The notes below the pieces were generated by a model that saw nothing but the letters and a program-made list of their open reading frames with translations, made no database searches and was not told the origin of the DNA. A stretch of 64,000 nt of DNA from Candidatus Nomurabacteria bacterium GW2011_GWD2_36_14. Lineage in GTDB: Bacteria; Patescibacteriota; Minisyncoccia; Phycocordibacterales; UBA9973. A program made the translations under genes and the position numbers. Below, piece after piece: positions 1-64,000 of the stretch (within the stretch, counting starts at the first letter, position 1; every line of letters starts with the position of its first letter). The stretch spans positions 315,200-379,199 of the forward strand of contig LBRL01000001.1 of assembly GCA_000991405.1 (NCBI GenBank). Reading direction: 5' to 3'.

Positions 1-232
1 TATCAGAATTTGCAATGTGCATTTTTTGCACATTGCTTTTCTCATTAATTTCTTTATCTTTTAAAAGATTATTGATATGTTTTGTGATTACAGATCTTTC
101 AACATTAAAAACTAGAGCAATTTGCGCCTGTGTAGCCCATATTGTATCACTCTTAACATCCCCACGAAGCTCTAATGCCCCATTTTTAGTTTGATATATA
201 ACTATTTTATTATTTTTATCTTCTTTTTTCAT
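1..232 (-). CDS. RhuM-like virulence/DNA-binding family protein, N-terminal part; the gene runs off the window start
   Basis: Reverse strand translates as MKKEDKNNKIVIYQTKNGALELRGDVKSDTIWATQAQIALVFNVERSVITKHINNLLKDKEINEKSNVQKMHIANSD, a motif typical of the RhuM family N-terminus. ATG is the complement of 230-232. Confidence 0.5.
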   Translation of the reverse strand, partial: MKKEDKNNKIVIYQTKNGALELRGDVKSDTIWATQAQIALVFNVERSVITKHINNLLKDKEINEKSNVQKMHIANSD

Positions 233-305
233 ATTTACATTTCAATTATACCATAGACACTTATTTAGCAACTTCCAGACATAAGTCCAACTTATGTCCA
301 AATAA

Positions 306-2030
306 CTAATACACCTCATTTTGGTAACATCGTTCACAGTATACTATCTCAGGACGTTCTGGGGCATAAGAAGTTTCAAATTCATTGGTACAGCCTTCTT
401 TCATACATTGTCTATGCCAGAGCTTCATAGGGTTTCGTTGAGCTAAGCGTTCATAATGTCTACAGTTAGGACAGAGACGAGGTAAGGGTAGGTTCATACG
501 TCTGTAGAAGGATAATTCTTCGGGGATAATCTTGAAGGCTTCAGTACATTGTTGATTACAAGTACCCTTATGGGAGCATTCTATGACTTTGTTTAAGATA
601 TCGTTGTCTTGTATGTCATTTATAGAGTCAGGGATGTCTTCTGTGTGGATATCTATAGTATAGTTACGTTCTTCTTTGTCTTTCCATTTGTATCCTTGTT
701 CTAGGGCTTGTTCTTTGGTTAGAGGATAGTATTCTTGAGCGATGGTTTCGTTGTAGGCAAAGGGAGAGAGTTCAGATGGGAAGAATTCACCGTATTTGTA
801 GACTCTACCTTTAGAGTCTATGTAGGGCTGGTCGGACATGTGCTGGATGATTTTGGGAACCAACTCTTCGTACTCTTCCTTGGTGTATTGGCGGTTGAGG
901 ATGCAGTATTGTTTGGAGCGGAGGGAGACGCAGGCGAAGAGATTTTTATTATTTTTAATGCAATAAACAGAATATAAAACATCTAATGAAAATCCAACAA
1001 GAACATCAAAAAATAAATTATGCCCACTGACAGAAGTACTCTCATACATCAATTCCCCTTCTGCTGCGCAAGATAAATCCATACTATCCTTTAAGTCACT
1101 ATCAATATCATTCACAAATTTACAATTTTGAGATTTAAAAATATTAAAGGATTGCTTACAATTATCACAATTCCATATATTATTACCGGTACAATTATTT
1201 GTTTGAATATTACTATTTTCTTTATTAATTGAATCTAACTTTAATTGTTTGAATAATTTAGAAACATTTTCTCTTGCCGAAAAACTTCCATTAATATATT
1301 CTTTTTTTATTTTTTCATATTCATCCTTTGTATATTGCTTATTTAGAATACAATATTTTTGATTTCTTAAATTCGAGCAAAGAATGCAGGAAAAACAACC
1401 TTTACAATTATATAAAAAGTGAGAATCTAAACAATCTTTGCATTTTTCAAGATTACTTGATGTACTTGATTCTTGACTATCAATACACTGATAACATAAA
1501 TCAAGTTTCTTAGAATAACTATTGTCTTGTGAATCTTTTGAAAAGTGACAAGCATTAGAATAAAACACATTCTCTCCATAACCTAAATCAAAACACATAT
1601 AGCTGTTCTTGCTATTCCAAGCGTAATTTATATATGGACAATTAAAATTATTGAGAGAATTTAAACTTTGGCGAGGAACTTTTTTTATCAAATCAAAAAG
1701 CTGATTAAAAAATGGTCTGGAAAAATCATAATCAACACCATAATCCATAGGATCCCAATTGTCACTCCACCAACAATCAACACAATATACAGGAAATGTA
1801 TTTTCAGTTGGATATACTGAAATAATACTCTTTTTACATAAATCACAATTGCTTTTATATAAAGATCTCTCGTTTCTCCAAATCATCCTCCTTATTTTTC
1901 TACATTCTGAACAAAAAGTTGGTGGAGGGACTTTGATTTTCTCGTAGAATAGAAAGTCATCGGGCTCGATAATGAAGTCTTCCTTACAATTCTGACACCC
2001 CAGTACTAAATTTTTATATTCTTTTTCCAT
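306..2030 (-). CDS. Hypothetical Cys-rich protein with internally duplicated zinc-ribbon-like modules
   Basis: 574-aa ORF. The module C-x2-C...F-I...FY...P-P..C-x2-CR...RN...C appears at both termini. The segment YCILN(K/R)QYTK(D/E)EYE is also repeated. I recognise no named family. Confidence 0.5.
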   Translation of the reverse strand: MEKEYKNLVLGCQNCKEDFIIEPDDFLFYEKIKVPPPTFCSECRKIRRMIWRNERSLYKSNCDLCKKSIISVYPTENTFPVYCVDCWWSDNWDPMDYGVDYDFSRPFFNQLFDLIKKVPRQSLNSLNNFNCPYINYAWNSKNSYMCFDLGYGENVFYSNACHFSKDSQDNSYSKKLDLCYQCIDSQESSTSSNLEKCKDCLDSHFLYNCKGCFSCILCSNLRNQKYCILNKQYTKDEYEKIKKEYINGSFSARENVSKLFKQLKLDSINKENSNIQTNNCTGNNIWNCDNCKQSFNIFKSQNCKFVNDIDSDLKDSMDLSCAAEGELMYESTSVSGHNLFFDVLVGFSLDVLYSVYCIKNNKNLFACVSLRSKQYCILNRQYTKEEYEELVPKIIQHMSDQPYIDSKGRVYKYGEFFPSELSPFAYNETIAQEYYPLTKEQALEQGYKWKDKEERNYTIDIHTEDIPDSINDIQDNDILNKVIECSHKGTCNQQCTEAFKIIPEELSFYRRMNLPLPRLCPNCRHYERLAQRNPMKLWHRQCMKEGCTNEFETSYAPERPEIVYCERCYQNEVY

Positions 2031-2153
2031 ATTTTCTATTCACTTCATTAGTATATTTATTTTATCTAAAATCTTATTTAATCGAAAAATTAGTACGGGG
2101 CAAGGTTCTTTATTTCTGATTCCATAGTATTATTATACCAATTCTAACCCCTA

Positions 2154-2906
2154 TTATCCATTTGGGTACATTTTAATTGCTAGTTTCTTACATTCTTCGA
2201 GAATTCCCTCTTCTTCTGGCAAGACAAGCGGAACTTCACGGTGAAATTCGGATACAGTGCCACTCACAAAATCTTTTAGTAGTTCTATTTGAACTTCGTG
2301 TTCTACAAGCAGGACTCGAGCTTGTAAGCTCTCGGCTGTATCGTCAGGTAATATTGGTATTTGTTTTCTTTTTAATACTACACCTTCGTCAAACTTTGCT
2401 GTTACTCGGTGTGCCGTCGCCTCAGTCCAGAAATCTCTCTCTACTTTTTGTACAAAGGAAAGTCTAGCTTGATGCACTCGCATACCATACATACCGACTC
2501 CTCCGAAGTCTAGGTGTCCGGCTTGCCCGCCTGAATTACTTGTATTTTGGCGGGTGTCGAGTGGCCCTGGATGCTGGTTGATAATCATTCCCTCAAATTC
2601 ATTGATTACATTCTCGGGAGTCATTACCATCCAGCCATATTGACCAATGAAGTCCACATTTCTCTTTCTGCATTCCTCTATAATTTTCTCTCCAAATTTT
2701 TCCCGAGTCTCAAAACTTTTCGGATTTATAACTAAAATATCCTCTTCTTTTATTCCAAGTCTGCTGGCCCTCTCTATGCCTCCCGCATTTTCCTTACTCG
2801 CTATGACTAAGGCGGGTATGACACTCGAAAGTACCCCACTATGGCAAGCTTTGATAATAGCTTCCATTGTAGTTCCTCCTCCTGAAATAAGTAATGCAAT
2901 CCTCAT
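2154..2906 (-). CDS. purN: Phosphoribosylglycinamide formyltransferase (PurN-like, with an insertion)
   Basis: N-terminal LISGGGT nucleotide-binding motif, then HPGPL...TAHRV..FDEG.V pattern of the formyl_trans_N family. It is the last gene of the pur cluster. Confidence 0.7.
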   Translation of the reverse strand: MRIALLISGGGTTMEAIIKACHSGVLSSVIPALVIASKENAGGIERASRLGIKEEDILVINPKSFETREKFGEKIIEECRKRNVDFIGQYGWMVMTPENVINEFEGMIINQHPGPLDTRQNTSNSGGQAGHLDFGGVGMYGMRVHQARLSFVQKVERDFWTEATAHRVTAKFDEGVVLKRKQIPILPDDTAESLQARVLLVEHEVQIELLKDFVSGTVSEFHREVPLVLPEEEGILEECKKLAIKMYPNG

Positions 2907-2916
2907 ATATAAAAAA

Positions 2917-4326
2917 TTAATTTTTAAACCTCAAGCTATCATACTTTATCTCTTTTTCATGCTCATATATAGGCAATGGATACTCTCCATTGAAAGCAGA
3001 TAGGCATAGTCGCCCCTTGGGTAATCCTGTAGCTTTTACCATGCCATCGATAGATAAGAAAGTAAGAGAAGTAGCTCCTATGAATTGTCTTGTCTCTTCG
3101 ATTGTCTTCTGTGATGAAATTAAATTTTCTTGACGAGGTGTATCTATACCGTAAAAGTCTGGGAATTTGACAGGAGCAGAAGCAACTAAAAAGTGAACCT
3201 CCTTAGCACCTGAATCAAAGAACATTTTAGCTATATCTCGAGAAGTATTACCGCGAACAATCGAATCATCTATGACTCCTACTCTTTTCCCTGTAACTAA
3301 ACTTCGAAGAACAGTGAGCTTCATTTTTATCTTCTGTTCGCGATTGGCTTGAGTCGGCTCAATAAATGTCCTATGAATATATCTATTCTTATTTAAAGCC
3401 ATTTCAAAAGGAACTCCAGATGCATGAGAATAACCAATAGCAGAAGGAATAGCTGTCTCAGGTACTGGAACGATGAGATCGAGTTTAAGTTTAGGATTTT
3501 CCTTAAATAACATTTTGCCGAAATTTTTACGGACTTCGTAGACAGATTGTCCAAGTATCTTGCAATCATGACGAGAAAAATAAACGAATTCAAAAATATC
3601 AAACTTAGGATCTGCTGTAGCTAATATTGTACTTTTCATACCACTTTTAGAAACAGTCACCAACTCACCAGGGAGAACTTCTCTTAAGAATTTAGCATTA
3701 ACCGTTCGAAGCCCACAGGTCTCTGAAGCGAAAACTGTCTCTTCCCCATTTGTTCCGACTACTAGAGGTCTTATTCCTCTAGGATCACGGAAGGCAACGA
3801 GTTCCTTGGTTGAAAGTGCTACACAAGAAAATGCTCCAGTAAAAAGTGGATACGCCTTCTCTACCGCTTTAGACAGTGACATTCCTTTATCCATATAAAA
3901 CCCAATAGCCTTCGCCATAAGTTCAGAATCTGAATGTCCCTTCGTCACTATTTTATTATTCTTAAGAAAATCTTCCAATGCTTTAGTATTAGGTAGATTG
4001 CCATTGTGAGCAAAAGCAAATTTATCGTTGTGAACAATCGGCTGAGCATGCTTTGTACTAGAACCACGAGAAGTAGAGTAACGGTTGTGTCCAATAGCTG
4101 CGAAACCTTCAAGACTTTTAATTATCTTCTCTGTATATACCTGACTTACAAGTCCTGATTTCTTGTATGAAAATATTTTCTTCCCATCGGTAGATGCTAT
4201 ACCTGTCTGCTCTTGACCCCTATGCTGCAACGCAAAGAGTCCAAAGTAAGCATAACGAGCAGCTTCTTTGCCATCCCAAATTCCAAAAACTGCACATTTT
4301 TCATTTATCCCATTAGAGATTTTCAT
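2917..4326 (-). CDS. purF: Amidophosphoribosyltransferase
   Basis: CAVFGIW...LQHRGQEQTGIA N-terminal nucleophile (Ntn) glutaminase motif plus a PRTase domain. Confidence 0.85.
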   Translation of the reverse strand: MKISNGINEKCAVFGIWDGKEAARYAYFGLFALQHRGQEQTGIASTDGKKIFSYKKSGLVSQVYTEKIIKSLEGFAAIGHNRYSTSRGSSTKHAQPIVHNDKFAFAHNGNLPNTKALEDFLKNNKIVTKGHSDSELMAKAIGFYMDKGMSLSKAVEKAYPLFTGAFSCVALSTKELVAFRDPRGIRPLVVGTNGEETVFASETCGLRTVNAKFLREVLPGELVTVSKSGMKSTILATADPKFDIFEFVYFSRHDCKILGQSVYEVRKNFGKMLFKENPKLKLDLIVPVPETAIPSAIGYSHASGVPFEMALNKNRYIHRTFIEPTQANREQKIKMKLTVLRSLVTGKRVGVIDDSIVRGNTSRDIAKMFFDSGAKEVHFLVASAPVKFPDFYGIDTPRQENLISSQKTIEETRQFIGATSLTFLSIDGMVKATGLPKGRLCLSAFNGEYPLPIYEHEKEIKYDSLRFKN

Positions 4327-4402
4327 AAATATTTTTTTGTAATTTAATAATGTTATAATTCATATATAGTGTTATCTCTAACGGGATTCAATTTTCATTT
4401 CT

Positions 4403-5176
4403 TTATTTATTAAAATAATTTATTGCATTCTTAAATAAAATAAGTCCTGCACCTTCATCTGTTTTTCTTTTTTTATTTTTCTTTGTTTGCCAAAGTGGTG
4501 TTTGATGGAAGAATTGCGCACGTTCAGGATGAGGCATCATACCTAAGACTCGCCCCTGATATCCTAATATCCCTGCAATATCATGCATTGCTCCATTTGG
4601 ATTGGCTTCTAAACTTTGGAATTTGCAAATCTCCCCACTCGTATAAGTGAAAGCTATCTGCTTATTCTTTACCATTTCTTTGTATTCTTTAGAACTTATC
4701 AGGTATCTTCCCTCTCCATGAGCAATCGACAAAGAAATATCCTTTATACCAGTGAGCCAAGGACTCTTCCCTATAGATTTCAAATCTACCCAGCGGTCAA
4801 TATACTGTCCATTCTTGTTGTGAGTGAGAGCTCCCGGCAAAACACCCAGGGAAGTTAATATCTGAAATCCATTACAAATACCAATTGCTAAAGTATCCTG
4901 AGACAAGAATTCTTCTAACTCTTTCGATAAATGATTCTTAAATTTATTGGCATAAGCCTTACCACTACCTGTATCATCTCCATAAGAGAACCCTCCAGGG
5001 AAAACAAGTATCTGGTACTTAGAGAGCATTTTGGGTTCTGTAATCAAATCATTGATATGCACTATGTCAGCCTTGCCTCCGACAGATTCAAATGCAAACT
5101 TTGTTTCCTCTTCGCAGTTGAGTCCGTATCCAGACATTATTAAAATCTTTGGTTTTTTTATAGTATTTTTTTTCAT
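4403..5176 (-). CDS. purQ: Phosphoribosylformylglycinamidine synthase, glutaminase subunit
   Basis: GICNGFQIL catalytic Cys motif and the HPER motif. The gene overlaps purL by 4 nt. Confidence 0.85.
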   Translation of the reverse strand: MKKNTIKKPKILIMSGYGLNCEEETKFAFESVGGKADIVHINDLITEPKMLSKYQILVFPGGFSYGDDTGSGKAYANKFKNHLSKELEEFLSQDTLAIGICNGFQILTSLGVLPGALTHNKNGQYIDRWVDLKSIGKSPWLTGIKDISLSIAHGEGRYLISSKEYKEMVKNKQIAFTYTSGEICKFQSLEANPNGAMHDIAGILGYQGRVLGMMPHPERAQFFHQTPLWQTKKNKKRKTDEGAGLILFKNAINYFNK

Positions 5177-8100
5177 CTCATTTTATTTGAAAACTCATGA
5201 TAAATTGTAAACAACTTTTTAAGGTTTGTATCGATTACTTTTTTATTGTTCTTATCAAGAATAATAAATTTATCATTCTTTAGTACAGTTCCAAGCTTGG
5301 CATATGCAATTCCTTTCACTGCCTTTTCAAATTTAGATATATCTTCCTTTGAAACTGTTACAAGAATTCTACCCTGACTTTCAGAGAAGAGAGCTTCGTC
5401 AACTCCAGAGTAATTGCCTGGAAGATTTTTTAAAGAAATATTTACTCCAAGCATTCCACCAATAGATGCTTTAGCTAAAACAATAGCCAAACCACCAGAA
5501 GTCAAAGAAGTTGCAGAGCGAATCAACTCTTTCGTAATTGCTTTTTCTAGTGCTTGGTAAATTTTCGTATTCTTTTTGAAATCAACTTTCGGCACGTCGT
5601 TACCTATAGCATTTTCATCTCCATTTTTCTTTGAGATCATTTTGTAATATTCGCTTCCCCCCAATTCGTTGAAAGTCTCTCCTAATATATAGATACTGTC
5701 TCCAGCATTTTTAAATGAAGGCGAGACTGTTTTATAAATATCAGGCATAACTCCAATCGCAGAAATAAGAAGTGTGGGAGGTATAGAAATCGCCACAGGA
5801 TTACCAAATTCATCATAACCCTTAAAATCATTAAACATACTATCCTTACCTGAAATAAATGGAGTACCATATCCGACTGCATAATCATAGCAAGCCTTGA
5901 GTGCTTCTATAAGCTCATAGAGTTTATTCTGGTCATAAGAAGAACACCAGCAGAAATTATCCAAGATTGCTAAACCAGAAAGTGAAGCCCCTGCACAAAT
6001 AGCATTACGAATGGCTGTATCTATAGAACAAGCAGCCATATGATAAGTATTAATAAAAGAATAAGTAGGATAAAGCCCGCTTGAAACTACTACTCCCTTC
6101 GAAGAAGAAAGTACAGGTCTGAATACTTGCGCTTCTGTATTTATTCGTCCCCTACCATCTAACGGCTTTAATACAGAAGAAGCTTGAACCTCATGATCAT
6201 ACTGATCTGCGATAAAAGAAAATCCAGCAATATTTTTATCTTTAAGTAATTCTTCGAAAACTTTTGTCCTATTCTCTCCTTTTGGAATTTTCGGAGTACT
6301 ATTATTGTGAACTATAGGAGAACTCTCTAAATGTTTCTTAGGAAGTCCGTCATGCAAAAATTCTAATGAAATATTCATGATTTCTTTTCCATTATAATTC
6401 ACAATACACTTTCCTGAATTGGTGAAAGTACCCACAACTGAAGCTTCTACTCCACGACTATCCATTAATTTATTGAAAGTACTCCATTTCTCTTTTGGTA
6501 CAGATAGAGTCATGCGTTCTTGTGATTCTGAAATCCAAATTTGCCAAGGTTGAAGCCCTGGATACTTCAATGACACTTTCTCTAAATCAACAACAACTCC
6601 TCCACATTCCTTGGCCATCTCTGCGATAGAGCAAGATATTCCTCCTGCACCATTATCCGTAATGCTCGTATATAAATCCATACTACGTGCTTCTTTGACT
6701 ATCGCATCACTTAATTTCTTCTGAGTTATAGGGTCACCTATCTGGACTGCAGTCGCAGGACTTGTAGAATCCATCGCGACAGAAGAAAATGTTGCACCGT
6801 GGATTCCATCGGCTCCCACTCTTCCACCGACTACCACAACAAGGTCACCATTCTGAGCTTCTTTCTCGTGGGAAAGTTTACCATTTATCTTCCTAGGAAT
6901 AATTCCAACTGTCCCTACGAAAACTAAAGGCTTACCTCTAAAACTATCATCGTATTTTACAAATCCAGAAACTGTTGGAATACCAGAACAATTTCCCCCG
7001 ACGTTTACCCCCTTTATGACTCCATCCATTATTCTCTTTGGAGGAAGCATCTTCTGAGTTAAATTCTTGTCTTTATATAATGCTCTCGTATCATACGGAT
7101 TCCCAAAGCAAAATCCATACATATTTGCAACTGGCTTTGCTCCAAGCCCAAATCCAATAGTATCTCTATTGACTCCAACTATCCCTGTAATTGCCCCACC
7201 AAATGGATCTAGGGCCGAAGGACTGTTGTGCGTCTCAACTTTATGTGTAACTAAATAATCTTTATCAAAAACAATTCCACCCGAGTTATCTGAGAAAACT
7301 GAAATACAAAAATCGTCTTTTCCTTTTTGGGCTCTTATTTTATTTGTAGCTCCTTTAATATAAGTTTTATACAAGCCGTCATTAATATCATCAATAGGAT
7401 TGGCGAAAATCGTATGCTTGCAATGTTCAGACCAAGTCTGGGCCAAAGATTCCAGCTCTATGTCTTTGGGATTTCTGCCAAGAGTTTTAAAATAGTCCTT
7501 TATAACTTTCATGGATTCTAGATCCAAAGCAAGTGGACCTCTACGTACACCATCATTCCCCAAAATTCCTTCTTTGCCTATTTTAATAAGCTCTTCATCT
7601 GCAAGTGAAAGAGGAACTTCTATAAAATCTTTCTGTTTAGTTAGGACAACTTTTGGAATCTTTAATGGTAGATTGTTCTCTTTCTTAATTTCTCCGATAT
7701 CATATATATAACCTTTCTCAATCAGTGGATTGTGAAGTGAAAGGGAAACTTTCTTGGCATCTTCACTACTAATTGACCCAGAAATTAAAAAAGCTTTTGA
7801 AGTGAAGACCTCTAAGCTTGTATCATTTTTTATATGCAATAAATCGACAATAGTTTCCTTGGCTGTGTGGGCAACGTTGTCCGTAACTCCAGGCAAAAAA
7901 CCAATTTCTATTATTTGAGAGAAGTTTTTCTCTTTTACCCCCAAGTCCAAAGATGTTGGTAATTCGTTGATTAGAAACTTTTCAAAATTCTGATTCGTAA
8001 GCGATTCCGCTACTTTTGTAAGTTCACCGCTCGATAGTTCTCCATTGATAATGTAGGTGTCAAGAATCGACAAGTGTGTGATTCTACCCTTTAATCCTAA

Positions 8101-8196
8101 ACCTTGCCACGATTTTAAAAATAGCCTAGTTCGGCTATCTTCTCCTTTGGGCAAAACATACAATCGTGAAATCATGTAAGTATTATATAATACCAA
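5173..8196 (-). CDS. purL: Phosphoribosylformylglycinamidine synthase II (PurL) with a ~230-aa N-terminal extension, possibly a PurS-PurL fusion
   Basis: WSEHCKHTIF... core with AIR-synthase-related domains. The N-terminal ~80 aa (LSILDTYIINGELS...VAESL) resemble PurS. Confidence 0.8.
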   Translation of the reverse strand: MVLYNTYMISRLYVLPKGEDSRTRLFLKSWQGLGLKGRITHLSILDTYIINGELSSGELTKVAESLTNQNFEKFLINELPTSLDLGVKEKNFSQIIEIGFLPGVTDNVAHTAKETIVDLLHIKNDTSLEVFTSKAFLISGSISSEDAKKVSLSLHNPLIEKGYIYDIGEIKKENNLPLKIPKVVLTKQKDFIEVPLSLADEELIKIGKEGILGNDGVRRGPLALDLESMKVIKDYFKTLGRNPKDIELESLAQTWSEHCKHTIFANPIDDINDGLYKTYIKGATNKIRAQKGKDDFCISVFSDNSGGIVFDKDYLVTHKVETHNSPSALDPFGGAITGIVGVNRDTIGFGLGAKPVANMYGFCFGNPYDTRALYKDKNLTQKMLPPKRIMDGVIKGVNVGGNCSGIPTVSGFVKYDDSFRGKPLVFVGTVGIIPRKINGKLSHEKEAQNGDLVVVVGGRVGADGIHGATFSSVAMDSTSPATAVQIGDPITQKKLSDAIVKEARSMDLYTSITDNGAGGISCSIAEMAKECGGVVVDLEKVSLKYPGLQPWQIWISESQERMTLSVPKEKWSTFNKLMDSRGVEASVVGTFTNSGKCIVNYNGKEIMNISLEFLHDGLPKKHLESSPIVHNNSTPKIPKGENRTKVFEELLKDKNIAGFSFIADQYDHEVQASSVLKPLDGRGRINTEAQVFRPVLSSSKGVVVSSGLYPTYSFINTYHMAACSIDTAIRNAICAGASLSGLAILDNFCWCSSYDQNKLYELIEALKACYDYAVGYGTPFISGKDSMFNDFKGYDEFGNPVAISIPPTLLISAIGVMPDIYKTVSPSFKNAGDSIYILGETFNELGGSEYYKMISKKNGDENAIGNDVPKVDFKKNTKIYQALEKAITKELIRSATSLTSGGLAIVLAKASIGGMLGVNISLKNLPGNYSGVDEALFSESQGRILVTVSKEDISKFEKAVKGIAYAKLGTVLKNDKFIILDKNNKKVIDTNLKKLFTIYHEFSNKMR

Positions 8197-8259
8197 AAAT
8201 ATAAAAACAAATACCCCAATTTCCTAGCCTACCTTACCAATTTTTGTTACAATATACAC

Positions 8260-9276
8260 ATGGAAACATCTAAAACTGAGAAATACTTTTTATTTGGCCT
8301 TTTGGCCATAGTGCTTGTATTAACATTAGCGATACTTTATCCCTTCTTGGCTATCTTCATCTTGGCTGCTGCTTTTGCTGTGGTTATTAATCCTGTATAT
8401 TTATGGATTAAAAAAAACATCACAAAGAATAAATCAGGGTTTTCTTCTTTTATAACCATGCTCCTTTTCTTGTTTGTTTTATGTGTACCAATATTCTTCA
8501 TAGGAAATGTAATCTTCAAGCAAGCACAAAGTGCCTACCAGTTCATAACTTTAAATGGAGATACTAGTGTCTTTATTCAAAAAGTAGATACCTCTATCAA
8601 CAACTTAATGCCCGATGGATTTACTTTCAATACACATGAAAAAGTTGTAAGTCTTACTTCTTTCCTTTCAAGTAATATTGGGAACTTCTTTACTGCAACT
8701 TTCAATACTATCCTAATGGCGCTACTTACAATCTTTACAATGTTCTACTTACTCAAAGATGGAGAAACATGGAGAGCAGGCTTGGTAAAGATTCTGCCTT
8801 TATCAGAAAAAAATATTAACGAAGTACTTTCTAGTTTGAAAGATTCTGTAAATAGAATCATCAAGGGTTCCTTCTTCATCGCTATCGTTCAAGGTATTCT
8901 ATCTTGGGTTGGACTTTGGATTTTCGGAGTTCCTAATCCTGCATTATGGGGAGTCGTCGCAGGGCTTGCCTCTTTTGTCCCTACACTTGGAACCTCTATT
9001 GTCTTTGTTCCCTCCATATTGTTTTTACTATTTACTGGCATGCAGATACAAGCCTTGGGATTACTTTTATGGGCAATGGTACTCGTAGGAACCGTAGACA
9101 ACATCCTCTCTCCTTATATTATATCGAAAAATACAGAAGTGCCTTCTATCTTCATATTATTCTCAATATTGGGTGGTATCTCTCTAATGGGACCTATAGG
9201 TATCCTTATAGGACCACTTGTTTTAAGCTTACTTTACAGTCTTGTTGCTATTTATAGAAAAGAAGTAATCCGATAA
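8260..9276 (+). CDS. AI-2E family (UPF0118/PerM-like) membrane transporter
   Basis: Eight predicted TM segments and the conserved VP.L....AG..SFVP.LG C-terminal block. Confidence 0.7.
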   Translation: METSKTEKYFLFGLLAIVLVLTLAILYPFLAIFILAAAFAVVINPVYLWIKKNITKNKSGFSSFITMLLFLFVLCVPIFFIGNVIFKQAQSAYQFITLNGDTSVFIQKVDTSINNLMPDGFTFNTHEKVVSLTSFLSSNIGNFFTATFNTILMALLTIFTMFYLLKDGETWRAGLVKILPLSEKNINEVLSSLKDSVNRIIKGSFFIAIVQGILSWVGLWIFGVPNPALWGVVAGLASFVPTLGTSIVFVPSILFLLFTGMQIQALGLLLWAMVLVGTVDNILSPYIISKNTEVPSIFILFSILGGISLMGPIGILIGPLVLSLLYSLVAIYRKEVIR

Positions 9277-9281
9277 GGTTG

Positions 9282-10529
9282 TTATGCTGACATGCCAGCT
9301 ATATACCCTGTCGTCCAACAAATCTGAAGACTATAACCTCCTGAATTTCTACTAATATTAAGTAGATCTCCTGTAATATATAAATTAGGAATTAGTTTTG
9401 AAGACATTGTTTTCATGTTTACTTCTTTAAGTGATACTCCTCCATCTGCTACTACAGATCTCTCATAGCCCATAAGATTTGTAACTTCTATAGGAAGATT
9501 CTTTAGAAGTTTTACAAACTTTTTTCTAGATTCTTTACTTATACTATGTACCTTTATACCAAAATCTAAATCTGTATCGATAAGTTCTATAGCTTTAGTC
9601 ATGCCTTCTGGTACAATTTCTTTCAGAATAGTTCGCCACATTTTATTTTTATTTGCATCGAAAGTTTTAATAACAAATTCTTCTAATTTTCCTTCATTAG
9701 TATCAGGAAAAACATCTATATAAGCTCTCACTAAGCCAGACTGAAGTAAGTCAGAAACTTTACGAGAGCTATTCAAAATAAGCGGACCGGAGAGACCAAA
9801 ATGGGTGAAGAGAATTTTGCCTATTTTTGAAAATTGCTTTTTCCCTTCTAGAAAGAAAGTAATCTTCATAAAAGAAAGAGTTACCCCTGCTAAACTTTTA
9901 ACCCAGGCATCCCTTACTGCGATAGGAACTATGTTGGGGCTTGGAGTTTTCACTTCATGTCCCAAGTCTTTAAGCCAATTAAATCCGTCACCAGTAGCGC
10001 CAGTCTCTGGATGTGAAAGACCACCAGTCGCAAGAATAAAAGATTTCGCAAAATATAATCCATCATTTGTTTCTACAGAATCTACGAGATTATTCTTTAT
10101 ATTTATTTTTATAACTCGGCAATTATTTTTTATTACGACGTGATTTTTGTCTAAATCTTTTTTCAAAAGATTAAAAACGTCCAAAGCCTTCTCTGTAATA
10201 GGAAAGACCCTATTACGAGCTTGAACAACCAAAGGAAGACCTCTTGATTCAAAATATTGAAATGTATCCTTCACTCCAAAAATAGAAAAAGGTGAATAGA
10301 GGAATGGGGCACCTTCACCATAAACTTTTAGCATTTTGTGAATATCGGGTTCAGCATTTGTAATATTGCAACGTCCGCCACCTGTGATTTTAAACTTTTC
10401 TCCCAGGCTTTTGTTCTTATCTAAGATTAGGACAGACTTGGAGCGTGCCCCTGCTACAGCTCCAGCCATCATACCAGAAGCTCCTCCACCAATAACTATA
10501 ATATCCCAAATTTTACTATTATTTTTCAT
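9282..10529 (-). CDS. NAD(P)/FAD-dependent oxidoreductase, HI0933/YhiN (BaiN-like) family
   Basis: DIIVIGGGASGMMAG Rossmann motif followed by ITGGGRCNITN. Confidence 0.7.
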   Translation of the reverse strand: MKNNSKIWDIIVIGGGASGMMAGAVAGARSKSVLILDKNKSLGEKFKITGGGRCNITNAEPDIHKMLKVYGEGAPFLYSPFSIFGVKDTFQYFESRGLPLVVQARNRVFPITEKALDVFNLLKKDLDKNHVVIKNNCRVIKINIKNNLVDSVETNDGLYFAKSFILATGGLSHPETGATGDGFNWLKDLGHEVKTPSPNIVPIAVRDAWVKSLAGVTLSFMKITFFLEGKKQFSKIGKILFTHFGLSGPLILNSSRKVSDLLQSGLVRAYIDVFPDTNEGKLEEFVIKTFDANKNKMWRTILKEIVPEGMTKAIELIDTDLDFGIKVHSISKESRKKFVKLLKNLPIEVTNLMGYERSVVADGGVSLKEVNMKTMSSKLIPNLYITGDLLNISRNSGGYSLQICWTTGYIAGMSA

Positions 10530-11568
10530 TTAAAATCTTCACTAGAGCCATCTCTAAAGGTAATTCATTAATAACGGCATTCTTAAGAGATTGATATGCT
10601 TCAAGTAAGATAGCCAAAGTAGCTGAAGATATATGTTCTGGTTTGTTTGCTATCAGTTCTGTAATGTACAACATGTCGTGTTCAGATATAACTTTCTCTA
10701 TTTCAGTTCTTGTCTTAGGTGCATAGCGAAGCATGAGAGCATATCGAAGTTTTGAAAGAATCATTTTTAAGTAAACTTGCATTTCAATGTTTTGATCACT
10801 GGCCTTCTTTATAGTTATAAAACCTCTCTCAATATCTTTATGAGCTATTGCATTCAAGAATTCATCTACAAGGACTGCATTTGGAGAGCCAGTAACTTCC
10901 TCTATATCAGAAAGACTTATTTGATTACTTCTAGAAAAAGATATAACTTTCTGCAAAGTTCCATAAGCATCACGGAAGGCTCCATCTGCAAGAAGTGCTA
11001 TAAGTCCTGCGCCACCTTCTTCGAGTGTATAGCCTTCTTTCTTAGCGACATTTGTAACGGCTGATGTTAAAATATTGTCTGTAGGCTTTTTAAATATAAA
11101 ACTCTGACACCTAGAAACAATTGTCTCAGGAACTTTCTCAAGCTCAGTAGTAGCAAGTATGAAAATAACATGACTTGGAGGCTCTTCAATAGTCTTAAGG
11201 AGTGCATTCCAAGCATCCTTGGTAAACATATGAACTTCATCGAGAATATAAATCTTGTACTTAGAATCGAAAGGCATTGTTCCCACACTTTCACGAATAC
11301 TGCGGACATCATCAATTCCACGATTCGAAGCTGCATCTAGCTCATATATGTCATTAACAGATGAACCAAGCTCGGAAGCTATTATACGAGCAATGGTTGT
11401 CTTGCCTGTCCCCCGTGGACCACACAGAAGATATGCATGGGAAACTTTCCCAGCCTTAAGTGCTCCCCCTATAGCCTTCACTATATGATCCTGTCCTATA
11501 ACCTCATCCCAGTTCTCTGGGCGGTATTTACGATATAGTGCAATATTAGAATCTTTTTTTTCTTGCAT
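10519..11568 (-). CDS. dnaX: DNA polymerase III subunit gamma/tau (short form)
   Basis: YRKYRP..W.EVIGQ, GPRGTGKTT Walker A, and the DEVHM box. Confidence 0.8.
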   Translation of the reverse strand: MQEKKDSNIALYRKYRPENWDEVIGQDHIVKAIGGALKAGKVSHAYLLCGPRGTGKTTIARIIASELGSSVNDIYELDAASNRGIDDVRSIRESVGTMPFDSKYKIYILDEVHMFTKDAWNALLKTIEEPPSHVIFILATTELEKVPETIVSRCQSFIFKKPTDNILTSAVTNVAKKEGYTLEEGGAGLIALLADGAFRDAYGTLQKVISFSRSNQISLSDIEEVTGSPNAVLVDEFLNAIAHKDIERGFITIKKASDQNIEMQVYLKMILSKLRYALMLRYAPKTRTEIEKVISEHDMLYITELIANKPEHISSATLAILLEAYQSLKNAVINELPLEMALVKILNEK

Positions 11569-11585
11569 AAGTTGATTATAGCAAA

Positions 11586-12626
11586 TTAAAGAGTTTTTAG
11601 AAATTCTTTAATTATAGTTTCTACTTCCTTTGAATTACTAGTGTCCATGAGTTTTACACGAAGCTCCTTGGCCCCATCGAAGCCATTCACATAGGCTTTA
11701 TAATGTTTCTTCATAACGGCAAAGTTTTTAACCTTTCCTAAAAGTTTATCATAGAGCTTTGTGTGTTCAACTAGAACTTTCAATTTTTCTTTTATTGAAA
11801 TTTCTTGGCTCCTTGAGGCCTTGCCTCTGGCTCCCTTGAGGCAAGGCCTCTCCCTGCCAAAAAACCAAGGGTTACCAAAGACAGCTCTGCCTACCATGAT
11901 GCCATCGCAGCCAGTTTCTTTAGCTAACCTTATCCCATCTTCTAAACTTTTGACATCTCCATTGCCTATTATTTTTGTTTTCACCCCCATCTTGTTTCTT
12001 ATTTCTACTACTTCCTTCACGTGCTCCCATCTTGCTGGAACTAGGGACATCTCTTTCCTTGTACGAGCATGCACAGTCAAAGCATCAATATCTTGAGAAA
12101 GCAAAAAAGGAATCCATTCACTTATCTGATTTTTATTATAACCAATACGAGTCTTTACAGATATAGACATACTTTTAGCTTTCTTCTTTTTAGAGTCCTT
12201 TATACCATCCTTCACCGCTTCTATAATCTCTCCGGCTTTCTTTATATCCTTCATCATTGCTGCTCCTGCACCTTGCTTCTCTATAGAACGGTCAGGGCAA
12301 CCCATATTTATATCAATACCGTCAAATCCTAAGTCGGCACAAAGTTTAGAAGCCTCACGCATTTTGACGGGATTGGAAGAAAAAAGTTGAACAACTATTG
12401 GCCTTTCTTTCTCACTATAAAGCAAATCATATTTCAAAACTTCACGTCCCTTGCTTGATAAACCGTCTGCCGATACAAACTCGGTCCACATCACGTCTGG
12501 CTTGCCATACTTGGCAAACATACTTCGAAAAGCCACGTCGGTAACGTCTGCCATTGGCGCTAAACAAAAAAACGGTTTTGGTAATTTATCCCAGAATTTC
12601 ATAAATTTGAAAATTAAAGTCTTCAT
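11586..12626 (-). CDS. dus: tRNA-dihydrouridine synthase
   Basis: LAPMADVTD...FR TIM-barrel Dus motifs. The gene contains an in-frame palindromic insert (see the repeat at 11811-11853). Confidence 0.8.
   Translation of the reverse strand: MKTLIFKFMKFWDKLPKPFFCLAPMADVTDVAFRSMFAKYGKPDVMWTEFVSADGLSSKGREVLKYDLLYSEKERPIVVQLFSSNPVKMREASKLCADLGFDGIDINMGCPDRSIEKQGAGAAMMKDIKKAGEIIEAVKDGIKDSKKKKAKSMSISVKTRIGYNKNQISEWIPFLLSQDIDALTVHARTRKEMSLVPARWEHVKEVVEIRNKMGVKTKIIGNGDVKSLEDGIRLAKETGCDGIMVGRAVFGNPWFFGRERPCLKGARGKASRSQEISIKEKLKVLVEHTKLYDKLLGKVKNFAVMKKHYKAYVNGFDGAKELRVKLMDTSNSKEVETIIKEFLKTL
11811..11853. repeat. GC-rich palindromic insert inside dus (GAGGCCTTGCCTC-N10-GAGGCAAGGCCTC), in frame
   Basis: 13-bp perfect inverted repeat. 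It encodes the extra peptide ...RERPCLKGARGKASRSQE... The same core appears at 28116-28150 and in terminator apices. Confidence 0.6.
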
Positions 12627-12734
12627 AAAATAGCTCTTCTCATCGGGTCCGCATAATTTCTTGCTAGAAATTTGCTCATTGCTCGGGCCGTCGCCCTCCG
12701 CCGGCCCCTCTGATAAGACTATTTTATTTCGTCT

Positions 12735-13598
12735 TTAATTAAACTTATATAGTACCTTATTCTTAAACCTAAGATCTATATATAGAAGAGTATCATACTT
12801 TGAATTTATTTCATTTGCAAATTCTTTCTCCTTCATGGCTGTAGAGAAATTATCCAATATTGTTACCCAATCATTATCTTCCTTGAAAAGTATTTTAGGA
12901 TTTGAATTCCCTTGCGATTTTAAATAAAGAGAATATATGCCATTTGAATCAACAACAAGATAAGATGGATTAAACCCCAAGGATATAACTCCATCCATGA
13001 GTCTCACTAATTCATGGAACCTTTCTTTCTCATACATCTGCGTACCCAACGGATTATTAGCATCTCCTTTTATCTTTGTATAATATTTGAAATATACATC
13101 TCCTGAGAAGTATGGTGCTTTGTCGAAAATATATCCATCATTATTTACAAAGTAACAATTCTCCCCTATCTCTTCCTTATTTAGAGGAATAGATACTCCG
13201 CAATACAAATATGAACCAGTACGCTCTTCTAATTCAACTTTTAAAGTATTGAATCCAGATCTTTTTATTGTAAGTTTTTCTATTCTAGGAAATTCTGTTA
13301 TAAGACTTTTGTAAATCTTATCATGTGGATATACGAGAAAGTTAGAACGAGAAAAGAGCCATACATACTTACCTGACAATTTCACCCTAACACTAGATTC
13401 TATGTCTTTCTCATCTATAATATTATCTCCTATAACTACTATCTTATCTATCACAATCTTTGGATGTGACGAGAAATACGAAAGAGCTCCTACAAGAGAT
13501 ATAAAAAGTATAAAAAATAATATAATTAAACGCAATCGTCGAATTCTACGATTGCGCTTAATCAAAGCTATTCGTGGTGATGTAGGAATATCTTTCAT
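12735..13598 (-). CDS. ftsQ: FtsQ/DivIB-like cell-division protein (POTRA domain)
   Basis: Short cytoplasmic Arg-rich N-terminus, one TM segment, then a POTRA-like beta-rich region. Confidence 0.5.
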   Translation of the reverse strand: MKDIPTSPRIALIKRNRRIRRLRLIILFFILFISLVGALSYFSSHPKIVIDKIVVIGDNIIDEKDIESSVRVKLSGKYVWLFSRSNFLVYPHDKIYKSLITEFPRIEKLTIKRSGFNTLKVELEERTGSYLYCGVSIPLNKEEIGENCYFVNNDGYIFDKAPYFSGDVYFKYYTKIKGDANNPLGTQMYEKERFHELVRLMDGVISLGFNPSYLVVDSNGIYSLYLKSQGNSNPKILFKEDNDWVTILDNFSTAMKEKEFANEINSKYDTLLYIDLRFKNKVLYKFN

Positions 13599-13611
13599 TT
13601 ATTTTTAAAAT

Positions 13612-14871
13612 TTATGAAATAATATCTTTCCCCATGTATTTCTGTAAGACTTCCGGAACTTTTATCGTGCCATCGGCTTGTTGGAAGTTCTCTACCATTG
13701 AAACTAAAATCCTAGGAGTTGGTATAGCTGTGCAATTAAGTGAGTGGGCATAATTCATCTTGCCATTCTCATCCTTATATCTAATATTCATACGACGTGT
13801 CTGAAAATCATGAAAGTAAGAGGCAGAAGAAATCTCTCTATACTTTTCTTCCTTTGGAACCCAGAGTTCTACATCATACTTCTTCACTTGACCCATCCCC
13901 AAATCCCCTCCACAATTTACGACAGTACGATATGGAATTCCCAATGATTCTATAAATTCTTCAGTATTACGATTTATTTCTTCATGGAAAGCTACACTTT
14001 CAGTATGAGAAGCAGTGCATAGAACCACTTGCTCGAGCTTGTAGAATTCATGAACTCTTATCAATCCTTTTACATCCTTTGAGTGACTTCCAGCTTCTCT
14101 TCTATAACAAGGAGAAAATCCTAAATATTTTTTAGGTAACTCTTCAATTTTCAAAATTTCATCCGCATGGAAACCCATAAGTGGAACCTCCGCTGTACCT
14201 GCCAAGAAATCCCCATCTTGAGTTTTATACAAATCATCTTCACCTTGAGGTAAGTACCCTGTACCAAAGAAAGTTTTCCTATTTACAACAATTGGTGGAA
14301 TAAAGGGAGTGAAGCCTTTCTCTGAAAAGAAATCCATCGCATAATTCCAAATAGCCATAGACAAACGAACTCCATCTCCTGTAAGGAAGTAACCCCTGAA
14401 TCCATGAACCTTCACTCCACGTTCAAAGTCAACCATTTTGAGATTGGTCATGAGTTCTATATGATCCTTTGGCTCAAAATTAAAAGATGTTTTCTCTCCC
14501 CAAGCTTTTATCTCTTGATTATCAGCATCACTTTCCCCTTCAGGCACTGACATATCAGGAATATTAGGAACTGTAAGCATCAACGATTGCCATTCTGTCA
14601 TAACGGTTCTTAATTCTTCTTCTTTACCCACTAGCTCTTCTTTTACCATTTTCATTTCTCCTATCATTTGTCCACGAACAGCCATGTCTTTCTCTGTGGC
14701 GATAGAATTATTCATTTTATTCTGCTCTCCTCGCAAGAATTCAACACGTGAAAGAATCTCGAGACGCTTTTCATCAATATCAAGAAGCTTATCTATATCT
14801 ACTTCGATGTGCTTCTTCTTGGCACCCTCTTTAATTATATCTTTATTCTCACGTATGAATTTAATATCTAA
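13612..14871 (-). CDS. serS: Seryl-tRNA synthetase
   Basis: MLDIKFIREN... coiled-coil N-terminal arm plus class II motifs. The ORF track extends to 14907, but those extra codons are encoded by a 12-bp-stem hairpin. The start at 14871 is preferred. Confidence 0.85.
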   Translation of the reverse strand, partial: LDIKFIRENKDIIKEGAKKKHIEVDIDKLLDIDEKRLEILSRVEFLRGEQNKMNNSIATEKDMAVRGQMIGEMKMVKEELVGKEEELRTVMTEWQSLMLTVPNIPDMSVPEGESDADNQEIKAWGEKTSFNFEPKDHIELMTNLKMVDFERGVKVHGFRGYFLTGDGVRLSMAIWNYAMDFFSEKGFTPFIPPIVVNRKTFFGTGYLPQGEDDLYKTQDGDFLAGTAEVPLMGFHADEILKIEELPKKYLGFSPCYRREAGSHSKDVKGLIRVHEFYKLEQVVLCTASHTESVAFHEEINRNTEEFIESLGIPYRTVVNCGGDLGMGQVKKYDVELWVPKEEKYREISSASYFHDFQTRRMNIRYKDENGKMNYAHSLNCTAIPTPRILVSMVENFQQADGTIKVPEVLQKYMGKDIIS

Positions 14872-14886
14872 CATATATATAGTATA

Positions 14887-14923
14887 CCCCAAAGTAAAAT
14901 TTTTCACAAAATTTACTTTGGGG
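14887..14923. promoter_or_regulatory. 12-bp-stem hairpin (CCCCAAAGTAAA...TTTACTTTGGGG) in the serS 5' leader / divergent serS-dprA intergenic region
   Basis: Visible in the sequence. It lies 16 nt upstream of the preferred serS start. Confidence 0.4.
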
Positions 14924-14951
14924 CACGGTAAAAAATGTTATACTATTTAAA

Positions 14952-14983
14952 TTACTAGTCACAAACAACTAATTACTAGAAAC
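14952..14983 (+). promoter_or_regulatory. Direct-repeat box pair TTACTAGTCAC-N10-TTACTAGAAAC ending 7 nt upstream of the dprA ATG
   Basis: aTTACTAGTCACaaacaactaaTTACTAGAAACtaatccc-ATG. Nearly identical to the clpB box. Confidence 0.45.
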
Positions 14984-14990
14984 TAATCCC

Positions 14991-15854
14991 ATGGAAGACG
15001 TCTACAAATTAAAACCGGAACAATTTCCAAAAGCTTTATTAGAGATACCGGAACCGCCGAAAGTTCTATATATACGAGGGAAACTTCCGAGTGAAGATAT
15101 GATCTATTTGGCAGTTGTCGGCTCTCGTAAATACACCTCGTATGGTAGAGATATTTGCGAGAAATTAATAAGAGGACTCAAAGGCTACCCTATAGTCATA
15201 GTCTCAGGGCTTGCTATCGGCATGGATAGTATTGCACATAGAATAGCACTAGATACTGGGCTCACAACGATTGCATTCCCTGGCTCTGGACTTGATAATA
15301 CTGTCCTGCATCCAAGAAGTAATATAAAACTTGCCCAAGAAATAGTAGACAAAGGCGGGTGTGTAATATCAGAACTTGAACCGTCATGCCCAGCAGCTTT
15401 GTACTCTTTTGTAAGAAGAAATAGATTAATGGCCGGAATGGTTAAAGCTGTACTTATAATAGAAGCAGAAGAAAAGTCAGGTACACTTGTCACTGCTCGT
15501 CTTGCTCTCGACTACAACCGCGACGTTCTAGCAGTCCCAGGCTCGGCCTTCTCTTCAAACTCAAATGGGACAAACTGGCTCATCAAACAAGGAGCCACCC
15601 CTGTAACCAACAGTGAGGAAATTCTCATCGCCCTAGGATTCAATATTGAAAAGTCCAAGCAAACAGACAAAGAAAAGTACGCCGACTGCGGAAAAAATGA
15701 AATGAAAATTATTGAACTCTTGCGTGAGCCAATGGAACGCAACGACCTCATCCGTGAACTCGGCATGAACATCGGCGAAGCTAATGCCCTACTCTCCATA
15801 ATGGAACTAAAAGATTTGATTAAGGAAGAATTAGGGGAGATTAGAAAAATTTAA
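14991..15854 (+). CDS. dprA: DNA-processing protein DprA/Smf
   Basis: VVGSRKYTSYGR...SGLAIGMD...AVPG Rossmann-like DprA core. Confidence 0.8.
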   Translation: MEDVYKLKPEQFPKALLEIPEPPKVLYIRGKLPSEDMIYLAVVGSRKYTSYGRDICEKLIRGLKGYPIVIVSGLAIGMDSIAHRIALDTGLTTIAFPGSGLDNTVLHPRSNIKLAQEIVDKGGCVISELEPSCPAALYSFVRRNRLMAGMVKAVLIIEAEEKSGTLVTARLALDYNRDVLAVPGSAFSSNSNGTNWLIKQGATPVTNSEEILIALGFNIEKSKQTDKEKYADCGKNEMKIIELLREPMERNDLIRELGMNIGEANALLSIMELKDLIKEELGEIRKI

Positions 15855-15903
15855 ATAAACAATTATTTGCAAAAATAATTAGAAGGTGTTACTAATATAG
15901 ACA

Positions 15904-18132
15904 ATGAAACTATTAATTGTTGAATCACCATCGAAAGCAAAGACAATAGAAAAATATTTGGACGGCGCTTATACCGTACGCGCCTCTGTTGGACATATAC
16001 GCGACTTACCGAAATCAAATAAAGATGCCATAGATATAGAGGGTGGTTTTATTCCTCGTTATGAAATTTCAAAAGGCAAAGAAAAAGTTGTCCATGATTT
16101 GAAAACTCTTTCAGAAAAAGCGGATACCATAATGCTTGCAACCGACCCGGACCGTGAGGGAGAAGCTATCTCTTGGCATTTAAAAGAACTCTTAGATGCT
16201 GACAAGAAAATAAAAGCCAAGATAAAGCGTGTAGCCTTTCATGAAATTACAAAAGAGGCAGTAGAAGAAGCTTTGAAAAATCCTCGTGATATAGACCAAA
16301 GTCTAGTAAAGGCTCAAGAAGCTCGCAGAGTCCTAGATAGACTTGTAGGATATGACCTATCTGGAATAATCTGGAAGAAAGTCCGATACGGCCTTTCGGC
16401 TGGTAGAGTTCAATCTCCTGCACTCCGTATCATAATGGAAAGGGAAAGAGAAATTCGTGCTTTCATACCTGAACAATATTGGACTCTTGAAGGAAACTTT
16501 GAAACACACAAAAAAAACAAAATAACTTTGTCTTGTGTAGAAGAACCTCGCGACGAAAAAATTGTAAAAAACATTTTGGAACTTGGCAATAAAGAAAAGT
16601 GGTATGTAAAAGATTTGAAAACGAGTGAACAGAAGAGGCAACCTCGTGCTCCTTTTACAACCTCTACCCTTCAACAGACAGCAAGTACTAGACTTGGATT
16701 CTCCCCTTCACGAACAATGCAGGTCGCACAGAAACTTTATGAGCAAGGATTTATAACTTACATGCGTACTGATAGTACCAACTTGAGTCTTGTAGCTCAA
16801 AACCAAATAATTGCACTCGTAGAAAAAAAATATGGTAAAGAATATGCCGAGAAACATACATATAAAGCAAAATCAAAAAATGCTCAAGAAGCCCACGAAG
16901 CAATCCGCCCAACACATATAGAACAATTAAATGCTGGAGCAAATGAAGAGCAACACAAACTTTACCAACTCATATGGGAAAGAGTTGTGTCTTCACAAAT
17001 GTCTGATGCTAAATTATTAAAAACAAAAATAACAGCCAACTTAAAAGAAAATAAGATTCCTGACTTTACTGCCAATGGTTCACGAGTACTTTTCCCCGGG
17101 TGGCTCATATGCGAAACAGGGGCTCGAGGAGAGGATGTAGAACTTCCAGAAGTTACCGTTGGCGAAGAATTAAAGCTTATAGAATTAAATAGTACAGAAA
17201 AGGCCACAGAACCACCCAACCGCTATACTGAAGCAGGGCTTGTGAAAGAGCTTGAAGCTCGTGACATAGGAAGACCTTCTACATATGCATCGATAATGAA
17301 AACTCTCGAAGATAGAGGCTACGTCAGAAAAGAAGGCAAGACATTGTTCCCCACTGACACTGGGGACGTGGTCTCAAGTTTCCTTGAAGAAAATTTCGGT
17401 GAATATATTAGTGATACTTTCACTGCGGATATGGAAGATAAGCTTGACGATATATCAAATGGTAAAAGAGAATATATAAAGACATTGAAAGACTTCTATG
17501 CACCATTCCAAAAAGATGTAAAAGAAAAAGAAAAACTCGCCAAGGCTACAAATATGGGAGAAGCTCCAAGTGACATACTTTGTCCTAAGTGTGAAAGTAG
17601 GATGATAGTTAAACTTTCCCGTGGAGGTAAATTCTACTCTTGTAGCAAATACCCAGACTGCGATGGTGCTAGAACTATCGAAGGAGAAGTTCTAGATGGA
17701 CCAAAAGAAACAGGAGAGATTTGCCCAACTTGTGGGGAGAAGAAAGGTAAAAGTGGTGGAGGAAAACTTGTCATAAGAGTCAGACGTGATGGTGGTGGAA
17801 CTTTCATATCATGTTCTCGTTATCCCAAATGCAAATTTATAAAACAAGACGAAGAAGAAATAAAAAGAAAAATGACAGACATAACTTGCCCAACTTGTAA
17901 TAAAGGCAAAATGATGGAAAGAAAGGGACGCTTTGGAATATTCTATTCGTGTTCCAATTACCCAGATTGTAAAAATGCTATTAAAGCAAAACCCACAGGA
18001 AACATTTGTGAACTCTGTCAGTCACTGATGATGGAAGGTACAAAAACTATTCCGGAAAGATGTAGTAATAAAATGTGTAGAAATCATAACCCGCATAAAC
18101 TTGGCGATAATATAAAATCTAACAAAAAATAA
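15904..18132 (+). CDS. topA: DNA topoisomerase I with C-terminal Zn-ribbon repeats
   Basis: MKLLIVESPSKAKTI Toprim motif, a catalytic Tyr region, and four CxxC...CxxC ribbons. Confidence 0.9.
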   Translation: MKLLIVESPSKAKTIEKYLDGAYTVRASVGHIRDLPKSNKDAIDIEGGFIPRYEISKGKEKVVHDLKTLSEKADTIMLATDPDREGEAISWHLKELLDADKKIKAKIKRVAFHEITKEAVEEALKNPRDIDQSLVKAQEARRVLDRLVGYDLSGIIWKKVRYGLSAGRVQSPALRIIMEREREIRAFIPEQYWTLEGNFETHKKNKITLSCVEEPRDEKIVKNILELGNKEKWYVKDLKTSEQKRQPRAPFTTSTLQQTASTRLGFSPSRTMQVAQKLYEQGFITYMRTDSTNLSLVAQNQIIALVEKKYGKEYAEKHTYKAKSKNAQEAHEAIRPTHIEQLNAGANEEQHKLYQLIWERVVSSQMSDAKLLKTKITANLKENKIPDFTANGSRVLFPGWLICETGARGEDVELPEVTVGEELKLIELNSTEKATEPPNRYTEAGLVKELEARDIGRPSTYASIMKTLEDRGYVRKEGKTLFPTDTGDVVSSFLEENFGEYISDTFTADMEDKLDDISNGKREYIKTLKDFYAPFQKDVKEKEKLAKATNMGEAPSDILCPKCESRMIVKLSRGGKFYSCSKYPDCDGARTIEGEVLDGPKETGEICPTCGEKKGKSGGGKLVIRVRRDGGGTFISCSRYPKCKFIKQDEEEIKRKMTDITCPTCNKGKMMERKGRFGIFYSCSNYPDCKNAIKAKPTGNICELCQSLMMEGTKTIPERCSNKMCRNHNPHKLGDNIKSNKK

Positions 18133-18142
18133 TACACAATAT

Positions 18143-18173
18143 AAAAACTAGCTAAAAAAAGCTAGTTTTTATA
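18143..18173 (+). terminator. Rho-independent terminator after topA
   Basis: aaaaaCTAGCtaaaaaaaGCTAGttttt hairpin plus a T-run. Confidence 0.6.
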
Positions 18174-18178
18174 TAATT

Positions 18179-19657
18179 ATGTCTATGAAACCAAAGGTAG
18201 AAGAAATACTTGATTTAGCCCATAAATTAAAGAAGGAAGACGTTGAGCTTATACAAAGAGCTTACGATTTTGCAAAGAAGGCTCACTCGGGGCAACTTCG
18301 TAAAAGTGGTGAACCATACTTCAACCACGTTTTTGCAACAGCAAAAAACTTGGCTGAATTAGGAATGAAAGCAAAAACAATATCTGCTGGTTTACTTCAT
18401 GATGTCATAGAAGACACTTCTATAACAGAAGAAGATATAAAAAAAGAATTTGGGGAAGAAATACTTTCTCTTATTAGTGGCGTCACCAAGCTAGGAACTG
18501 TTAGATACAAAGGTATCGAGCGTAAGGTTGAAAACTTGAGAAGATTCTTTGTATCTATGGCAGAAGATTTAAGAGTGCTTACTATCAAACTTGCAGATAG
18601 ACTTCATAATATAGAAACTCTTGAACATATCCGCCCTGACAAACAAAAACGTATAGCTCTCGAAACTCTTGAAATATACGCTCCCCTAGCAGACAGACTC
18701 TCTATGGGTCGCTTGAAGGGTCGTCTTGAAGATGCGGCTTTCAGATATGCATACCCTAAAGAATATGAGGAAGTAAAAAAAATGCTCCTAGAGAGAAAGG
18801 ATGCAAAGGAAAGATATTTAATTGAAGTAAGAGACAGACTAAATGAAAAAATATTAGAAGCAAAAATTAAAAATACAAAAATAGACTACCGTCAGAAACA
18901 TTTATATTCTCTTTGGAAAAAACTTCAAAAGTACAATATGGATATCGGTAAGATATATGACATTATCGCAATGCGTGTAATGGTAGATACTGTGTCTGAC
19001 TGCTATCATGTACTAGGTATTATTCACGGAGAATGGACACCCGTACCTAATCGTATTAAAGACTATATTGCAATGCCAAAAGCAAATGGATACCAAAGTC
19101 TTCATACTACAATCTTCACAGGAACCGGCGGAATTGTGGAGATACAGATACGAACCCATGAAATGCATGAACAAGCTGAGAATGGTATAGCAGCACATTT
19201 TATATATAAATCTAATGGTGTAGAGAAAAATCCTGATCTTAAAGAATTAGAATGGGTAAACCGTCTTCATGATTTAAACAAAGAACATGAAGATGAGAAA
19301 CCAAAAGAATTTTTAGAAAAAATTCATATGAATTTCTTTAAAGATAGAGTTTTCATATTTACACCAAAGGGTGACATTATCGACCTACCTGATGGCTCTT
19401 CAATTATAGACTTTGCTTATGCCATACACACAGATATAGGAAATCATGCTCAGGGAGCAAGAGTAAATGGGAAAAATTCATCATTGGGAACTGTCCTTAA
19501 AACTCATGATATAGTAGAAATACAAGTAAATAAAAATACAAACCCAACATCTAAATGGCTTGACTATGCAAAGACGACTCTCGCTCGTAGAGAAATAAAT
19601 GCCTATTTAAAACAGCATAGTCTCCTGTCTAAATTCCTATCATTCGGGAAAAACTAA
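18179..19657 (+). CDS. rel: (p)ppGpp synthetase/hydrolase RelA/SpoT homologue (HD + synthetase + TGS, no ACT domain)
   Basis: HD motif region LLHDVIEDT, synthetase GYQSLHT motif, and a TGS domain. Confidence 0.8.
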   Translation: MSMKPKVEEILDLAHKLKKEDVELIQRAYDFAKKAHSGQLRKSGEPYFNHVFATAKNLAELGMKAKTISAGLLHDVIEDTSITEEDIKKEFGEEILSLISGVTKLGTVRYKGIERKVENLRRFFVSMAEDLRVLTIKLADRLHNIETLEHIRPDKQKRIALETLEIYAPLADRLSMGRLKGRLEDAAFRYAYPKEYEEVKKMLLERKDAKERYLIEVRDRLNEKILEAKIKNTKIDYRQKHLYSLWKKLQKYNMDIGKIYDIIAMRVMVDTVSDCYHVLGIIHGEWTPVPNRIKDYIAMPKANGYQSLHTTIFTGTGGIVEIQIRTHEMHEQAENGIAAHFIYKSNGVEKNPDLKELEWVNRLHDLNKEHEDEKPKEFLEKIHMNFFKDRVFIFTPKGDIIDLPDGSSIIDFAYAIHTDIGNHAQGARVNGKNSSLGTVLKTHDIVEIQVNKNTNPTSKWLDYAKTTLARREINAYLKQHSLLSKFLSFGKN

Positions 19658-19662
19658 AAATA

Positions 19663-19700
19663 AACTAAAAACTTACAGGCCTTGCCTGTAAGTTTTTAGT
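19663..19700. terminator. Bidirectional terminator hairpin between rel and parB
   Basis: aaaaaCTTACAGGCcttGCCTGTAAGttttt. The apex is 'aggccttgcct'. Confidence 0.6.
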
Positions 19701-19703
19701 TTA

Positions 19704-20748
19704 TTAGATTGAAAAATTCTTAATATTATAGAGGTCTACATCTTCCTCTGCCTTTTTCACCTCTTCATTAGTACGATCGTCTATTAAATGCATATCATCT
19801 TGTGAATCTTCTACTATCAAAACCTCTCCATCAGGTACTGAAACTTCCACCTCCCCTGCTTTATTCTCTGCCTCTTTCTGAGAGATAAATTTCTCAAGCA
19901 TTAGATTAGGGTTACCACCTTCATTATTTTTTGATTTAATGATATCGAGAATTGTACGAAGATCATCGTTGGTAAAGAAGTCGATAGTGATATACCCTCC
20001 ATTTTCTTTCCTTTCTATGTGAACTCTCGTACCAAGGGTTTCCTGAAGCTTCCCTTCTATTTCGCTTATTTCTGGGTCTTGAATATACTCCTTCTTTCGA
20101 ACCTTATCAAAGGCAATTTTGCGAGCAATCTTCTCTGCGTCACGGACAGTGAGCTTCTTCCACATGATTTCTTTGAAAAGCACAGACTGCTCATCGGGCC
20201 TATCGGAAAGCATAAGGATAGGACGTGTATGGCCTTCGCTTATTTTACCAGCAGATAGAGCATCAAGCATTTCTTGTGGAAGTGCAAGTAGACGAAGAGT
20301 GTTGGAGACGTACTCGCGACTCTTCCCCATTTTTTGACCAATCTGAGTATGATTAAATTTAAACTCTTCTACAAGTCGGAAGAATGCACGAGCACGCTCG
20401 ACTGCATTCAAATCTTCGCGTTGAAGATTCTCAATAATAGAAAGTTCAAGCTTGGCCATGTTGTCGTCTCCCACACGAATAATAGCTGGGACTTGTGTGA
20501 GCCCAGCAAGCTTTGAAGCTCGGAGCCTTCTCTCTCCAGCGATGAGCTCGTACTCTACTACTATACCTTCGTCTTCTTTAACTATCTCAATACGAGAAAC
20601 TGTAAGCGGTTGCAAAATACCATACTGACGAATCGAATCAGCCAAATCTCTCAACCTTGCTTCGTCAAACTCACGACGAGGCTGAAAAGGGTTCGGCTTA
20701 ATCTTTTCTATATCTATCCAAAAAATTGAATTACTATAAAGTTGTGAC
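19704..20748 (-). CDS. parB: Chromosome partitioning protein ParB/Spo0J
   Basis: ILQPLTV...GERRLRA ParB box and an HTH. The ORF track extends to 20825. The MSQLYS start at 20748 is preferred. Confidence 0.8.
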
Positions 20749-20852
20749 ATATCTTGTATTTTAGCATATTTTTTAAATGTTGAAAAATAAATAACAAATT
20801 GAAATACATAATTACTTATAGTCAATACAAACAGTTAATAACACAAAGCACT

Positions 20853-20882
20853 TTGACTTAAAGTAAGTTAAGATGATATAAT
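20853..20882 (+). promoter_or_regulatory. Sigma70-like promoter (TTGACT-18-TGnTATAAT); the ATG lies 7 nt after the -10, implying a leaderless mRNA
   Basis: ttgact at 20853-58. Extended -10 tgatataat at 20874-82. ATG at 20889. Confidence 0.5.
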
Positions 20883-20888
20883 ATATAC

Positions 20889-21533
20889 ATGGCAAAAATA
20901 GAAAAAAGCCAATATAAAAAGATTAAAAAAATGTATACTGAAGGCAATACAATGTCGGATATAGCAAAATATTTTAAAGTACCTCTTGATGCAATTGTAT
21001 ACGCCATGAGAAAAGCCAAAATCCCCCGTCGATCAATGAGTATGGTTCAAAAAATACGATTCATAAAAAAGCCAGCTTCATTTCAGATTCGTAAAATAAA
21101 TAATGAAAAATCTAAAAAAATTTTAATTGCGGGACTAATGTTATATTGGGCTGAAGGATATAAAACCTCAAAGAGTAGCGGAGTTGATTTTGCAAACAGT
21201 GACTCTGATATGATAATTACTTTTATGAAATTTCTAAGAACTTGCTATAAGCTCGACGAAAAACGTCTGCATGTTTTATTATATTGCTACAATGATCAAA
21301 GTATTTCAGAATTAATGCAATTTTGGAGTAAAAAAACCGGAATCCCAAGTGAACAATTTTCAAAACCATACGTTAGAGAAAAAATTAATACAAATTCAAG
21401 ACAAATGAAGTATGGATTAGTACATATTCGATATAGTGACAAAAAATTAATTTTTGATATACTAAAGCGTATCAATATTTTAAAGAAAGAATTATGCGTC
21501 GGTGGTGGAGTGGTCTATCACAGGAGTCTGTAA
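20889..21533 (+). CDS. HTH-containing protein with a degenerate LAGLIDADG-like motif (LAGLMLYWAEGYK); its 3' end overlaps tRNA-Tyr
   Basis: 214-aa ORF. It has an N-terminal HTH-like region and a single LAG-...-EG motif. The last 38 nt, including the stop codon, lie inside the tRNA-Tyr gene. Confidence 0.4.
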   Translation: MAKIEKSQYKKIKKMYTEGNTMSDIAKYFKVPLDAIVYAMRKAKIPRRSMSMVQKIRFIKKPASFQIRKINNEKSKKILIAGLMLYWAEGYKTSKSSGVDFANSDSDMIITFMKFLRTCYKLDEKRLHVLLYCYNDQSISELMQFWSKKTGIPSEQFSKPYVREKINTNSRQMKYGLVHIRYSDKKLIFDILKRINILKKELCVGGGVVYHRSL

Positions 21534-21578
21534 AACTCCCGCCTTCGGGCTTCGTTGGTTCGAATCCAACCCGGCGCA
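21496..21578 (+). tRNA. tRNA-Tyr (anticodon GTA), class II with a long variable arm
   Basis: Acceptor GCGTCGG/CCGGCGC, anticodon loop CTGTAAA, T-arm GTTGGTTCGAATCCAAC, discriminator A. Confidence 0.8.
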
Positions 21579-21855
21579 CAAAAGAAAAAAGAGGAGCAAC
21601 TTGTTGTGCTCCTCCAATAAACTATATACATATATAAGCGCAGTTACTCACCCTACATATATTAAACTTCTTGACTCAGAAGTTGCTCTTAAGAAATAGA
21701 AACACCTCACAGATGTGAGTATGAACATCTTTCTAATCAATACAATAAAAGAGTCATTTCTAATGCATTGTGCTTGTTTTTCCCTTTACGAGTATACTTG
21801 TTTTTGAGCTATATAGTTCATTCATAGATTACTATAATTTCACCTTTTGTCAAAC

Positions 21856-21888
21856 CAAAAATCGTGAGGCAAGGCCTCACGATTTTTG
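21856..21888. terminator. Bidirectional terminator hairpin (tRNA-Tyr side and NUDIX side)
   Basis: aaaaatCGTGAGGCaagGCCTCACGatttttg. Confidence 0.6.
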
Positions 21889-22407
21889 TTAATCTTCAGG
21901 TAATTCTTCTACCTCTTGTATTTTCACTTCTCTTTTCAGTTCTTTCTGGAATGGAGTGTAGTGGGACTCTACTAGAACCTTCTTACCACTCAAAATATAT
22001 GGGAAGAATTCTCTATCTGCTGGCATCATTTTGTCATAAGGTAAATCAGTGAAATTAAAGAAAGTTGGAGTTATCATAGCTCCGTCTTCTGTCTCTTTGG
22101 GTTCTCCCTTCCAATCTTTCACCAAGAAAAAGTGGACCCGTGATACGAACATACTTCCATCACTTTTCTCATTATGAAAGTCCACAATAGCTACTTTCTC
22201 TAAATTTTCTATCTTTGCTTTTAATCCAGATTCTTCTTCAAGCTCCCTTATTGCACTTTCTAAGATAGTTTCTCCGTCTTCCACTCCTCCTCCGTAGCCA
22301 TTCCAGCAACCCATACCTATCTTCCTTGTCTTCATACCAAGAAGAACTTTCCCTTCTTTTACAGGAAGGCAAACCGTGGCAACAAATAAAACCTTTTCTT
22401 CTTGCAT
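21889..22407 (-). CDS. NUDIX hydrolase (MutT-like)
   Basis: Nudix box GGGVEDGETILESAIRELEEESG. The MQEEK start at 22407 is preferred over the ORF start at 22443. Confidence 0.7.
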   Translation of the reverse strand: MQEEKVLFVATVCLPVKEGKVLLGMKTRKIGMGCWNGYGGGVEDGETILESAIRELEEESGLKAKIENLEKVAIVDFHNEKSDGSMFVSRVHFFLVKDWKGEPKETEDGAMITPTFFNFTDLPYDKMMPADREFFPYILSGKKVLVESHYTPFQKELKREVKIQEVEELPED

Positions 22408-22465
22408 AAGAGTAATTATATATTTACTAAAACAAAAATACAAATTACTGTCTATAAAATAATAC

Positions 22466-23098
22466 TTATACTTGTGGAGCTCTCCAGAAAATTCTTTCTA
22501 GTATAGAATTCCCCTTCTTGGCTTGTACCATATTTGCATATTTTTCACCTTTTCTAATACATTTATTAAGAATAACTTTATCCTCAAATGCTTTAATATT
22601 CCCAGTATAGAAAGCTCCTAGAACCTTAGCACCAAAGTATAAGAACACACCTCTTAGCCAAAAAGAAGGAAAAGCAAAGAAAAGAATAGTTTCAGCCCAA
22701 TTTGGAGTTCCCCCAGATACAAGAAAATAAGTCCTAAGATAAGATAGCTTCCCTACTGGTTGTCCAAACTTATTACGCTCGGTTAAATCTAAGGCTAGAA
22801 ATCTAATCCTATCTATAAAATTTTTCAATCGTGCTGGAACCGAAAAATTATAAGTCGGAGTTGCTATAACGAGCCCGTCAGAATTTTTAATTTTATTAAT
22901 AAGATCTCTAAACTTTTCTTCATGCAAAGCAGGGCCAACACTATTCTCATAATTATAGAAATCAATAGGGATGTCTTCTAAGTATATCTTCTCTACTTCA
23001 ATACCAGCAACTTTATTCATCCCAACAATAAAATTGTCGAGCATTGTATCAGAATTCCTATTACGTGAAGGAGAGGAAGATAAGGCTATTATTTTCAT
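22466..23098 (-). CDS. NAD(P)H-dependent FMN reductase / flavodoxin-like fold protein
   Basis: MKIIALSSSP...LVIATPTYNFSVPARLKNFIDR motif. Confidence 0.65.
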   Translation of the reverse strand: MKIIALSSSPSRNRNSDTMLDNFIVGMNKVAGIEVEKIYLEDIPIDFYNYENSVGPALHEEKFRDLINKIKNSDGLVIATPTYNFSVPARLKNFIDRIRFLALDLTERNKFGQPVGKLSYLRTYFLVSGGTPNWAETILFFAFPSFWLRGVFLYFGAKVLGAFYTGNIKAFEDKVILNKCIRKGEKYANMVQAKKGNSILERIFWRAPQV

Positions 23099-23113
23099 AA
23101 ATTAATACTTTTA

Positions 23114-23644
23114 TTAAGAATTACTCTTAACTAACTCTACACTTATATCCAAATCAACATTATCAGAAACAACTATTTCACCTTTATCTAAAGTAGCACT
23201 CCAGTTCAACCCAAAATCCTTACGATTAATAGTTCCCGAAGCATCAAAACTCATAACACTCTCTTTGTTCATATTCTCTCCAGCCCCATTTAGCTTCACA
23301 TCTAGACTAACCTCTTTAATTACCCCATGTATATCCAAATCTCCGGTCATAACAAAACTATCCTTCCCATTCTCTATTATTTTTTTTGACATGAAAGATA
23401 ATATAGGGAATTTAGTAACGTCAAAAAAATCTGGAGACATCAGATGTCCATCTCTATCAGCATTATTGGTACTTATACTATTGGTTTCGGCCTTGAACTT
23501 TATTGAGGCTTTAGTAAAGTCACTGTCCTCCATCTCTACACTTCCATCAAATTTATTAAATTGACCTCTAATATTTGAAATCATTAAATGTTTTACTTTA
23601 AAACCTATTATTGAATGCATTGTGTCTATATTCCACTTATTCAT
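23114..23644 (-). CDS. YceI-like domain protein
   Basis: IGFKVKH..ISNIRGQF...GDLDIHGV YceI signature. Confidence 0.75.
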   Translation of the reverse strand: MNKWNIDTMHSIIGFKVKHLMISNIRGQFNKFDGSVEMEDSDFTKASIKFKAETNSISTNNADRDGHLMSPDFFDVTKFPILSFMSKKIIENGKDSFVMTGDLDIHGVIKEVSLDVKLNGAGENMNKESVMSFDASGTINRKDFGLNWSATLDKGEIVVSDNVDLDISVELVKSNS

Positions 23645-23704
23645 GTTATTTTATACTTCTATTAATTTATTAATAATATTATTGTAATCTATTTACTTTA
23701 CTTT

Positions 23705-23718
23705 GTAAAGTACTTTAC
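23705..23718. promoter_or_regulatory. Perfect 14-nt palindrome GTAAAGTACTTTAC in the divergent yceI/hxlR intergenic region; candidate HxlR-type operator
   Basis: The palindrome is visible in the sequence. It lies ~15 nt upstream of the regulator ORF. Confidence 0.35.
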
Positions 23719-23732
23719 TTGTTAAAGCATAA

Positions 23733-24047
23733 ATGTTAATATCTGTCTATAATATGAACAAGAGTAAACATAGTAAATGCCCAATAGCAAAAGTTGCATT
23801 ATTGTTATCAGATCCTTGGACAATGCTTATAATTCGCGATATTTTAAACAAAAAAATGAGATTTGGAGATCTTGAGAGTTCCTTAGAAAGTATTAGCACA
23901 AGAACACTAACTAAAAAAATTAAACAATTAGAATTAGAAGGAATTATTGAGAAAACAGAACACTATTATACAATTACAAAAAAAGGTTCTGGGTTGAATA
24001 CTATAATAAAATCTATGTCTAAATATGGACAAAAATATTATAAATAA
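23733..24047 (+). CDS. HxlR-family winged-HTH transcriptional regulator
   Basis: CPIAKVALLLSDPWTMLIIRDIL...FGDL...IS.RTLTKKIKQLE pattern. Confidence 0.7.
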   Translation: MLISVYNMNKSKHSKCPIAKVALLLSDPWTMLIIRDILNKKMRFGDLESSLESISTRTLTKKIKQLELEGIIEKTEHYYTITKKGSGLNTIIKSMSKYGQKYYK

Positions 24048-24052
24048 ACAAT

Positions 24053-24085
24053 AAATACCTGATTATTTAATCAGGTGTTTATTAT
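24053..24085. terminator. Terminator hairpin between hxlR and clpB
   Basis: ACCTGATTAtttaaTCAGGT followed by a T-rich run. Confidence 0.5.
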
Positions 24086-26779
24086 TTATTTCACTCCTAT
24101 TCTTCCCTTTACTCTTACATTTGATACCATTGTCCCCTTCTTCATCTCTACTATAATTTCCTTATTTTTCATTGTGACGTTTACAATATCTCCCTTCTTC
24201 ACCCCCTTGCCTATTATAAATGTCGCCACAGGATTAAGTATTTTATCTTGTATGAGTCTACCTAGTGGCCTTGCTCCATAGTGAGGGTTGTAGCCTTCCT
24301 TTGCCAAGTAAGTGAGCGCATCATTTGAAATTTCAAAACCAATTTCTTTAGCCTTTAATCTATCCACTACCACCTTTATCTTCAAATCTACAATGTGCCT
24401 GATAGCTTCAAGGGAAAGAATATCAAAAACAATTGTATCGTCGAGTCTATTTAAGAATTCTGGACGGAAATAATCCTTCAATGATTCTAATACTTTTTCT
24501 TTAGTCTGGGTATACTCATCTACTTTTGATTTATTGGTGAAGCCTAAAGTCTCCATCTTCTCGATAAACTGTGAACCAATATTTGAAGTAAGGATTATAA
24601 TCGTATTCTTAAAGTTCACTATTCTACCCTTGGCATCTGTCAGACGTCCTTCGTCAAGAACTTGCAGAAGCACGTTGAAAACTTCTGGGTGAGCTTTCTC
24701 AATCTCGTCAAAAAGAATTACAGAATACGGTCGGTGACGCACAGCTTCTGTAAGGTTGCCTGACTCATCATAACCAACATAGCCCGGTGGTGAGCCGATG
24801 AGCTTGGAGACACTATGACGCTCCATGTATTCACTCATATCCACTCTGATCAAGGCCTTGTCATCGTTGAACATGAATTCCGATAAAGCTTTCGTAAGCT
24901 CAGTTTTCCCTACACCTGTAGGACCCAAGAAGATAAATGAGCCGATGGGCTTGTTGGGATCTGAAATTCCAGCTCTATTCCTGCGAACAACATTTGCAAT
25001 TTTCTTAATAGCTTCATCTTGCCCTATTACACGAGCCCGGAGAACATCTTCTATGTTGGCCAACTTTTCTCTTTCTTCCTCAAGCATTTTCGAAAGTGGA
25101 ATACTTGTCCACATAGAAACGACTTCAGCAATATCTTCGGCGGTAATTTCTTCTTTCAGAATTCTTCGAGACTTTTGTAACTTCTTAAGTTTGGCAAGCT
25201 TGGTATCTAACTTCTTCTTCAAGTCTGGAATCTCTCCATAACGTATTTCAGCAACTCGTGCCAAGTCCGCGTGCATTTCGGCATTCTCCCCTTCGAGACG
25301 CAAAGTTTCTAATTCTTTTTTAATACCGCGAATCTCTACGACTGTCTCTTTCTCATTTTTCCATTTGAGTTCTAGCTCGTGAGTCTTTTCTTTCAAGTTA
25401 CCTATTTCTTTGTCTATATCTTTGACACGTGCATGAGCCTTCTTGCTTGATTCAGTTTTACCTGAGTCTCTGCCAATCTCATTTAGCAATGCTTCCTTCT
25501 CTATTTCGAAACGCATAATTTTGCGATGAGCATCTTCTAGAACTGGAGGCTTGTTTTCAAGTGCGATACGGAGAGCCGAAGAAGCTTCATCGATAAGATC
25601 CACAGCTTTATCGGGAAGATATCTGTTTGTAATATAGCGAGTAGAGAGAGTTACCGCAGAAACTATAGCATCATCTGTAATTCGAACTCCATGGAAAAGT
25701 TCATACTTCTCCTTGAGTCCACGAAGAATGGCAATAGTATCGTCCACACTTGGCTCGTCGATAAATATAGGTTGGAACCTTCTTGCAAGTGCAGGATCCT
25801 TCTCTATATGCTTCTGGTATTCCTTTAAAGTTGTCGCACCTATAGCACGAAGCTCTCCTCGAGCGAGTGCAGGCTTTAGCATATTGGAAGCATCGAGAGA
25901 TCCTTCAGAGCTTCCTGCTCCGACAATAGTATGGATCTCATCTATGAAGAGTATAATTTTGCCTTCAGCCTTCTCTATTTCTTTCAAGATACCACGAAGT
26001 CTCTCTTCAAATTCTCCTCTGTACTTGGTACCGGCAAGAAGAAGTCCCAAATCTAAGGATACAACTTCTTTGTCTTTCAAACTTTCAGGTACATCATTTT
26101 TAGCAATTCTTTGTGCCAAAGCTTCTGCGACTGCCGTCTTACCAGTACCTGCCTCGCCTATAAGTATAGGGTTATTCTTCGTACGACGAGAAAGTATCTG
26201 CATCATACGCATGATCTCAGTATCACGCCCTATGACTGGGTCAAGCTTGTCTTGACGAGCAAGCAAAGTAAGATTCCTTGTAAATTTGTTGATGAGTTTG
26301 GGTTGCTTGGGAGTGTTTACCTCACTACCCTTCTCTTTCCTAAGCTGGTTTAGAACTTCTAGAACTTGGTCTTTATTGATTTTAAATTTGCCAAGTAACT
26401 CTCGTGCCTCACCCGGAGTTTCAAGTAGAGAGAAGAACAAATGCTCAGTTGATACAAAGTCATCCTTCATATCAGTCGCTATCTTGCTAGAGCTTTCGAT
26501 AACTTGAGCTAAGTCTGGAGTAAGATACAGTTGATATGATGGAGACAAGGTATTCCTATTCTCAGGTGACTCTATCATGTCACTTAAGTTGTCTACTAAG
26601 AGAGTCGTATCGATATCCATTTTCTCTAGTATTGATATAACTACTGAATCTTCTTGAATAAGAAGCGATATGAGTAGGTGTAGAGTGTTCACATGATTCT
26701 GCCCACGTTCAATAGCCAGCTCGTGAGCCTTTCTAATAACTTCTTTGGCTTTAGTTGTAAAATGATTGAATGGGGGCAT
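24086..26779 (-). CDS. clpB: ATP-dependent chaperone ClpB
   Basis: Two AAA+ modules (GEAGTGKTA; GPTGVGKTE) with a long coiled-coil middle domain and a Clp_N repeat region. Confidence 0.9.
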   Translation of the reverse strand: MPPFNHFTTKAKEVIRKAHELAIERGQNHVNTLHLLISLLIQEDSVVISILEKMDIDTTLLVDNLSDMIESPENRNTLSPSYQLYLTPDLAQVIESSSKIATDMKDDFVSTEHLFFSLLETPGEARELLGKFKINKDQVLEVLNQLRKEKGSEVNTPKQPKLINKFTRNLTLLARQDKLDPVIGRDTEIMRMMQILSRRTKNNPILIGEAGTGKTAVAEALAQRIAKNDVPESLKDKEVVSLDLGLLLAGTKYRGEFEERLRGILKEIEKAEGKIILFIDEIHTIVGAGSSEGSLDASNMLKPALARGELRAIGATTLKEYQKHIEKDPALARRFQPIFIDEPSVDDTIAILRGLKEKYELFHGVRITDDAIVSAVTLSTRYITNRYLPDKAVDLIDEASSALRIALENKPPVLEDAHRKIMRFEIEKEALLNEIGRDSGKTESSKKAHARVKDIDKEIGNLKEKTHELELKWKNEKETVVEIRGIKKELETLRLEGENAEMHADLARVAEIRYGEIPDLKKKLDTKLAKLKKLQKSRRILKEEITAEDIAEVVSMWTSIPLSKMLEEEREKLANIEDVLRARVIGQDEAIKKIANVVRRNRAGISDPNKPIGSFIFLGPTGVGKTELTKALSEFMFNDDKALIRVDMSEYMERHSVSKLIGSPPGYVGYDESGNLTEAVRHRPYSVILFDEIEKAHPEVFNVLLQVLDEGRLTDAKGRIVNFKNTIIILTSNIGSQFIEKMETLGFTNKSKVDEYTQTKEKVLESLKDYFRPEFLNRLDDTIVFDILSLEAIRHIVDLKIKVVVDRLKAKEIGFEISNDALTYLAKEGYNPHYGARPLGRLIQDKILNPVATFIIGKGVKKGDIVNVTMKNKEIIVEMKKGTMVSNVRVKGRIGVK

Positions 26780-26785
26780 AAATTA

Positions 26786-26817
26786 GGTTCTAGTAACTAG
26801 GTTCTAGTGACTAGTAA
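26786..26817 (-). promoter_or_regulatory. Direct-repeat box pair TTACTAGTCAC-N10-TTACTAGAACC ending 6 nt upstream of the clpB ATG
   Basis: Minus-strand reading: tTTACTAGTCACtagaacctagTTACTAGAACCtaattt-ATG. The dprA box at 14952-14983 is nearly identical. Confidence 0.45.
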
Positions 26818-26833
26818 AGATATTAATAAAAAA

Positions 26834-27415
26834 TTATTGCGTTACTTTTGATTCATCAGTCTTTGCTGATGTTTCAATAATAGCTTTCTTCTCTGAAATT
26901 TTTAAAATACTAAATCCGTTCGTAAACTTCTTCAAAACCGTTGCATCAAAGTCTGTCTTATTTAAAATTACTTTATACTTTAAACTATCAGTCAATATAG
27001 ATGAATCCACAAGCACTAGCCCTACATCTGAAATTATAATACCTTGTCCAAGTTCTTTTGTTGTTGTAGGGGTCTCAGCTGTACCATCTGTAGCAGAAAG
27101 TGTGGATTGATTCGTTGCCTCTGTGACAGGAATACTACTGTCTATTGCATAGATAGACACGACAGCATCTCCATCTCCAAGGACAATACTTCCATTTTGT
27201 GTATTTGTAGTTGGAGTACTTTCCTTCACTTGCGTTTCTACTGTTGTTACTTTCTCTATAGTTCTTTGAATTACGTTATTTATAGTCTGTGGTATGGCTT
27301 TCGGCATCTGATTCATAAGCGAGACAGTCACAATACCCGTAGCAATAGACACTACAAAAGTAATCAGGAGTGTAAGTAAAACCAGCTGTTTTTTGTCTAA
27401 ATCTTTAATATCCAT
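26834..27415 (-). CDS. Hypothetical membrane-anchored protein
   Basis: N-terminal TM segment. It has a Thr-rich linker and a GQGIIISDVGLVLV segment faintly resembling a trypsin-like fold. No catalytic motifs are seen. Confidence 0.35.
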   Translation of the reverse strand: MDIKDLDKKQLVLLTLLITFVVSIATGIVTVSLMNQMPKAIPQTINNVIQRTIEKVTTVETQVKESTPTTNTQNGSIVLGDGDAVVSIYAIDSSIPVTEATNQSTLSATDGTAETPTTTKELGQGIIISDVGLVLVDSSILTDSLKYKVILNKTDFDATVLKKFTNGFSILKISEKKAIIETSAKTDESKVTQ

Positions 27416-27437
27416 CTTTCTATTCTATCATATCTAC

Positions 27438-28706
27438 TTATTTTTTCCACTTTTTATATTTATCTAAAATCTTAGTTATAGTAAGGATGAATTTATCTAT
27501 GTCAGTCTTTTTGGTATCACGTCCGAGGGTGATGCGGAGCGAGCCTTCTTCGCCTTTATAAGTTTCTCCTTTAGCCTTTCTTATTTCTGTTATCACATAC
27601 GATTCATCATCCTCTCCACTTTTGCACGCCGACTTGGCAGAAACTTCTATCCCCTTGGCATCAAGCTCTATTACCAGAAGCTCGCTTGAAATGTTAGATA
27701 TTGAAATATTTATATTATTCGGAAGTCTGTTTTTTGTATTACCATTTAAAACTATTTTAAAGTTATCATTGTTTATTTTTAACAATTTACCAATCGTATA
27801 GTCGCGAAGTTTAGTGAGTCTCTCTGCTTCTTTCACTTTCATTTTGTTTGCAATTTCAAATGCTAAAGATAATCCTGCAATCGAAGAGACATTTTCAGTT
27901 CCAGAACGTAATCCAAATTCTTGCTCTCCTCCACTATAGATAGGAGAAAGCTTTATACCTCTTTTCTTATACAAGACACCTACTCCTTTGGGTCCATAAA
28001 TTTTCGAACCGTTAAAAGAAAGCATATCTACACCCAGCTTATCTACATTTGAAATATCTAAATAATTAATTGCTTGGGTCGCATCAGTATGAAATAAGGG
28101 ATAAGAAGCGGGAAAAGGCCTTGCCTCAAGAGAGTCCGAGGCAAGGCCTTGAGGAGCTCCCTTCCCTTTTCTATAATGCCTTATCTCTTTCGCAATTTCT
28201 TGGATTGGTTCAATTGTACCGATTTCATTGTTGGCATACATTATTGAAATAAGAGCTGTGTTACTTCTTATAGCCTCTTTTATATCTTTCGGATTAACTA
28301 TTCCATTTTCATTTACTTTTATATAAGTTACTTCGGCCCTTCCTCTCTCTTCTAATAATTTAAAATTCATTATGACTGCCGGATGTTCTATGGTACTTGT
28401 AATAATGTGAGGAATGTGGCCCTTGTTGTTCAATTGATAATTATTTACAACACCTAGGATAACCATGGCAATACTCTCCGTACTACTTCCAGTAAAGATG
28501 ATTTCATCGCCGTGAGCATTCATACCCCTTGCTATCTTTTCTCTTGCTTCTTCTATAATGGTTCTAGATTTTACTCCACCGCTATGAATAGAAGTAGCAT
28601 TGGCAAAAAGCTTTTTTTCATAAAAAGACATAAGTCGAAGTACCCTCTTGTCTATAGGAGTGGCAGAAGCATAATCGAGGTAAGTTTTGTGAATATTTTT
28701 AGCCAT
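27438..28706 (-). CDS. Cysteine desulfurase family (IscS/NifS-like, class V aminotransferase)
   Basis: YLDYASATP...SFNGSKIYGPKGVG PLP-lysine region. The gene contains an in-frame palindromic insert (28116-28150). Confidence 0.75.
   Translation of the reverse strand: MAKNIHKTYLDYASATPIDKRVLRLMSFYEKKLFANATSIHSGGVKSRTIIEEAREKIARGMNAHGDEIIFTGSSTESIAMVILGVVNNYQLNNKGHIPHIITSTIEHPAVIMNFKLLEERGRAEVTYIKVNENGIVNPKDIKEAIRSNTALISIMYANNEIGTIEPIQEIAKEIRHYRKGKGAPQGLASDSLEARPFPASYPLFHTDATQAINYLDISNVDKLGVDMLSFNGSKIYGPKGVGVLYKKRGIKLSPIYSGGEQEFGLRSGTENVSSIAGLSLAFEIANKMKVKEAERLTKLRDYTIGKLLKINNDNFKIVLNGNTKNRLPNNINISISNISSELLVIELDAKGIEVSAKSACKSGEDDESYVITEIRKAKGETYKGEEGSLRITLGRDTKKTDIDKFILTITKILDKYKKWKK
28116..28150. 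repeat. GC-rich palindromic insert inside the iscS-like gene (AGGCCTTGCCTC-N11-GAGGCAAGGCCT), in frame
   Basis: 12-bp perfect inverted repeat encoding ...GKGAPQGLASDSLEARPFPAS... Confidence 0.6.
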
Positions 28707-28916
28707 ATATTAATTATATCATAGAGTCTAAATTTAGCCCTCCACCCAAAAAAGTTGTAAAAAAAGCCTTATTGGTATATACTCTTTTAAGTTATGTGTC
28801 CCGTTTGAAGCTATGGTTTCAACAGAAAACGGGTAAATAAATGTAAACTTATTATTTTAAGCTAACTTGCAAAAATGGTTTATTTTAATAATAAACCATG
28901 ACTTGCTTCTATTGGG

Positions 28917-29360
28917 ATGACTATTTCTATTCTTATTTATATTCTATCGGGTGTTGTAGTTGTATTGTTGTTATGGATAAGTCTGACAGAGTACAGATTT
29001 AAGAAATTTTTCGCTGGAACCAAGGCTCGCAATCTCGAGGAGGTTATGATTCTTTTGGGTGAACAAATGAAGGAACTTAAAGAGAAACAAGAAAAAACAA
29101 ATGAACATTTAGAGATTGTCGATACCCGCTTGAACAAATCTGTAAGAAATATAGAAACAGTTCGATTTAATCCTTTTGAAGATGCTGGAAGTAACCAAAG
29201 CTTCGCTATCTCATTCTTAAATGATGAGGGTAACGGAGTAGTAATGTCTAGCCTCTATGCTCGTGATCGTATGAGTATATTTGCAAAACCGATAGTAGGA
29301 GGTAAATCAGAATTTGAATTATCTATCGAAGAAAAAGAAGTTTTAGAAAAATCAAAATAA
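28917..29360 (+). CDS. DUF4446-like small membrane protein
   Basis: N-terminal TM segment. VRFNPFEDAGSNQSFAISFLNDEGNGVVMSSLYARD matches my recollection of the DUF4446 family. Confidence 0.45.
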   Translation: MTISILIYILSGVVVVLLLWISLTEYRFKKFFAGTKARNLEEVMILLGEQMKELKEKQEKTNEHLEIVDTRLNKSVRNIETVRFNPFEDAGSNQSFAISFLNDEGNGVVMSSLYARDRMSIFAKPIVGGKSEFELSIEEKEVLEKSK

Positions 29361-30871
29361 TGAATTCAGATAAAACAAAAACAAATATAAAAGCAAGACC
29401 CCCCGTCGTCGTAGTCATGGGGCATGTTGATCATGGTAAGTCTACATTGCTTGACTACATCCGTAAGTCCAATACTGTCGAGGGTGAAGCAGGTGGTATT
29501 ACTCAGAGTATTAGTGCATATGAAGTATTCCATAAAGATGAAAGTAAAACAGATAGAAAGATTACTTTCCTAGACACACCTGGACATGAAGCTTTCTCTA
29601 AAATGCGAGCTCGAGGTGCATTTGCAGCCGACATAGCCATATTGGTTGTCTCTGCGGAAGATTCTGTAAAAGCTCAAACCCTTGAAGCATACAATACTAT
29701 TATAGAAAGCAAGATTCCTTATATCGTTGCTATCAACAAGATAGACAGACCAAATGCAAATGTAGAAAAAACTAAAATGGACCTTGTAGAGAAAGGTATC
29801 TATCTAGAAGGCTTAGGTGGAGACATTCCTTTTGTACCTATTTCTGCCAAAGTAGGAACTGGAGTAGATGAGCTTCTAGATATGATACTTCTAGTTTCCG
29901 ATATACAAGCCTTCACAGGAGACTCCTCATTAAATGCGTCAGGAATAATCATAGAAGCCAATCGTGAACCAAAACGTGGAATCAGTGCTACGTGCATTAT
30001 AAAGAATGGGACACTTAAGTCGGGAATGATAGTAGTAGCAGGGACTGCACTTGTCTCTACTCGTATGATGGAAAACTTCTTAGGTAAGCCGATCAAAGAA
30101 GCAACTTTCTCCTCCCCCATCTTACTTACAGGTTTTGAGTCAATGCCAGAAGTCGGAAGTACTTTCGAATCATTTGTAAGTAAAAAGGAGGCCGAAAATT
30201 ATATTGAAATAATGAAAAGTGCTCTACTTGAAAACAAAACGGCAGTCAAGTACAGAGCTCCTACTGGGAAAATAATTCCTATAATAATTAAAACCGATGT
30301 TGTAGGATCGATGGATGCAATAGAAAAAGAAATAAGTAAATTAAACAATGAAGAAATTTCTTATAAAATTATTAGTTTTGGGGTTGGAGCTATCAATGAG
30401 TCCGATCTTAAAATGGCCAATGCCAACAAAGAGACTATTGTTGTCGGATTCAATACCAAGCTTGATGCTGGTGCACGCGACCTAAATGAAACTCTTAAAA
30501 TAAATGTAGAGGTGTTCGATATTATATACAAGCTTACAGACTGGTTGAAAATATTAATAGATGAAAGAAGGCCGAGAATAGAAACAGTCGAGGTGACTGG
30601 ATCTCTGAAGATAATAAGAACTTTTGGGGCGACAAAAGACAAGCAAGTCGTCGGAGGAAAAGTTATCAACGGTAGAATCGTAAATGGTGGCCAAGTCCGT
30701 ATTATGCGTCGTGACTTTGAAATAGGACACGGAAAGATAGTGGAGCTTCAGCAGAATAAAATAAAAGCCAAGGAAGTCCTTGAGGAAAGTGAGTGTGGAG
30801 TACAAGTAGAAACAAAGATTACAATAGCTCCAGGTGATGTCCTCGAAGCCTTCATAATAACCATAAAATAA
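29360..30871 (+). CDS. infB: Translation initiation factor IF-2 (short form lacking the N-terminal domains)
   Basis: [17 protein letters not shown]-domain, [12 protein letters not shown], and C-terminal beta-barrels. Confidence 0.85.
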
Positions 30872-30872
30872 G

Positions 30873-31199
30873 ATGTCCGAATATCGAACAGAGAAAATAA
30901 CAAATCATATTAAGGAGCTTGCTGCTACTTTCATAGAAAGAGAAGCGGGTCCTACTTCCCTTATCACTGTCACTCGTGTGCTTCTTTCTCCTGACAATAA
31001 AAGAGCCAAGATTATGATCAGCGTCCTTCCTCGCGAGAAAGAGAACGCTGCGTTTGGATTCATCAGGAGGAACTTGGGTGACTTGCGCAAACACGTGAAG
31101 AAAGGGCTCAAGATAAACCCTATCCCCTTTCTTGAAGTTGAAATAGATGAAGGTGAAAAGAATCGTCAACGAATTGACGAATTGTTGATTCAAGGTTAA
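30873..31199 (+). CDS. rbfA: Ribosome-binding factor A
   Basis: KH-like RbfA pattern (ITVTRV.LS.D...A.I..S). It is in the canonical infB-rbfA arrangement. Confidence 0.8.
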   Translation: MSEYRTEKITNHIKELAATFIEREAGPTSLITVTRVLLSPDNKRAKIMISVLPREKENAAFGFIRRNLGDLRKHVKKGLKINPIPFLEVEIDEGEKNRQRIDELLIQG

Positions 31200-31249
31200 A
31201 AATTAGTTGCTAGGTTCTAGTTTCTAGTTTATAGTAGAAAAATAAGTAA

Positions 31250-31321
31250 GGCCTGGTAGCCAAGTGGTAAGGCAGAGATCTGCAAAATCTCTATGCGGCG
31301 GTTCAATTCCGCCCCAGGCCT
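31250..31321 (+). tRNA. tRNA-Cys (anticodon GCA)
   Basis: Acceptor GGCCTGG/CCAGGCC, anticodon loop CTGCAAA, T-arm GGCGGTTCAATTCCGCC, discriminator T. Confidence 0.85.
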
Positions 31322-31441
31322 CAGCAGGGAGTATGCAAACTACTTTGCATACGTGGCGGAATTGAAAGACTTTTCATTATTTGTTTAATAACAAATTGAA
31401 AAGTACCCGCGACCGTTGGGCGAAATTCCGCCCCAGGCCTC
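31322..31441 (+). mobile_element. Miniature element 3' of tRNA-Cys. It ends with a 16-bp direct repeat of the tRNA 3' end (attccgccccaggcct) and may be an att-like remnant.
   Basis: Perfect hairpin GTATGCAAActaCTTTGCATAC (31331-52), then GAAAGACTT, then GTACCCGCG (31403-11), then a copy of tRNA-Cys 31305-31320 at 31425-31440. Confidence 0.45.
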
Positions 31442-31547
31442 CCTAAAGTAAATTTAGTAAAATTTACTCGGGCGAACAATTTTTAACAAAATTGTTTTAG
31501 CCAAATAAGTAGCAATTTTTATAATTTTTTGCTAGTATGTTTTATAT

Positions 31548-31631
31548 GCCGGGGTGGCGAAATTGGTAGACGCACTGCTCTTAGGAAGCAGCGAGAGTAA
31601 TCTCATGAAAGTTCAAGTCTTTTCCCCGGCA
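31548..31631 (+). tRNA. tRNA-Leu (anticodon TAG), class II
   Basis: Acceptor GCCGGGG/CCCCGGC, anticodon loop CTTAGGA, long variable arm, discriminator A. Confidence 0.85.
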
Positions 31632-31835
31632 CATATTAAAAAACATTATGAAAATAGTGTTTTTTATATGATGTCGGGGAGTAAGCAAACTTCTTTGCTT
31701 ACGTAGAAGACTTGCACAGCGGAGTCATATTTTCTTACCAAAGAAAATAGATGAGCTGGTGACCAGACAAAACTTTTTGACGAAAAAGTTTTAGTCGAGG
31801 TCAAGAAGCGTACCCGCGGTCTTTTCCCCGGCACC
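31632..31835 (+). mobile_element. Second miniature element, homologous to the one after tRNA-Cys. It ends with a 15-bp direct repeat of the tRNA-Leu 3' end (gtcttttccccggca).
   Basis: Hairpin GTAAGCAAActtCTTTGCTTAC (31681-702), then GAAGACTT, then GTACCCGCG (31810-18), then a copy of tRNA-Leu 31617-31631 at 31819-31833. The repeat overlaps the 3' end of the LAGLIDADG ORF. Confidence 0.45.
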
Positions 31836-32483
31836 AAGTTTTTTGGATTGCTTCAAAATTTTAAAGGCTATATTTCTTTTCCTAGATAAAGAAGTATTTT
31901 TACCTTTATATATAAATTGTAAAACTTTTATACTATCTTCTTTTGCAAAAGTTAATGTATAAACTGATGATTCTTTAGGTAGACAAATTGAACCACCTTT
32001 AACTTCAAATAATTCAATACAAGATTTTAATATCCACTCTAGAAATAATTTACTAGCTGAACAAAGCCTTACCTTGTATTGAGGATGCTTACTTTCCTTA
32101 TGTTTTGAAATTGTAATACTTCCATCTCCATCAATACATCCTCGAAGAAAATCTTTAAAATATTCTTTTGGTATTTTTAATTCATTTATCGTTTTAGATT
32201 TTTTGGGAGTAATTCCTATACTTAATAAAAACTCAAAAAAGTTTTTATCTCCAAATTGTAAAACATAATATTTCTTATCTTTTGATCCACCCCGAGCCTT
32301 TTTGCCAATAAGGTTGTTGATTCCTAAACATTTCTTACAATTTAACAGCATTTCTTCATCTTTTGAAGTAATATGAATATGCCGTAAATCTGGAGATAGA
32401 TTACCATCTGTAGCAATTACTCCTATAACATAAGCAAAATCACCATTCCATTTTATTTTCACATTCCCCTTTCGATATGCCAT
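31791..32483 (-). CDS. LAGLIDADG homing endonuclease (two-motif, monomeric type)
   Basis: Motif 1 VIGVIATDGNL and motif 2 LRGCIDGDGSI, ~105 aa apart. The last ~14 codons are read through the tRNA-Leu 3'-end repeat. Confidence 0.75.
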   Translation of the reverse strand: MAYRKGNVKIKWNGDFAYVIGVIATDGNLSPDLRHIHITSKDEEMLLNCKKCLGINNLIGKKARGGSKDKKYYVLQFGDKNFFEFLLSIGITPKKSKTINELKIPKEYFKDFLRGCIDGDGSITISKHKESKHPQYKVRLCSASKLFLEWILKSCIELFEVKGGSICLPKESSVYTLTFAKEDSIKVLQFIYKGKNTSLSRKRNIAFKILKQSKKLGAGEKTAGTLLDLD

Positions 32484-32570
32484 ACACCCATTATACTAAA
32501 ACATATAGCGTCTGCCAATAAAAATATTAATTATATTTCATTTATGAATGCTTCATGCTAAACTACCCTT

Positions 32571-33440
32571 ATGTCCCTCGAAAAGACTGCTCTTAAAACT
32601 ACATACTTTAGTATTCTAAGTAATGCTCTTCTAGCTATCATCAAATGGACGGCTGGTTACTTTGGCCACTCTTACGCCCTTATCGCTGATGCCATAGAAT
32701 CCACCACAGACATCTTTTCTTCTGCTTTGGTACTCTTCGGTATCAAATATTCAAGTAAACCTGCCGACAAGAATCACCCATACGGACACGGAAGAATAGA
32801 GCCACTCGTCACTTTTCTAGTTGTAGGTTTTCTAATTATTTCTGCAATTATCATAGCTCGCCAAGCCATCATAAATATTGGAACTCCCCACGAATTACCA
32901 AAGTTTTATACTTTATTCATCTTGGCTGGAATTATAATATGGAAAGAAGCTTCTTATCGATTAGTCGTCAGGAAAAGTAAGGAAACCAAAAGCTCATCTC
33001 TCAAGGCCGACGCTTGGCATCATAGAAGCGACGCTATCACCTCTGTAGCTGCATTTATAGGTATCACTATTGCACTTATCTTAGGCAAAGGCTACGAATC
33101 TGCTGATGATTGGGCCGCACTCTTTGCAGCAGGTTTCATCCTGTATAATTGCTATCTTATATTTCGCCCTGCATTAGGAGAAGTTATGGATGAGCATACC
33201 CATGATGATGTTGTCATGAAAGTGAGAGAAATATCTAAAATAGTAGAAGGCGTCATAGAGACAGAGAAATGCTTCATTAGAAAGACGGGCATGAAGTACC
33301 ATGTTGACCTACATATTGTTGTCGATGGAGCGATATCAGTAAAGGAAGGCCACGCAATATCACACGTACTGAAGGATAAAATAAAGGAAGAAATGCCAGA
33401 AATTTCCAATATTTTAATTCACATTGAACCTAAAAATTAA
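32571..33440 (+). CDS. Cation diffusion facilitator (CDF) family transporter
   Basis: Six TM segments, HSYALIADA...HPYGHGR..., and a C-terminal cytoplasmic domain. Confidence 0.8.
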   Translation: MSLEKTALKTTYFSILSNALLAIIKWTAGYFGHSYALIADAIESTTDIFSSALVLFGIKYSSKPADKNHPYGHGRIEPLVTFLVVGFLIISAIIIARQAIINIGTPHELPKFYTLFILAGIIIWKEASYRLVVRKSKETKSSSLKADAWHHRSDAITSVAAFIGITIALILGKGYESADDWAALFAAGFILYNCYLIFRPALGEVMDEHTHDDVVMKVREISKIVEGVIETEKCFIRKTGMKYHVDLHIVVDGAISVKEGHAISHVLKDKIKEEMPEISNILIHIEPKN

Positions 33441-33485
33441 CTCCAAAATTTGCAAATTTAAGTAAAATATAGTACTATACAAATT

Positions 33486-33719
33486 ATGACGATTATTGCT
33501 AATATATTGCCTTATATACAAATAATACTATCTATCATCCTAATCACCGCTATTTTGCTACAGCAATCTGACGCTGGTGTAGGAGGAGTACTTGGAGGAG
33601 GAGACGGGGGTGGACTTTACCACACACGCCGTGGCTTTGAAAAGTTCCTTTTCGTTTTGACTATAGTCATTGCTATTCTATTGACTGCTTCAGCACTTAT
33701 CGCAATATTCGTTAAGTAG
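33486..33719 (+). CDS. secG: Preprotein translocase subunit SecG
   Basis: 77 aa with two TM segments and a Gly-rich loop LLQQSDAGVGGVLGGG. Confidence 0.7.
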   Translation: MTIIANILPYIQIILSIILITAILLQQSDAGVGGVLGGGDGGGLYHTRRGFEKFLFVLTIVIAILLTASALIAIFVK

Positions 33720-33772
33720 TTTTTTCTACGTAATATAACAACTAATAAAATTATACTCTCAAAGAGTGCATT

Positions 33773-35569
33773 ATGCATAAATTTCTTTCATTTATAAAAG
33801 AATTTCAAATTCCAAAAAAGCAAAACCTTAGAGATGCACTAGCTTCATTCTCTAGAAAAGAATTTTACATTTTCGCAACTATCGTTGTGGTTGCTCTTGT
33901 TGCTATGGTTGTCATGCTAAATGCTATCAACAATAAATTCCTAGTAGACGTACCTATGAATGGTGGATCCGTCACAGAAGGTATTATCGGTATGCCTACC
34001 CTCGTCAATCCAGTACTCGCAATTTCTGATGCAGATAAAGACTTGGTATCTCTAGTCTATAGTGGCCTAGTAAGGAGACAGCCTGACGGCACATATATCC
34101 CCGACTTGGCAGAATCTTATACAATCTCTCCCGATGGGCTTACATATACTTTCATCCTTAGAAAAGATGCTAAATTCCATGATGGAGTGAAGGTTACAGC
34201 CAATGACGTAGTCTACACTATAGACAAGATCAAGGACCCAACAGTGAAAAGTCCTCGCGTCGGATGGAATGTAGTATCAGTGGAGAAGAAAGATGATCGC
34301 ACCATAGTCTTCACTTTGAACAAAGCCTACATATCTTTCTTAGACAATATGACTCTCGGTATCTTACCAGAGCATATCTGGAAGGAAAAGGAGTCTCAGT
34401 TCAATATCTCCCCTTACAATATTAAAGCTATCGGATCAGGACCTTACCAGATCAAGTCTGTCGCAAAGAATAGTGACGGGATTCCACAAAAGTATGTATT
34501 GAAAAGTTTTTCAAAATTTACGCTTGGAGTTCCTCATATCAAGACCTTAAATATCGTTTCATTTTCAAATGAAAAAGATTTAGTGGATGCTATCTCAAAC
34601 GGCTCCATAGACCAAGCAGGTGGTATAAGTCCTAAGAATGCAATAGATATCAACAAAGATTCATACACTATACACACCGCTTCTACCCCTAGAATATTTG
34701 GATTATTTTATAACAGTCTAAACAACAAAATATTTGCAGATCCAAATATTGTCAAAGCCTTTGATTATGCATTAAATAGGCAAGAAGTCATCGACAATGT
34801 CCTATATGGATATGGGACAATAACCAGCAATCCTATCCCAGACACCATTTTGAAAAATGATACAGTAGTGAGAGAAGATTCTGAATCTATCAAGAAGGCC
34901 AACGACCTTCTAGATAAGAGTGGCTGGATTATAGGTGCTGATGGCTTGCGTACAAAAGGAGGTACAACAACTATTACCAAGACAAAGAAGGTTGGCAAGA
35001 AGACCGTAACTGAAAAAGTGAAGGTGAATAGCGGTCCAGTAACTACTCTTGAATTCTCTCTGACAACCCTAGATACACCCGAATTCAAGCAAGCCGCTGA
35101 AATCATCAAGAAGCAATTGGGTAGAGTAGGTGTAAGAGTCAACACAGAGAAGGTTTACGAAATGGGACCACTAAACAAGATCATTCAGAATCGCGAATAT
35201 GAGGCTCTCTTCTTCGGACAGAGGATCACCCACGAGTCTGACTTATTCTTGTTCTGGCACTCATCTCAGAATAAAGATCCCGGACTCAATATATCTATGT
35301 ATAGCAATGCTAAGGTAGATAAAATACTTGAAGATGCCCAGAAGACAATCTTGCTTGATGATAGAATAAATAAATATAAAAGTTTCATTGAAGAATTTAA
35401 TAAAGATATCCCTGCTCTATTGATATATTCTCCGAAGTATTTATATGCCACAACAATTGAGCTCAATAATATAAATATCAACACATTAATAAACCCATCC
35501 GATAGATTTGCATCTATATATACATGGTATGCAGACAAAGATCGTGTGTGGAAAATCTTTACTAAATAA
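33773..35569 (+). CDS. ABC transporter substrate-binding protein, family 5 (peptide/nickel type), membrane-anchored
   Basis: N-terminal TM anchor, then an SBP_bac_5-like fold with a conserved Y..A..W.....DG.T.TF.LR.....DG block. Confidence 0.6.
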   Translation: MHKFLSFIKEFQIPKKQNLRDALASFSRKEFYIFATIVVVALVAMVVMLNAINNKFLVDVPMNGGSVTEGIIGMPTLVNPVLAISDADKDLVSLVYSGLVRRQPDGTYIPDLAESYTISPDGLTYTFILRKDAKFHDGVKVTANDVVYTIDKIKDPTVKSPRVGWNVVSVEKKDDRTIVFTLNKAYISFLDNMTLGILPEHIWKEKESQFNISPYNIKAIGSGPYQIKSVAKNSDGIPQKYVLKSFSKFTLGVPHIKTLNIVSFSNEKDLVDAISNGSIDQAGGISPKNAIDINKDSYTIHTASTPRIFGLFYNSLNNKIFADPNIVKAFDYALNRQEVIDNVLYGYGTITSNPIPDTILKNDTVVREDSESIKKANDLLDKSGWIIGADGLRTKGGTTTITKTKKVGKKTVTEKVKVNSGPVTTLEFSLTTLDTPEFKQAAEIIKKQLGRVGVRVNTEKVYEMGPLNKIIQNREYEALFFGQRITHESDLFLFWHSSQNKDPGLNISMYSNAKVDKILEDAQKTILLDDRINKYKSFIEEFNKDIPALLIYSPKYLYATTIELNNININTLINPSDRFASIYTWYADKDRVWKIFTK

Positions 35570-35577
35570 ATAATAAT

Positions 35578-37572
35578 ATGGAAGAAAAACCAAAAACAAA
35601 TAGAAATGACGGAAATAAAAAAAGTAATTTCCAATTTAGAAAAACAAATACTATAAGAGTTATACATAAGGCAGGAACTCCTAAGGTAGACTCTATGTTC
35701 AAGCCAACAAACCGTCAGCCATTGAAGGGTAATCACGCTCAATCCGACAACAAAAACAAGACCATGAGTCGCGGAAGCTACCAATATGGCACCAACAAAG
35801 GTGGTAGACGTCCTCGTATGGCAACCCCAGTACCTCCTAAAGAGAATGCCGTCGTTGTCCGTAAGAACAAGACTACCCTTATCCCCCCACCTGAAGATGG
35901 TGTTATCCGTATAATTCCCCTCGGTGGTGTAGAAGAAATAGGCAAGAATATGACCGCTATTGAGATTGGAGATGATATCATTGTCATCGACGCAGGTATG
36001 CAATTCAAGACTGAAGATACTCCCGGTATAGACTACATCATCCCCAATACTACCTACCTCGAAGAGCGTAAGGATAAAATACGCGCAATGCTAGTCACCC
36101 ACGGACACCTAGACCACATAGGGGGCATACCTCTAGTTATGAGCCGTATAGGCAACCCACCTCTGTATTCTAGAAATCTTTCAGTCTTGGTCATGAAGAA
36201 ACGCCAAGAAGAATTCTCTCACCTCCCTCTACTCAATGCTCACATCATAGAGAAGGATTCTGTGATATATGTAGGTAAGCTTCGCATACGATTCTTTGGT
36301 GTGACTCACACCATGCCTGACTCAATGGGCATAGTTATCGAAACACCATATGGAAGTATTGTAACTCCCGGAGACTACAAGCTTGACCAGATAGATGGGA
36401 AAGTGTCAGAAGAAGAGGAGAAAGAGTACGCCTTTTTCGACAAAGAAAAAGTTCTTCTACTATTGACCGACTCTACAAATATAGAAAACGAAGGATTCTC
36501 TATACCTGAAGTTTGGGTTCATGAAGGTTTGGGTAAATTAATACGACAAGGAACTGGCCGAATTATTATCTCTGCCTTTGCTTCTTCTATTACTCGACTT
36601 ATGAAGATAGTAGAGATTGCAGAATCACTAGGCAAGAAGGTAATCCTAGATGGTAGATCACTAAAGACCAACATGGAAGTCTGCGAAGCAGCTGGAATCT
36701 TCAAGCCCAAGAAAGGCACCATAATACCCATAGAAGATGTAGACAAGTACCCTCCTAATAAAATCCTTATCATGATGACAGGTGCCCAAGGTGAAGAATT
36801 CGCAGCTCTCAATCGTGCTGCCAATAAGACTCACAAGAAGTTTACCATCCGCCCCGGAGATACTATCATCCTCTCCTCTTCTATTGTCCCAGGGAATGAA
36901 ATAGCCGTTCAGCATTTGAAGGACAATCTGACTCGCCACGGTATACGTATTATAAGTTATCGTACAAGTGAAGATACTATCCATGCCACAGGTCACGGCA
37001 ACCAAGAAGATATAAAATGGCTACACAAGAAGACGCATCCCAAGTTCTTTATCCCTATTCATGGGTGGCACTCAATGCTCGTCAAACACAAGGAAGTGGC
37101 TATGTCCTTAGGCATGTCTGAAGAAAACATTATAGTCCCCGACAACGGCTCTATTATAGAAATAGTAGACAATGGTTCTAAGATGATTCTCCGCAAAGAG
37201 AAAGCTCCCGCAGGAGCTATGATGGTAGACGGCTTCTCTATAGGCGATGAGCAAGATGTAGTCATCAGAGACAGAGTCATGCTAGCCCAAGATGGAATGT
37301 TCGTACTTATAGCTACTATTGACTCCAATACGGGTAAGCTTCGCAAGTCTCCAGACATCATCTCTAGAGGATTTATATATCTAAAAGAGAATCAAGAGCT
37401 ACTTCACCAAGTCAGACTTATCATCAAGCAAACTATTGAGGAAGGAACAATTGGTATGAATCCTATAAATTTTGATAATATCAAGACAAATCTAGGAGAC
37501 AATATCTCGAAGTTCCTCTTCCAGAAGACAGCCAAGAGACCACTTGTAATTCCAGTATTATTAAGTATTTAA
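35578..37572 (+). CDS. rnj: Ribonuclease J with a ~110-aa basic, low-complexity N-terminal extension
   Basis: IRIIPLGGVEEIGKNM, HGHLDHIGG metallo-beta-lactamase motif, a beta-CASP domain, and a C-terminal domain. Confidence 0.85.
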   Translation: MEEKPKTNRNDGNKKSNFQFRKTNTIRVIHKAGTPKVDSMFKPTNRQPLKGNHAQSDNKNKTMSRGSYQYGTNKGGRRPRMATPVPPKENAVVVRKNKTTLIPPPEDGVIRIIPLGGVEEIGKNMTAIEIGDDIIVIDAGMQFKTEDTPGIDYIIPNTTYLEERKDKIRAMLVTHGHLDHIGGIPLVMSRIGNPPLYSRNLSVLVMKKRQEEFSHLPLLNAHIIEKDSVIYVGKLRIRFFGVTHTMPDSMGIVIETPYGSIVTPGDYKLDQIDGKVSEEEEKEYAFFDKEKVLLLLTDSTNIENEGFSIPEVWVHEGLGKLIRQGTGRIIISAFASSITRLMKIVEIAESLGKKVILDGRSLKTNMEVCEAAGIFKPKKGTIIPIEDVDKYPPNKILIMMTGAQGEEFAALNRAANKTHKKFTIRPGDTIILSSSIVPGNEIAVQHLKDNLTRHGIRIISYRTSEDTIHATGHGNQEDIKWLHKKTHPKFFIPIHGWHSMLVKHKEVAMSLGMSEENIIVPDNGSIIEIVDNGSKMILRKEKAPAGAMMVDGFSIGDEQDVVIRDRVMLAQDGMFVLIATIDSNTGKLRKSPDIISRGFIYLKENQELLHQVRLIIKQTIEEGTIGMNPINFDNIKTNLGDNISKFLFQKTAKRPLVIPVLLSI

Positions 37573-37582
37573 ACAAAATTGT

Positions 37583-38770
37583 ATGTCACCAAAAATAAAA
37601 AGAATGTATGCTCTGTCATTTATATTTACTTTACATATATCAATTTCGGCTTATATTAGCTCCATCTTCCTAACAGGAATTATGAAAGAAAGCTTTATAG
37701 GAATCCTATACACGATAGCTTCACTCATTACCCTCATCCTTCTGACAAAGAGTTCAAGTATACTGAAGAATTTGGGCAACAAAAAACTAACTCTCATTTT
37801 TCTATTGGTGAACATATTATCGCTAGCAGGACTTATAACTAGTAGTAATCCATATATCATAGGATCTTCATTTATATTGTTTACCATAACGAATACTCTG
37901 GTATTTTTCTGTATTGATATATTCATAGAGCATTTTGGAGACCCGCTAACTATCGGTAAGACTAGAGGCCTATACCTGACTGTTATAAATATCGCATGGA
38001 TGCTATCTCCACTTATTGCCGTGACTCTAATCACGAAAGAAGGTGGGTACAAAGCTATCTTTACCCTCGCTTTCTTCATGGCAGTGGCAATGACTATTGG
38101 ACTACTTTTCTCTATAAAAACTTTCAAGGACAAGGTGTACAAGAAGACCCCCTTCTTGGAAACTTATAAATACCTAAAGACCAATCATCATATGTTGGCT
38201 ATCACTATCATCAACTTCATCCTGCAATTCTTCTTTGCGTGGATGGTTGTCTATACTCCTATATACCTTTATAATCATATGCATTTCAACTGGACACAAA
38301 TAGGAGTAATGTTTACCATTATGCTCGCTCCTTTCATTATCTTAGGGTTGCCAGTAGGAACACTTATTGACAAATACCATGTGAGGAAGAGAACACTTCT
38401 ATACATAGGCTTTGTCATTATAATCACCTCAACATTTTTGATTGCTTTTATAACGACTAGAAGCGTAGCCATCTGGGCATTGGTACTATTTATCACTCGT
38501 GTTGGAGCAAGTATCATAGAAACAACTTCAGAAACATACTTCTTCACTCATATAAGAGAAGAAGATGCTTATCTCTTAGGAGTGTTCCGCGATATGAACC
38601 CTGTCGCATATATTATCGCTCCAATGATAGCAACTCTTGTATTCCTAGTACTACCATTTAAATTCCTCTTTGTTATATTGAGTATTATATTACTGGCAGG
38701 ACTTTACTATATACCAAAGCTTAAACACAATCATGACCCCGCACAAACTTTTCAAGAACAAACATTATAA
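37583..38770 (+). CDS. MFS-type transporter
   Basis: About 12 predicted TM helices in a 6+6 arrangement. Confidence 0.55.
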   Translation: MSPKIKRMYALSFIFTLHISISAYISSIFLTGIMKESFIGILYTIASLITLILLTKSSSILKNLGNKKLTLIFLLVNILSLAGLITSSNPYIIGSSFILFTITNTLVFFCIDIFIEHFGDPLTIGKTRGLYLTVINIAWMLSPLIAVTLITKEGGYKAIFTLAFFMAVAMTIGLLFSIKTFKDKVYKKTPFLETYKYLKTNHHMLAITIINFILQFFFAWMVVYTPIYLYNHMHFNWTQIGVMFTIMLAPFIILGLPVGTLIDKYHVRKRTLLYIGFVIIITSTFLIAFITTRSVAIWALVLFITRVGASIIETTSETYFFTHIREEDAYLLGVFRDMNPVAYIIAPMIATLVFLVLPFKFLFVILSIILLAGLYYIPKLKHNHDPAQTFQEQTL

Positions 38771-38823
38771 TTAATATAGACTATCTTTTTACAAAATATA
38801 TTAAAAAGTTTAGGCGGACAAGT

Positions 38824-39531
38824 ATGGAATACCCAATACGAATAAATAAATATCTTGCATTAAAAAACTATGCTACCCGAAAAGGTGCCGATGAACTGAT
38901 CAAAAAAGGTTTCGTATTTATCAATGGCCGGAAGGCTGTGCTGGGGGATCAAGTATACAGAGATGAAGATGTAACAGTAAGTGATAAAGTTCCTAAGAAA
39001 GATTATGTATACTACGCTTACAATAAAGCTGTAGGGGTATCGACCAACCCAGATGTGAAAACAAAAGATATATTGAAAGTTACGAAGTTCAAGGAAGCAG
39101 TCTTCCCTATCGGCAGACTCGACAAAGATTCGCGTGGACTTATACTTATGACCAACGATGGACGAGTGACGGACAGACTCCTCTCACCTCTTTATGTTCA
39201 CGAGAAGGAATACGTGGTAAAAGTAGAACCAAATTTCTCAGATAAATTTATAGAACTTATGGGTGGTGGTGTACACTTTGATAAATTCATAAGTCGCAAG
39301 TGTAAAGTCTGGAGGAATACAGCTAAGTCTAAGGACACCTTCAATATCGTGCTCACAGAGGGCAAGAAACGCCAAATCAGACGTATGTGTGAAGCTTTGC
39401 ATCACAAAGTTGTCGACTTAAAGCGTATTCGTATTATGAACATAGAACTAGGAAAACTAAACGAGGGAGAATATAGAGACATAAAGGGAGCGGAGCTAGA
39501 CACTTTACTAAAATCTTTGAAATTAAGATAA
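38824..39531 (+). CDS. Pseudouridine synthase, RsuA/RluB family (S4 domain + catalytic domain)
   Basis: S4-like IRINKYLA... and the catalytic-Asp motif PIGRLDKDSRGLILMTNDG. Confidence 0.75.
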   Translation: MEYPIRINKYLALKNYATRKGADELIKKGFVFINGRKAVLGDQVYRDEDVTVSDKVPKKDYVYYAYNKAVGVSTNPDVKTKDILKVTKFKEAVFPIGRLDKDSRGLILMTNDGRVTDRLLSPLYVHEKEYVVKVEPNFSDKFIELMGGGVHFDKFISRKCKVWRNTAKSKDTFNIVLTEGKKRQIRRMCEALHHKVVDLKRIRIMNIELGKLNEGEYRDIKGAELDTLLKSLKLR

Positions 39532-39537
39532 ATACAT

Positions 39538-39568
39538 AAAGAGCCCGACCTTCGGTCGGGCTCTTTAT
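39538..39568. terminator. Bidirectional terminator hairpin
   Basis: aaaGAGCCCGACCttcgGTCGGGCTCttta. Confidence 0.6.
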
Positions 39569-39584
39569 GTTAGAATATTAGACT

Positions 39585-42500
39585 TTACTGTAAGTCAGCA
39601 GTTGCTGTCATAAGACTACCTCTTCCAAAGAATCCATCAGATCTAATCTTGTGTTCGGCCTGCCAAGCCTTAACCTTATTGGCCGTTCCTCTTCCAAAGA
39701 TTCCATCAGCATCTATACCAAGGAAAGCTTGAAGAATTTTGACATCATCCCCTCTTGTACCTTGTCGTAGAGTTCTATTGATCTTTGCTAAATCTTCTGC
39801 GTCAACAGTATTGTCACTTCCTGCAGAAACATCTGCACTTTTTGAAGCACCCGTACACTGGTATTTAACTATACAACCACTTGCATCTTTGACTGCTTCT
39901 GTCTGATAAGCACCACAAGATACTGGTGCAACATATGTAGGACAAGTATTTGTTGATGAAGAATTAATTGTGAAATAATTATTACTTTCGTCAGAAATAC
40001 CCTTATAGTCAGAAATTGATATTTTGAATTTTTTACTACCAATAGCAAGTATATCTTTCAATCCATCATACCCTACTATTTTATCAGTAATAAACGTGTA
40101 AATTCCAGTATTTAATACAGTATTGGCTACTTTAGAACCATCAGTATTTTTTGTAAAACCTGCAAGAGGAAAAGAAACTCCAGATTGATCAGTCAAATAC
40201 GCATAAACTCCTGTTCCTGAAATATTACAAGTAGACCACCCAACTGTAATTTGTTGTCCTGTAGTAAATGCTTCTCCTCCATTTGGAGTAGCAACAGTTA
40301 TAAATGGAGAACTATTTGAAGGACACATTACAGATTCATTAGATTTAATTGTAAATGAACTATCGGAATTATCGCCTGCAACATTTTGACCATCATAAGA
40401 GGCTTGTTGTATAATACCAATCTTGTAATATTTACCACTTTGAGGAGTACAATTTTTTATACTATAATCATCATTCTTTATTGTTACTAGTTCATATCCA
40501 TCATTTGTGGATAATAAACTGCTATTATTTAAATCACAACCCTTTGCTGTATTGCCGTTATCAAACAGACCTGACAAAGAAATTCTTATTTTTTCATTTG
40601 CATCAAGATTAGAACTCTTCCACTTTACTTCAATTTTATCTCCAACTTTATAAACCTCCCCACCATTTGGACTCAAGACTGTAATCGAAGGAGTAGTAGT
40701 TCCACATGGCAATGTTGTAAATGTTCCATCAGAAGTGTAACCTGTACCAACTGTATTTGATAATGCCCCATAGAAGTAATACTTTGTACCACAAGTTAAA
40801 CCTGTTACAGAAACATTATAAAAATCTGTTGATATAGTATAATCAGTGCCCTTAACTGGAGTTGAAGGACGAGGAGTTTTACCATAATAAATGTATCCAA
40901 TAGAAGAATTAGAAACAGGATAACCCATTAATATGACATTTGCTCCTAATACGGCAGAAGTCTGAGTAACTGACGTTGCTAATGGATTTGAGACAACGGG
41001 GACAGATGGAGTGGTTGAGGAAGCCCTAATTGAAAATGTATTATCAGATTCATCTTGAGAAACATAACCTGCCGGCCCATTAAATTTTACTAAAATTTTA
41101 TATCCATTAGATAAATTAGAATTTGACGGGATGGTTAGAGTAATAGAATCATCACCTACAACTTCTGCCCTAAAAGAACCAAAATTATAAGTATCACTAT
41201 ATGCATTTTTTAAAAAAACTGAAACAGTATCACCTACCTGTGAATCATTATTTGTCATTTTATATTTCACTGTAATTTGCTGACCAACAGTATATTGCTC
41301 TCCTCCATTTGGAGAAAGAAGTGTAATTGAGGGAGATACTGAGGCTGGAGTTGTAAAGGAAGAAGTGCTTCCACAAAATGGAGAACTTATAGATCCCTGA
41401 CCAGTAGAAAGAGACGTTGCAGCAACGCAAGCTCTATAAGAATATTTTGTATTTGGCAACAAGGTTTTAATATCAAATTGATAAGTAAAATCTCCACTCA
41501 TACTAATTGAAGAATTACTTACATTTGCCTTGCTTGAGTTTGGTAAATTAGAATACACTCCATACTCAAACCATACTGTAGCACCATTGTAATTAAAAAT
41601 TCCACCAATATTTGATTGACCATTGTTTACAAGCTTACCTCTAAATTCTCCTTCATTACTATATGGATAAGTATAAGCATAATTACTATCAACAACTCCC
41701 CCCAATGTTGTAAATGTTCCCTCTGGTGAATATCCAGTTCCTGTGGCATTTGTTGCATATCCGCGGAATTTGTATGTTGTATTGGGAGTTAAGCTAGTGG
41801 CATATACTAACGTCTGCTGACTAGCTGATTTAACACAAGTAGCACCATTTGTTTTACTTGGAGCAGAAATACTTGCACTGTAGCAAACTCCATTTTCTAA
41901 TATAGTGAGAGGATACCCATTGCTTGTTACTGTCGCACCTAGCATTGCTCTATTTTCTGTAATACTTTGAGACGTAGGATATGATACAGTTGGAACACTA
42001 GAATAAGCACAACTGACTTGCTGAGTTGCTAAGCCTTCACAACTTCCACCATTTAAAGGAGCTGGGTTTGTACAATATCTTACTTGTGTTTGACCATTAC
42101 TTGTACAACTTCCAGAATTAGTCCAATCTGTCCAACCACCGGGAACAGGAGTTACTGAGGCTGGGGTTGTAAAACTTACTGTATTGCTCCAATTGGTAGC
42201 TGTGTCATTTATAGCATAACTAATTGCTAAATATTTTGTATTTGGAGTCAATCCTGTTCTATTTTGTGAGAATGGTCCAGTAGTTTTCCCTGCATCATTT
42301 AAGCAATTACTCATAGGACCTTGTGTCTCAAGTCCATAACAAGTACCGCGAGCTATAAGTAAAGCTGGGTAGCCTAAAGATACAACGCTTGAAGATATTG
42401 TAACTCCAGTAGATGTAAAATTAGAAACAGTAGTAGTCCCTAAAGTTGGAGGTTGTGGAATATCTGCGACAGAACCCTTCAGGCTTATTTTCAATGAAGC

Positions 42501-42620
42501 AATCTCCCTCTGTAGATTTTGTATTTTTAGTAAAGTGTCACTCAACACAGATGCATGCACTTGCCCGATCCCTACAGAAAGGAATCCGAAAATGAACAGC
42601 CCAACCAGTAACTTTTTCAT
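39585..42620 (-). CDS. Large secreted surface protein with FN3-like repeats, SPNGGE-motif domains and a C-terminal peptidoglycan-binding (PG_binding_1-like) domain
   Basis: Signal peptide MKKLLVGLFIFGFLSVGIGQVHA. There are repeated TxYxF/Y...G.GYS..G.FTT blocks and three (L/V)SPNGGE...W modules. The C-terminal end has DDVKILQAFLGIDADGIFGRGTANKVKAWQ. Confidence 0.55.
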   Translation of the reverse strand: MKKLLVGLFIFGFLSVGIGQVHASVLSDTLLKIQNLQREIASLKISLKGSVADIPQPPTLGTTTVSNFTSTGVTISSSVVSLGYPALLIARGTCYGLETQGPMSNCLNDAGKTTGPFSQNRTGLTPNTKYLAISYAINDTATNWSNTVSFTTPASVTPVPGGWTDWTNSGSCTSNGQTQVRYCTNPAPLNGGSCEGLATQQVSCAYSSVPTVSYPTSQSITENRAMLGATVTSNGYPLTILENGVCYSASISAPSKTNGATCVKSASQQTLVYATSLTPNTTYKFRGYATNATGTGYSPEGTFTTLGGVVDSNYAYTYPYSNEGEFRGKLVNNGQSNIGGIFNYNGATVWFEYGVYSNLPNSSKANVSNSSISMSGDFTYQFDIKTLLPNTKYSYRACVAATSLSTGQGSISSPFCGSTSSFTTPASVSPSITLLSPNGGEQYTVGQQITVKYKMTNNDSQVGDTVSVFLKNAYSDTYNFGSFRAEVVGDDSITLTIPSNSNLSNGYKILVKFNGPAGYVSQDESDNTFSIRASSTTPSVPVVSNPLATSVTQTSAVLGANVILMGYPVSNSSIGYIYYGKTPRPSTPVKGTDYTISTDFYNVSVTGLTCGTKYYFYGALSNTVGTGYTSDGTFTTLPCGTTTPSITVLSPNGGEVYKVGDKIEVKWKSSNLDANEKIRISLSGLFDNGNTAKGCDLNNSSLLSTNDGYELVTIKNDDYSIKNCTPQSGKYYKIGIIQQASYDGQNVAGDNSDSSFTIKSNESVMCPSNSSPFITVATPNGGEAFTTGQQITVGWSTCNISGTGVYAYLTDQSGVSFPLAGFTKNTDGSKVANTVLNTGIYTFITDKIVGYDGLKDILAIGSKKFKISISDYKGISDESNNYFTINSSSTNTCPTYVAPVSCGAYQTEAVKDASGCIVKYQCTGASKSADVSAGSDNTVDAEDLAKINRTLRQGTRGDDVKILQAFLGIDADGIFGRGTANKVKAWQAEHKIRSDGFFGRGSLMTATADLQ

Positions 42621-42715
42621 GTTATTTTATAAAGTCACATTGTTATTATGACTTAAAAATTATGATTATTAATATGAGTATATTATACAATAATAGTTAG
42701 TACCCTGCAAACGAA

Positions 42716-42743
42716 AGCTCCCCTAAGCAAGGCTTGGGGGAGC
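42716..42743 (-). terminator. Terminator hairpin downstream of rpsR
   Basis: AGCTCCCCtaagcaaggcttGGGGGAGCT. The apex is 'aagcaaggctt'. Confidence 0.5.
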
Positions 42744-42800
42744 TATTTAAATATGCTTATTTAGCAATGTAGGGCTAAACCAAATTGGTCGCCCGATTGC

Positions 42801-43001
42801 CTACTTGGCAATATAGGGTAGTAATCCCATGAATCGAGCACGCTTGATAGCTATGGCTAGCTTGCGTTGATTCTTGGCTGTTACATCTGTCCTCTTGCGA
42901 GACTGCATACGAGCACTAGGAGTTATAAAGCGTCGTAGAAGTTCTACGTCTTTATAGTCTATGTGCTTTATGTTATTTGATGAAAAATAATCTTGTTTCA
43001 T
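42801..43001 (-). CDS. rpsR: 30S ribosomal protein S18
   Basis: IDYKDVELLRRFI....RKLAIAIKRARFMGLLPY. The MKQDYF start at 43001 is preferred over the ORF start at 43043. Confidence 0.85.
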   Translation of the reverse strand: MKQDYFSSNNIKHIDYKDVELLRRFITPSARMQSRKRTDVTAKNQRKLAIAIKRARFMGLLPYIAK

Positions 43002-43004
43002 ATT

Positions 43005-43034
43005 AGTGATAAGGGAATAGTGAGAAGCGAATAG
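43005..43034. repeat. Repeat family copy A (agtgataagggaatagtgagaagcgaatag) between the 4HB gene and rpsR
   Basis: It is a direct repeat of 43435-43468 and inverted relative to 43492-43510 and 44044-44063. Confidence 0.6.
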
Positions 43035-43042
43035 CAAACTCA

Positions 43043-43414
43043 TTAGTCCTGTTTTAATTTTTTAATAATAACTGATAATAATTTTTCAACTTCAATGACC
43101 AATATTAATGCTCTGTTTACATTAATTTTTGGATACATTTCATTGCATAAAATTAATTGTGTTTCTAATTCAGCAGAAGATCCATATGCAATAATGAGAA
43201 ATCGTACAAAATCTCTTGTTCCTCTTTTATGTCCCTCTGCAATATTACTCGGAATAGAGATAGCACTTCTTTTCATTTGGGAATTAAGACTGTACATTTC
43301 TTCATGAGGTAACTTTTTAGAAATATCATATATTTCTTTTGCTAATTCCATGGCTTTTTGCCAAACTATAAGTTCTTTAAATGAAGTAAGCATAAAAAAT
43401 AAATTTATTTTCAC
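43043..43414 (-). CDS. Four-helix-bundle protein (23S rRNA intervening-sequence protein family, TIGR02436-like), inserted between ssb and rpsR
   Basis: WQKA.ELAKEIY.....P.EE.YSL.SQM.RSAISIPSNIAEG..R....DF.RFL.IA.GS..ELETQL. GTG at 43414 and ATG at 43393 are alternative starts. Confidence 0.75.
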   Translation of the reverse strand: MKINLFFMLTSFKELIVWQKAMELAKEIYDISKKLPHEEMYSLNSQMKRSAISIPSNIAEGHKRGTRDFVRFLIIAYGSSAELETQLILCNEMYPKINVNRALILVIEVEKLLSVIIKKLKQD

Positions 43415-43434
43415 TATCCTCTTTACTCTTGATT

Positions 43435-43468
43435 AGTGACAAGTGGATAGTGGTAAGCGAACAGTGAG
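43435..43468. repeat. Repeat family copy B (agtgacaagtggatagtggtaagcgaacagtgag)
   Basis: Direct repeat of copy A with ~5 mismatches over 30 nt. The two copies flank the 4HB gene. Confidence 0.6.
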
Positions 43469-43491
43469 ATTTTTAATTAATTATTCTCCCC

Positions 43492-43519
43492 CCACTATTC
43501 CCTTTACTCTATTCCCTTT
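43492..43519. repeat. Repeat family copy C, inverted orientation (ccactattccctttactct attcccttt)
   Basis: The reverse complement aagggaatagtgg matches aagggaatagtgag in copy A. Together with copy A this makes a ~13-bp inverted pair bracketing the 4HB ORF. Confidence 0.6.
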
Positions 43520-43522
43520 TTA

Positions 43523-43963
43523 CTAGAAAGGTATATCCTCTGCATTTATCTGCTCTTCTGGGTACTCTATGGTATCTATCTCCTCTTCTTTTTTAGAAGC
43601 AGGTGCTTGTGAAGAAGGTGAAGACGAACCACTTGGCTTGGAACCAAATTGCACAGTATCTGCAATAACTTCTGTACGATACTTCTTAGTATTTGTGGCA
43701 GCATCATCCCAGCTTCGAGTCTCCATGCGCCCTTCGACTAGTATCTGACTTCCCTTCTTCATATAAGTAGCTACGTTCTCTGCTGTCTTGCCCCATACTA
43801 CTATATTGTGATAATCAGTCTTCTCTTGTCTTACTCCATTGGCATCTTTGTAAGTACGATTGGTGGCAATACTGAAAGTACAAACTTTATTTCCTGATGC
43901 TATGGCCTTTAATTCTGGATCACGAGTTAAATTCCCTATAAGAATTGCTTTGTTTAAATACAT
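43523..43963 (-). CDS. ssb: Single-stranded DNA-binding protein
   Basis: OB-fold NKAILIGNLTRDPEL...W motif and an acidic C-terminal tail ending in EDIPF. Confidence 0.85.
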   Translation of the reverse strand: MYLNKAILIGNLTRDPELKAIASGNKVCTFSIATNRTYKDANGVRQEKTDYHNIVVWGKTAENVATYMKKGSQILVEGRMETRSWDDAATNTKKYRTEVIADTVQFGSKPSGSSSPSSQAPASKKEEEIDTIEYPEEQINAEDIPF

Positions 43964-43983
43964 ATAATTAGTGTTTAGGGTAT

Positions 43984-44013
43984 AGAGTAAAGCGTATAGT
44001 GAATACGAAACTC
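43984..44013. repeat. Repeat family copy D (agagtaaagcgtatagtgaatacgaaactc)
   Basis: The agagtaaag-N-atagtg core is shared with the reverse complement of copy C. Confidence 0.5.
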
Positions 44014-44043
44014 AATTCCCAAAATTTATTTAGCTAATAAACC

Positions 44044-44076
44044 CTCACTATTCCCTTTACTCTACTCACTATCCCC
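44044..44076. repeat. Repeat family copy E, inverted orientation (ctcactattccctttactct actcactatcccc)
   Basis: ctcactattccctt is the exact reverse complement of aagggaatagtgag in copy A. Confidence 0.6.
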
Positions 44077-44083
44077 TAAAACA

Positions 44084-44587
44084 TTATACCACAAGAGCAT
44101 CAATTTCCTTGTCTACTTCTTCTACGTTAAGAGGTAAAGATTCCTCTGTTTTTGGAGTAAAACGACGCTTTGAAGCATCTGTTTTACCATATGCACGTTT
44201 GGTAGACATAGTACTCTCACGAACAGTCTTAATCATAAGATAACGAACAAGCTTTTCGTTTTTATCTAAGAATTCTTTTATAATCTTGCCATTTGCAGTT
44301 GTACACTCAAACTTTACCCAACCGAAATACCCATAAGAAAACTTCTGTTTCTTGTTAGCGATAGAACGAGACATCTCGTATGCTAGTTCTAACATCTTAG
44401 GATACTCATCAGAAATGAATACCGCTCCGTGGTCTCCCAAGGAGTCCTTCAATGCTGTGACTTCTCCTCCAAGATTCTCTTCTGGAATACTTGGAATCAT
44501 TATATAACCTACTTCATAAATAGAAGACTTTGCATCTGTAGTATCTACATCTGCTCCGTTATCTACAACTTCTTTTACTTTTGCCAT
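44084..44587 (-). CDS. rpsF: 30S ribosomal protein S6 (with a short N-terminal extension)
   Basis: YEVGYIMIPS...GG.V.......G.RKLAY-like S6 pattern. It is the first gene of the rpsF-ssb-rpsR operon. Confidence 0.7.
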   Translation of the reverse strand: MAKVKEVVDNGADVDTTDAKSSIYEVGYIMIPSIPEENLGGEVTALKDSLGDHGAVFISDEYPKMLELAYEMSRSIANKKQKFSYGYFGWVKFECTTANGKIIKEFLDKNEKLVRYLMIKTVRESTMSTKRAYGKTDASKRRFTPKTEESLPLNVEEVDKEIDALVV

Positions 44588-44712
44588 GTATATTTAGCGT
44601 AAATACGCTTAATTTATTACTTTTAATATCATTTCACTATGGACCAGTGTGTACCGGTTATAAGACCGGGACAAATGAAATGTAGAGTCATACTAACAGA
44701 TATTGGACTAAA

Positions 44713-44793
44713 TGTCCACTCCCACACCTATATTTTTATTGCAGGTATTTAAACCTGCGTTGAAAACTATAAAAATATAGGTGTGGGAGTCCA
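44713..44793. repeat. 20-bp perfect inverted repeat (actcccacacctatattttt / aaaaatataggtgtgggagt) enclosing a small hairpin gcaggtatttaaacctgc
   Basis: Visible in the sequence. It lies between the end of the giant fibre gene and the rpsF start. Confidence 0.6.
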
Positions 44794-44869
44794 CTTTTTC
44801 TATAGGTTGCTTTGCATAGTATTTTAACTCTACTGGATAAAATAGGTCTTTTATCTCCAGTACACTATG

Positions 44870-47800
44870 CTATTCTTCTGTATTTGATAGAGCAACAGGT
44901 GTTTCTGGTGCTACGGTTGGAGACACTTCTACGGCTTCTGGCTCTGGTACTACTACTGGCTCTGGAGCGACAGGCTCGCTTGAAGTGGGAGGAGTAGTGT
45001 CCTCTGTAGTAGTATCCTCTACTTCAGTATCAGTAGTAACTGTCGTATCAGGAGTAACCACTGGATCAGGTGTTGGTTCTGGGTCTGGAATTGTTTGAGG
45101 TTCTGGGATTTGAGTATGGGTGTTCTTAAATTCTTGAATCATTATTCGAAGTTGATCCTCATTTAAACATTCATTATCACTAGTACAAAATTCTTTCGTT
45201 TCTACTCTGTCGCTCTTCATAATTTTCGCAAAAATAATTTCAATTCCATTTGTTGCACTTGCTAACCAACCTTTCAAATTAGATATAAAAGAAGTATTGA
45301 TATCAATATTTTCTATGCTTGTAATCTTCAAATTCATTTCCTTGATAGCTTCTATGGTATAAGGGATTAGGTTGGTATAGGAGATGGATTTAAGATTTAG
45401 CCCTGTAATAGGATCAACTTTCGGATCAGTGAAGACCAAGCTTGGGAAGATTTGCTCCATCTCTTGAGCAATGAAGCCGATGTGCCGAGCATCCGTATCT
45501 GACTCAGAATTCCAATTGTAATTTACTGGAGTTAAGTAAGTGAGCTTTTCGAGGGTAGACTTACCATTCATATCGGGAATTGTTTTAAGAATAAATTCTA
45601 TGTCTTCTAGTGTAGTAATATTCTTCTTTAAGTTTATATCAGAAGAACAGACCAACGCTGTCGTCAGAGGGCTTATATCGCAATACCCCGTCGAACTAGT
45701 AAAGCGAGCAACCGTCCCCACCACCGAAGCCCCTCCAACATAGAGTACATTCCCTGTTCCTATCGTAGCCGTATTGCTCCCATTCCCCACCGCATTGTAC
45801 CCTATCACGATTTCATTCTGATTATTATCTGCACCTGCTTTAGTATCTCTACCGATATATACTCCATAATCGGAAGTAGTGTTGGCGGTTGTGCCGTCGG
45901 CAATGTATCTACCTGACCTATAACCTAGTGCAGTATTAGAACTTCCTGTTGTATTTAAGTTGAGAGAGCCATATCCATCAGCAGTATTAGAATCTCCTGT
46001 CGTGTTAGAATAAAGGGATTCAATTCCATTTGCCGTATTGTTACTTCCTGTAGTATTGGAATAAAGGGAACGTTCTCCATTTGAGGTATTGTAGTTTCCT
46101 GTAGTATTGGAATATAGTGAAGCATATCCATTTGCAGTGTTATAAAATCCTGTGGTATTTGAGTAAAGGGAAGAATGTCCATAAGCAGTGTTGTAATATC
46201 CTGTGGTGTTAGTTGTTAGAGAATATGCTCCATTTGCAGTGTTGTAAATTCCTGTGGTATTAGCTAAAAAAGAATTTAACCCATTTGCAGTATTTTGATA
46301 CCCCGTAGTATTATATCTTCCTGCCCCCACCCCTATAAATGTATTCCCTGAAGCAGTATTTGCTCTCATTTCAATACGAGCTGTACCATCGGAAGATTTA
46401 AGATTGACAAGAGGAGTGGAGACAGCAGTGAGTGACTTGATAGAGATGACTATTGTTCCGTCGAAGTCTGTTGTAGGAGTGATGGTAAGTGAAGCAGTAG
46501 AAGTTGTAGTTGGACCCCATGCTCCTGTAGCTGTTAGACTTGAAGCACTCTGTCCTCCAAATCCGATTGTGAATGAACCTGCTGTTCTACCTGTAACAGT
46601 GTAAGCTATTTGGTATTTGGTAGCATTGACTGCAACTTTATCATGCGAAAGTACAGAGGTGTTACCTACTGTATGAGTCCAGCCTGTAGCAAAGTCCCCT
46701 GTCCAGTCTGTAGAAGTCCATCCTGTATCTAGTAGAAATTCTGCTGAGTAAGTAGGCAAATCATTGACTGCTAATCCCTGAATGTCGAGCTTCCCTGTGG
46801 GGGTGGTGGTGCCGATGCCGACGTTGCCAAGGTTATTTATCCTTAAATTTGTAGCCCCATTACTATTGAAGTTATAAGTCATGTAGCCATCTGAATCCTG
46901 ACCGTTAAAAGTAGTGGTGACATCCGTAACTTCAATTTGTTGATAGGTATTATTTTCAAATCCGGGACGAGTTATTCTCATGTTTCCGATAACATCCAAT
47001 TTTCCTAAGGGACTCGTCGTCCCAATCCCGACATTGCCAGAATAATCAATTCTCATTCTTTCGGTCGATACTGTATTATAATTTCCTGTGCCAAAAGATA
47101 ATGATACTCGAGGAGACGCTGGGTATCCGCTTGCAGAATCATCATTTATAGCTTTAATAAAACCAACACTATGAGCACCTATTCCTGTTGAATCTGATGT
47201 ATTAAAATCAATCTGTCCTAATATATCATTATGTATCCAAGAAGAACCACTACGAGAATCTTTAATAGTTAATACTGGGATAGAACCTTCTAAGTGGAAA
47301 AGTGATGCTGGATTCGTCGTCCCAATACCGACAGAGCCAGATCCATTTATTCTCATTCTTTCAACTATTCCTGTTCCATTTAGATAGTTACTGAAAGACA
47401 AGTAACTTGTCCCTCCGGTTGATTCTCTTATTCCCGCTATTTGGGAACCAACTGTCTCATCAGTAGAACTCGTAAAATGAATTATTTCTCCTGCTCCATC
47501 TGTGGCAGAATCAGAATCTAGAATTAAAAGTTTTTGTGGAGTTCCTAACGTGTTTTGAACATGTAATTTTGATCCAGGTGCCGTTGTCCCAATACCGACG
47601 GAGCCATTCATGTCTATTCTTACCTTTTCATTATATCCACCAGTTGCATTATTTGTTGAAAAACTTATATAACCACCACTTCCTGTCCAACCTGTGCCAT
47701 CACTACTATCTAAACCAAAATTAAGACCACCATTGGTGCTTGGTGCTCTATATGATTTATAATGAGAAACACCAATATCTGTAAAATAACTTGCGGAACT

Positions 47801-50263
47801 ACCTTGAATACGTAATACATCAGTATCATCTGAAATATCACCGAAAATATGTAATTTTTGTTGAGGCGTCGTCGTCCCAATCCCTACCTTCCCATCATTG
47901 AGTATCGTCATCGCTTCAGTTGCTCCATTGTTCCCTACTAGGAAATGCATATCGGCTCCTGTGGCTCCAACACCGGAGGTGGTTTGAAGAGTTAGGTCTG
48001 AAGTAGTAGCAGAACCTCCGAGAATTAGAGGAGTTGTGATGTTGGTTGTAAATACAGGACTCTCTAGGAATGCAAATGTCTTTCTTGCTCCTCCTGTTGT
48101 AATTGTTCCATAGTATGCATCAGTTAGAAACTCTACTGCTCCTGCTTCTGGAGTTGTAAGTAATGTCCCTGAAGTGAATTTTAGTGGAGCAGTTCCTGCT
48201 GTGGCTGTTCCTGCTTTCAAATGCAAGGCTGCTGTAGGAGATGATGTTCCAATCCCGAGGTTTCCGACAAAGTAATTATTGCCTGCACCGAGAACGTTAA
48301 GATTTTGGGCAATGGTTGTGGAAGCGTTGATGGTTAAGGTTTGAAGAGAGGGTGTGGAATTAAACATTCCATAAAGCAAAGCTCCTGCTTTATCACCAGC
48401 AGTATTTGCTCGGTCTTGATTGTCAACATAGAAAGAGTTAGAACCAAGTTCATATGCACCTGCAAACATTCCAAACATTACATTACTATTTCCAAATAGA
48501 TTATATCCTGCTCTATATCCTACAGCTGTGTTATATGAATATGGAGTAGAGCCATTATAGCCAGTTTCTGCACCAATAAGAGTATTTTGTATAAAGACAC
48601 CGGTACCACTATAACCAGCACCATCCCCAATTGCTGTGTTGTTGCTTCCTGTGGTATTGGTGCAGAGAGCACAATCCCCAATTGCTGTGTTGGAGCTTCC
48701 TGTGGTGTTGGAGTAGAGAGACTTACCCCCATTCGCTGTGTTGTAATATCCTGTGGTGTTGGAGTAGAGAGAATTATAACCATTTGCTGTGTTTCTGTAT
48801 CCTGTTGTGTTGGAGTAGAGAGAATGATATCCTACTGCAGTGTTGGCATCAGCTGCGTTAGTTGAAGTTCCAGAGCCTGAAGTTCCTGCTTGATAACCAA
48901 GAAAAGTGTTATATTGAGCTCCTGTCACAATATTGAGTCCTGCATCTTGGCCTACTTTAACATTGAAGTCTGTATTATCTTGAGATAATGGTAAATTATT
49001 TATTGCTGATGTTGTAATATTATACGTACCAAGATTTAGATTTGCATTTGCTCCAGTGTATGGGACATACGAACCAAGTGAGCTTGCTGTTGCATAATAA
49101 CTTCCATGTTGTCCGTCTAGTAAATCGGCGTTTAAGTTTGTAACAAGGCCTGTGTTGGAAGTGGTGAAAGTATTAGCACCTAGAGCTATGTTACCTCCCA
49201 TAGTAAATCCTGCTACTGTGCCTGTGAAGGTAGGACTAGTAAACATTGTGGCTTTGCTTTCGTTGGTTACATTTCCTAGCCCGACGTCAGTTGCTGTGAC
49301 AGTACTCCATGCTGGGACTGCGCCGTTGGTACCTGTGCCTGTCATACTTAAGAAGTTCTTGGTTGTTGTTGTATTGGGAGCAAGTAAGGTAGACGTATCT
49401 GTATCGGACTGATATGGGAGGGAGCCTAAGAGAGTGGTGGAATTGCCACCTGTCAGATTATTGGCCTTGGTGATAGTTCCGACAACGGAAGCATTGAGGT
49501 TTGGAATTGTGACAACACCACTGCCAAAAGTTACAGGCCTGTTGGTAGTAGTATTGATAGACAGTGTCCCGCTTGCATTGGTTCCGTCAATCAGAGGATT
49601 AGTACCAGAGAGGTTGATAGTGTTGCCAGTTATAGTTGTGGTCCCTGTAAATGTCGGGCTGTTTAAAGTTCCACTTTCGGTAATATCATTTGAGTTATTG
49701 GAAATATTTTTATTAACAGAATCATAAATGCGATCAACTTGAAGAGAATTGAAAGAAGCATTGTTGGAGTTAGACCGCTCTAGATTCTGTAGGCGAACAA
49801 TAATACTCGGATCAGTCTGGTTTATAAAAATCGTAGTAGGTCGCTCAATGATACGCTCAACAACTTTAGTTGGAGTTAGTATTTGAGTTGGCAATAATTT
49901 GGTATTGGCTTCTACTTTGTCTTTCGTTTCTATTTTATTTTTCGCTTCTACTTTTTTATTTATTTTTAATACTTTAGGTTGAGTGGCTACAACAGTAGAA
50001 ACTTTTGGTTTAGAATCAGATAAATTAATAAATTCTTTTACTTTATTCCCTATTTGATCTATGAATTCTTTGTATTTATCAAAGGTGGGAGATGTTAATT
50101 GTCTGAATGAGTAGGGAGTATTTAATTCTTGTGTATTTATCTCTGTGTTTGTCTGCGTATCAGACACAGCAAAAGCATTGGTATAAAAACCGAAAAATAA
50201 TACCAAATATAACATCAACAATAGTTTAACTAAGTAAATTTTTGATGACCTAAAATTATTCAT
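44870..50263 (-). CDS. Giant (1797-aa) secreted fibre-like protein with Hep_Hag/YadA-head-like 14-aa repeats, G(N/S)VGIGTT.P..L(H/D)V repeats, a C-terminal peptidase-S74 intramolecular-chaperone-like domain, and a Pro/Thr/Glu-rich tail
   Basis: Signal peptide. Repeats such as NTANGYNSLYSNTTGYY occur about 12 times, and GNVGIGTTTPTGKLDIQG occurs 6 times. Near the C-terminus, SDINLKKNITTLEDIEFILKTIP...YNW.....HIGFIAQEMEQIFPSLV matches the S74 chaperone signature. Confidence 0.6.
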   Translation of the reverse strand: MNNFRSSKIYLVKLLLMLYLVLFFGFYTNAFAVSDTQTNTEINTQELNTPYSFRQLTSPTFDKYKEFIDQIGNKVKEFINLSDSKPKVSTVVATQPKVLKINKKVEAKNKIETKDKVEANTKLLPTQILTPTKVVERIIERPTTIFINQTDPSIIVRLQNLERSNSNNASFNSLQVDRIYDSVNKNISNNSNDITESGTLNSPTFTGTTTITGNTINLSGTNPLIDGTNASGTLSINTTTNRPVTFGSGVVTIPNLNASVVGTITKANNLTGGNSTTLLGSLPYQSDTDTSTLLAPNTTTTKNFLSMTGTGTNGAVPAWSTVTATDVGLGNVTNESKATMFTSPTFTGTVAGFTMGGNIALGANTFTTSNTGLVTNLNADLLDGQHGSYYATASSLGSYVPYTGANANLNLGTYNITTSAINNLPLSQDNTDFNVKVGQDAGLNIVTGAQYNTFLGYQAGTSGSGTSTNAADANTAVGYHSLYSNTTGYRNTANGYNSLYSNTTGYYNTANGGKSLYSNTTGSSNTAIGDCALCTNTTGSNNTAIGDGAGYSGTGVFIQNTLIGAETGYNGSTPYSYNTAVGYRAGYNLFGNSNVMFGMFAGAYELGSNSFYVDNQDRANTAGDKAGALLYGMFNSTPSLQTLTINASTTIAQNLNVLGAGNNYFVGNLGIGTSSPTAALHLKAGTATAGTAPLKFTSGTLLTTPEAGAVEFLTDAYYGTITTGGARKTFAFLESPVFTTNITTPLILGGSATTSDLTLQTTSGVGATGADMHFLVGNNGATEAMTILNDGKVGIGTTTPQQKLHIFGDISDDTDVLRIQGSSASYFTDIGVSHYKSYRAPSTNGGLNFGLDSSDGTGWTGSGGYISFSTNNATGGYNEKVRIDMNGSVGIGTTAPGSKLHVQNTLGTPQKLLILDSDSATDGAGEIIHFTSSTDETVGSQIAGIRESTGGTSYLSFSNYLNGTGIVERMRINGSGSVGIGTTNPASLFHLEGSIPVLTIKDSRSGSSWIHNDILGQIDFNTSDSTGIGAHSVGFIKAINDDSASGYPASPRVSLSFGTGNYNTVSTERMRIDYSGNVGIGTTSPLGKLDVIGNMRITRPGFENNTYQQIEVTDVTTTFNGQDSDGYMTYNFNSNGATNLRINNLGNVGIGTTTPTGKLDIQGLAVNDLPTYSAEFLLDTGWTSTDWTGDFATGWTHTVGNTSVLSHDKVAVNATKYQIAYTVTGRTAGSFTIGFGGQSASSLTATGAWGPTTTSTASLTITPTTDFDGTIVISIKSLTAVSTPLVNLKSSDGTARIEMRANTASGNTFIGVGAGRYNTTGYQNTANGLNSFLANTTGIYNTANGAYSLTTNTTGYYNTAYGHSSLYSNTTGFYNTANGYASLYSNTTGNYNTSNGERSLYSNTTGSNNTANGIESLYSNTTGDSNTADGYGSLNLNTTGSSNTALGYRSGRYIADGTTANTTSDYGVYIGRDTKAGADNNQNEIVIGYNAVGNGSNTATIGTGNVLYVGGASVVGTVARFTSSTGYCDISPLTTALVCSSDINLKKNITTLEDIEFILKTIPDMNGKSTLEKLTYLTPVNYNWNSESDTDARHIGFIAQEMEQIFPSLVFTDPKVDPITGLNLKSISYTNLIPYTIEAIKEMNLKITSIENIDINTSFISNLKGWLASATNGIEIIFAKIMKSDRVETKEFCTSDNECLNEDQLRIMIQEFKNTHTQIPEPQTIPDPEPTPDPVVTPDTTVTTDTEVEDTTTEDTTPPTSSEPVAPEPVVVPEPEAVEVSPTVAPETPVALSNTEE

Positions 50264-50338
50264 CTATAACTTATATTATATTAAATATATATAATATAAG
50301 CAATCAAAAATAAGGCTAAAGTGTGTATTTGTATGCTT

Positions 50339-51265
50339 TTAGAATTTAAAAAGTCGCTTGGCATTTAGGACTATCTGCTTGGCTACAATTTCTTCGTCTA
50401 ATCCTTTTATTTGAGCTATTTTAGCAACTATGTCCTTCACATATGAAGGTTCATTCCTCTGCCCTCTGTGGGGTACTGGAGCCACGTACGGGCTATCTGT
50501 ATCGGCGAGAATCATATCAAGCGGTGTCTCTCTTATGACCGCTTCATAATCACAAATCTCAGGCTTTGGCTTGTACGTTATAGGACCAGCGAAAGATACA
50601 AGTATGCCTATCTCTACGAACCTCTTCATGTCTTCTACACTTCCAGCAAAGAAGTGTGATACTCCCTTATAATATGGAAGTCCGACTTCCATATTATTCG
50701 GAAGTCGGACTTCCGAATGTTTTTTAATGAGTTCATAAATATCAAAATAAGCGTTGTGAGTTTTGTTAGTAGAATGATTGCGGACATGAAGCATCAAGGG
50801 TAAACCAAGCTCGTTGGCAAGTTCAATTTGAGCAATGAACGCAACTTTCTGTTTCTCTATACTATCTTCGTCCATATGGTAATAATCAAGTCCACACTCA
50901 CCTACTCCTACTACCTTCCCCCGTTTTGCAAGTTCTCTGTACTTATCTTTATCAAAAATTTCCCCACGAGAAACAAAACCTTGTTCATTCCTTTTCCCGT
51001 CTGTAGCTAATGCAGAGTCGGGGCTTCCCAGTTCCTCTTGATCATGATATGAAGCTCCTGTATGTATAGGATGAAGACCAATACAAGCATACACTCCCTC
51101 CCCATATTCATTGGTCATTTCTACTGCCTTCTTGGAAGTATCATATTGGGTGCCAATATTTATAACCCAAGTGTCATTTTCCAAAGCACGCGAAACAACC
51201 TCATCTCGATCTTCCTCGAATGCTTTGAAGTTCGTATGTGCATGTATGTCGATGTATTTAGGCAT
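50339..51265 (-). CDS. tatD: TatD-family metal-dependent hydrolase/DNase
   Basis: IDIHAHTNF...GLHP...GECGLDY...HVR..H motifs. The start at 51265 is preferred. The gene contains an in-frame palindromic duplication at 50676-50719. Confidence 0.8.
   Translation of the reverse strand: MPKYIDIHAHTNFKAFEEDRDEVVSRALENDTWVINIGTQYDTSKKAVEMTNEYGEGVYACIGLHPIHTGASYHDQEELGSPDSALATDGKRNEQGFVSRGEIFDKDKYRELAKRGKVVGVGECGLDYYHMDEDSIEKQKVAFIAQIELANELGLPLMLHVRNHSTNKTHNAYFDIYELIKKHSEVRLPNNMEVGLPYYKGVSHFFAGSVEDMKRFVEIGILVSFAGPITYKPKPEICDYEAVIRETPLDMILADTDSPYVAPVPHRGQRNEPSYVKDIVAKIAQIKGLDEEIVAKQIVLNAKRLFKF
50676..50719. repeat. Tandem inverted palindromes within tatD (ggaagtccgacttcc ... ttcggaagtcggacttccgaa), encoding the duplicated peptide MEVGLPNNMEVGLP
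   Basis: The palindromes are visible in the sequence, and the duplicated peptide is seen in the translation. Confidence 0.6.
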
Positions 51266-51271
51266 AAGATA

Positions 51272-51300
51272 ATTACTAGTTACCAATTACTGATTACTAA
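51272..51300 (-). promoter_or_regulatory. TTAGTAATCAG-N-GGTAACTAGTAAT box ending 7 nt upstream of the tatD ATG; a variant of the dprA/clpB box
   Basis: Minus-strand reading: aattagtaatcagtaattggtaactagtaattatctt-ATG. Confidence 0.3.
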
Positions 51301-51308
51301 TTAAAAAG

Positions 51309-52748
51309 TTACTTTCTTAAAAATAATGGAGTTTCGGGCTTTTTGTTTTGTTTGATTAGTTCCTTTAGCTTTATGTTTGTTTCGGGCATTATAGGATTCA
51401 GCATGCGGGCTATCACATACAATTTCAAAATCAAATCTTTTATCATTTCCTTCCCTTTCTCTTCATCAACTTTTACAACTTTAAATGGCTGTGTGTCCTG
51501 AATAATCTTATCTAATTCAGCAATCTTTTCCCACACATAATCTGTCGCTTTTTTAATATCAAAAGATTCATAAAATTTAAAGTATTCTGTAAAATCAGAA
51601 ACTTCGGGAATTTCTGGACACTTCTCCAAATACTTTTCAGACAAAGTCAAAATACGAGAAGCTAGATTCCCCAACCCGTTGGCTAATCCTGAATTGTAAG
51701 AATCTTTGAATCTCTCTATAGTGAAAGGACTATCCTCAAAGCTTCCCACTTCACGAAGAAGAAAGTATCGGAGAGCATCAGTACCGTATTCTTTAACTAC
51801 GTCGCGTGGATCTACCACATTGCCAAGGGTCTTTGACATACGTATTCCTCCATCACCAGTTATAAATCCATTTACAACTATCTGATGTGAATTCTCTACC
51901 CCTGCTGCCATCAGCATGGCTTGCCACATAGCACTCTGGAAGCGAGTGTTGTCCTTGCCACAGTATTGAGTAGGAGTTCCGTTGACCCAATACTTTTCAA
52001 AATTACCATCAGTCTTTGGCCAGCCAAGAGTTGATATATAGTTTACAAGTGCATCAAACCATACATACATGACTTGTGTGTCGTCCCCAGGTACTGCTAT
52101 ACCCCAAGGCATCTTCTCTTTCAAGCGTGAAATAGAGAAGTCTTGTAACCCACTTTTCACAAAGTTTTTGATTTCATTCAAACGAAAATCCGGAATAACA
52201 AAATTTGGATTTTTATCATAAAATTCCAAAAGCTTATCCCCAAATGCGGAATATTTAAAGAAGTAATTTTCTTCATTTATTATTTTCAGATCTATTCCTG
52301 GATGCTCTGGACAGTAGCCATTCACAAGCTCACCATCAGTCTTCTCACTTTCACACCCCACACAATACTTGGCTTCATAATTTTTCTTATAAATATAGCC
52401 GTTGTCAGAGACTCTCTTCCAGAATTCTTGAGCGGCTTTCTCATGATGCTTGTCTGTTGTACGAATAAAGTGTATATCATCTACCACGCCAAACATTTTC
52501 AACTGCTCTTTAAAAACTTCAAATCCTTGATCTACGAACTCTTGGGCTGAAATACCTTGCTCCTTTGCTTTCTCAAATATTTTCAATCCATGCTCGTCAG
52601 TACCAGTATTGAAGTAGACATCATAACCCAAGAGTTTCTTGTAGCGTACTATGGTATCAGCCCGCACAAACTCTAAAGCGTGCCCCATGTGAAGCGGAGC
52701 ATTGACGTAAGGTAATGTAGTTGTGAGATAAAACGGAGTATTTTTCAT
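51309..52748 (-). CDS. metG: Methionyl-tRNA synthetase (short form, without the C-terminal tRNA-binding domain)
   Basis: PYVNAPLHMGH (HIGH motif), Zn knuckle CPEHPGI..C, and KMSKS as RMSKTLGN. Confidence 0.9.
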   Translation of the reverse strand: MKNTPFYLTTTLPYVNAPLHMGHALEFVRADTIVRYKKLLGYDVYFNTGTDEHGLKIFEKAKEQGISAQEFVDQGFEVFKEQLKMFGVVDDIHFIRTTDKHHEKAAQEFWKRVSDNGYIYKKNYEAKYCVGCESEKTDGELVNGYCPEHPGIDLKIINEENYFFKYSAFGDKLLEFYDKNPNFVIPDFRLNEIKNFVKSGLQDFSISRLKEKMPWGIAVPGDDTQVMYVWFDALVNYISTLGWPKTDGNFEKYWVNGTPTQYCGKDNTRFQSAMWQAMLMAAGVENSHQIVVNGFITGDGGIRMSKTLGNVVDPRDVVKEYGTDALRYFLLREVGSFEDSPFTIERFKDSYNSGLANGLGNLASRILTLSEKYLEKCPEIPEVSDFTEYFKFYESFDIKKATDYVWEKIAELDKIIQDTQPFKVVKVDEEKGKEMIKDLILKLYVIARMLNPIMPETNIKLKELIKQNKKPETPLFLRK

Positions 52749-52751
52749 AAA

Positions 52752-53819
52752 TTAATTATTTCTCGCTTCGATTTTTTTCTTTTCTAAATCATCAAAAAAT
52801 TCAATCAAACAAACTGCTGTCGGTACAGCTAAAAATACTCCCCAAATACCAGCAAGTTCAGCTCCGATCAAAACAGAGAGGATCACAACTAAAGGAGAAA
52901 TTCCCGTAGCTTTTTTAACTATTAATGGATAAATCAAATAAGTTTCAAATTGACCAAGAATAAAATAAAAGCAAAGCACAATAGCAGAGATAGTAACACC
53001 TCCATCCAAATAAGCAAACAAGACAGCTGGGATAGTTGCCACAATAAGACCAAATGGTACGAGCTCAGCAATAACAACTATCAAAGCTAAAATGAGAGAA
53101 TATTTAACTCCAATAATAGTGAGTCCTAGATAAGCCAGAACTCCAACAATCATACCCATGAGCAATTGCCCCTGCATCCATAAGCCAATCTTTCTCTCAG
53201 TTCTGGCCCATAAACCGATAACGTATTCTTCGTGAATATCGGGGGTGACAATTCGTAAAAAGTTTTCAATTCCTTTATCAGTGATAGATAAATAAAAAGA
53301 AATAATCAAGATCAGTAGAAGATTTACAACACCCCCAAAAGCTCCTCCAAAAACATTAAAGAACCCGCCAGATAGACTCATGACTAAACCTTGGATACTT
53401 TTTATAACTTCTCCGAGAGATGCATTGTGTGAAATCGTCGAGACAACTGTTTTAGCTCCTGAGATAGTCTCCGTTTGAAATGAATTTAAAATACTACTAT
53501 CTGGAATGTATTTAGCAAGTTGACCTACAAGATCTGACATTTCCGAGATAAATACCGGAACAAATACAGATAGAAGCGAAACGATAATGGCAATAGAAAT
53601 AACGTATATCAGGATAACTGCAGCTGTTCGATTCTTGACATATTTGTTCATTTTCCCTACTGCATAAACGACGAAGGAAGCCACAACAATAGAAGTCAAA
53701 ACTATTAAAATCAGATTTGTTAGTTTAAAAATAGCGTAAAAAACTAAACCAAAAAGGATAACACGCAAAATTGAATCATTTGAAATTGAGATACGTATAT
53801 TTTTATTGTTTTCTGACAT
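52752..53819 (-). CDS. AI-2E family (UPF0118) membrane transporter, second paralogue
   Basis: Multi-TM protein with conserved C-terminal blocks. Confidence 0.65.
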   Translation of the reverse strand: MSENNKNIRISISNDSILRVILFGLVFYAIFKLTNLILIVLTSIVVASFVVYAVGKMNKYVKNRTAAVILIYVISIAIIVSLLSVFVPVFISEMSDLVGQLAKYIPDSSILNSFQTETISGAKTVVSTISHNASLGEVIKSIQGLVMSLSGGFFNVFGGAFGGVVNLLLILIISFYLSITDKGIENFLRIVTPDIHEEYVIGLWARTERKIGLWMQGQLLMGMIVGVLAYLGLTIIGVKYSLILALIVVIAELVPFGLIVATIPAVLFAYLDGGVTISAIVLCFYFILGQFETYLIYPLIVKKATGISPLVVILSVLIGAELAGIWGVFLAVPTAVCLIEFFDDLEKKKIEARNN

Positions 53820-53852
53820 ATTGCTATTTTATCACAAAATAGCTCTTTATGC

Positions 53853-55124
53853 CTAGAATTTAAGAATACCTTCAAATTGAGATTGATCTTTATATGGGCC
53901 GATGATTGCTAGATTTAAATTCTTCGTTTTGAAAATAATTTTGGCCATTTTTTGAATATCCTCGGGTGTCACCTTTTTGATTTCTTTTATTTTATCTTCA
54001 AGAGTTTTTATTTCTCCTTTCATAAGTTCCTGTCCTCCGTAAAAGTTGGCAATATCGTCTGTCGCTTCGAGAGACATCTTCATGTTTCCTATTATTAGGG
54101 ACTTCACTTTATCGAGTTCTTTGTCTGTAACTTTTTCTTTTATAAGCAAATTGCATTCTTTAATAATTTCTTTTATTACCTCTTCTGTTCTTGTATTGTT
54201 TACTCCGGCTGATATCTGGAAAGCTCCATGATCAAGTGAGGCTTGATTATAAGCTCTGACATAATAAGCCACCCCCATTTCCTCACGAAGTTTAGTGAAG
54301 AGCCTTGAACTCATACCCGCACCGAGCACTCCTGCAAGCATAGAGAGTGTGGTGTTCCTCTTGTCAAATAAATCAAAAGTTCTAACTCCTAGCACAAAGT
54401 GAGTCTGATCTGTCTCTTTGTATTTTATTAAAATATTTGGTTTATCTTGACTGTCTTTTGTCTTGGGTTTCTTGCCACTTTTATTTACAGGTACATCTTT
54501 AAAATATTTTGTAATTTCCTTGTAAACTTCTTCACTGGTGATATTCCCGGAAACTATCACGACAGTATTCTCGGCTACATAGTGAGTCTTCTTGTAATTT
54601 ACAAAGTTATCCCTTACCATTTTATAAATATTTTCTTTCGTTCCTAGAGTACTCCTACCTGCAGGCTGATCACCATACAAGACTTCTGTAAATAAATCTT
54701 GCACGTGGGAAGCTGGCATATCCTCGTACATATTTATCTCTTCGACTATCACACCTTTCTCTTTCTCCATTTCTGTTTCAGGGAAAGTAGAATTCAAATA
54801 TACATCCGTTACAATATCAAACATTTGCTTGAAGTTCTTAGAATCACCTTTCGCATAGTACCCTGTATATTCACTCCCCGTAAAAGCATTATACTGACAC
54901 CCTAGAGAGTCCAGCTCGTGAGCTATGACCTGCACAGACGGACGCTTTGTGGTCCCCTTGAAGCACATATGCTCTAGGAAGTGGGAGATGCCGTTTATCT
55001 CCTTCTGTTCATAGTCGCTCCCCGTACCCACTAGTACTAGTACCGTGACTGTCGGATTGTCTTTCATTGGTATTGTCACTACCCTCAAACCATTTTTATA
55101 TACTTTCTTTTTTGCTTTTAACAT
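53853..55124 (-). CDS. M16-family zinc peptidase (pitrilysin/insulinase-like)
   Basis: HFLEHMCFKGT inverted zincin HxxEH motif. Confidence 0.8.
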   Translation of the reverse strand: MLKAKKKVYKNGLRVVTIPMKDNPTVTVLVLVGTGSDYEQKEINGISHFLEHMCFKGTTKRPSVQVIAHELDSLGCQYNAFTGSEYTGYYAKGDSKNFKQMFDIVTDVYLNSTFPETEMEKEKGVIVEEINMYEDMPASHVQDLFTEVLYGDQPAGRSTLGTKENIYKMVRDNFVNYKKTHYVAENTVVIVSGNITSEEVYKEITKYFKDVPVNKSGKKPKTKDSQDKPNILIKYKETDQTHFVLGVRTFDLFDKRNTTLSMLAGVLGAGMSSRLFTKLREEMGVAYYVRAYNQASLDHGAFQISAGVNNTRTEEVIKEIIKECNLLIKEKVTDKELDKVKSLIIGNMKMSLEATDDIANFYGGQELMKGEIKTLEDKIKEIKKVTPEDIQKMAKIIFKTKNLNLAIIGPYKDQSQFEGILKF

Positions 55125-55154
55125 GAAGCCATTTTAGCACATTTCTTAACTATC

Positions 55155-55194
55155 AAAAAATCTCCCCCTAGGCAAGGCCTAGGGGAGATTTTTT
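55155..55194. terminator. Terminator hairpin
   Basis: aaaaaaTCTCCCCCTAGGCaagGCCTAGGGGAGAtttttt. The apex is 'aggcaaggcct'. Confidence 0.6.
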
Positions 55195-55197
55195 GAA

Positions 55198-55464
55198 TTA
55201 TTTAGATTCTAAATCTTCAATTTCTTTCTTGTAGGAGTCTATTTTATTATCAATCATTGATAATGATAATTTAACTTCTTCTGACAATTCACTGTCTATT
55301 AAATTGTGTTTCTCTAGTATCCTTTCTTTTGCTTCTTGAGCAATTTTAATTTTTTCATTCAATCCAGAAATTGTCATAATTTCTGGATTTTTTTCTTGAG
55401 GAATATTATTTAAATAACCTTCTTCTTTTGTTTTTTCCATATTTTTAAAATTAATATCAAACAT
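55198..55464 (-). CDS. Hypothetical small coiled-coil protein
   Basis: 88-aa ORF in an operon position between glyQS and the terminator. Lys/Glu-rich heptads. No family recognised. Confidence 0.3.
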   Translation of the reverse strand: MFDINFKNMEKTKEEGYLNNIPQEKNPEIMTISGLNEKIKIAQEAKERILEKHNLIDSELSEEVKLSLSMIDNKIDSYKKEIEDLESK

Positions 55465-55492
55465 AAAATTTAAATAATTTATTAATAATAAC

Positions 55493-56902
55493 CTAATTCA
55501 TCCTCTCTTTTATATAGTCCACAATATCTTCTTTTTTAATTCTCTCTTGCTGGCCTGTATCACGGTCACGAATAGTTACAGAATCATCGGACAAAGTATC
55601 AAAGTCTATAACAATACACCAAGGTGTACCTATCTCATCTTGTCTTCGGTATCGCTTGCCTATGTTACCATTATCGTCCCAGACCACCCAGCCAAATTCT
55701 TTCTTTAGTTCTCCATATACACTTTTAGCATAAGTTACAAGCTCTGGTTTATTCTTGAGTAGTGGTGATACACAAGCTTTATAAGGAGCAACAGATGGAG
55801 GTAATTTTAGGTAAACTCTCACATTATTTCCTTCGCCACTTGCCCCGTCGGAAGTACTCTTTCCTTCGGGGTCTTCTCTATAACATGAACACAATGTTGC
55901 AAGTATAGCTCTGTCTACACTGATAGTAGGCTCAATAACGTGAGGAATAAATTTCTCGCCGGTAGCTTCGTCCATCATCCACATAGATTCACCCGAGAAT
56001 TCCTGATGCCTCTTCAGATCAAAGTCTCCTCTATGAGAGAGCCCTGTTAGTTCCTTTGTTCCAAAGGGATATTCAAATTCTAAGTCAACAGTCTTGCGAC
56101 TATAGTGGGCACGAGCAGTCTCAGGATGTTCTAGAGGATGAAGCTTGGCTGTATCAACTCCAATCTTGGAAAGCCATTCCTTTTGTTCTAACAAGAAGTT
56201 GTCAAAGTAAGCCTCCCAAGGAGAAGTCGGGTGTATAAAATATTCAAATTCCATTATTTCAAATTCGCGTAGTCTATAAATAAAGTCACGAGGTGTAATC
56301 TCATTCCTAAATGCCTTCCCTATCTGCGCGATACCAAAAGGAATTTTGGGCGATAAAGATTGCAAAACATTTTTAAAGTTTACAAACATACTCTGAGCTT
56401 CTTCTGGGCGCAAGAAAGTATGGACGGATGTTTCTTCAACTGCACCCATCTTTGTCTCGAGCATAAGATTGAACTTACGAACATCGGAATACTTATTTCC
56501 ATCTGGACTCTTTAGTTCTAACTCTTTTATTTTCTGATCCATCTCTTCTACTGTAAGCTTCTCAGCATTTACTCCAGCATCTTCGAGAATATGGTCAGCA
56601 CGATACCTTTTCTTGGTTACTAAATCATCTACCAAAGGATCTATGAATTCACTTGTGTGTCCTGAAGCATCCCAAACTCTTGGGTGCATAAGTATAGGGG
56701 TGTCTATAAGATAAATATTTTCTCTATTCTTAACAAAGTATTCAATCCAAGAATCCTCAATGTTCTTTTTCAAAAGAGAACCTAAGGGTCCATAATCGAA
56801 AGTTCCAGCCAGTCCTCCATAAATCTCAGACCCCGGATATACAAATCCCCTTCTTTTACAAAGTGATATAATCTTTTCCATTAATTTTTCGTCTTTTTCC
56901 AT
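55493..56902 (-). CDS. glyQS: Glycyl-tRNA synthetase (alpha2 dimeric type)
   Basis: RRGFVYPGSEIYGG...G.YDYGPLG class II motifs and a C-terminal anticodon-binding domain. The gene contains a repeat insert at 55843-55874. Confidence 0.85.
   Translation of the reverse strand: MEKDEKLMEKIISLCKRRGFVYPGSEIYGGLAGTFDYGPLGSLLKKNIEDSWIEYFVKNRENIYLIDTPILMHPRVWDASGHTSEFIDPLVDDLVTKKRYRADHILEDAGVNAEKLTVEEMDQKIKELELKSPDGNKYSDVRKFNLMLETKMGAVEETSVHTFLRPEEAQSMFVNFKNVLQSLSPKIPFGIAQIGKAFRNEITPRDFIYRLREFEIMEFEYFIHPTSPWEAYFDNFLLEQKEWLSKIGVDTAKLHPLEHPETARAHYSRKTVDLEFEYPFGTKELTGLSHRGDFDLKRHQEFSGESMWMMDEATGEKFIPHVIEPTISVDRAILATLCSCYREDPEGKSTSDGASGEGNNVRVYLKLPPSVAPYKACVSPLLKNKPELVTYAKSVYGELKKEFGWVVWDDNGNIGKRYRRQDEIGTPWCIVIDFDTLSDDSVTIRDRDTGQQERIKKEDIVDYIKERMN
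55843..55874. repeat. 32-nt GC-rich repeat GCCCCGTCGGAAGTACTCTTTCCTTCGGGGTC inside glyQS, in frame
   Basis: 31 of 32 positions match 61358-61389 in ileS. It encodes DPEGKSTSDGASG. Confidence 0.65.
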
Positions 56903-56904
56903 AT

Positions 56905-58773
56905 TTAATTTATAACACGTTCCTGCCCTGATTGAAAGCTTGGGTCGCCAGTCAAGAAAGTGTTAATCGGGCCTCTCTTACTGCTAATACTTGTACCAGT
57001 AAATGCATCCGTCCCAGTCAAGAACAAATCCTTCATAAGTTGAGGTACACTTCCGACTTGAGAAAGCGATGGAGTAAGAGCAATAGTGAACGTCGCTTCA
57101 CGATTCAAGCTTCCTCCTGTATTTGCTTTGACAGATCCAATATTCCAAATGACTTCACGTGTTGATTCATTGTAGGAAATATTCTCACGTGGAGATACAG
57201 GAGCCACCCACTTCACATATACAGGTATCGAGGCTCTTGCGACAGCACCACTCACAGCATTGGTAGAGTTCGAAAGAGTCCAAGTTACATTGTACTGTGT
57301 TTCTTTCTCAGCCTTGGGAGGTAGAGCTCCACTCTTAAACGTGGCCGAAGAGGCTATCTGGAAGTCAGATAAGACCTTCACAATCTTCTTTGAGAAATTG
57401 TTCACATCTGTATAAGTAGAACCGAGTGATGGTTGCTTGCCTTTTATACTTACATCGAAAGTCATCTGTGGGTCTTTCACAACATTCTGTCCTCCAATCA
57501 ATGACAAGGATTTAAGACTGAAGCTGACTTCCCCCTTCTCTCCCGGCTCAATATCTGACAATGTCCACACAGAATTCTTGTCCCACACGATACGATTATT
57601 GAAAGAGTCATAGAATCCTTCTTGTGAATTAATAGATGACCTGTCTACGACGTTACCTCCAATATTTGCAATAATCTCTCCGTCTGTAATCCTGTTGGGT
57701 AAATTGTTGGCCCATGCAATTCGTACGTTGATGGTCTCTCCTGCAGAAGTTGTATCGGCGACTAGGATATTGGCTTCAATGAAAGGCTTCACTATAGTCA
57801 CACTATGTAGGATAGAACTATATACCACATCAACAGTAGATCTATCGGTGGGTCTGGTCGTCCCTGCATACACGTGGAAGACTTGCTGGTCTTGATCTAG
57901 TCCTATGATTCTACCTTTTACCACCACCGAGACTGGGTTCGTCAGACTAAGAGCACTCAAGCTCCAAATAGAATTACCGAAAGTTGGAGCAGGCACTGCA
58001 CTTTCATAAATAAAATTATTGGGGTAAGTTAATTGCATTACAGTATCACCATTAGGTAATGCCGTATTCAAAGTTGCCTTAACTGTAAACATTACTGGTT
58101 GATCTGAAGTCACAGTATCTGGAGCTTCTATAGACAGAGTTAGGGGGGATAAGCTTATATTGACTCCATAATTTATTTCCTTTGTGAAGATGGCATTGGA
58201 ACCTTCGGGGTGATAGTCAAGCTTGATATTTACATTGCGATCTGTCTTCTCATCTCCATACAAAATAACTTTTATATCTTTGGTGATAGTCTCACCCGGC
58301 TTGATAGTCCCTATATCTATACGTGGTAATCTGGTCACGTCAGCTACATTGTCGCTAGCTCCGCTAGGGTAAGATATTTGTAGATTTGCAAGTACAAGGT
58401 TCGTCTTGTTGCGGTTCACTATTTCTACTTGCAAAGGAAGCTCCTCCCCTCCTTTAGTAAAGGCACTACCGGCAACTTTGATATCTATATTGTCGCTTGA
58501 GACAGAAGTCCCTCCTGTATAAAATTTATACGAAGCAACCCCCACTGCTATCACAAAGAAGATGATGGCAAAAATAAAGAACTTTTTAAAAATAGATGTC
58601 TTAGGTTTTTTCATTACGTTCATAGAGTTAGTAAATTCTTCATTCTTCCATTCTTGATCTACCTTATGTTCTATCGGGTGAAGTATGCCTTCCTTAGATC
58701 TGTGAGTCACAGTATCTCTTGGCTCATAAAGGCGACGCTTAATATCTTCAATTTTATTTTCATTTTCTTGCAT
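56905..58773 (-). CDS. Hypothetical membrane-anchored protein with a large beta-rich extracytoplasmic domain
   Basis: About 65 aa of cytoplasmic N-terminus, one TM segment (FFIFAIIFFVIAVGVA), then 540 aa with no recognised motif. It is co-oriented with recO and glyQS. Confidence 0.35.
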   Translation of the reverse strand: MQENENKIEDIKRRLYEPRDTVTHRSKEGILHPIEHKVDQEWKNEEFTNSMNVMKKPKTSIFKKFFIFAIIFFVIAVGVASYKFYTGGTSVSSDNIDIKVAGSAFTKGGEELPLQVEIVNRNKTNLVLANLQISYPSGASDNVADVTRLPRIDIGTIKPGETITKDIKVILYGDEKTDRNVNIKLDYHPEGSNAIFTKEINYGVNISLSPLTLSIEAPDTVTSDQPVMFTVKATLNTALPNGDTVMQLTYPNNFIYESAVPAPTFGNSIWSLSALSLTNPVSVVVKGRIIGLDQDQQVFHVYAGTTRPTDRSTVDVVYSSILHSVTIVKPFIEANILVADTTSAGETINVRIAWANNLPNRITDGEIIANIGGNVVDRSSINSQEGFYDSFNNRIVWDKNSVWTLSDIEPGEKGEVSFSLKSLSLIGGQNVVKDPQMTFDVSIKGKQPSLGSTYTDVNNFSKKIVKVLSDFQIASSATFKSGALPPKAEKETQYNVTWTLSNSTNAVSGAVARASIPVYVKWVAPVSPRENISYNESTREVIWNIGSVKANTGGSLNREATFTIALTPSLSQVGSVPQLMKDLFLTGTDAFTGTSISSKRGPINTFLTGDPSFQSGQERVIN

Positions 58774-58797
58774 GTCTATTATTATATCATAATTAAT

Positions 58798-59382
58798 TTA
58801 AAGTTGACTCTCGTTCAGAGCTTTATTGATATGAGAGATTATAGACCTTTTCTCTCGAAGCAAGGTTTCCGTCTGACTCAAGTCTATCTTCCCTCCGAGG
58901 TAGTCGGTGAGCATGAGCGAGTCCCCGATATAACCCAGTGCATTCATAATACGAAGCACCAGATGAAGCTCAAGTGCCTCACGAGAAGATGCAGATACAT
59001 TCATGTCATCGAGCAAGAACAGGACTTGTATAAAGTCATCAAATATCTTCTCATTGGATTCTTCTCCATCGCAAAGTCTTTCAAGAAGTTTACTTATTCG
59101 AGCAATCATTAGAAGCGATCTCTTAGAAGAGCGAGCGAAAGGAAAGGTGGAAATATTTGAAGCTGTTGTTATCCGCCATATATCCTTGCCTCTGACGAAG
59201 TCAATATGAGAATACGACAAGTCCTGCAGAGAGAATCGAAGTTTTGACTTATGAAGTCTTATGCCTTGCACCATCGCCCGCACCAAGCCCATCTCACGTG
59301 TATAAACCGTCAGCATCTTATTCGCCTCACCTTTATTGTGAGAACTTAGTACAAATCCATGTGTGTGATAAATATGATGCAT
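58798..59382 (-). CDS. recO: DNA repair protein RecO (short)
   Basis: N-terminal OB-fold pattern GFVL......GE.....V.T...G.....V.G.R.....L. Confidence 0.55.
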   Translation of the reverse strand: MHHIYHTHGFVLSSHNKGEANKMLTVYTREMGLVRAMVQGIRLHKSKLRFSLQDLSYSHIDFVRGKDIWRITTASNISTFPFARSSKRSLLMIARISKLLERLCDGEESNEKIFDDFIQVLFLLDDMNVSASSREALELHLVLRIMNALGYIGDSLMLTDYLGGKIDLSQTETLLREKRSIISHINKALNESQL

Positions 59383-60020
59383 TATATTTCTTCTTCTTTG
59401 CCTATTTCTAATTTCCTAAAAAGAATATCATCTTCTTTTAAAATTGTTTCTGGAATTCTCCATGCTGAAGTTGAGAAGTCCTGCAATATCGCATCATGCA
59501 CTCCGAAGCAAATCCTGGGTCTAATATGCTTTGCGTATTCTATCGCTTCAGATAGTTTCATCCATGGACCTGCTACAGGGAGAGCAAGTATATCCACGTC
59601 TACATCTGGGTAACTGAAAGAGTCTCCTGCATAGCAGAGATTATCTATCATGTAGCCAGTATTTTGAACTCTTCCGAAATCTTCATATATCTGTGCATGG
59701 ATATTACCAAAACCAGAGATAATAATTCCTTCCAATTCATACTTTTCTCCTTCTTCTACTTTTATATATGGTATACCATTTTGATCTAGAATATTTCCGA
59801 CAGAAGTATTGGTTATCACAACAGCACTTGGATTGTTTTTCAAAACATCCTTCAGAGAATCCACATGCAAATGGTCTTGGTGTTCGTGTGTAATCAGAAT
59901 CGCATTTATATTGGTTTCTCCAACTTGGAGTATCGAATAAGCCCCAGGATCGGTCATAATTCTGACCCCCTCTTTAGGTTCCACTACGAAACAGCAATGC
60001 CCAAGTTTCTTAATCTTCAT
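59382..60020 (-). CDS. MBL-fold metal-dependent hydrolase
   Basis: ILITHEHQDHLH motif (HxHxDH). Confidence 0.7.
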   Translation of the reverse strand: MKIKKLGHCCFVVEPKEGVRIMTDPGAYSILQVGETNINAILITHEHQDHLHVDSLKDVLKNNPSAVVITNTSVGNILDQNGIPYIKVEEGEKYELEGIIISGFGNIHAQIYEDFGRVQNTGYMIDNLCYAGDSFSYPDVDVDILALPVAGPWMKLSEAIEYAKHIRPRICFGVHDAILQDFSTSAWRIPETILKEDDILFRKLEIGKEEEI

Positions 60021-60024
60021 CTTT

Positions 60025-63000
60025 CTATTTTACCAAATTTACAACAAATACTAAACCATCAATTTTTATTTCCCTAAATGCTTCAGTAGAAGCATCGGGC
60101 GATCCAATTTCATTGGATTTAGCCTCACCAGAATTATCCTTAAATTGTAAGTCTTTTGCACCGACAGCTTTCAGAAGCTCGTTTTTCCATTTGTTTATGA
60201 GTTCTTGTCCATCTACAGAAGTTTCAATTTCAAGAGCTATTATATCGTTTGGATTAAGTCCTGCTTTCTTTCTCATATCCTGAATAGCACGGACAAGCTC
60301 ACGGTAGTTCCCTTCTTGTTTTAACTCTTCTGTAATATTAGTATCTAGTTCAACTTTTAATTCTTCGCCTTTTATAAATTCTATTTTTTTAATATTTAAT
60401 TCGTCTTTTAAAATTTCAATATACTCATTACCTAATTTATAATCTACTTGAATATTATTTGATTCATTATTTAATAAATATGTAACTAACAATTTATTGA
60501 GTGGCTGACGAACAGGAATATTATTCTTTTGACGTTGTTGTAATCCAAGAGTTACAATTTCTCGTGTTGTTTCCATATTTATACGAACTTCTGAATGCCA
60601 AAATTCTCTTTTTGATTCTGGCCATTCTACAAGATGCACACTTTCTTTATCCTCTTCATTCTTTAATTTCTGCCAAATATCTTCAGAAGCAAACGGTGCA
60701 AATGGAGCCATAAGTGTCACCAATGTTTTTAATACATAATACAATGTTTGTTTAGCCTCAACATCCCCATCCTTAAGTCTTTCACGGCTTCGACGAACAT
60801 ACCAAGTAGATAAGTCATCCATAAAGTCGCGAATTGCTCGAACGGGTTCTAGAAGTTTATAATTTTCCATATTTTTAGTAATCGTATCTGTAAGCTCTGA
60901 CAGACGAGCAATAATCCACTTGTCCAAAGTGTTTCCTGACTCAATTTTAGTAGTTGAACTACTAAAATTTTTCTCTAGGCTTTTATCTCGATAAAGCTCG
61001 TAAAAAGCTAAAACGTTATATAGCAAATTAAAAACTTTACTATGAAGTTCCGCTACTGTCTTCTCATCAAAACTTTTAGCTTCGCCAGGTTGATTGACTC
61101 CATACATCCAAAGACGAAGGGTATCTACTCCGTATTTATGCATCATCTCCCAAGGGTCTACAATGTTGCCAAGACTCTTACTCATCTTCTTTCCATTGGC
61201 ATCAAGAAGAAGCCCCAGACAAATCACATTCTTGTATGCCTTGCCCTTACCCATAAGTACACCCACAGCATGTAGTGTATAGAACCATCCACGAGTCTGA
61301 TCGAGTGCTTCTGATATAAAATCAGCAGGATATAAAATCTGTTGTTCTTTATTCCCTGCCCCGTTGGAAGTACTCTTTCCTTCGGGGTCAAATGGATAAT
61401 GGTCTTGTGAGAATGGCATTGTACCTGAGTCCAACCAGACATCCAGAACTTCTTTCTCTCTTTTTAAATTTCCTCCGCAACTACATACCAAGCTTATCTC
61501 ATCTATAAAAGGCTTATGTAGATCAAGCTCATAATTCTCATTATGAGGAAGAGCTACAAAGTTCAATTCTCTTATCTCAGCATTTCTCAAGTATGGAGGA
61601 AAGTTTTCGTCAGTCGGTAATGTCTCGTAAGAGAAGCCTTGCACCACATGACACAGTGCACTAGTCTCCCCAGCATGACCTATGAGAAGAATATTCTTAC
61701 CAGAGTATTGGCTATCTATTTCATAAATCATTTTCCCTACTCGATTAATAACTTGCGAATAACTCTCTCCGTTTGGCATCGCTTCAAATGGATGCTCCTT
61801 ATACTGATTGCAATAAAATTCTTCGAAAGCTTCTCGCGACTTTCCTTGATAATCCGAACTTACATCCCATTCTTTCTCAAGATCGTTATAAATAACTTTA
61901 TCCAGTGGATAGCCAATCTGCTCACAAAGAATTTTTGTTGTTTCTCTAGCTCTCTCTAGAGGGGATGCTATGATGACATCAATTTTCTCTTTAAAATTTT
62001 TAGAACTTTCTATTACTTGCTCTACCCCAAATTTTGTAAGTTTGCAATTATTAGCTTCTTCATCATTCATTACAGTCTCGCTAACATTACATTCTGCCTG
62101 TCCATGACGCATGACCCAGTACTTGTTCCCTGACTTTTTAACTTTTGACTTTAAACTTTCTAAACTACCTACAACTTCCCTATTATTACATTCCGCACAA
62201 GTCCAAATAGGTAAAGGTGTACCCCAATAACGCTCACGAGAGATAGCCCAATCCTTTATGTCTTTCAACCATTCACCGAAACGCCCTTCTTTAATATATG
62301 AAGGCTCCCAATTTATACTTTTATTTTCTTCTATCAACTGATTTTTAATTTTCGGATCTGACATCTTGATATACCAAGAATCACGAGCATAGTATATAAG
62401 TGCCGTCTTACAACGCCAGCAGTGTGGGTATGAGTGCTCATACTTTTCTTTCTTAAACAGAAGTCCTCGGTGTGCTAAATCTTTTATAATATCTACAGCC
62501 ACCTCCTCGTCGCGAACAAATCGCCCTTCAAGAAAGTCTGTACCTGCTAAATACTTTCCATCAAGTCCTACCATGTGATGCTTCGGTAAGCCTACTTCAT
62601 TACCCAAAGCAAAGTCATCTTGCCCATACATGACAGCCGTATGCACAACTCCTGTACCATCTTCTGTAGTTACAAAATCCGCCGAGTAAACCTTGAATGC
62701 TTTTTCAAGCTTGGGCTTCTCAGTATCTGAAATAGTATTTGAAAGATATGGATATAGAGGTTCGTATTCTAAGCGTGTAAGTATAATGTGTGGTATAGTC
62801 TCCCATGTTGAAAAATTATCCTGTTTATACTCAGAAAAAATTTTATTAGCTAATTCTTCTGCTAAAATATAAAATTCATTTCCAACTTTAACTTTAATAT
62901 ATTCAATATCTTTACCTATCGCTAGTGCTACGTTTCCAGGAAGAGTCCAAGGTGTCGTTGTCCAAGCAAGTATATAAGTATTATCCTGTCCTTTCACTTT

Positions 63001-63627
63001 AAATTTCGCATATACAGACAAATCTTTCACATCCATATACCCTTGAGCAAGTTCATGCGAGGAAAGAGTCGTACCACAACGAGGACACCAAGGCACAACC
63101 TTGTAGTCTTTATAAATCAATCCTTGTTTATCTGTTTCTTTTATAACATTCCAAACGGACTCAATATAATCATTGTGATAAGTCACGTAGGCATTCTTCT
63201 GGTCTACCCAGTAACCCATACGTTCAGTGAATTTCTCCCAGAGATCAACATACTCCCAGACACTTTCTTTGCATTCTTTATTGAACTTTGCAATTCCGTA
63301 TTCTTCAATAGCTTTCTTGGAAGTTAGTCCCAACTTCTTCTCAACTTGAAGTTCAACAGGAAGTCCATGAGTATCCCAGCCACCCTTACGACGCACATGA
63401 TATCCTCGCATAGTTTTATAACGAGGAATCACATCTTTGAAAGCACGAGCCTCCAAGTGGTGAATTCCCGGCTTGCCATTGGCAGTTGGAGGACCCTCGT
63501 AGAAAACATACTCACCCTTCGGAGCATCTTTCTCCAAGCTCTTTTCGAAAATTTTATTTTCTTTCCAGAATTTTAAAACTTCCTCTTCTCTTAAAGCTCC
63601 CGCTGATTTTTTGTTTTCTTCACTCAT
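60025..63627 (-). CDS. ileS: Isoleucyl-tRNA synthetase carrying an inserted histidine-phosphatase (PGAM-type) domain
   Basis: HIGH as PGIHHL and KMSKS as KMSKSLGN. The editing domain and Zn motifs are present. About 190 aa (RHGQ...SPLERARET...GHAGE) are inserted between ...PIWTCAECNN and ...LHKPFIDEI. A second repeat insert lies at 61358-61389. Confidence 0.9.
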   Translation of the reverse strand: MSEENKKSAGALREEEVLKFWKENKIFEKSLEKDAPKGEYVFYEGPPTANGKPGIHHLEARAFKDVIPRYKTMRGYHVRRKGGWDTHGLPVELQVEKKLGLTSKKAIEEYGIAKFNKECKESVWEYVDLWEKFTERMGYWVDQKNAYVTYHNDYIESVWNVIKETDKQGLIYKDYKVVPWCPRCGTTLSSHELAQGYMDVKDLSVYAKFKVKGQDNTYILAWTTTPWTLPGNVALAIGKDIEYIKVKVGNEFYILAEELANKIFSEYKQDNFSTWETIPHIILTRLEYEPLYPYLSNTISDTEKPKLEKAFKVYSADFVTTEDGTGVVHTAVMYGQDDFALGNEVGLPKHHMVGLDGKYLAGTDFLEGRFVRDEEVAVDIIKDLAHRGLLFKKEKYEHSYPHCWRCKTALIYYARDSWYIKMSDPKIKNQLIEENKSINWEPSYIKEGRFGEWLKDIKDWAISRERYWGTPLPIWTCAECNNREVVGSLESLKSKVKKSGNKYWVMRHGQAECNVSETVMNDEEANNCKLTKFGVEQVIESSKNFKEKIDVIIASPLERARETTKILCEQIGYPLDKVIYNDLEKEWDVSSDYQGKSREAFEEFYCNQYKEHPFEAMPNGESYSQVINRVGKMIYEIDSQYSGKNILLIGHAGETSALCHVVQGFSYETLPTDENFPPYLRNAEIRELNFVALPHNENYELDLHKPFIDEISLVCSCGGNLKREKEVLDVWLDSGTMPFSQDHYPFDPEGKSTSNGAGNKEQQILYPADFISEALDQTRGWFYTLHAVGVLMGKGKAYKNVICLGLLLDANGKKMSKSLGNIVDPWEMMHKYGVDTLRLWMYGVNQPGEAKSFDEKTVAELHSKVFNLLYNVLAFYELYRDKSLEKNFSSSTTKIESGNTLDKWIIARLSELTDTITKNMENYKLLEPVRAIRDFMDDLSTWYVRRSRERLKDGDVEAKQTLYYVLKTLVTLMAPFAPFASEDIWQKLKNEEDKESVHLVEWPESKREFWHSEVRINMETTREIVTLGLQQRQKNNIPVRQPLNKLLVTYLLNNESNNIQVDYKLGNEYIEILKDELNIKKIEFIKGEELKVELDTNITEELKQEGNYRELVRAIQDMRKKAGLNPNDIIALEIETSVDGQELINKWKNELLKAVGAKDLQFKDNSGEAKSNEIGSPDASTEAFREIKIDGLVFVVNLVK
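61358..61389. repeat. 32-nt GC-rich repeat GCCCCGTTGGAAGTACTCTTTCCTTCGGGGTC inside ileS, in frame
   Basis: Near-identical copy of the glyQS repeat. It encodes DPEGKSTSNGAG. Confidence 0.65.
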
Positions 63628-63629
63628 AT

Positions 63630-63950
63630 GTTTTTTATTAATTATCTATAATAATTTATTAATTTTCTCTTTCTACATATATACGCCCCTGCGTATATAT
63701 GTAATCTGTATAAAAAAACTCGTCCACGTACAACAATTACAATAATTGCTATACAAGGACGAGCTTCTATGCTTTCGCATGTAGACCGTGGTACCACCTC
63801 GTTTTTTACCCGCCGAATTGCGCGGGACTTCTCATTTAAAGGGTTCTACTTGCTTTATAAATAAAGCTTTCTTCCCAATACTTGCCCCGTTAAATTTGTT
63901 CTTTATTTAACTGGGGCGAAGAGTGATATCTCTTCTTCGTATACTTAAAT
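63630..63950 (-). promoter_or_regulatory. Candidate T-box riboswitch leader of ileS (Ile specifier AUC)
   Basis: Minus-strand transcript contains AACGAGGUGGUACCACGG, matching the T-box consensus AGGGUGGNACCGCGG. The UGGU matches discriminator A. A downstream hairpin CUCGUCC...GGACGAG plus a U-run is at plus 63711-63763. An upstream hairpin GAAGAG-AUAUCA-CUCUUC presents AUC-A in its loop (plus ~63921-63940). Confidence 0.5.
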
Positions 63951-64000
63951 AATAGCATTAAAATGATAATTTGCAAGAAAAATGATTTTGGTGTAATATC

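Follow-up and report, generated by a model that had tools for sequence, protein, structure and literature searches.

Intervening sequences (IVSs) of rRNA are elements bordered by terminal inverted repeats and located in helix 9, 25 or 45 of 23S rRNA, which RNase III excises by cutting the stem, with no religation afterwards (PMC4990558). In the ORF-bearing IVSs of 23S rRNA, such as those of Coxiella burnetii and Leptospira, the loop carries the gene of a PF05635 protein (S23p) of the four-helix-bundle (4HB) family, and the S23p of Coxiella was reported as probably not made in vivo (PMC4990558). The function of the very large 4HB/S23p family and the origin of rRNA IVSs have been questions since about 1990. 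Within the CPR, PF05635 ORFs are present in 22 rRNA insertion sequences, 18 in 16S and 4 in 23S (Tsurumaki et al., J Bacteriol 2024; PMC11270868, Table S4), and for 17 of these ORFs the surrounding insertion matches neither a group I nor a group II intron (PMC11270868), which indicates a real connection, at family level, between these proteins and rRNA in the phylum. A different group of hairpin-forming elements is represented by the Correia elements of Neisseria (CREE/NEMIS), which are about 100-150 nt long (PMC2649163), co-transcribed with their neighbours and present or absent between strains, with CREE RNA bound by RNase III and either cleaved or protected. A literature search found no description of 4HB cassettes residing in protein-coding operons or of hairpin elements in the CPR.

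Here, we analysed a 64-kb stretch of DNA (hereafter the window) whose host population is Candidatus Nomurabacteria (Paceibacteria, CPR), in which the minus strand carries, in this order, rpsF, ssb, a 4HB gene and rpsR. A previous sequence-only reading had proposed that the 4HB gene belongs to the IVS-protein family and lies between ssb and rpsR, bracketed by IVS-like repeats. The features of the operon are as follows, in the direction of transcription; D1 and D3, and I1, I8, I15 and I19, are names given by direct-repeat and inverted-repeat searches, respectively.

44084-44587, minus strand: rpsF (ribosomal protein S6), first cistron; PF01250 (Ribosomal_S6), E 7e-8.
44045-44079, minus strand: A5, purine-rich 5′ arm of hairpin A, a few nt past the rpsF stop codon.
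43968-44002, minus strand: A3, pyrimidine-rich 3′ arm of hairpin A, a member of the D1 family.
43523-43963, minus strand: ssb; PF00436 (SSB), E 5e-40; TIGR00621.
43492-43517, minus strand: B5, 5′ arm of hairpin B, with long-range pairing to C3 as well.
43431-43464, minus strand: B3, 3′ arm of hairpin B, a D1 member 82% identical to C3.
43410-43429, minus strand: C5, short 5′ arm a little before the 4HB ORF, with 3 mismatches; D3, I8, I15.
43043-43393, minus strand: 4HB gene (23S_rRNA_IVP / TIGR02436), 116 aa; PF05635, E 2e-32; start ATG at 43393.
43002-43034, minus strand: C3, 3′ arm of the 4HB cassette, its last base adjoining the rpsR ATG.
42801-43001, minus strand: rpsR (ribosomal protein S18); PF01084 (Ribosomal_S18), E 6e-22; start ATG at 43001.
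42716-42744, minus strand: GC-rich hairpin 3′ of rpsR, likely the operon terminator; inverted repeat I19.

The operon is identical at every base in four independent assemblies and is thus not an assembly artefact. The identities of the genes are firm. The alignment begins at the start methionine of rpsR in all 80 relatives, and the start codon of the 4HB gene was set by alignment of homologues, by which a GTG at 43414 was dropped in favour of the ATG at 43393. Homologues of rpsF numbered 508 at E ≤ 1e-10. The hairpin I19, with 13-nt arms that are 92% complementary and a 3-nt loop, is followed by TTCGTTTG on the sense strand, and is likely to terminate the operon. The 64-kb window showed no RNase III gene, no transposase, integrase or reverse transcriptase was found among the genes neighbouring the operon, and no rRNA gene was detected in the window or in the 1.3 Mb of sequence compared. 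An internal promoter for the 4HB gene was considered and rejected, with one weak 9/12 match and fewer promoter-like sites than in shuffles.

The family assignment made by the sequence-only reading was borne out, since the 4HB protein scores 112 bits against PF05635 (cut-off 33.8) and 108.5 bits against TIGR02436 (cut-off 24), and matches PDB 2GSC, a solved four-helix bundle, at E 1e-17. The six close homologues that could be placed (61-84% identity) all lie between ssb and rpsR and all have complementary flanks, most of them with arms of the window's family, which begin with GGAATAG shortly after ssb stops and finish with ...CACTAA immediately 5′ of the rpsR ATG. Pairing between arms is weak in two cassettes (L080 and L092, z about -1.5). 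Copies at this junction differ from each other with dN/dS of 0.08-0.14 and dS of 0.9-1.2, which implies that the protein is functional and that the copies are old; judging from these substitution patterns, the 4HB protein is a functional product under selection and not a decaying remnant. A whole clade of 4HB genes is resident at exactly the ssb-rpsR junction in many Paceibacteria lineages.

The repeats that surround the gene are not random. With up to 3 mismatches allowed, AGAGTAAAGGGAATAGTGAG has 5 matches in 64 kb, every one of them inside 43005-44063, whereas shuffled sequence gives a mean of 0.01 matches and reached 5 in none of 100 shuffles. The five copies listed previously are all real and occur in both orientations, and a sixth, at 43410-43429, had been absent from that list; the copy at 43435-43468 is not among the 5 consensus matches and was assigned to family D1 by the repeat finder. 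All six are confined to the three spacers of the operon, and within the 64 kb the family has no copies beyond it. Another hairpin family is represented by solo arms at two further places in the window, 26780-26814 and 31200-31235. The exact 20-mer of the repeat has 0 matches in GTDB genome contigs, the species representative evidently differing in sequence. A metagenome scan with an 18-mer of the 3′ arm returned 76 loci, of which 2 are real and correspond to operon cassettes already known, while the other 74 have no 4HB, ssb or rpsR match and are chance-like. A comparison with Rfam yielded no relevant family at the gathering threshold, and only spurious matches to miRNA hairpins at E ≤ 1.

On the sense strand, the repeats can be parsed into three units, each consisting of a purine-rich 5′ arm, a loop and a pyrimidine-rich 3′ arm. 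Two of these units, hairpins A and B, have no ORF, and the third has the 4HB ORF in its loop. Hairpin A (44079-43968) fills the rpsF-ssb spacer and has a folding energy of -33.3 kcal/mol (z -3.7, equalled by 0 of 200 shuffles); its arms constitute inverted repeat I1 (35 nt, 77% complementary), and A3 ends in ...CACTAATTAT, directly 5′ of the ssb ATG. Hairpin B (43517-43431), with -23.5 kcal/mol and z -3.1, takes up the ssb-proximal part of the ssb-4HB spacer, and B3 ends in ...GTCACTAAT. The arm units are heptads of the form GGAATAGTG / CACTATTCC, and the arm ends read GGAATAG...CACTAAT, the 3′ arms of both hairpin A and the cassette ending in CACTAAT followed by ATG. An 18-mer of C3, CTATTCCCTTATCACTAA, is shared without any change by the window and two other lineages (L085 and L086) whose 4HB genes differ from that of the window by dS of about 1, which points to constraint on the arm sequence itself.

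The inverted pair said to bracket the 4HB ORF is present at 43004-43034 / 43495-43525 (31 nt, 81% complementary), and a duplex of the two ORF flanks has an energy of -33.1 kcal/mol, compared with -21.2 +/- 3.2 in shuffles. In agreement with the earlier proposal, the repeats of A, B and the flanks form stable predicted stems. A second pair, bracketing ssb, also exists (43493-43517 / 43977-44001, 25 nt, 88% complementary), but local hairpins in each spacer explain it more simply than a stem around ssb. The minimum-energy fold predicted for the 541-nt stretch pairs B5 with C3 and B3 with C5. Several predicted pairings compete with each other (B5:B3, B5:C3, B3:C5 and A3:B5), and whichever of them is adopted, a stem encloses the ORF in its loop, a position also taken by the ORF in ORF-bearing IVSs of rRNA.

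Several features of the folding are informative about the level, RNA or DNA, at which the arms act. In the window's repeat family, folding favours the sense over the antisense strand by 8-11 kcal/mol in 4/4 cassettes and 4/4 hairpins (8.6 kcal/mol for the hairpin A spacer), an advantage expected from G-U pairs in the transcript; over all hairpin families, the comparison of sense and antisense folding is not significant (31 vs 26, p 0.13). A helix spanning the spacer is found in 47 of 60 filled spacers, starting at a median of 8 nt past the stop codon and ending at a median of 3 nt before the ATG, so that the stop codon and the start codon meet at the base of the stem, and this geometry favours a role in RNA. 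In addition, all copies read, whether of the window's family or of a GTAG/CTAC family, have the purine-rich arm as the upstream one on the sense strand, and a 7-nt periodicity is common to empty spacers, filled spacers and cassette flanks.

Taken together, the explanation that we prefer, and regard as rather probable, is that a stem-loop or "armed" cassette carries the 4HB gene as its cargo, and that this cassette is the equivalent, in mRNA, of an rRNA IVS with an ORF. It would be old, bound to its site, and repeatedly gained or lost. The cassette fills the whole ssb-rpsR intercistronic spacer: its 5′ arm, made of purine-rich 7-nt units ending in TAG, begins just past the ssb stop codon, and its 3′ arm, made of pyrimidine-rich CTA heptads, continues until it abuts the rpsR ATG. 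Within the polycistronic mRNA, the two arms would pair and loop out the insert as a long hairpin, the base of which would bring the upstream stop codon beside the downstream start codon. As a result, the essential downstream cistron could be kept expressed and the insert made harmless. Two routes may be envisaged. By analogy with rRNA IVSs, the stem might be cleaved by RNase III; alternatively, it might be melted by the ribosome terminating upstream. Melting of a stem by a terminating ribosome is an established principle of translational coupling. Over longer times, lineages would have lost the element of this junction again and again, or regained it from relatives; homologous recombination within the strongly conserved genes on either side is a plausible route for the latter. 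The sequence evidence points to what may be an undescribed kind of self-insulating gene cassette.

The cassette shares several features with ORF-bearing rRNA IVSs. Both elements measure about 430-520 nt, have terminal inverted repeats and a stem of roughly 25-30 bp, carry a PF05635 protein in the loop, are sporadic among relatives, and occupy a highly conserved locus at which loop-out or cutting at the RNA level is tolerated. The cassette has the enclosing stem of an IVS, formed by its 31-nt arms, yet its host is a spacer of a polycistronic mRNA and not helix 9, 25 or 45 within a 23S rRNA gene. Unlike rRNA IVSs, it has arms with a 7-nt period and adjoins ORF-less sister hairpins, and, unlike the Coxiella S23p gene, its ORF is under strong purifying selection. 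The insertion sequences of CPR rRNA share the phylum-level hosts and the ORF family with the cassette, but they reside inside rRNA genes.

The architecture is not restricted to the rpsF operon. More distant 4HB genes of the CPR were found in the following contexts (L numbers designate loci).

L175: 4HB gene between an ABC ATPase and its permease, with very short flanks; arms z about -2.
L178, L179 and L183: 4HB gene before prgI, in type-IV-secretion-like clusters, with complementary arms.
L181: 4HB gene before recA, with complementary arms.
L071: 4HB gene on the opposite strand, downstream of rpsR, with complementary arms.

Most arm z-scores of these distant cassettes are between -2.8 and -5.5, and complementary flanks are present in every clear-cut 4HB cassette examined, in four genomic contexts; a second, divergent 4HB copy in L178 has no complementary flanks (z -0.1). 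The cargo may also differ. In L179, a GxxExxY / PD-(D/E)XK_3 gene, unrelated to 4HB, lies between two cistrons that are adjacent in related clusters and is enclosed by ACGAATTACGAAT / ATTCGTAATTCGT arms (z -7.2). When the arms of eight cassettes belonging to different arm families were paired, cognate arms gave -25.6 kcal/mol and non-cognate arms -13.1 kcal/mol (permutation p 5e-5). This preference for the cognate arm represents family-level covariation. The 4HB proteins themselves cluster by site, forming one clade linked to rpsR and another linked to prgI.

The distribution of the cassette was examined in a set of relatives with one genome per species, in which 80 loci carry the operon. A 4HB gene lies between ssb and rpsR in only 3 of the 80 species, and in the other 77 it is absent. 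The nearest species representative (L005), whose S6 is 97% identical to that of the window, has an ssb-rpsR spacer of 40 nt with neither gene nor arms, and an empty site in relatives, which the sequence-only reading had suggested looking for, is therefore present. Along the operon, the window and L005 are 94% (rpsF), 88% (ssb) and 87% (rpsR) identical, a gradient that gives no decisive sign of a recombination footprint around the cassette, and the spacer is replaced from stop codon to ATG. The rpsF-ssb spacer of L005 contains a hairpin of a wholly different sequence family. Spacers in general fall into two length classes, of about 30 nt for empty ones and 90-140 nt for those filled by a hairpin.

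Such a patchy occurrence might also be produced if the 4HB gene were an accessory gene of the rpsF operon, passed on by vertical descent, that many Paceibacteria have lost, with the arms being regulatory or coupling structures derived from local heptads and with nothing mobile involved. We regard this as an unlikely account, although several observations agree with it: pairwise identity of the 4HB proteins follows that of host proteins (r 0.75), dS is about 1 with dN/dS of about 0.1, the clades are site-specific for rpsR and prgI, and empty spacers have the 7-nt periodicity in common with filled ones and with the cassette flanks. It would, however, require about 25 independent and precise losses from a single origin, compared with 7 changes under parsimony, on a neighbour-joining tree of S6, SSB and S18 (about 380 residues) that is weakly resolved. 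Empty spacers are conserved across lineages, and that of L005 is similar to them, which argues against a simple deletion scar. L085 has the full architecture of the window in both spacers, whereas many lineages that lie between them on the tree are without it, and the armed architecture is also found in unrelated operons and around an unrelated ORF. With regard to the mobile IVS-type cassette previously proposed to have landed in this operon, the IVS-like cassette and the empty site both stand, but a recent or one-off landing does not, in view of the clade at the same junction, the dS of about 1, the purifying selection and a divergence that is roughly host-like.

A further alternative is that the hairpins are ordinary MITE-like DNA transposons whose terminal inverted repeats serve as transposase sites, with 4HB as a passenger or a neighbouring insertion and with folding being incidental. 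We give this reading a somewhat smaller chance than vertical inheritance. It draws on the turnover of spacer hairpins: at least 5 hairpin families are common to distant lineages and differ between close sisters, with at least 20 and at least 19 changes of hairpin presence on the tree for the two spacers, and one spacer of L059 contains three different families in tandem. The solo arms at 26780-26814 and 31200-31235 and the lack of an overall strand asymmetry in folding are also in its favour. Correia elements (PMC2649163) and other MITEs resemble the elements of the window in their hairpin form, co-transcription and patchiness. Unlike them, the window's elements have no visible target-site duplication, the alignment of the window with L005 showing no duplicated flank at the junctions. 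Within the 64 kb, no dispersed high copy number was seen. The elements of the window also extend exactly from stop codon to start codon, have heptad arms and include one conserved ORF. The constant upstream position of the purine-rich arm on the sense strand, the better folding of that strand in the window's family, arm primary sequence kept at dS of about 1, the absence of a transposase from the neighbourhood and the 7-nt periodicity already present in empty spacers speak against transposons as well. Finally, chance similarity or low complexity in AT-rich, periodic spacers is refuted, and retains almost no credibility, given 5 matches where 0.01 would be expected, folds with z-scores from -3 to -4, arms conserved across species and the cognate pairing (p 5e-5).

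Other known classes of elements were also compared. A role of the spacer hairpins as intrinsic terminators or attenuators was rejected, as they have no T tail and none was flagged by a terminator scan. An integron cassette was likewise discarded, since the arm ends have no RYYYAAC/GTTRRRY cores of attC, there is no integrase, and the flanks are core housekeeping genes. The 4HB protein has weak matches to PF22296 and NF033474, in keeping with the homologous four-helix-bundle fold of Avd, the accessory protein of DGRs. Its identification as a DGR Avd was dropped because the NF033474 score is 19.6 bits against a cut-off of 80 and no reverse transcriptase is nearby; in addition, no template/variable repeat pair was found in the neighbourhood of the operon. 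Avd forms a basic pentamer with nucleic-acid-binding activity, and this likeness, as an analogy, provides a lead that the 4HB protein might bind the arms. The homology between 4HB proteins and Avd has been discussed previously (PMC10053308).

A more speculative extension of the preferred reading, to which we lend only limited credence, is that armed cassettes occur throughout the CPR, with small ORFs (4HB or the GxxExxY PD-(D/E)XK nuclease) enclosed in complementary heptad arms and looped out or excised, both at junctions of conserved genes and in rRNA, that the ORF-less hairpins are MITE-like derivatives of them, and that an Avd-like 4HB protein binds the arms. If this were true, the junctions just upstream of rpsR, recA and prgI would have been colonised in addition to rRNA, the 4HB protein would be needed for processing or spread, and rRNA IVSs would be just one setting of a broader family whose elements are insulated at the RNA level.

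The presence of the ORF-in-stem architecture in protein-coding operons offers a second and simpler context in which the arms and the protein can be studied, with an ORF under selection, empty sites in relatives, co-varying arms and a second cargo gene. More generally, the intercistronic spacers of these reduced CPR genomes are hot spots of hairpin turnover with a 7-nt periodicity, which bears on gene calling, operon annotation and translation initiation in the CPR.

Strong 7-nt periodicity runs through all intercistronic spacers of the rpsF operon in 80 species (autocorrelation at lags 7 and 14, z 13-19), whether those spacers are empty, filled with hairpins or flank a four-helix-bundle (4HB) gene. 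The form of the heptad varies with the element, being (NNNNTAG)n in 5' arms, (CTANNNN)n in 3' arms and (AATTAAG)n in empty spacers, and a stop triplet every 7 nt places stops in all three frames. The periodic stretches lie as follows.

Window 43002-44083: 7-nt periodicity
Window 31186-31251, 51260-51315 and 26780-26814: 7-nt periodicity
Loci L005-L084 (rpsF operons, one genome per species): 7-nt periodicity in the spacers

Pure A/T-rich heptads make up the conserved empty spacers of the relatives of the window operon, and rpsF, ssb and rpsR all lack a visible Shine-Dalgarno-like sequence upstream, both in the operon (window 42801-44587) and in its relatives. Taken together, these two sequence features suggest that initiation in this operon may be either independent of Shine-Dalgarno pairing or coupled to upstream termination.

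The same architecture of an ORF enclosed by complementary arms recurs with another gene in locus L179, from a Staskawiczbacteria genome.

L179:3483-3958 (GCA_016196125.1): GxxExxY / PD-(D/E)XK_3 gene, 134 aa (TIGR04256, 107.9 bits)

This gene is inserted between the TraC-like and TraG cistrons, which adjoin in two other CPR loci, L178 and L183, and the complementary heptad arms around it form a predicted duplex of -18.2 versus -4.5 +/- 1.9 kcal/mol (z -7.2). The insert has the armed-cassette architecture seen around the 4HB gene, but carries an unrelated cargo gene. In all three loci, 4HB genes recur immediately 5' of prgI in type-IV-secretion-like clusters (L178:2501-3734; L179 and L183), and L178 has a second, very divergent PF05635 copy after prgI that is without complementary arms.

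At L077, the sister of the 4HB-bearing relative L078, the ssb-rpsR spacer (L077:4940-5121) contains a run of N and a duplication of the first 18 codons of rpsR; this assembly gap falls exactly at the expected cassette position and could hide one.

Further hairpins and arms were found in the window and in other loci.

Window 44710-44798: long, nearly perfect hairpin with arms of 30 nt (90% complementary) around a loop of 29 nt
Window 26780-26814: solo arm of the CTAGAAC/CTAGTNA heptad family, directly before the ATG of a gene ending at 26779 (minus strand)
Window 31200-31235: solo arm of the same family, between a gene's stop codon and a tRNA at 31250
L005:3351-3480, also L035, L036, L046, L052, L059 and L063: non-periodic hairpin family, CCCGTTAGAAGCCGCGGTCGC ... 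GACCGCGACCTGCTTCTAACGGG, in the rpsF-ssb spacer

The first hairpin, located between rpsF and the gene for a 1797-aa surface protein, returned only spurious sub-threshold miRNA matches from Rfam; it may serve either as a terminator or as a leader structure for rpsF. The CTAGAAC/CTAGTNA heptads represent a hairpin family other than that of the window operon and are the commonest family among the relatives. The non-periodic family, whose 3' end lies exactly at the ssb ATG, is found in the sister species (L005) and several distant lineages; a 264-nt spacer in L059 holds three different hairpin families in tandem, and a further non-periodic copy lies outside the rpsF-ssb spacer in L048 (162-284).

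What the first reader, a model, noticed from the sequence alone, without database searches (positions are those of the whole stretch)
44870..50263. 1797-aa secreted fibre with YadA/Hep_Hag-like repeats and a C-terminal phage-tail-fibre-type S74 intramolecular chaperone domain, in a non-phage context
The protein has a signal peptide. It carries about 12 copies of a 14-aa NTA(N/I)G..SLYSNTTG.. repeat, typical of YadA-head/Hep_Hag beta-rolls, and six G(N/S)VGIGTT.P..L(H/D)V repeats. Near the C-terminus lies SD(I)NLK(K)NI..L.....IL..I......Y.W.......HIGFIAQE.E..FP..V. This is the signature of the auto-cleaving trimerisation chaperone of phage endosialidases and tail fibres. A Pro/Thr/Glu-rich tail follows. 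Its neighbours are r-protein genes and tatD/metG, not phage genes. It is therefore more likely a cellular adhesion fibre than a prophage remnant. That fits an episymbiotic lifestyle, where such fibres might mediate host attachment. Tandem DNA repeats at ~45955-46330 and ~48590-48850 make it a likely hot-spot for length and phase variation.
Basis: partly seen in the sequence, partly recalled or inferred. Interest (0 to 1): 0.55.

Follow-up and report, generated by a model that had tools for sequence, protein, structure and literature searches.

The report
Cell-encoded phage-like surface fibre of Nomurabacteria
This is a chromosomal gene of an ultrasmall groundwater bacterium (Candidatus Nomurabacteria) for a 1797-residue exported fibre built from phage-tail-fibre modules with a self-cleaving S74 chaperone at its end; it most resembles the prey-recognition fibres of the predator Bdellovibrio, which makes it a testable candidate for how such bacteria grip other cells.

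Summary
ORF 44870-50263(-) encodes 1797 aa with a Sec-type signal peptide. The only Pfam hit is Peptidase_S74 (aa 1541-1610, 48 bits against a cut-off of 22), with an invariant Ser1541/Lys1546 SDxxxK dyad. There are six GxVGIGTTxP motifs. The NTAxG..SLYSNTTG.. repeat has a 17-aa period, not 14. It lies in two arrays: 11 strict copies, about 16 with degenerate ones.

A YadA/Hep_Hag relationship is not shown at profile level. The six-motif region is homologous to the trimeric beta-helix of the Bdellovibrio MAT fibre Bd2133 (PDB 8OND). The 64-kb window holds only housekeeping genes. The identical protein sits in the same locus in at least 24 groundwater contigs. Four other relatives examined (three distinct loci) also lie beside core operons.

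The closest relatives are almost all Patescibacteria, followed by predatory bacteria. Viral contigs share only the S74 core. Patescibacterial versions carry an undescribed extension after S74: an invariant Cys pair, a helix and an acidic Pro/Thr tail (3010 cluster representatives).

Phase variation is not supported. Repeat units are 61-82% identical and there are no simple-sequence tracts. Strain variants differ only in a loop at aa 922-946.

Verdict: a new variant of a known kind, the cell-encoded S74 fibre. Host attachment is inferred, not shown.

The parts
50168..50263 (-). Signal peptide, aa 1-32 (n-region R5/K8/K13, hydrophobic core aa 14-27, TNAFA|VS site)
   Evidence: Read from the sequence. 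Relatives have homologous N-termini: P0004/P0313 ...FFSTYTNVFA|VS and P0008 ...AYTNIFA|IA. No signal-peptide predictor was available.
49679..50167 (-). Basic N-terminal base, aa 33-195 (pI 9.25). It holds 3 x 6-aa KVEAKN units and the conserved block VVERIIERPTT..INQxDP..RLQNLE..FNSLQVDRIYDSVN. Proposed as the cell-proximal stalk or anchor.
   Evidence: This is the only basic region of the protein. An 18-nt tandem repeat lies at 49908-49954. The block is shared with P0004/P0313 (E 6e-29), P0075 (2e-14) and P0006 (9e-7), which have different shafts. It does not resemble the Bdellovibrio MAT N-terminal domain.
48854..49678 (-). Thr/Gly/Asn-rich proximal shaft, aa 196-470, with SPTFTGT (x2) and NADLLDGQHGSYY motifs
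   Evidence: PHROG virion-structural and tail-fibre families cover aa ~404-570 (phrog_6002). Sequence.
48284..48853 (-). First 17-aa repeat array and its cap, aa 471-660 (units at 474, 491, 508, 525, 542, then degenerate). Includes the Cys531/Cys534 pair.
   Evidence: DNA tandem repeat at 48626-48845, period 51.
46784..48283 (-). Six beta-helix modules of about 100 aa, aa 661-1160, each opened by a GxVGIGTTxPxxKL(H/D)V 'capping-loop' motif
   Evidence: phmmer against the PDB: Bd2133 (8ond) E 2.5e-7 over aa 965-1233, plus 8oml, 8on4 and 8ojn. The motif corresponds to the MAT capping-loop consensus in PMC10769870. BLASTP to the Bdellovibrio sp. fibre L146 reaches 3e-10.
47420..47494 (-). Indel-polymorphic loop in beta-helix module 3 (aa ~922-948)
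   Evidence: P0001 lacks aa 922-932 and P0296 lacks aa 922-946. Both are otherwise 100% identical to the window protein.
46376..46783 (-). Trp/Thr-rich domain of unknown fold, aa 1161-1296. A candidate ligand-binding module.
   Evidence: No family or PDB hit of its own. It is 72% identical in variant P0002, with clustered substitutions. The role is inferred only.
45884..46375 (-). Second 17-aa repeat array, aa 1297-1460 (8-9 units)
   Evidence: AF2 places one strand per 17 aa but with low confidence. Foldseek against BFVD finds phage and giant-virus fibre proteins at E down to 3e-8.
45644..45883 (-). Array cap with two 14-aa turns, then a neck ending in the Cys1528...Cys1539 loop. This would be the distal tip of the mature fibre.
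   Evidence: pLDDT is 70-84 in the AF2 model. The ARFxxxxGxCDIxP......C(S/T)SD motif is conserved in the five closest of the 22 aligned patescibacterial relatives. A related form, FQNDTGTCTVTPNTSSLSCSSD, occurs in Bdellovibrio L146.
45344..45643 (-). S74 intramolecular chaperone and self-cleaving protease core, aa 1541-1640. Ser1541 and Lys1546; predicted cleavage between Ser1540 and Ser1541.
   Evidence: Pfam PF13884 at 48 bits. Profile against the PDB: 6f45 1.9e-14, 8jov 4e-11, MyRF 7dc3 3.7e-9, T5 fibre 8hqz 7e-4. The AF2 core has pLDDT above 90. The top Foldseek match is the MyRF ICA domain, probability 1.0.
45104..45343 (-). Extension after S74, aa 1641-1720: helices, a WLxxAxNGI..F block, a hairpin with invariant Cys1693/Cys1699, then a helix
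   Evidence: Alignments A2 and A5. It has no PDB or Pfam counterpart. There are 3010 cluster representatives at E<=1e-3. Of 84 representatives, 74 follow an S74 core.
44873..45103 (-). Acidic Pro/Thr/Glu-rich low-complexity tail, aa 1721-1797 (pI 4.05). No transmembrane segment or sortase motif.
   Evidence: Relatives carry comparable tails, median 86 aa after the Cys module.
44719..44790 (-). Hairpin with a 22-bp stem, 80 nt downstream of the stop codon. Possibly a terminator or insulator before rpsF.
   Evidence: Fold energy -62.7 kcal/mol for the 180 nt folded, z = -7.9. The arms occur only here in the window. No Rfam family reaches its threshold.

Best explanation
The gene encodes a chromosomal surface fibre of a Candidatus Nomurabacteria cell. 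It is not a phage part.

Proposed mechanism:
1. The precursor is exported by Sec and the signal peptide is removed after Ala32.
2. Three chains are brought into register by the C-terminal S74 chaperone. The chaperone templates folding of the neck, the beta-roll arrays and the six trimeric beta-helix modules.
3. The Ser1541/Lys1546 dyad then cuts between Ser1540 and Ser1541. This releases a 257-residue, 28.6-kDa propeptide (S74 core, Cys-pair module and acidic tail). A mature fibre of about 157 kDa per chain remains.
4. The disulphide-looped C-terminal tip of the mature fibre points away from the cell. The basic N-terminal base, shared with a 2716-aa paralogue, stays at the cell envelope.
5. 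The fibre then binds a surface structure, most likely a glycan, on another cell. In this it resembles phage tail fibres and the Bdellovibrio MAT fibres.

Shown here: the domain identities, the intact dyad, the cellular context, the paralogy and the taxonomic distribution.
Inferred: export, trimerisation, cleavage, orientation, retention by the base, and the ligand.
For: S74 domain and dyad:
- Pfam S74 scores above its cut-off.
- Ser, Asp, Lys and the GxIAQ..P motif are invariant in 22 relatives.
- Profile hits to solved chaperone domains: 6f45, 8jov, 7dc3, 8hqz, 3gud.
- The AF2 core has pLDDT above 90 and its best fold match is the MyRF ICA domain.

Link to Bdellovibrio fibres:
- The beta-helix modules are homologous to Bd2133 and other MAT fibres.
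- Those fibres are experimentally surface-exposed, trimeric, S74-self-cleaving at SDxxxK, and one binds prey glycans (PMC10769870).
- A Bdellovibrio sp. fibre shares the neck plus S74 at 38% identity, E 1e-20.

Cellular gene:
- The 64-kb window is entirely housekeeping.
- The identical protein lies in the same metG-tatD-[fibre]-rpsF-ssb-rpsR locus in at least 24 contigs, one of them 800,830 bp.
- Relatives lie between trmD and rpoB (two genomes), next to rpsL-rpsG-fusA, and in another housekeeping context.

Extracytoplasmic signs:
- A signal peptide and three closely spaced Cys pairs.

Mosaic repertoire:
- The base is shared with the 2716-aa paralogue found in the same MAGs.
- P0002 keeps 790 identical N-terminal residues but has exchanged distal modules.
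- Several patescibacterial MAGs hold 2-3 copies.

Distribution:
- The nearest relatives of the C-terminal region in 185,579 species genomes are almost all Patescibacteria, then Bdellovibrio, Bdellovibrionales, Bacteriovorax and Micavibrio.
Against: - No experiment or expression data exist for this protein or for any patescibacterial relative.
- The lifestyle of this Nomurabacteria lineage is unknown.
- The signal peptide was judged by eye.
- The N-terminal base is not the conserved MAT N-terminal domain. No anchoring motif was found (no transmembrane segment, LPXTG or lipobox), so retention on the cell is unexplained.
- The genome scan used motif patterns taken from close relatives, which biases the taxon list.
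- The protein shows almost no sequence diversity across many samples (0-1 substitutions). That is not what an arms-race receptor-binding protein would be expected to show, although all samples may come from one aquifer population.
- The 257-aa propeptide is much longer than in phage or Bdellovibrio versions, and its extra module has no known role.
Confidence: 0.6

Rival explanations
1. It is a general surface fibre, coat or matrix adhesin. It would attach the cell to particles, biofilm polymers or sibling cells, or act as a spacer or phage decoy, rather than recognise a specific host.
For: - The sequence is almost invariant across at least 24 contigs.
- No ligand-binding domain was identified.
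- Similar fibres occur in free-living Bacteroidota and others.
Against: - The closest characterised relatives act in cell-to-cell recognition (PMC10769870).
- The C-terminal region groups with episymbiont and predator lineages.
- The distal modules are swapped between variants and paralogues, as in receptor-binding proteins.
Confidence: 0.25
2. It is a tailspike-like depolymerase. The beta-helix or beta-roll part would cleave a host capsule or cell-wall polysaccharide, as in the S74-bearing endosialidases.
For: - S74 domains were first described on endosialidases.
- PHROG tail-spike family phrog_4636 hits aa 1350-1503.
- Fold matches include a K1 capsule-specific lyase C-terminal domain and pectate-lyase-like phage proteins.
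- The paralogue P0313 is followed by two pectate-lyase-like beta-helix proteins.
Against: - No glycosidase or lyase family was detected in the protein itself.
- The structural matches rest on a low-confidence model and cover the repeat or cap region.
Confidence: 0.08
3. It is a prophage remnant, or the fibre of a phage-derived particle (tailocin or contractile injection system) encoded elsewhere in the genome.
For: - All modules have phage counterparts.
- GenBank names the protein 'putative T4-like proximal tail fiber'.
Against: - It has a Sec-type signal peptide.
- No phage structural, integrase or lysis gene lies in the 64 kb.
- The locus is fixed in at least 24 contigs.
- The five related contexts examined, in other patescibacterial genomes, are all housekeeping too.
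- Viral contigs share only the S74 core, at 42% identity or less.
Confidence: 0.04
4. It is a trimeric autotransporter adhesin of the YadA family.
For: - The repeats superficially resemble YadA-head repeats.
- The top (non-significant) PDB fold matches are BoaA and YadA heads.
- Some relatives are labelled 'trimeric autotransporter adhesin' by JGI.
Against: - No YadA_head hit and no YadA_anchor beta-barrel.
- The C-terminus is an S74 domain plus a disordered tail.
- Patescibacteria are generally held to lack an outer membrane, which such an anchor would need (established knowledge, not tested here).
Confidence: 0.02

Closest known systems
Bdellovibrio bacteriovorus MAT (mosaic adhesive trimer) fibres, S74 subgroup (e.g. 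Bd3182; Caulton et al. 2024, PMC10769870; PDB 8OND, 8OML, 8ON4, 8OJN)
   Same: - Cell-encoded and preceded by a signal peptide.
- About 1000-2000 aa, with a trimeric beta-helix shaft punctuated by V-G-x-G-x-x-x-P-x-x-x-L capping loops.
- C-terminal S74 domain with SDxxxK.
- Mosaic design: a conserved base with variable distal parts, and several paralogues per genome.
- Direct sequence homology.
   Different: - The conserved ~130-aa MAT N-terminal domain is absent. A basic low-complexity base takes its place.
- There are two long arrays of 17-aa repeats.
- The propeptide is 257 aa, carrying a Cys-pair module and an acidic Pro/Thr tail. In the Bdellovibrionales, Micavibrio and Bacteriovorax relatives measured it is 133-144 aa.
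- The host organism is presumably a monoderm Patescibacterium, not a diderm predator.
- Patescibacteria are not listed in that paper's survey table of MAT proteins.
Phage tail fibres and tailspikes with a C-terminal intramolecular chaperone (K1F endosialidase, T5 L-shaped fibre pb1, S16 gp37, phi29 gp12)
   Same: - S74 fold and Ser-Lys dyad.
- Fibre modules are shared with uncultured phage proteins.
- The expected polarity is the same, with the N-terminus proximal and the C-terminus distal.
   Different: - This protein has a Sec signal peptide.
- It lies in a chromosomal housekeeping context.
- It has the extra module and tail after S74.
- Viral relatives match only the S74 core, at 42% identity or less.
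Myelin regulatory factor (MyRF) ICA domain
   Same: It is the best structural match of the predicted C-terminal domain (7dc3). In both, the S74 domain is followed by further sequence rather than ending the protein.
   Different: MyRF is a eukaryotic membrane-bound transcription factor. What follows its S74 domain is a transmembrane helix, not a Cys-pair module and an acidic tail.
YadA-type trimeric autotransporter head (PF05658)
   Same: Short Asn/Gly-rich repeats with one strand per unit. The last two turns have a 14-aa spacing. One relative's cap (P0034) just passes the Pfam cut-off, at 25.6 against 25 bits.
   Different: The period is 17 aa. This protein has no profile hit and no membrane anchor. 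A profile of the array finds no solved structure.

Membership tests
Peptidase S74 / intramolecular chaperone auto-processing domain (PF13884) | Profile match above the curated cut-off | tested here: met
   48 bits against a cut-off of 22, aa 1541-1610, model positions 1-57 of 58. A family profile hits 6f45, 8jov, 7dc3, 8hqz and 3gud.
Peptidase S74 / intramolecular chaperone auto-processing domain (PF13884) | Catalytic Ser and Lys in an S-D-x-x-x-K motif at the start of the domain | tested here: met
   S1541-D-I-N-L-K1546. Ser, Asp and Lys are invariant in 22 aligned relatives.
Peptidase S74 / intramolecular chaperone auto-processing domain (PF13884) | S74 fold | tested here: met
   The AF2 core has pLDDT above 90. 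The top Foldseek match is the MyRF ICA domain, probability 1.0, E 1.8e-3. The model is a monomer.
Peptidase S74 / intramolecular chaperone auto-processing domain (PF13884) | Trimerisation-dependent self-cleavage | not testable with these tools
   Needs expression of, for example, aa 1290-1797 alongside an S1541A mutant.
Bdellovibrio MAT fibre family (PMC10769870) | Signal peptide | tested here: met
   Judged from the sequence. No predictor was run.
Bdellovibrio MAT fibre family (PMC10769870) | Conserved beta-rich N-terminal domain of ~130 aa immediately after the signal peptide | tested here: not met
   BLASTP of aa 1-470 against a full-length Bdellovibrio sp. fibre (L146) found nothing below E 2.5. 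phmmer with that fibre's N-terminal domain hit none of the collected proteins.
Bdellovibrio MAT fibre family (PMC10769870) | Beta-helix shaft with capping-loop motif | tested here: met
   Six motifs. Sequence homology to Bd2133 (8ond), E 2.5e-7.
Bdellovibrio MAT fibre family (PMC10769870) | S74 or alternative adhesive tip at the C-terminus | tested here: met
   S74 is present. Its neck plus S74 is 38% identical to that of the Bdellovibrio sp. fibre.
Bdellovibrio MAT fibre family (PMC10769870) | Surface exposure and a role in cell-cell recognition | not testable with these tools
   No cultured organism and no expression data.
YadA-type trimeric autotransporter adhesin | YadA_head / Hep_Hag repeats (PF05658) | tested here: not met
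   No hit on the whole protein or on either isolated array at E<=10. Fold matches to 3s6l and 1p9h rank first but are not significant (E~1) and rest on a model with pLDDT 58.
YadA-type trimeric autotransporter adhesin | C-terminal YadA_anchor beta-barrel | tested here: not met
   There is no such Pfam hit. The C-terminus is S74 plus a disordered tail.
Prophage / phage structural module | Flanking phage structural, packaging, lysis or integration genes | tested here: not met
   Only housekeeping genes in the 64 kb. The same holds in the five related contexts and in at least 24 contigs carrying the identical gene.
Phase-variable (contingency) surface gene | Simple-sequence tract, or long near-identical tandem units, in the gene or promoter | tested here: not met
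   No A/T run of 7 or more, no G/C run of 6 or more, and no (TA)5. The longest exact internal repeat is 24 nt and units are 61-82% identical. Repeat number is unchanged in five near-identical variants.

The most novel reading that the evidence does not exclude
Patescibacterial episymbionts and predatory bacteria (Bdellovibrio, Bacteriovorax, Micavibrio) use one shared, phage-derived toolkit of S74-processed fibres as their receptor-binding proteins for other cells. The patescibacterial lineage has added a dedicated module after S74: a disulphide-stapled hairpin, a helix and an acidic Pro/Thr tail, seen in more than 3000 sequence clusters and mostly but not only behind S74. On this reading, the module lets three Sec-exported chains find each other and fold outside a monoderm cell without cytoplasmic help.
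Probability: 0.3. Interest if true: 0.75.

Novelty: new variant of a known kind. Interest (0 to 1): 0.55.

Why it matters
How ultrasmall Patescibacteria recognise and hold on to host cells is largely unknown. In the papers checked here, type IV pili are the main attachment factor studied experimentally, alongside unspecified protein adhesins. None of the papers that mention Patescibacteria or Saccharibacteria also mentions S74 or tail-fibre-like proteins.

This gene and its many relatives provide concrete candidate receptor-binding proteins with a known processing chemistry. The S1541A mutation, the mature tip and the exchangeable distal modules are all open to biochemistry, even without a culture.

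The link to the Bdellovibrio MAT fibres suggests that lifestyles depending on gripping another bacterium converge on, or exchange, the same phage-derived parts.

The conserved module after S74 is an undescribed domain of substantial size and deserves a family definition.

Tried and rejected
- Pfam, NCBIfam and PHROGs on the whole protein: only S74 and phage fibre families were found. The rad23 hit (E 0.22) is a low-complexity artefact.
- Pfam on the two isolated repeat arrays at E<=10: no YadA_head hit.
- A profile of the second array against PDB sequences: no hit.
- AF2 on aa 1296-1545 with 23 aligned sequences: pLDDT 58, too poor to settle the fold. The monomer setting probably fails on a trimeric fibre.
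The narrower A4 worked, but it biases hits towards close relatives.
- The third homologue search, with the N-terminal 220 aa, returned nothing, not even the identical protein. Fragment queries seem to retrieve only short proteins, as, so that search was wasted. The question was answered instead by phmmer on the proteins already collected.
- No other ORF in the window carries the Cys-pair module.
- Promoter and terminator consensus scans were at background level.
- Rfam on the intergenic hairpin gave only generic hairpin (miRNA) matches far below threshold.
- Microhomology at the aa 922 deletions was looked for. No clear flanking repeat was found.
Full report
**The object**

ORF 44870..50263 on the minus strand encodes 1797 aa. 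The protein is rich in Thr, Gly, Asn and Ser (45% together). It has six Cys in three close pairs: 531/534, 1528/1539 and 1693/1699.

Its sequence is identical to a protein deposited several times from Candidatus Nomurabacteria MAGs (P0293; HAQ02461.1 and others). GenBank calls it 'putative T4-like protein proximal tail fiber'. It occurs in 34 index blocks. In the 24 contigs read (4 places listed, 20 reported as similar places), it lies in the same order: M16 peptidase, AI-2E transporter, metG, tatD, [fibre], rpsF, ssb, 23S-IVP, rpsR, then a 1011-aa surface protein. One of these contigs is 800,830 bp, and one record title shown names a groundwater metagenome.

**Check of the observation**

- Signal peptide. 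The N-terminus has three basic residues, a 14-residue hydrophobic core and TNAFA|VS. I judged this from the sequence, and related fibres have homologous N-termini.
- Repeats. Tandem Repeats Finder gives a period of 51 nt (17 aa) at 45974-46291 and 48626-48845. At protein level there are 11 strict NTxxGxxSLxxNTTG units at exact 17-aa spacing, about 16 with degenerate ones, in two arrays. Across relatives, 17 aa is by far the dominant spacing (335 pairs). Only the last two turns of each array are spaced at 14 aa.
- The six GxVGIGTTxP motifs are real.
- S74 is confirmed. It is the only Pfam hit: 48 bits against a cut-off of 22, starting exactly at Ser1541.
- The neighbours are as stated. Scans of 30 ORFs across the 64 kb found only housekeeping functions: purine synthesis, aminoacyl-tRNA synthetases, topoisomerase I, ClpB, IF-2, ParB, DprA, RelA/SpoT, RNase J and others.

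**The C-terminal domain**

In an alignment of 22 relatives, Ser1541, Asp1542, Lys1546, Gly1596, Ala1599, Gln1600 and Pro1607 are invariant. A profile built from 11 relatives hits the solved chaperone domains of:

- phage S16 gp37 (6f45, 1.9e-14);
- a phage tail fibre (8jov, 4e-11);
- MyRF (7dc3, 3.7e-9);
- the T5 L-shaped fibre (8hqz, 7e-4);
- phi29 gp12 (3gud).

All these matches stop at profile position ~105. An AF2 model of aa 1501-1735 has pLDDT above 90 through the S74 core. Its only confident PDB fold match is the MyRF ICA domain. By analogy with endosialidase and with Bd3182 (SDxxxK, cleavage at the Ser; PMC10769870), cleavage would fall between Ser1540 and Ser1541. That would release 257 residues.

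**An undescribed extension**

Downstream of the S74 core, relatives share a WLxxAxNGI..F block, an invariant Cys-x(4-12)-Cys hairpin (Cys1693/Cys1699), a helix (CITxxQLxxLL) and then a low-complexity Pro/Thr/Ser/Glu tail.

- The module has no Pfam, PDB-sequence or PDB-fold counterpart.
- A profile of the module alone finds 3010 representatives at E<=1e-3, and 814 at E<=1e-10, among 1.84 billion cluster representatives. The match always lies near the C-terminus.
- Of 84 representatives with enough upstream sequence, 74 have an S74 core before the module and 10 have other domains. It therefore behaves as a separate module.
- In the species-genome scan, patescibacterial proteins have 190-460 residues after the catalytic Ser. 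Bdellovibrionales, Micavibrio, Bacteriovorax and Elusimicrobia relatives have 104-144.
- Viral contigs match only the core, at 42% identity or less.

Its function is unknown. I suggest, as inference only, that it helps the chaperone trimer form and stay stable outside the cell.

**The shaft**

phmmer against PDB sequences returns only Bdellovibrio proteins: Bd2133 (8ond, E 2.5e-7, aa 965-1233), 8oml, 8on4 and 8ojn. These are the MAT fibres of Caulton et al. 2024. They are cell-surface trimeric fibres that come in S74 and non-S74 forms. Their V-G-x-x-x-x-P-x-x-x-L 'capping loops' correspond to the six motifs here.

A full-length Bdellovibrio sp. fibre (L146) shares the neck plus S74 (38% identity, E 1e-20) and several beta-helix modules. 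It even carries a Cys-loop-Cys-SSD motif at the cleavage site. It does not share the N-terminal domain.

**The 17-aa arrays**

- There is no YadA_head hit on the protein or on either isolated array.
- There is no PDB sequence hit for an array profile.
- The AF2 model places one strand per 17 residues but has pLDDT 58.
- Its top PDB fold matches are YadA-like heads (3s6l, 1p9h), but at E~1.
- Against predicted viral structures the matches are significant: E down to 3e-8 at 30-36% identity. They go to uncultured phage fibre-like proteins, chlorovirus glycoprotein repeats and giant-virus proteins, some of which carry a 'YadA-like head' label.
- In one relative (P0034), the 14-aa cap just passes the Pfam YadA_head cut-off.

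The arrays are therefore a fibre module widely shared with viruses. A YadA-like beta-roll is plausible but unproven.

**Mosaic design and paralogy**

- The base block at aa ~60-210 recurs in P0004/P0313, P0075 and P0006, which have different shafts.
- P0313 is 2716 aa and comes from the same MAGs (US17, A2387). It also ends in S74, the Cys module and a tail. Two pectate-lyase-like beta-helix proteins follow it.
- P0002 is identical over 790 N-terminal residues. After that it has fewer beta-helix modules, a 72%-identical tip region whose array is two units shorter, and a different continuation in place of the neck and S74.
- Several patescibacterial MAGs have 2-3 loci.
- Relatives lie beside core operons: between trmD and rpoB in two genomes, next to rpsL-rpsG-fusA, and in another housekeeping context.

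**Variation**

- Five near-identical deposited variants show 0-1 substitutions.
- Two variants carry in-frame deletions that both start at aa 922, in a loop of beta-helix module 3.
- None changes the number of repeats.
- DNA units are 61-82% identical and the longest exact repeat is 24 nt. There is no homopolymer or dinucleotide tract.
- Rapid phase or length variation is therefore not supported. Module exchange over evolutionary time is.

**Distribution**

The scan of one genome per species returned 79 loci. They are overwhelmingly Patescibacteria: Nomura-, Paceibacteria, Saccharibacteria-labelled, Uhr-, Zambryski-, Adler- and Woesebacteria. Next come Bdellovibrio, Bdellovibrionales, Bacteriovorax and Micavibrio, plus a few others. 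The search patterns came from close relatives, so this enrichment is suggestive only.

In the library searched, no paper that mentions Patescibacteria or Saccharibacteria also mentions S74 or tail fibres. The MAT paper's survey table does not list Patescibacteria.

**Verdict**

The feature is real. It is a cell-encoded, Sec-exported, S74-processed fibre assembled from phage-type modules. It works like a Bdellovibrio MAT fibre but fails one defining feature of that family, the N-terminal domain. It also carries a lineage-typical extension after S74.

It is a new variant of a known kind. Host attachment is the most likely role but is inferred. Interest is moderate (0.55): the architecture is not surprising after the 2024 MAT work, but it gives a concrete handle on host recognition in Patescibacteria.

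Noticed in passing
window 60025-63627 (-): The 1200-aa isoleucyl-tRNA-synthetase-like protein (tRNA-synt_1 plus Anticodon_1) has a histidine-phosphatase domain (His_Phos_1, 82 bits) at aa 504-671, inserted inside the synthetase core.
   Followed up: no
window 43043-43414 (-): A 23S-rRNA-intervening-sequence protein gene (PF05635, 112 bits) sits between ssb and rpsR inside the rpsF-ssb-rpsR operon. It is present in all contigs of this lineage that were inspected.
   Followed up: partly
window 44719-44790: A near-perfect hairpin with a 22-bp stem and an inner stem-loop lies between the fibre stop codon and rpsF. The 180 nt folded give -62.7 kcal/mol, z = -7.9. The arms are unique in the window and no Rfam family reaches its threshold.
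   Followed up: partly
window 39585-42620 (-): A second large secreted protein (1011 aa) lies 2 kb downstream of the fibre gene. It has a signal peptide, weak fn3/Big hits and a C-terminal PG_binding_1 domain, and it is conserved in this position.
   Followed up: no
L152 (Bdellovibrionales MAG) 1995-4784; L161 (Bacteriovorax MAG) 386-1849: The S74 fibre proteins of these two predators appear to begin with a type IV prepilin-like motif (G|FSLVEALV..., G|FSLVEILV...). This suggests that some predator fibres may be presented on pili. It was read by eye from ORF translations.
   Followed up: no
L168 8322-14041 (contig carrying paralogue P0313): The 2716-aa paralogous fibre of the same Nomurabacteria lineage is followed directly by two large pectate-lyase-like / NosD beta-helix proteins (1041 and 851 aa). 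These may be polysaccharide-degrading partners.
   Followed up: no
Representatives P0177, P0211, P0246, P0254: The Cys-pair C-terminal module also follows a different upstream domain, with the motifs DIAENYP... and (A/L)xGRVPV(K/R/N)(V/M/F)... The module is therefore mobile and not strictly an S74 appendage.
   Followed up: partly
L002 and L003 (relatives P0003, P0007): In two different patescibacterial genomes the fibre gene occupies the same slot between trmD and rpoB (rpsP-KH-trmD-[fibre]-rpoB-rpoC-dnaG-rpoD). In P0009's contig the fibre lies upstream of rpsL-rpsG-fusA, and P0005's syntenic contig ends at the fibre gene. These fibres repeatedly sit next to core, presumably highly expressed, operons.
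   Followed up: partly
window 47420-47494 (aa 922-948): Two otherwise identical deposited variants carry in-frame deletions of 11 and 25 aa starting at the same residue. This could be a real population polymorphism in a surface loop or an assembly artefact.
   Followed up: partly

What the first reader, a model, noticed from the sequence alone, without database searches (positions are those of the whole stretch)
55843..61389. Near-identical 32-nt GC-rich element inserted in frame in two different aminoacyl-tRNA synthetase genes (glyQS and ileS)
The sequence GCCCCGT(C/T)GGAAGTACTCTTTCCTTCGGGGTC occurs at 55843-55874 inside glyQS and at 61358-61389 inside ileS. In this ~35% GC genome it stands out. 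Both copies are in frame on the minus strand and add almost the same peptide: DPEGKSTS(D/N)GA(S)G. The peptide falls in a spot where neither enzyme family normally has it. The element contains a CC-UUCG-GG tetraloop-like hairpin. This is the behaviour of Rickettsia palindromic elements (RPEs): a selfish or structured repeat that spreads into coding sequence and is tolerated as a surface loop. To my knowledge it is not described for CPR-type genomes.
Basis: seen in the sequence. Interest (0 to 1): 0.7.

Follow-up and report, generated by a model that had tools for sequence, protein, structure and literature searches.

The report
Eleven-codon hairpin repeat inside essential genes
A 33-base GC-rich hairpin sequence has been copied, always keeping the reading frame, into dozens of different essential genes of tiny groundwater bacteria (Nomurabacteria and relatives), so it behaves like a miniature selfish DNA element that lives inside proteins.

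Summary
The same 33-nt sequence (1 mismatch) lies in frame in glyQS and ileS, about 5.5 kb apart.

It is an insertion. 117 of 120 close GlyRS homologues and 114 of 120 IleRS homologues lack it, and an 89%-identical GlyRS allele differs by exactly 33 nt.

It belongs to a large family in Patescibacteria (Nomurabacteria/Paceibacteria):
- 58 exact-core copies occur in 44 species-level MAGs.
- About 90 further copies, with other loop sequences, occur in metagenomes.
- They sit in more than 50 host genes, including UvrA/C/D, TopA, PNPase, IF-2, FtsK, FtsZ, RpoD and several aaRS.
- Copies are almost always in the sense orientation.
- All three sense frames are used (42:13:8) and are always open in the host frame, so the element is translated.
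- Loop variants with a frame-0 stop are not found translated through in frame 0.

The stems show compensatory changes. One example is GGAA/TTCC to CCAA/TTGG, which turns Gly and Ser into Pro and Trp. The hairpin is therefore what is conserved, not the peptide.

Presence is patchy and not monophyletic. Permissive loops are hit repeatedly, and decayed copies exist.

Best reading: a REP/RPE-like miniature mobile hairpin element that resides mainly in coding sequence. The mobilising enzyme is unknown. Intragenic REPs are known in other phyla, so this is a new family and variant, not a new kind.

The parts
55839..55871 (-). Element copy 1 (33 nt, sense strand 5'-CCCCGAAGGAAAGAGTACTTCCGACGGGGCAAG-3'), inserted in glyQS after the 2nd base of an Asp/Glu codon. 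It encodes (D)PEGKSTSDGA(S). The hairpin proper is 55843-55871. The conserved preceding A is at 55872.
   Evidence: sequence; the empty allele L058 differs by exactly these 33 nt; fold.
61355..61387 (-). Element copy 2 (33 nt, 5'-CCCCGAAGGAAAGAGTACTTCCAACGGGGCAGG-3'), inserted in ileS in the HYPF(E/D)|..YPADF loop. It encodes (D)PEGKSTSNGAG. The hairpin is 61359-61387. The preceding A is at 61388.
   Evidence: 114/120 homologues have no intact element there; codon view and fold.
55493..56902 (-). Host gene 1: glycine--tRNA ligase (alpha2 type), 469 aa. The insert is at about residues 344-355, in the linker between the catalytic core and the anticodon-binding domain.
   Evidence: Pfam tRNA-synt_2b + HGTP_anticodon; 100% identical to GlyRS of Ca. 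Nomurabacteria RIFOXYC2_FULL_36_8; PDB 8u2q alignment; AF2 model: coil, pLDDT<50 at 347-358.
60025..63627 (-). Host gene 2: isoleucine--tRNA ligase, 1200 aa. The insert is at residues about 747-758. The protein also carries an internal histidine-phosphatase domain (residues 504-671), which is not part of the element.
   Evidence: Pfam.
15904..18132 (+). Context: topA of this genome is EMPTY at two sites where orthologues in other genomes carry the element (presence/absence polymorphism). The same holds for dnaX/holB 10519-11568(-), purQ 4403-5176(-) and infB 29360-30871(+).
   Evidence: Pfam; pairwise alignments: exact 11-aa gaps for TopA site 1 and IF-2.

Best explanation
The two 33-nt segments are copies of a miniature, non-autonomous, hairpin-forming repeat element. 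It is REP/RPE-like in behaviour and resides mainly inside protein-coding genes of Patescibacteria of the Nomurabacteria/Paceibacteria group.

Shown:
- The unit is a block of exactly 11 codons; 12-codon variants also exist.
- The consensus is 5'-A|CCCCG-AA-GGAA-(7-nt loop)-TTCC-NA-CGGGG-CAGG-3'.
- It is inserted after an A with no evident target duplication, almost always in the sense orientation.
- It contains no stop codon in any sense frame, so the host ORF survives and the element is translated.
- Frame 0, the commonest, gives PEGKxxS(Y/N/D)GAG. The other frames give TPKExxLPTGQ or PRRKxxFLRGR.

Inferred:
- Copies persist only where 11 extra residues are harmless, that is in linkers and surface loops of large modular proteins. 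This is why the same loops are hit again and again.
- Copies later decay or are lost.
- The outer stem, the preceding A and the CAGG tail are the parts recognised by whatever copies the element. The inner helix only has to pair.
- Insertion is polar. The sense strand of the element behaves as if it were added to a growing or single DNA strand. This could be HUH/RAYT-type single-strand transposition or copy-choice template switching.
- No enzyme has been identified.
For: **Insertion, not ancestral sequence**
- An 89%-identical GlyRS allele lacks exactly 33 nt.
- 11-aa gaps appear against empty orthologues in TopA, IF-2, DnaX and IleRS.

**Repeat family in many hosts**
- 58 exact-core copies in 44 MAGs, 1-4 per MAG.
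- More than 35 host sites in the canonical set, including UvrA x2, UvrC, UvrD, TopA x2, PNPase, IleRS x3, ArgRS, PheT, GatB, IF-2, RNR, enolase, Fpg and Xth.
- About 90 more copies with other loops, in IF-2, PurQ, TsaD, FtsK, CCA-adding enzyme, RpoD, FtsZ and TIM.

**Translated**
- Internal coding copies: 47/60 sense frame 0; in the wider family 42:13:8 over the three sense frames, with 1 antisense.
- Loop variants with TAA/TGA in frame 0 (AGTAAGC, AGTAAAC, AGTGAAC) lie in frame 1, outside genes, or, in one case (L144), supply the host ORF's stop codon near its 3' end.

**The hairpin, not the peptide, is conserved**
- Inner stem GGAA/TTCC changes to CCAA/TTGG in two IleRS copies, giving Gly to Pro and Ser to Trp.
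- CCCCA/TGGGG and CGAA/TTCG variants occur.
- A subfamily has a C-G / T-A / A-T covarying pair.
- 3 pairs show changes on both sides; 0/500 shuffles reach the covariation score.

**Nucleotide conservation beyond coding need**
- Synonymous differences occur in 45-50% of same-aa codons across GlyRS, but in 0-1 of 10-12 element codons. These orthologues were found by protein homology, so they are unbiased with respect to the DNA.
- Positions not fixed by the search: A at -1 in 59/60 copies; tail CA(G/A)G in 58/60.

**Turnover and recurrence**
- Element-bearing GlyRS are not monophyletic (0/300 bootstraps).
- The IleRS site carries four different loop variants in four lineages.
- The PNPase loop carries intact, 12-codon and decayed copies, with two junctions one codon apart.

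**Loop location**
- AF2 coil, pLDDT<50. The linker is length-variable in the PDB homologue.

**Polarity**
- At seven gene-end loci the clean duplicate of the gene end lies on the CAGG side of the element.
Against: - No transposase or other candidate enzyme was found in the window. No larger composite element bounded by the termini was found in about 1.1 Mb of loci.
- Copy number is low for a mobile repeat: 2 in 64 kb, and 1-4 canonical copies per MAG.
- No de novo insertion between near-identical strains was observed, so mobility is inferred from distribution.
- Most stem positions in the large samples were fixed by my own search patterns. The covariation evidence therefore rests on about 6 independently found variants.
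- The strong synonymous conservation in GlyRS orthologues fits two readings equally: recent independent insertions, or selection acting in place. I cannot separate them.
- The sense-orientation bias could be partly due to selection, because the antisense frames are more hydrophobic and one carries TAG.
Confidence: 0.75

Rival explanations
1. Host-selected structured signal. Under this reading the hairpin (as RNA in the mRNA, or as DNA) is kept by selection in place because it does something for the cell. It might be a shared binding site for a regulator or RNase on replication, repair and translation mRNAs. It might instead be a recombination or DNA-uptake drive signal. The peptide would then be a by-product.
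For: - Stems, the preceding A and the CAGG tail are conserved at 4-fold degenerate sites, while flanking codons are 45-50% synonymously diverged.
- Compensatory stem changes override the peptide.
- One G.U-compatible change (TGGGG in L181) fits RNA pairing.
- Hosts include many genome-maintenance and translation genes. A similar bias was noted for intragenic REPs (PMC3733652).
- The genome encodes DprA and RecO.
Against: - Most orthologues of every host examined do without it: 117/120 GlyRS, 114/120 IleRS, about 95/120 PNPase.
- Copies decay in place (PEGKQASHESSD, NPLRQSSSEASE, DPVGSKEQKIL).
- Positions within genes are scattered and correspond to permissive loops.
- Density, about 1 per 30 kb, is far below that of known uptake sequences.
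- The element arrives as a 33-nt block, not by point mutation.
Confidence: 0.12
2. Functional peptide module. Under this reading the 11 residues PEGKSTS(Y/N/D)GAG are a selected protein tag, such as a modification, interaction or cleavage site, added to many proteins.
For: - Frame 0 is the commonest frame (47/60 and 42/63).
- The peptide is hydrophilic and rich in Gly, Ser and Pro.
Against: - The same DNA is read in two other frames in bona fide genes, giving unrelated peptides: IF-2, FtsK, FtsZ and CCA enzyme in frame 1; PurQ, TsaD, RpoD and TIM in frame 2.
- It is also read antisense in TrmD.
- Compensatory stem changes replace Gly by Pro and Ser by Trp.
- Synonymous sites are conserved.
Confidence: 0.03
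3. Untranslated intervening sequence. Under this reading the hairpin is skipped by the ribosome (as in T4 gene 60 or mitochondrial 'byp' elements) or is removed from the mRNA.
For: - It is a GC-rich hairpin in an AT-rich genome inside essential genes, as for byps.
- Gene-end copies are followed or preceded by intact coding duplicates.
Against: - Every internal copy is a multiple of 3 (33 or 36 nt) and is open in the host frame.
- No variant carrying a frame-0 stop is read through in frame 0. A skipped element would not need this.
- Decayed copies remain in frame.
- No matched take-off and landing codons flank the element.
Confidence: 0.03
4. Ancestral homologous loop or chance similarity. Under this reading the two segments are old parts of GlyRS and IleRS, or resemble each other by chance.
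For: None beyond their in-frame position.
Against: - 0 matches in shuffles.
- Absent from almost all orthologues, with a clean 33-nt indel.
- The identical sequence occurs in dozens of unrelated genes.
Confidence: 0.01

Closest known systems
Intragenic REP elements (GTAG- and CGTC-tagged palindromic repeats; Di Nocera et al. 2013, PMC3733652)
   Same: - Small (20-40 bp) imperfect palindromes with a short conserved tail at one end.
- Some copies lie in frame inside known genes. The hosts overlap strikingly: uvrA, uvrB, UvrD-type helicases, dnaE, tRNA synthetases.
- Some genes are hit twice (compared).
- Thought to be selfish and tolerated in linkers.
   Different: - REPs are mostly extragenic, often dimeric, and can reach hundreds of copies. 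Here about 80% of copies are intragenic, copies are single, and there are only a few per genome.
- No GTAG or CGTC tag sits at an end. GTAG occurs only internally, on the antisense strand, in about 73% of copies.
- No RAYT gene has been seen.
- Unit length is an exact multiple of three.
- The phylum is different (Patescibacteria).
Rickettsia palindromic elements (RPE-1 and relatives; Ogata et al. 2000, from my own knowledge; also summarised in PMC3733652)
   Same: - A palindromic repeat inserted in frame into unrelated essential genes of a reduced genome.
- It is translated, and is thought to sit at the protein surface.
   Different: - RPE-1 is about 100-150 bp, against 33 nt here.
- RPEs are restricted to Rickettsia.
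- RPE copies are old and diverged. Here the cores are near-identical across many species, with recurrent hits in the same loops and visible turnover.
Mobile GC clusters of yeast mitochondrial DNA, including the optional in-frame cluster in var1, and 'byp' elements of Magnusiomyces (from my own knowledge; not read here)
   Same: - GC-rich palindromic clusters of about 30-50 bp in an AT-rich genome.
- They enter coding sequence and show presence/absence polymorphism.
   Different: - Those elements are organellar.
- Byps are bypassed by the ribosome and need not preserve the frame. Here the frame is always preserved.
IS200/IS605-type single-strand (HUH/Y1) transposition and its miniature derivatives
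   Same: - A hairpin-defined element with insertion 3' of a short target (here an A).
- No target duplication at the GlyRS site.
- Strong strand and orientation polarity.
   Different: - No Y1 transposase was identified.
- There is one hairpin rather than distinct left and right ends.
- The resemblance is mechanistic only and is untested.

Membership tests
RPE (Rickettsia palindromic elements) | Palindromic repeat present in many copies and inserted in frame in unrelated, functional ORFs | tested here: met
RPE (Rickettsia palindromic elements) | Element size and sequence of the RPE families (RPE-1 about 100-150 bp) and occurrence in Rickettsia | tested here: not met
   The unit is 33 nt. All hits are Patescibacteria MAGs. 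Sequence similarity to RPE consensus sequences was not computed.
RPE (Rickettsia palindromic elements) | Encoded segment lies at the protein surface or in a loop | tested here: met
   GlyRS: coil, pLDDT<50 between two domains. The loop is length-variable in homologues. Only GlyRS was modelled.
REP (repetitive extragenic palindromes, GTAG/CGTC superfamilies) | 20-40 bp imperfect palindrome forming a stem-loop | tested here: met
REP (repetitive extragenic palindromes, GTAG/CGTC superfamilies) | GTAG or CGTC tetranucleotide at one end of the unit (PMC3733652) | tested here: not met
   The ends are A-CCCC... and ...CAGG. GTAG is internal, across the internal loop, on the antisense strand, and variable: T 44, A 13, G 3 of 60 at that position.
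REP (repetitive extragenic palindromes, GTAG/CGTC superfamilies) | Predominantly extragenic, often in dimers or clusters, tens to thousands per genome | tested here: not met
   49/60 canonical copies are in frame inside genes and 11/60 are at gene ends. Units are single. There are 1-4 canonical copies per MAG and 2 in 64 kb.
REP (repetitive extragenic palindromes, GTAG/CGTC superfamilies) | Association with a RAYT (Y1/HUH transposase) gene flanked by the repeats | not tested
   No transposase was found among the window ORFs of at least 150 aa.
MITE | Terminal inverted repeats plus a target-site duplication; 50-400 bp | tested here: not met
   No duplication at the GlyRS filled/empty junction. 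Size is 33 nt. The two hairpin arms could be read as 11-nt inverted termini.
Translational-bypass elements (T4 gene 60, mitochondrial byps) | Insert is not decoded, so frame and stop codons inside it are irrelevant; matched take-off and landing codons | tested here: not met
   All internal copies are 3n long and open in the host frame. No stop-containing loop is read through in frame 0.
DNA uptake sequences (DUS/USS) | Short motif at about 1 per kb, arising by point mutation under uptake-biased drive | tested here: not met
   Density is about 1 per 30 kb. The element arrives as a 33-nt block.

The most novel reading that the evidence does not exclude
The element is not only tolerated. Under this reading its hairpin, with the flanking A and the CAGG tail, is maintained by selection or by a molecular drive at each site. 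It would act as a shared cis signal on genes of replication, repair and translation in these ultra-small cells. The signal could be an RNA-level regulon tag, or a signal that biases recombination or uptake of the alleles carrying it.

This reading would account for three observations: the conservation at synonymous sites, the reappearance of the element at the same codon in non-sister lineages, and the gene-end 'patches' made of synonymously diverged gene fragments.
Probability: 0.1. Interest if true: 0.85.

Novelty: new variant of a known kind. Interest (0 to 1): 0.62.

Why it matters
Candidate-phyla-radiation bacteria have tiny, gene-dense genomes and were not known, as far as I could find, to carry repeat elements of this sort. 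Here a selfish sequence has solved the lack of intergenic space by being exactly 11 codons long and open in all three sense frames. It therefore colonises essential proteins such as aminoacyl-tRNA synthetases, UvrABC, TopA, IF-2, FtsZ and sigma-70.

- **Protein evolution.** It is a natural, repeated experiment in where proteins tolerate 11 extra residues, and a source of new loop sequence.
- **Annotation and phylogenomics.** It causes recurrent, non-homologous 'homologous-looking' inserts in marker genes.
- **Mobile DNA.** The family is short and sharply defined. It shows covarying stems, a fixed A|...CAGG boundary, a strong orientation bias and polar gene-end duplications. Together these give unusually clean constraints on how REP-like hairpins are copied, which is still unresolved.

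Tried and rejected
- **Known RNA family.** Rfam, at gathering thresholds, on 11 loci with non-coding copies found only a tRNA and a cobalamin riboswitch elsewhere, and nothing at the element.
- **Part of a larger composite element.** I searched all loci for solo left or right termini and for pairs up to 4 kb apart. I found only short length variants (34, 36 and 53 nt) and no long pairs.
- **Phage-borne.** 0 matches in 2.9 million viral contigs.
- **Concerted evolution within a genome.** Rejected, because different loop variants co-occur in one contig or even one gene (L045, L053).
- **Single ancient insertion in GlyRS.** Rejected, because the element-bearing alleles are not monophyletic.
- **CRISPR-like mini-array (L073, two copies 106 nt apart).** This is a tandem duplication of the xth 5' end, not an array.
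- **Assembly artefact.** Rejected. The same architecture appears in MAGs from independent studies, the copies are in frame, and the duplicates are diverged. One scaffold gap does abut an element (L037).
- **High-GC hits of the loose metagenome pattern.** About 25 of the 120 loci are unrelated hairpins and were set aside.
- **Technical failures.** DNA for P0129 (a possible partly deleted copy) could not be fetched.


Full report
**1. Observation**

The identity extends to 33 nt with one mismatch. No further copy exists in the 64 kb even at 12 mismatches, and window G+C is 36.9%.

Both copies lie in minus-strand ORFs that Pfam identifies as GlyRS (55493-56902) and IleRS (60025-63627). The GlyRS protein is 100% identical to that of Candidatus Nomurabacteria bacterium RIFOXYC2_FULL_36_8. 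The peptides are DPEGKSTSDGAS and DPEGKSTSNGAG.

The sequence folds as a two-tier hairpin, CCCCG..GGAA-(7 nt)-TTCC..CGGGG. MFE is -14.7 to -18.8 kcal/mol and z is -2.6 to -3.8 on either strand.

**2. It is an insertion**

- Among the 120 closest GlyRS homologues, only P0001 (the window), P0002 and P0004 carry the segment. P0003, at 89% identity, and all the others read YRE(E/D)|GEG.
- Codon alignment of the window, two filled alleles and the empty allele shows a clean 33-nt difference: C CCC GAA GGA AAG AGT ACT TCC GAC GGG GCA GG. It is placed after the second base of a GAN codon, with no target duplication.
- In IleRS, 4 of 120 homologues carry an intact copy at the same codon and 2 carry a stem variant. 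The rest have short, length-variable loops.
- Genes that are empty in this window (topA, infB, dnaX/holB, purQ) show 11-aa gaps against element-bearing orthologues. The gap is exact for TopA site 1 and for IF-2.

**3. It is a family**

A scan of one genome per species for CCCCGNNGGAAGTACTCTTTCCNNCGGGG gave 57 loci with 58 copies in 44 MAGs. They are labelled Nomurabacteria, Paceibacterota, Patescibacteria or, in one automated series, 'Saccharibacteria', with 1-4 copies each.

Of the 60 canonical copies, window included:
- 47 lie in long ORFs in one orientation and one frame.
- 2 are in frame but antisense (TrmD).
- 11 lie at gene ends or between genes.

Hosts of the canonical set:
- UvrA (two sites), UvrC, UvrD/PcrA, TopA (two sites) and PNPase.
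- IleRS (three sites), ArgRS, PheT, GatB and IF-2.
- Ribonucleotide reductase, enolase, transketolase, Fpg and exonuclease III.
- DnaX/HolB, ComM-like, MurD-like, CopA, DsbD-like, TrhO-like and cobalamin adenosyltransferase.

Positions not fixed by the pattern are also conserved. The base before the element is A in 59/60 copies, and the tail is CAGG in 47 or CAAG in 11 of 60.

- AGCAAGC in 42 copies (peptide PEGKQASYGAG).
- AGAGTAC in 12.
- AGATTAC in 6.
- AGAATAC, AGTAAAC, AGTAAGC, AGTGAAC and others in smaller numbers.

About 25 high-GC hits are unrelated. Length variants of 36 nt and one of 53 nt share the same termini. There was no hit in viral contigs and no Rfam family at the element.

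**4. It is translated, and the peptide is not what is conserved**

In the wider family, internal coding copies use sense frames 0, 1 and 2 in the ratio 42:13:8, with one antisense. The frame-1 and frame-2 hosts are real genes: IF-2, FtsK, FtsZ and CCA-adding enzyme in frame 1; PurQ, TsaD, RpoD and TIM in frame 2. They read the element as TPKESKLPTGQ or PRRKASFLRGR.

Loop variants with a stop in frame 0 occur in frame 1, outside genes, or, in one case (L144), supply the host ORF's stop codon near its 3' end. All internal copies are 3n long and open in the host frame. This argues against ribosomal bypass or removal of the element. The use of three frames argues against a selected peptide.

**5. 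The hairpin is conserved**

- Two IleRS copies found by protein homology have the inner stem changed from GGAA/TTCC to CCAA/TTGG. This changes Gly to Pro and Ser to Trp while keeping the fold (-13.6 and -17.0 kcal/mol).
- Other independently found variants are CCCCA/TGGGG and CGAA/TTCG. There is also a subfamily whose inner helix has a C-G, T-A or A-T pair at one position.
- On 61 distinct sequences, 99.1% of cells pair and 3 pairs change on both sides. No shuffle of 500 reaches the covariation score.
- Caveat: for most rows the stems were fixed by my own patterns.

In the unbiased GlyRS trio, 45-50% of same-aa codons differ synonymously across the gene (182/405, 197/391, 189/384). Only 1/10, 0/12 and 1/11 of the element's codons do.

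**6. Turnover and recurrence**

- Element-bearing GlyRS alleles are not monophyletic (0/300 bootstraps). Each has closer empty relatives.
- A distant GlyRS lineage (L091) carries the QA-loop variant in the same codon.
- The IleRS site carries ST, IT, GT and QA loops in four lineages.
- In PNPase, about 25 of 120 close homologues have an insert in the CVRIGKY(D) loop. These include intact ST, QA, IT and GT copies, 12-residue variants, two junctions one codon apart (KY|PEGK and KYD|PEGK), and decayed copies (PEGKQASHESSD, NPLRQSSSEASE, PEREPSAPYGAG).
- Unrelated short inserts occupy the same IleRS and PNPase loops.

I read this as repeated insertion, survival only in permissive loops, and subsequent decay or loss. 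Selection in place on the hairpin cannot be excluded.

**7. Location in the protein**

An AlphaFold2 model of the window GlyRS (58-sequence alignment, mean pLDDT 77.7) puts the insert in coil with pLDDT below 50 (residues 347-358). It lies between strand 341-345 and the first strand of the anticodon-binding domain, 361-365. The closest solved GlyRS (8u2q) has a shorter, gapped linker there.

**8. Gene-end copies (unexplained, probably informative)**

Copies outside ORFs are mostly embedded in a duplicated fragment of the neighbouring gene's end.

- At the 3' ends of uvrA (four species) and of an RNase Y-like gene, the layout is [..A B stop][A' ELEMENT B' stop].
- At the 5' ends of dnaE, clpP (two successive rounds in L176), xth (two identical 106-nt units in L073) and a zinc-ribbon protein gene, the mirror image occurs.
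- A systematic screen found 8 such copies among 152, at 6 sites.
- In all seven independent sites (six from the screen plus dnaE, seen by eye), the clean, functional copy lies on the CAGG-tail side of the element. The element is in sense orientation at 5' ends and antisense at 3' ends.
- Older duplicates differ almost only at synonymous sites. The L073 duplicates are identical.

A model that fits is insertion onto a growing sense strand, with an occasional jump back on the template. The functional copy would later be replaced by recombination. This is inference only.

**9. Comparison with what is known**

Di Nocera et al. 2013 (PMC3733652) describe REPs with a GTAG or CGTC tag. Some lie in frame inside uvrA, uvrB, dnaE, recB, helicase and tRNA-synthetase genes of Proteobacteria, Opitutus and Rickettsia (RPE-4 and RPE-6). 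The general phenomenon, and even the host bias, is therefore known.

This family differs in several ways:
- It has no terminal tag.
- It is mainly intragenic.
- Its units are single and 3n long.
- Its copy number is low.
- It is conserved across a whole class of Patescibacteria.

Three full-text searches found nothing on such elements in CPR. No transposase is encoded in the window. Whole genomes could not be scanned.

**10. Verdict**

The element is a new, coding-resident variant of the REP/RPE kind. The copying mechanism is unknown. Interest is moderate to high, mainly for CPR genome biology and for the mechanistic constraints that the family offers.

Noticed in passing
window 60025-63627 (-), residues about 504-671 of IleRS: The IleRS carries an internal histidine-phosphatase (His_Phos_1, PF00300) domain with RHG...H motifs, inserted in the catalytic core. 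All 120 closest homologues carry it too (precomputed Pfam). An aminoacyl-tRNA synthetase fused to a phosphatase domain across a whole clade seems worth a separate look.
   Followed up: partly
L005, L014, L035, L049 (uvrA 3'); L033 (RNase Y-like 3'); L110 (zinc-ribbon gene 3'); L047 (dnaE 5'); L040, L176 (clpP 5'); L073 (xth 5'); L003, L019, L050, L164 (zinc-ribbon gene 5'): Element copies at gene ends sit in a duplicated fragment of the gene end. The clean functional copy is always on the CAGG-tail side of the element. Older duplicates differ almost only at synonymous sites. L073 has identical 106-nt units and L176 has three successive clpP starts. The mechanism is unexplained.
   Followed up: partly
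window 11801-11864 (inside Dus gene 11586-12626, -) and 28100-28165 (inside class-V aminotransferase gene 27438-28706, -): This is a second, unrelated GC-rich palindrome family: a 13-bp perfect stem GGCCTTGCCTC..GAGGCAAGGCC, with folds of -36 to -44 kcal/mol. Two copies lie in opposite orientations, both in frame inside genes, giving the peptides GRERPCLKGARGKASRSQE and GKGAPQGLASDSLEARPFPAS. It is not present in the other loci held.
   Followed up: partly
IleRS loop HYPF|..YPADF and PNPase loop CVRIGKY|.. in homologues (P0137, P0160, P0186, P0209, P0218, P0225; P0153, P0156; P0255, P0270): Other recurrent short inserts occupy the same loops: DFAQGKPF/DFARGKPF, PIPPKGRAK/PQPFPKGRVK and PARNASGIADAGG. 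They may be further in-frame repeat families.
   Followed up: no
window 31791-32483 (-): This is a free-standing 230-aa ORF with a LAGLIDADG_3 homing-endonuclease-like domain (E 2.3e-10), between infB and a cation-efflux gene. About 900 nt of unassigned sequence lie upstream of it.
   Followed up: no
window 44870-50263 (-), repeats at 45922-46278 and 48574-48828: This 1797-aa ORF contains 51/102-nt tandem coding repeats (family D1) and a Peptidase_S74 (endosialidase chaperone) domain near its C terminus. It looks like a large surface or fibre-like protein.
   Followed up: no
L037 about 1980-2030: A scaffold gap (run of N) abuts an element copy, and CGCCGCCTGCC is repeated on both sides of the gap. 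Assemblers evidently have trouble at some copies.
   Followed up: no
L062, L113, L135, L075, L141 (human-gut metagenome contigs, G+C about 0.5): The loose pattern picked up a different perfect palindrome, CCCCGTAGGAA-GTAGCAA-TTCCTACGGGG, that recurs in gut metagenome contigs. It is unrelated in context and was not examined.
   Followed up: no
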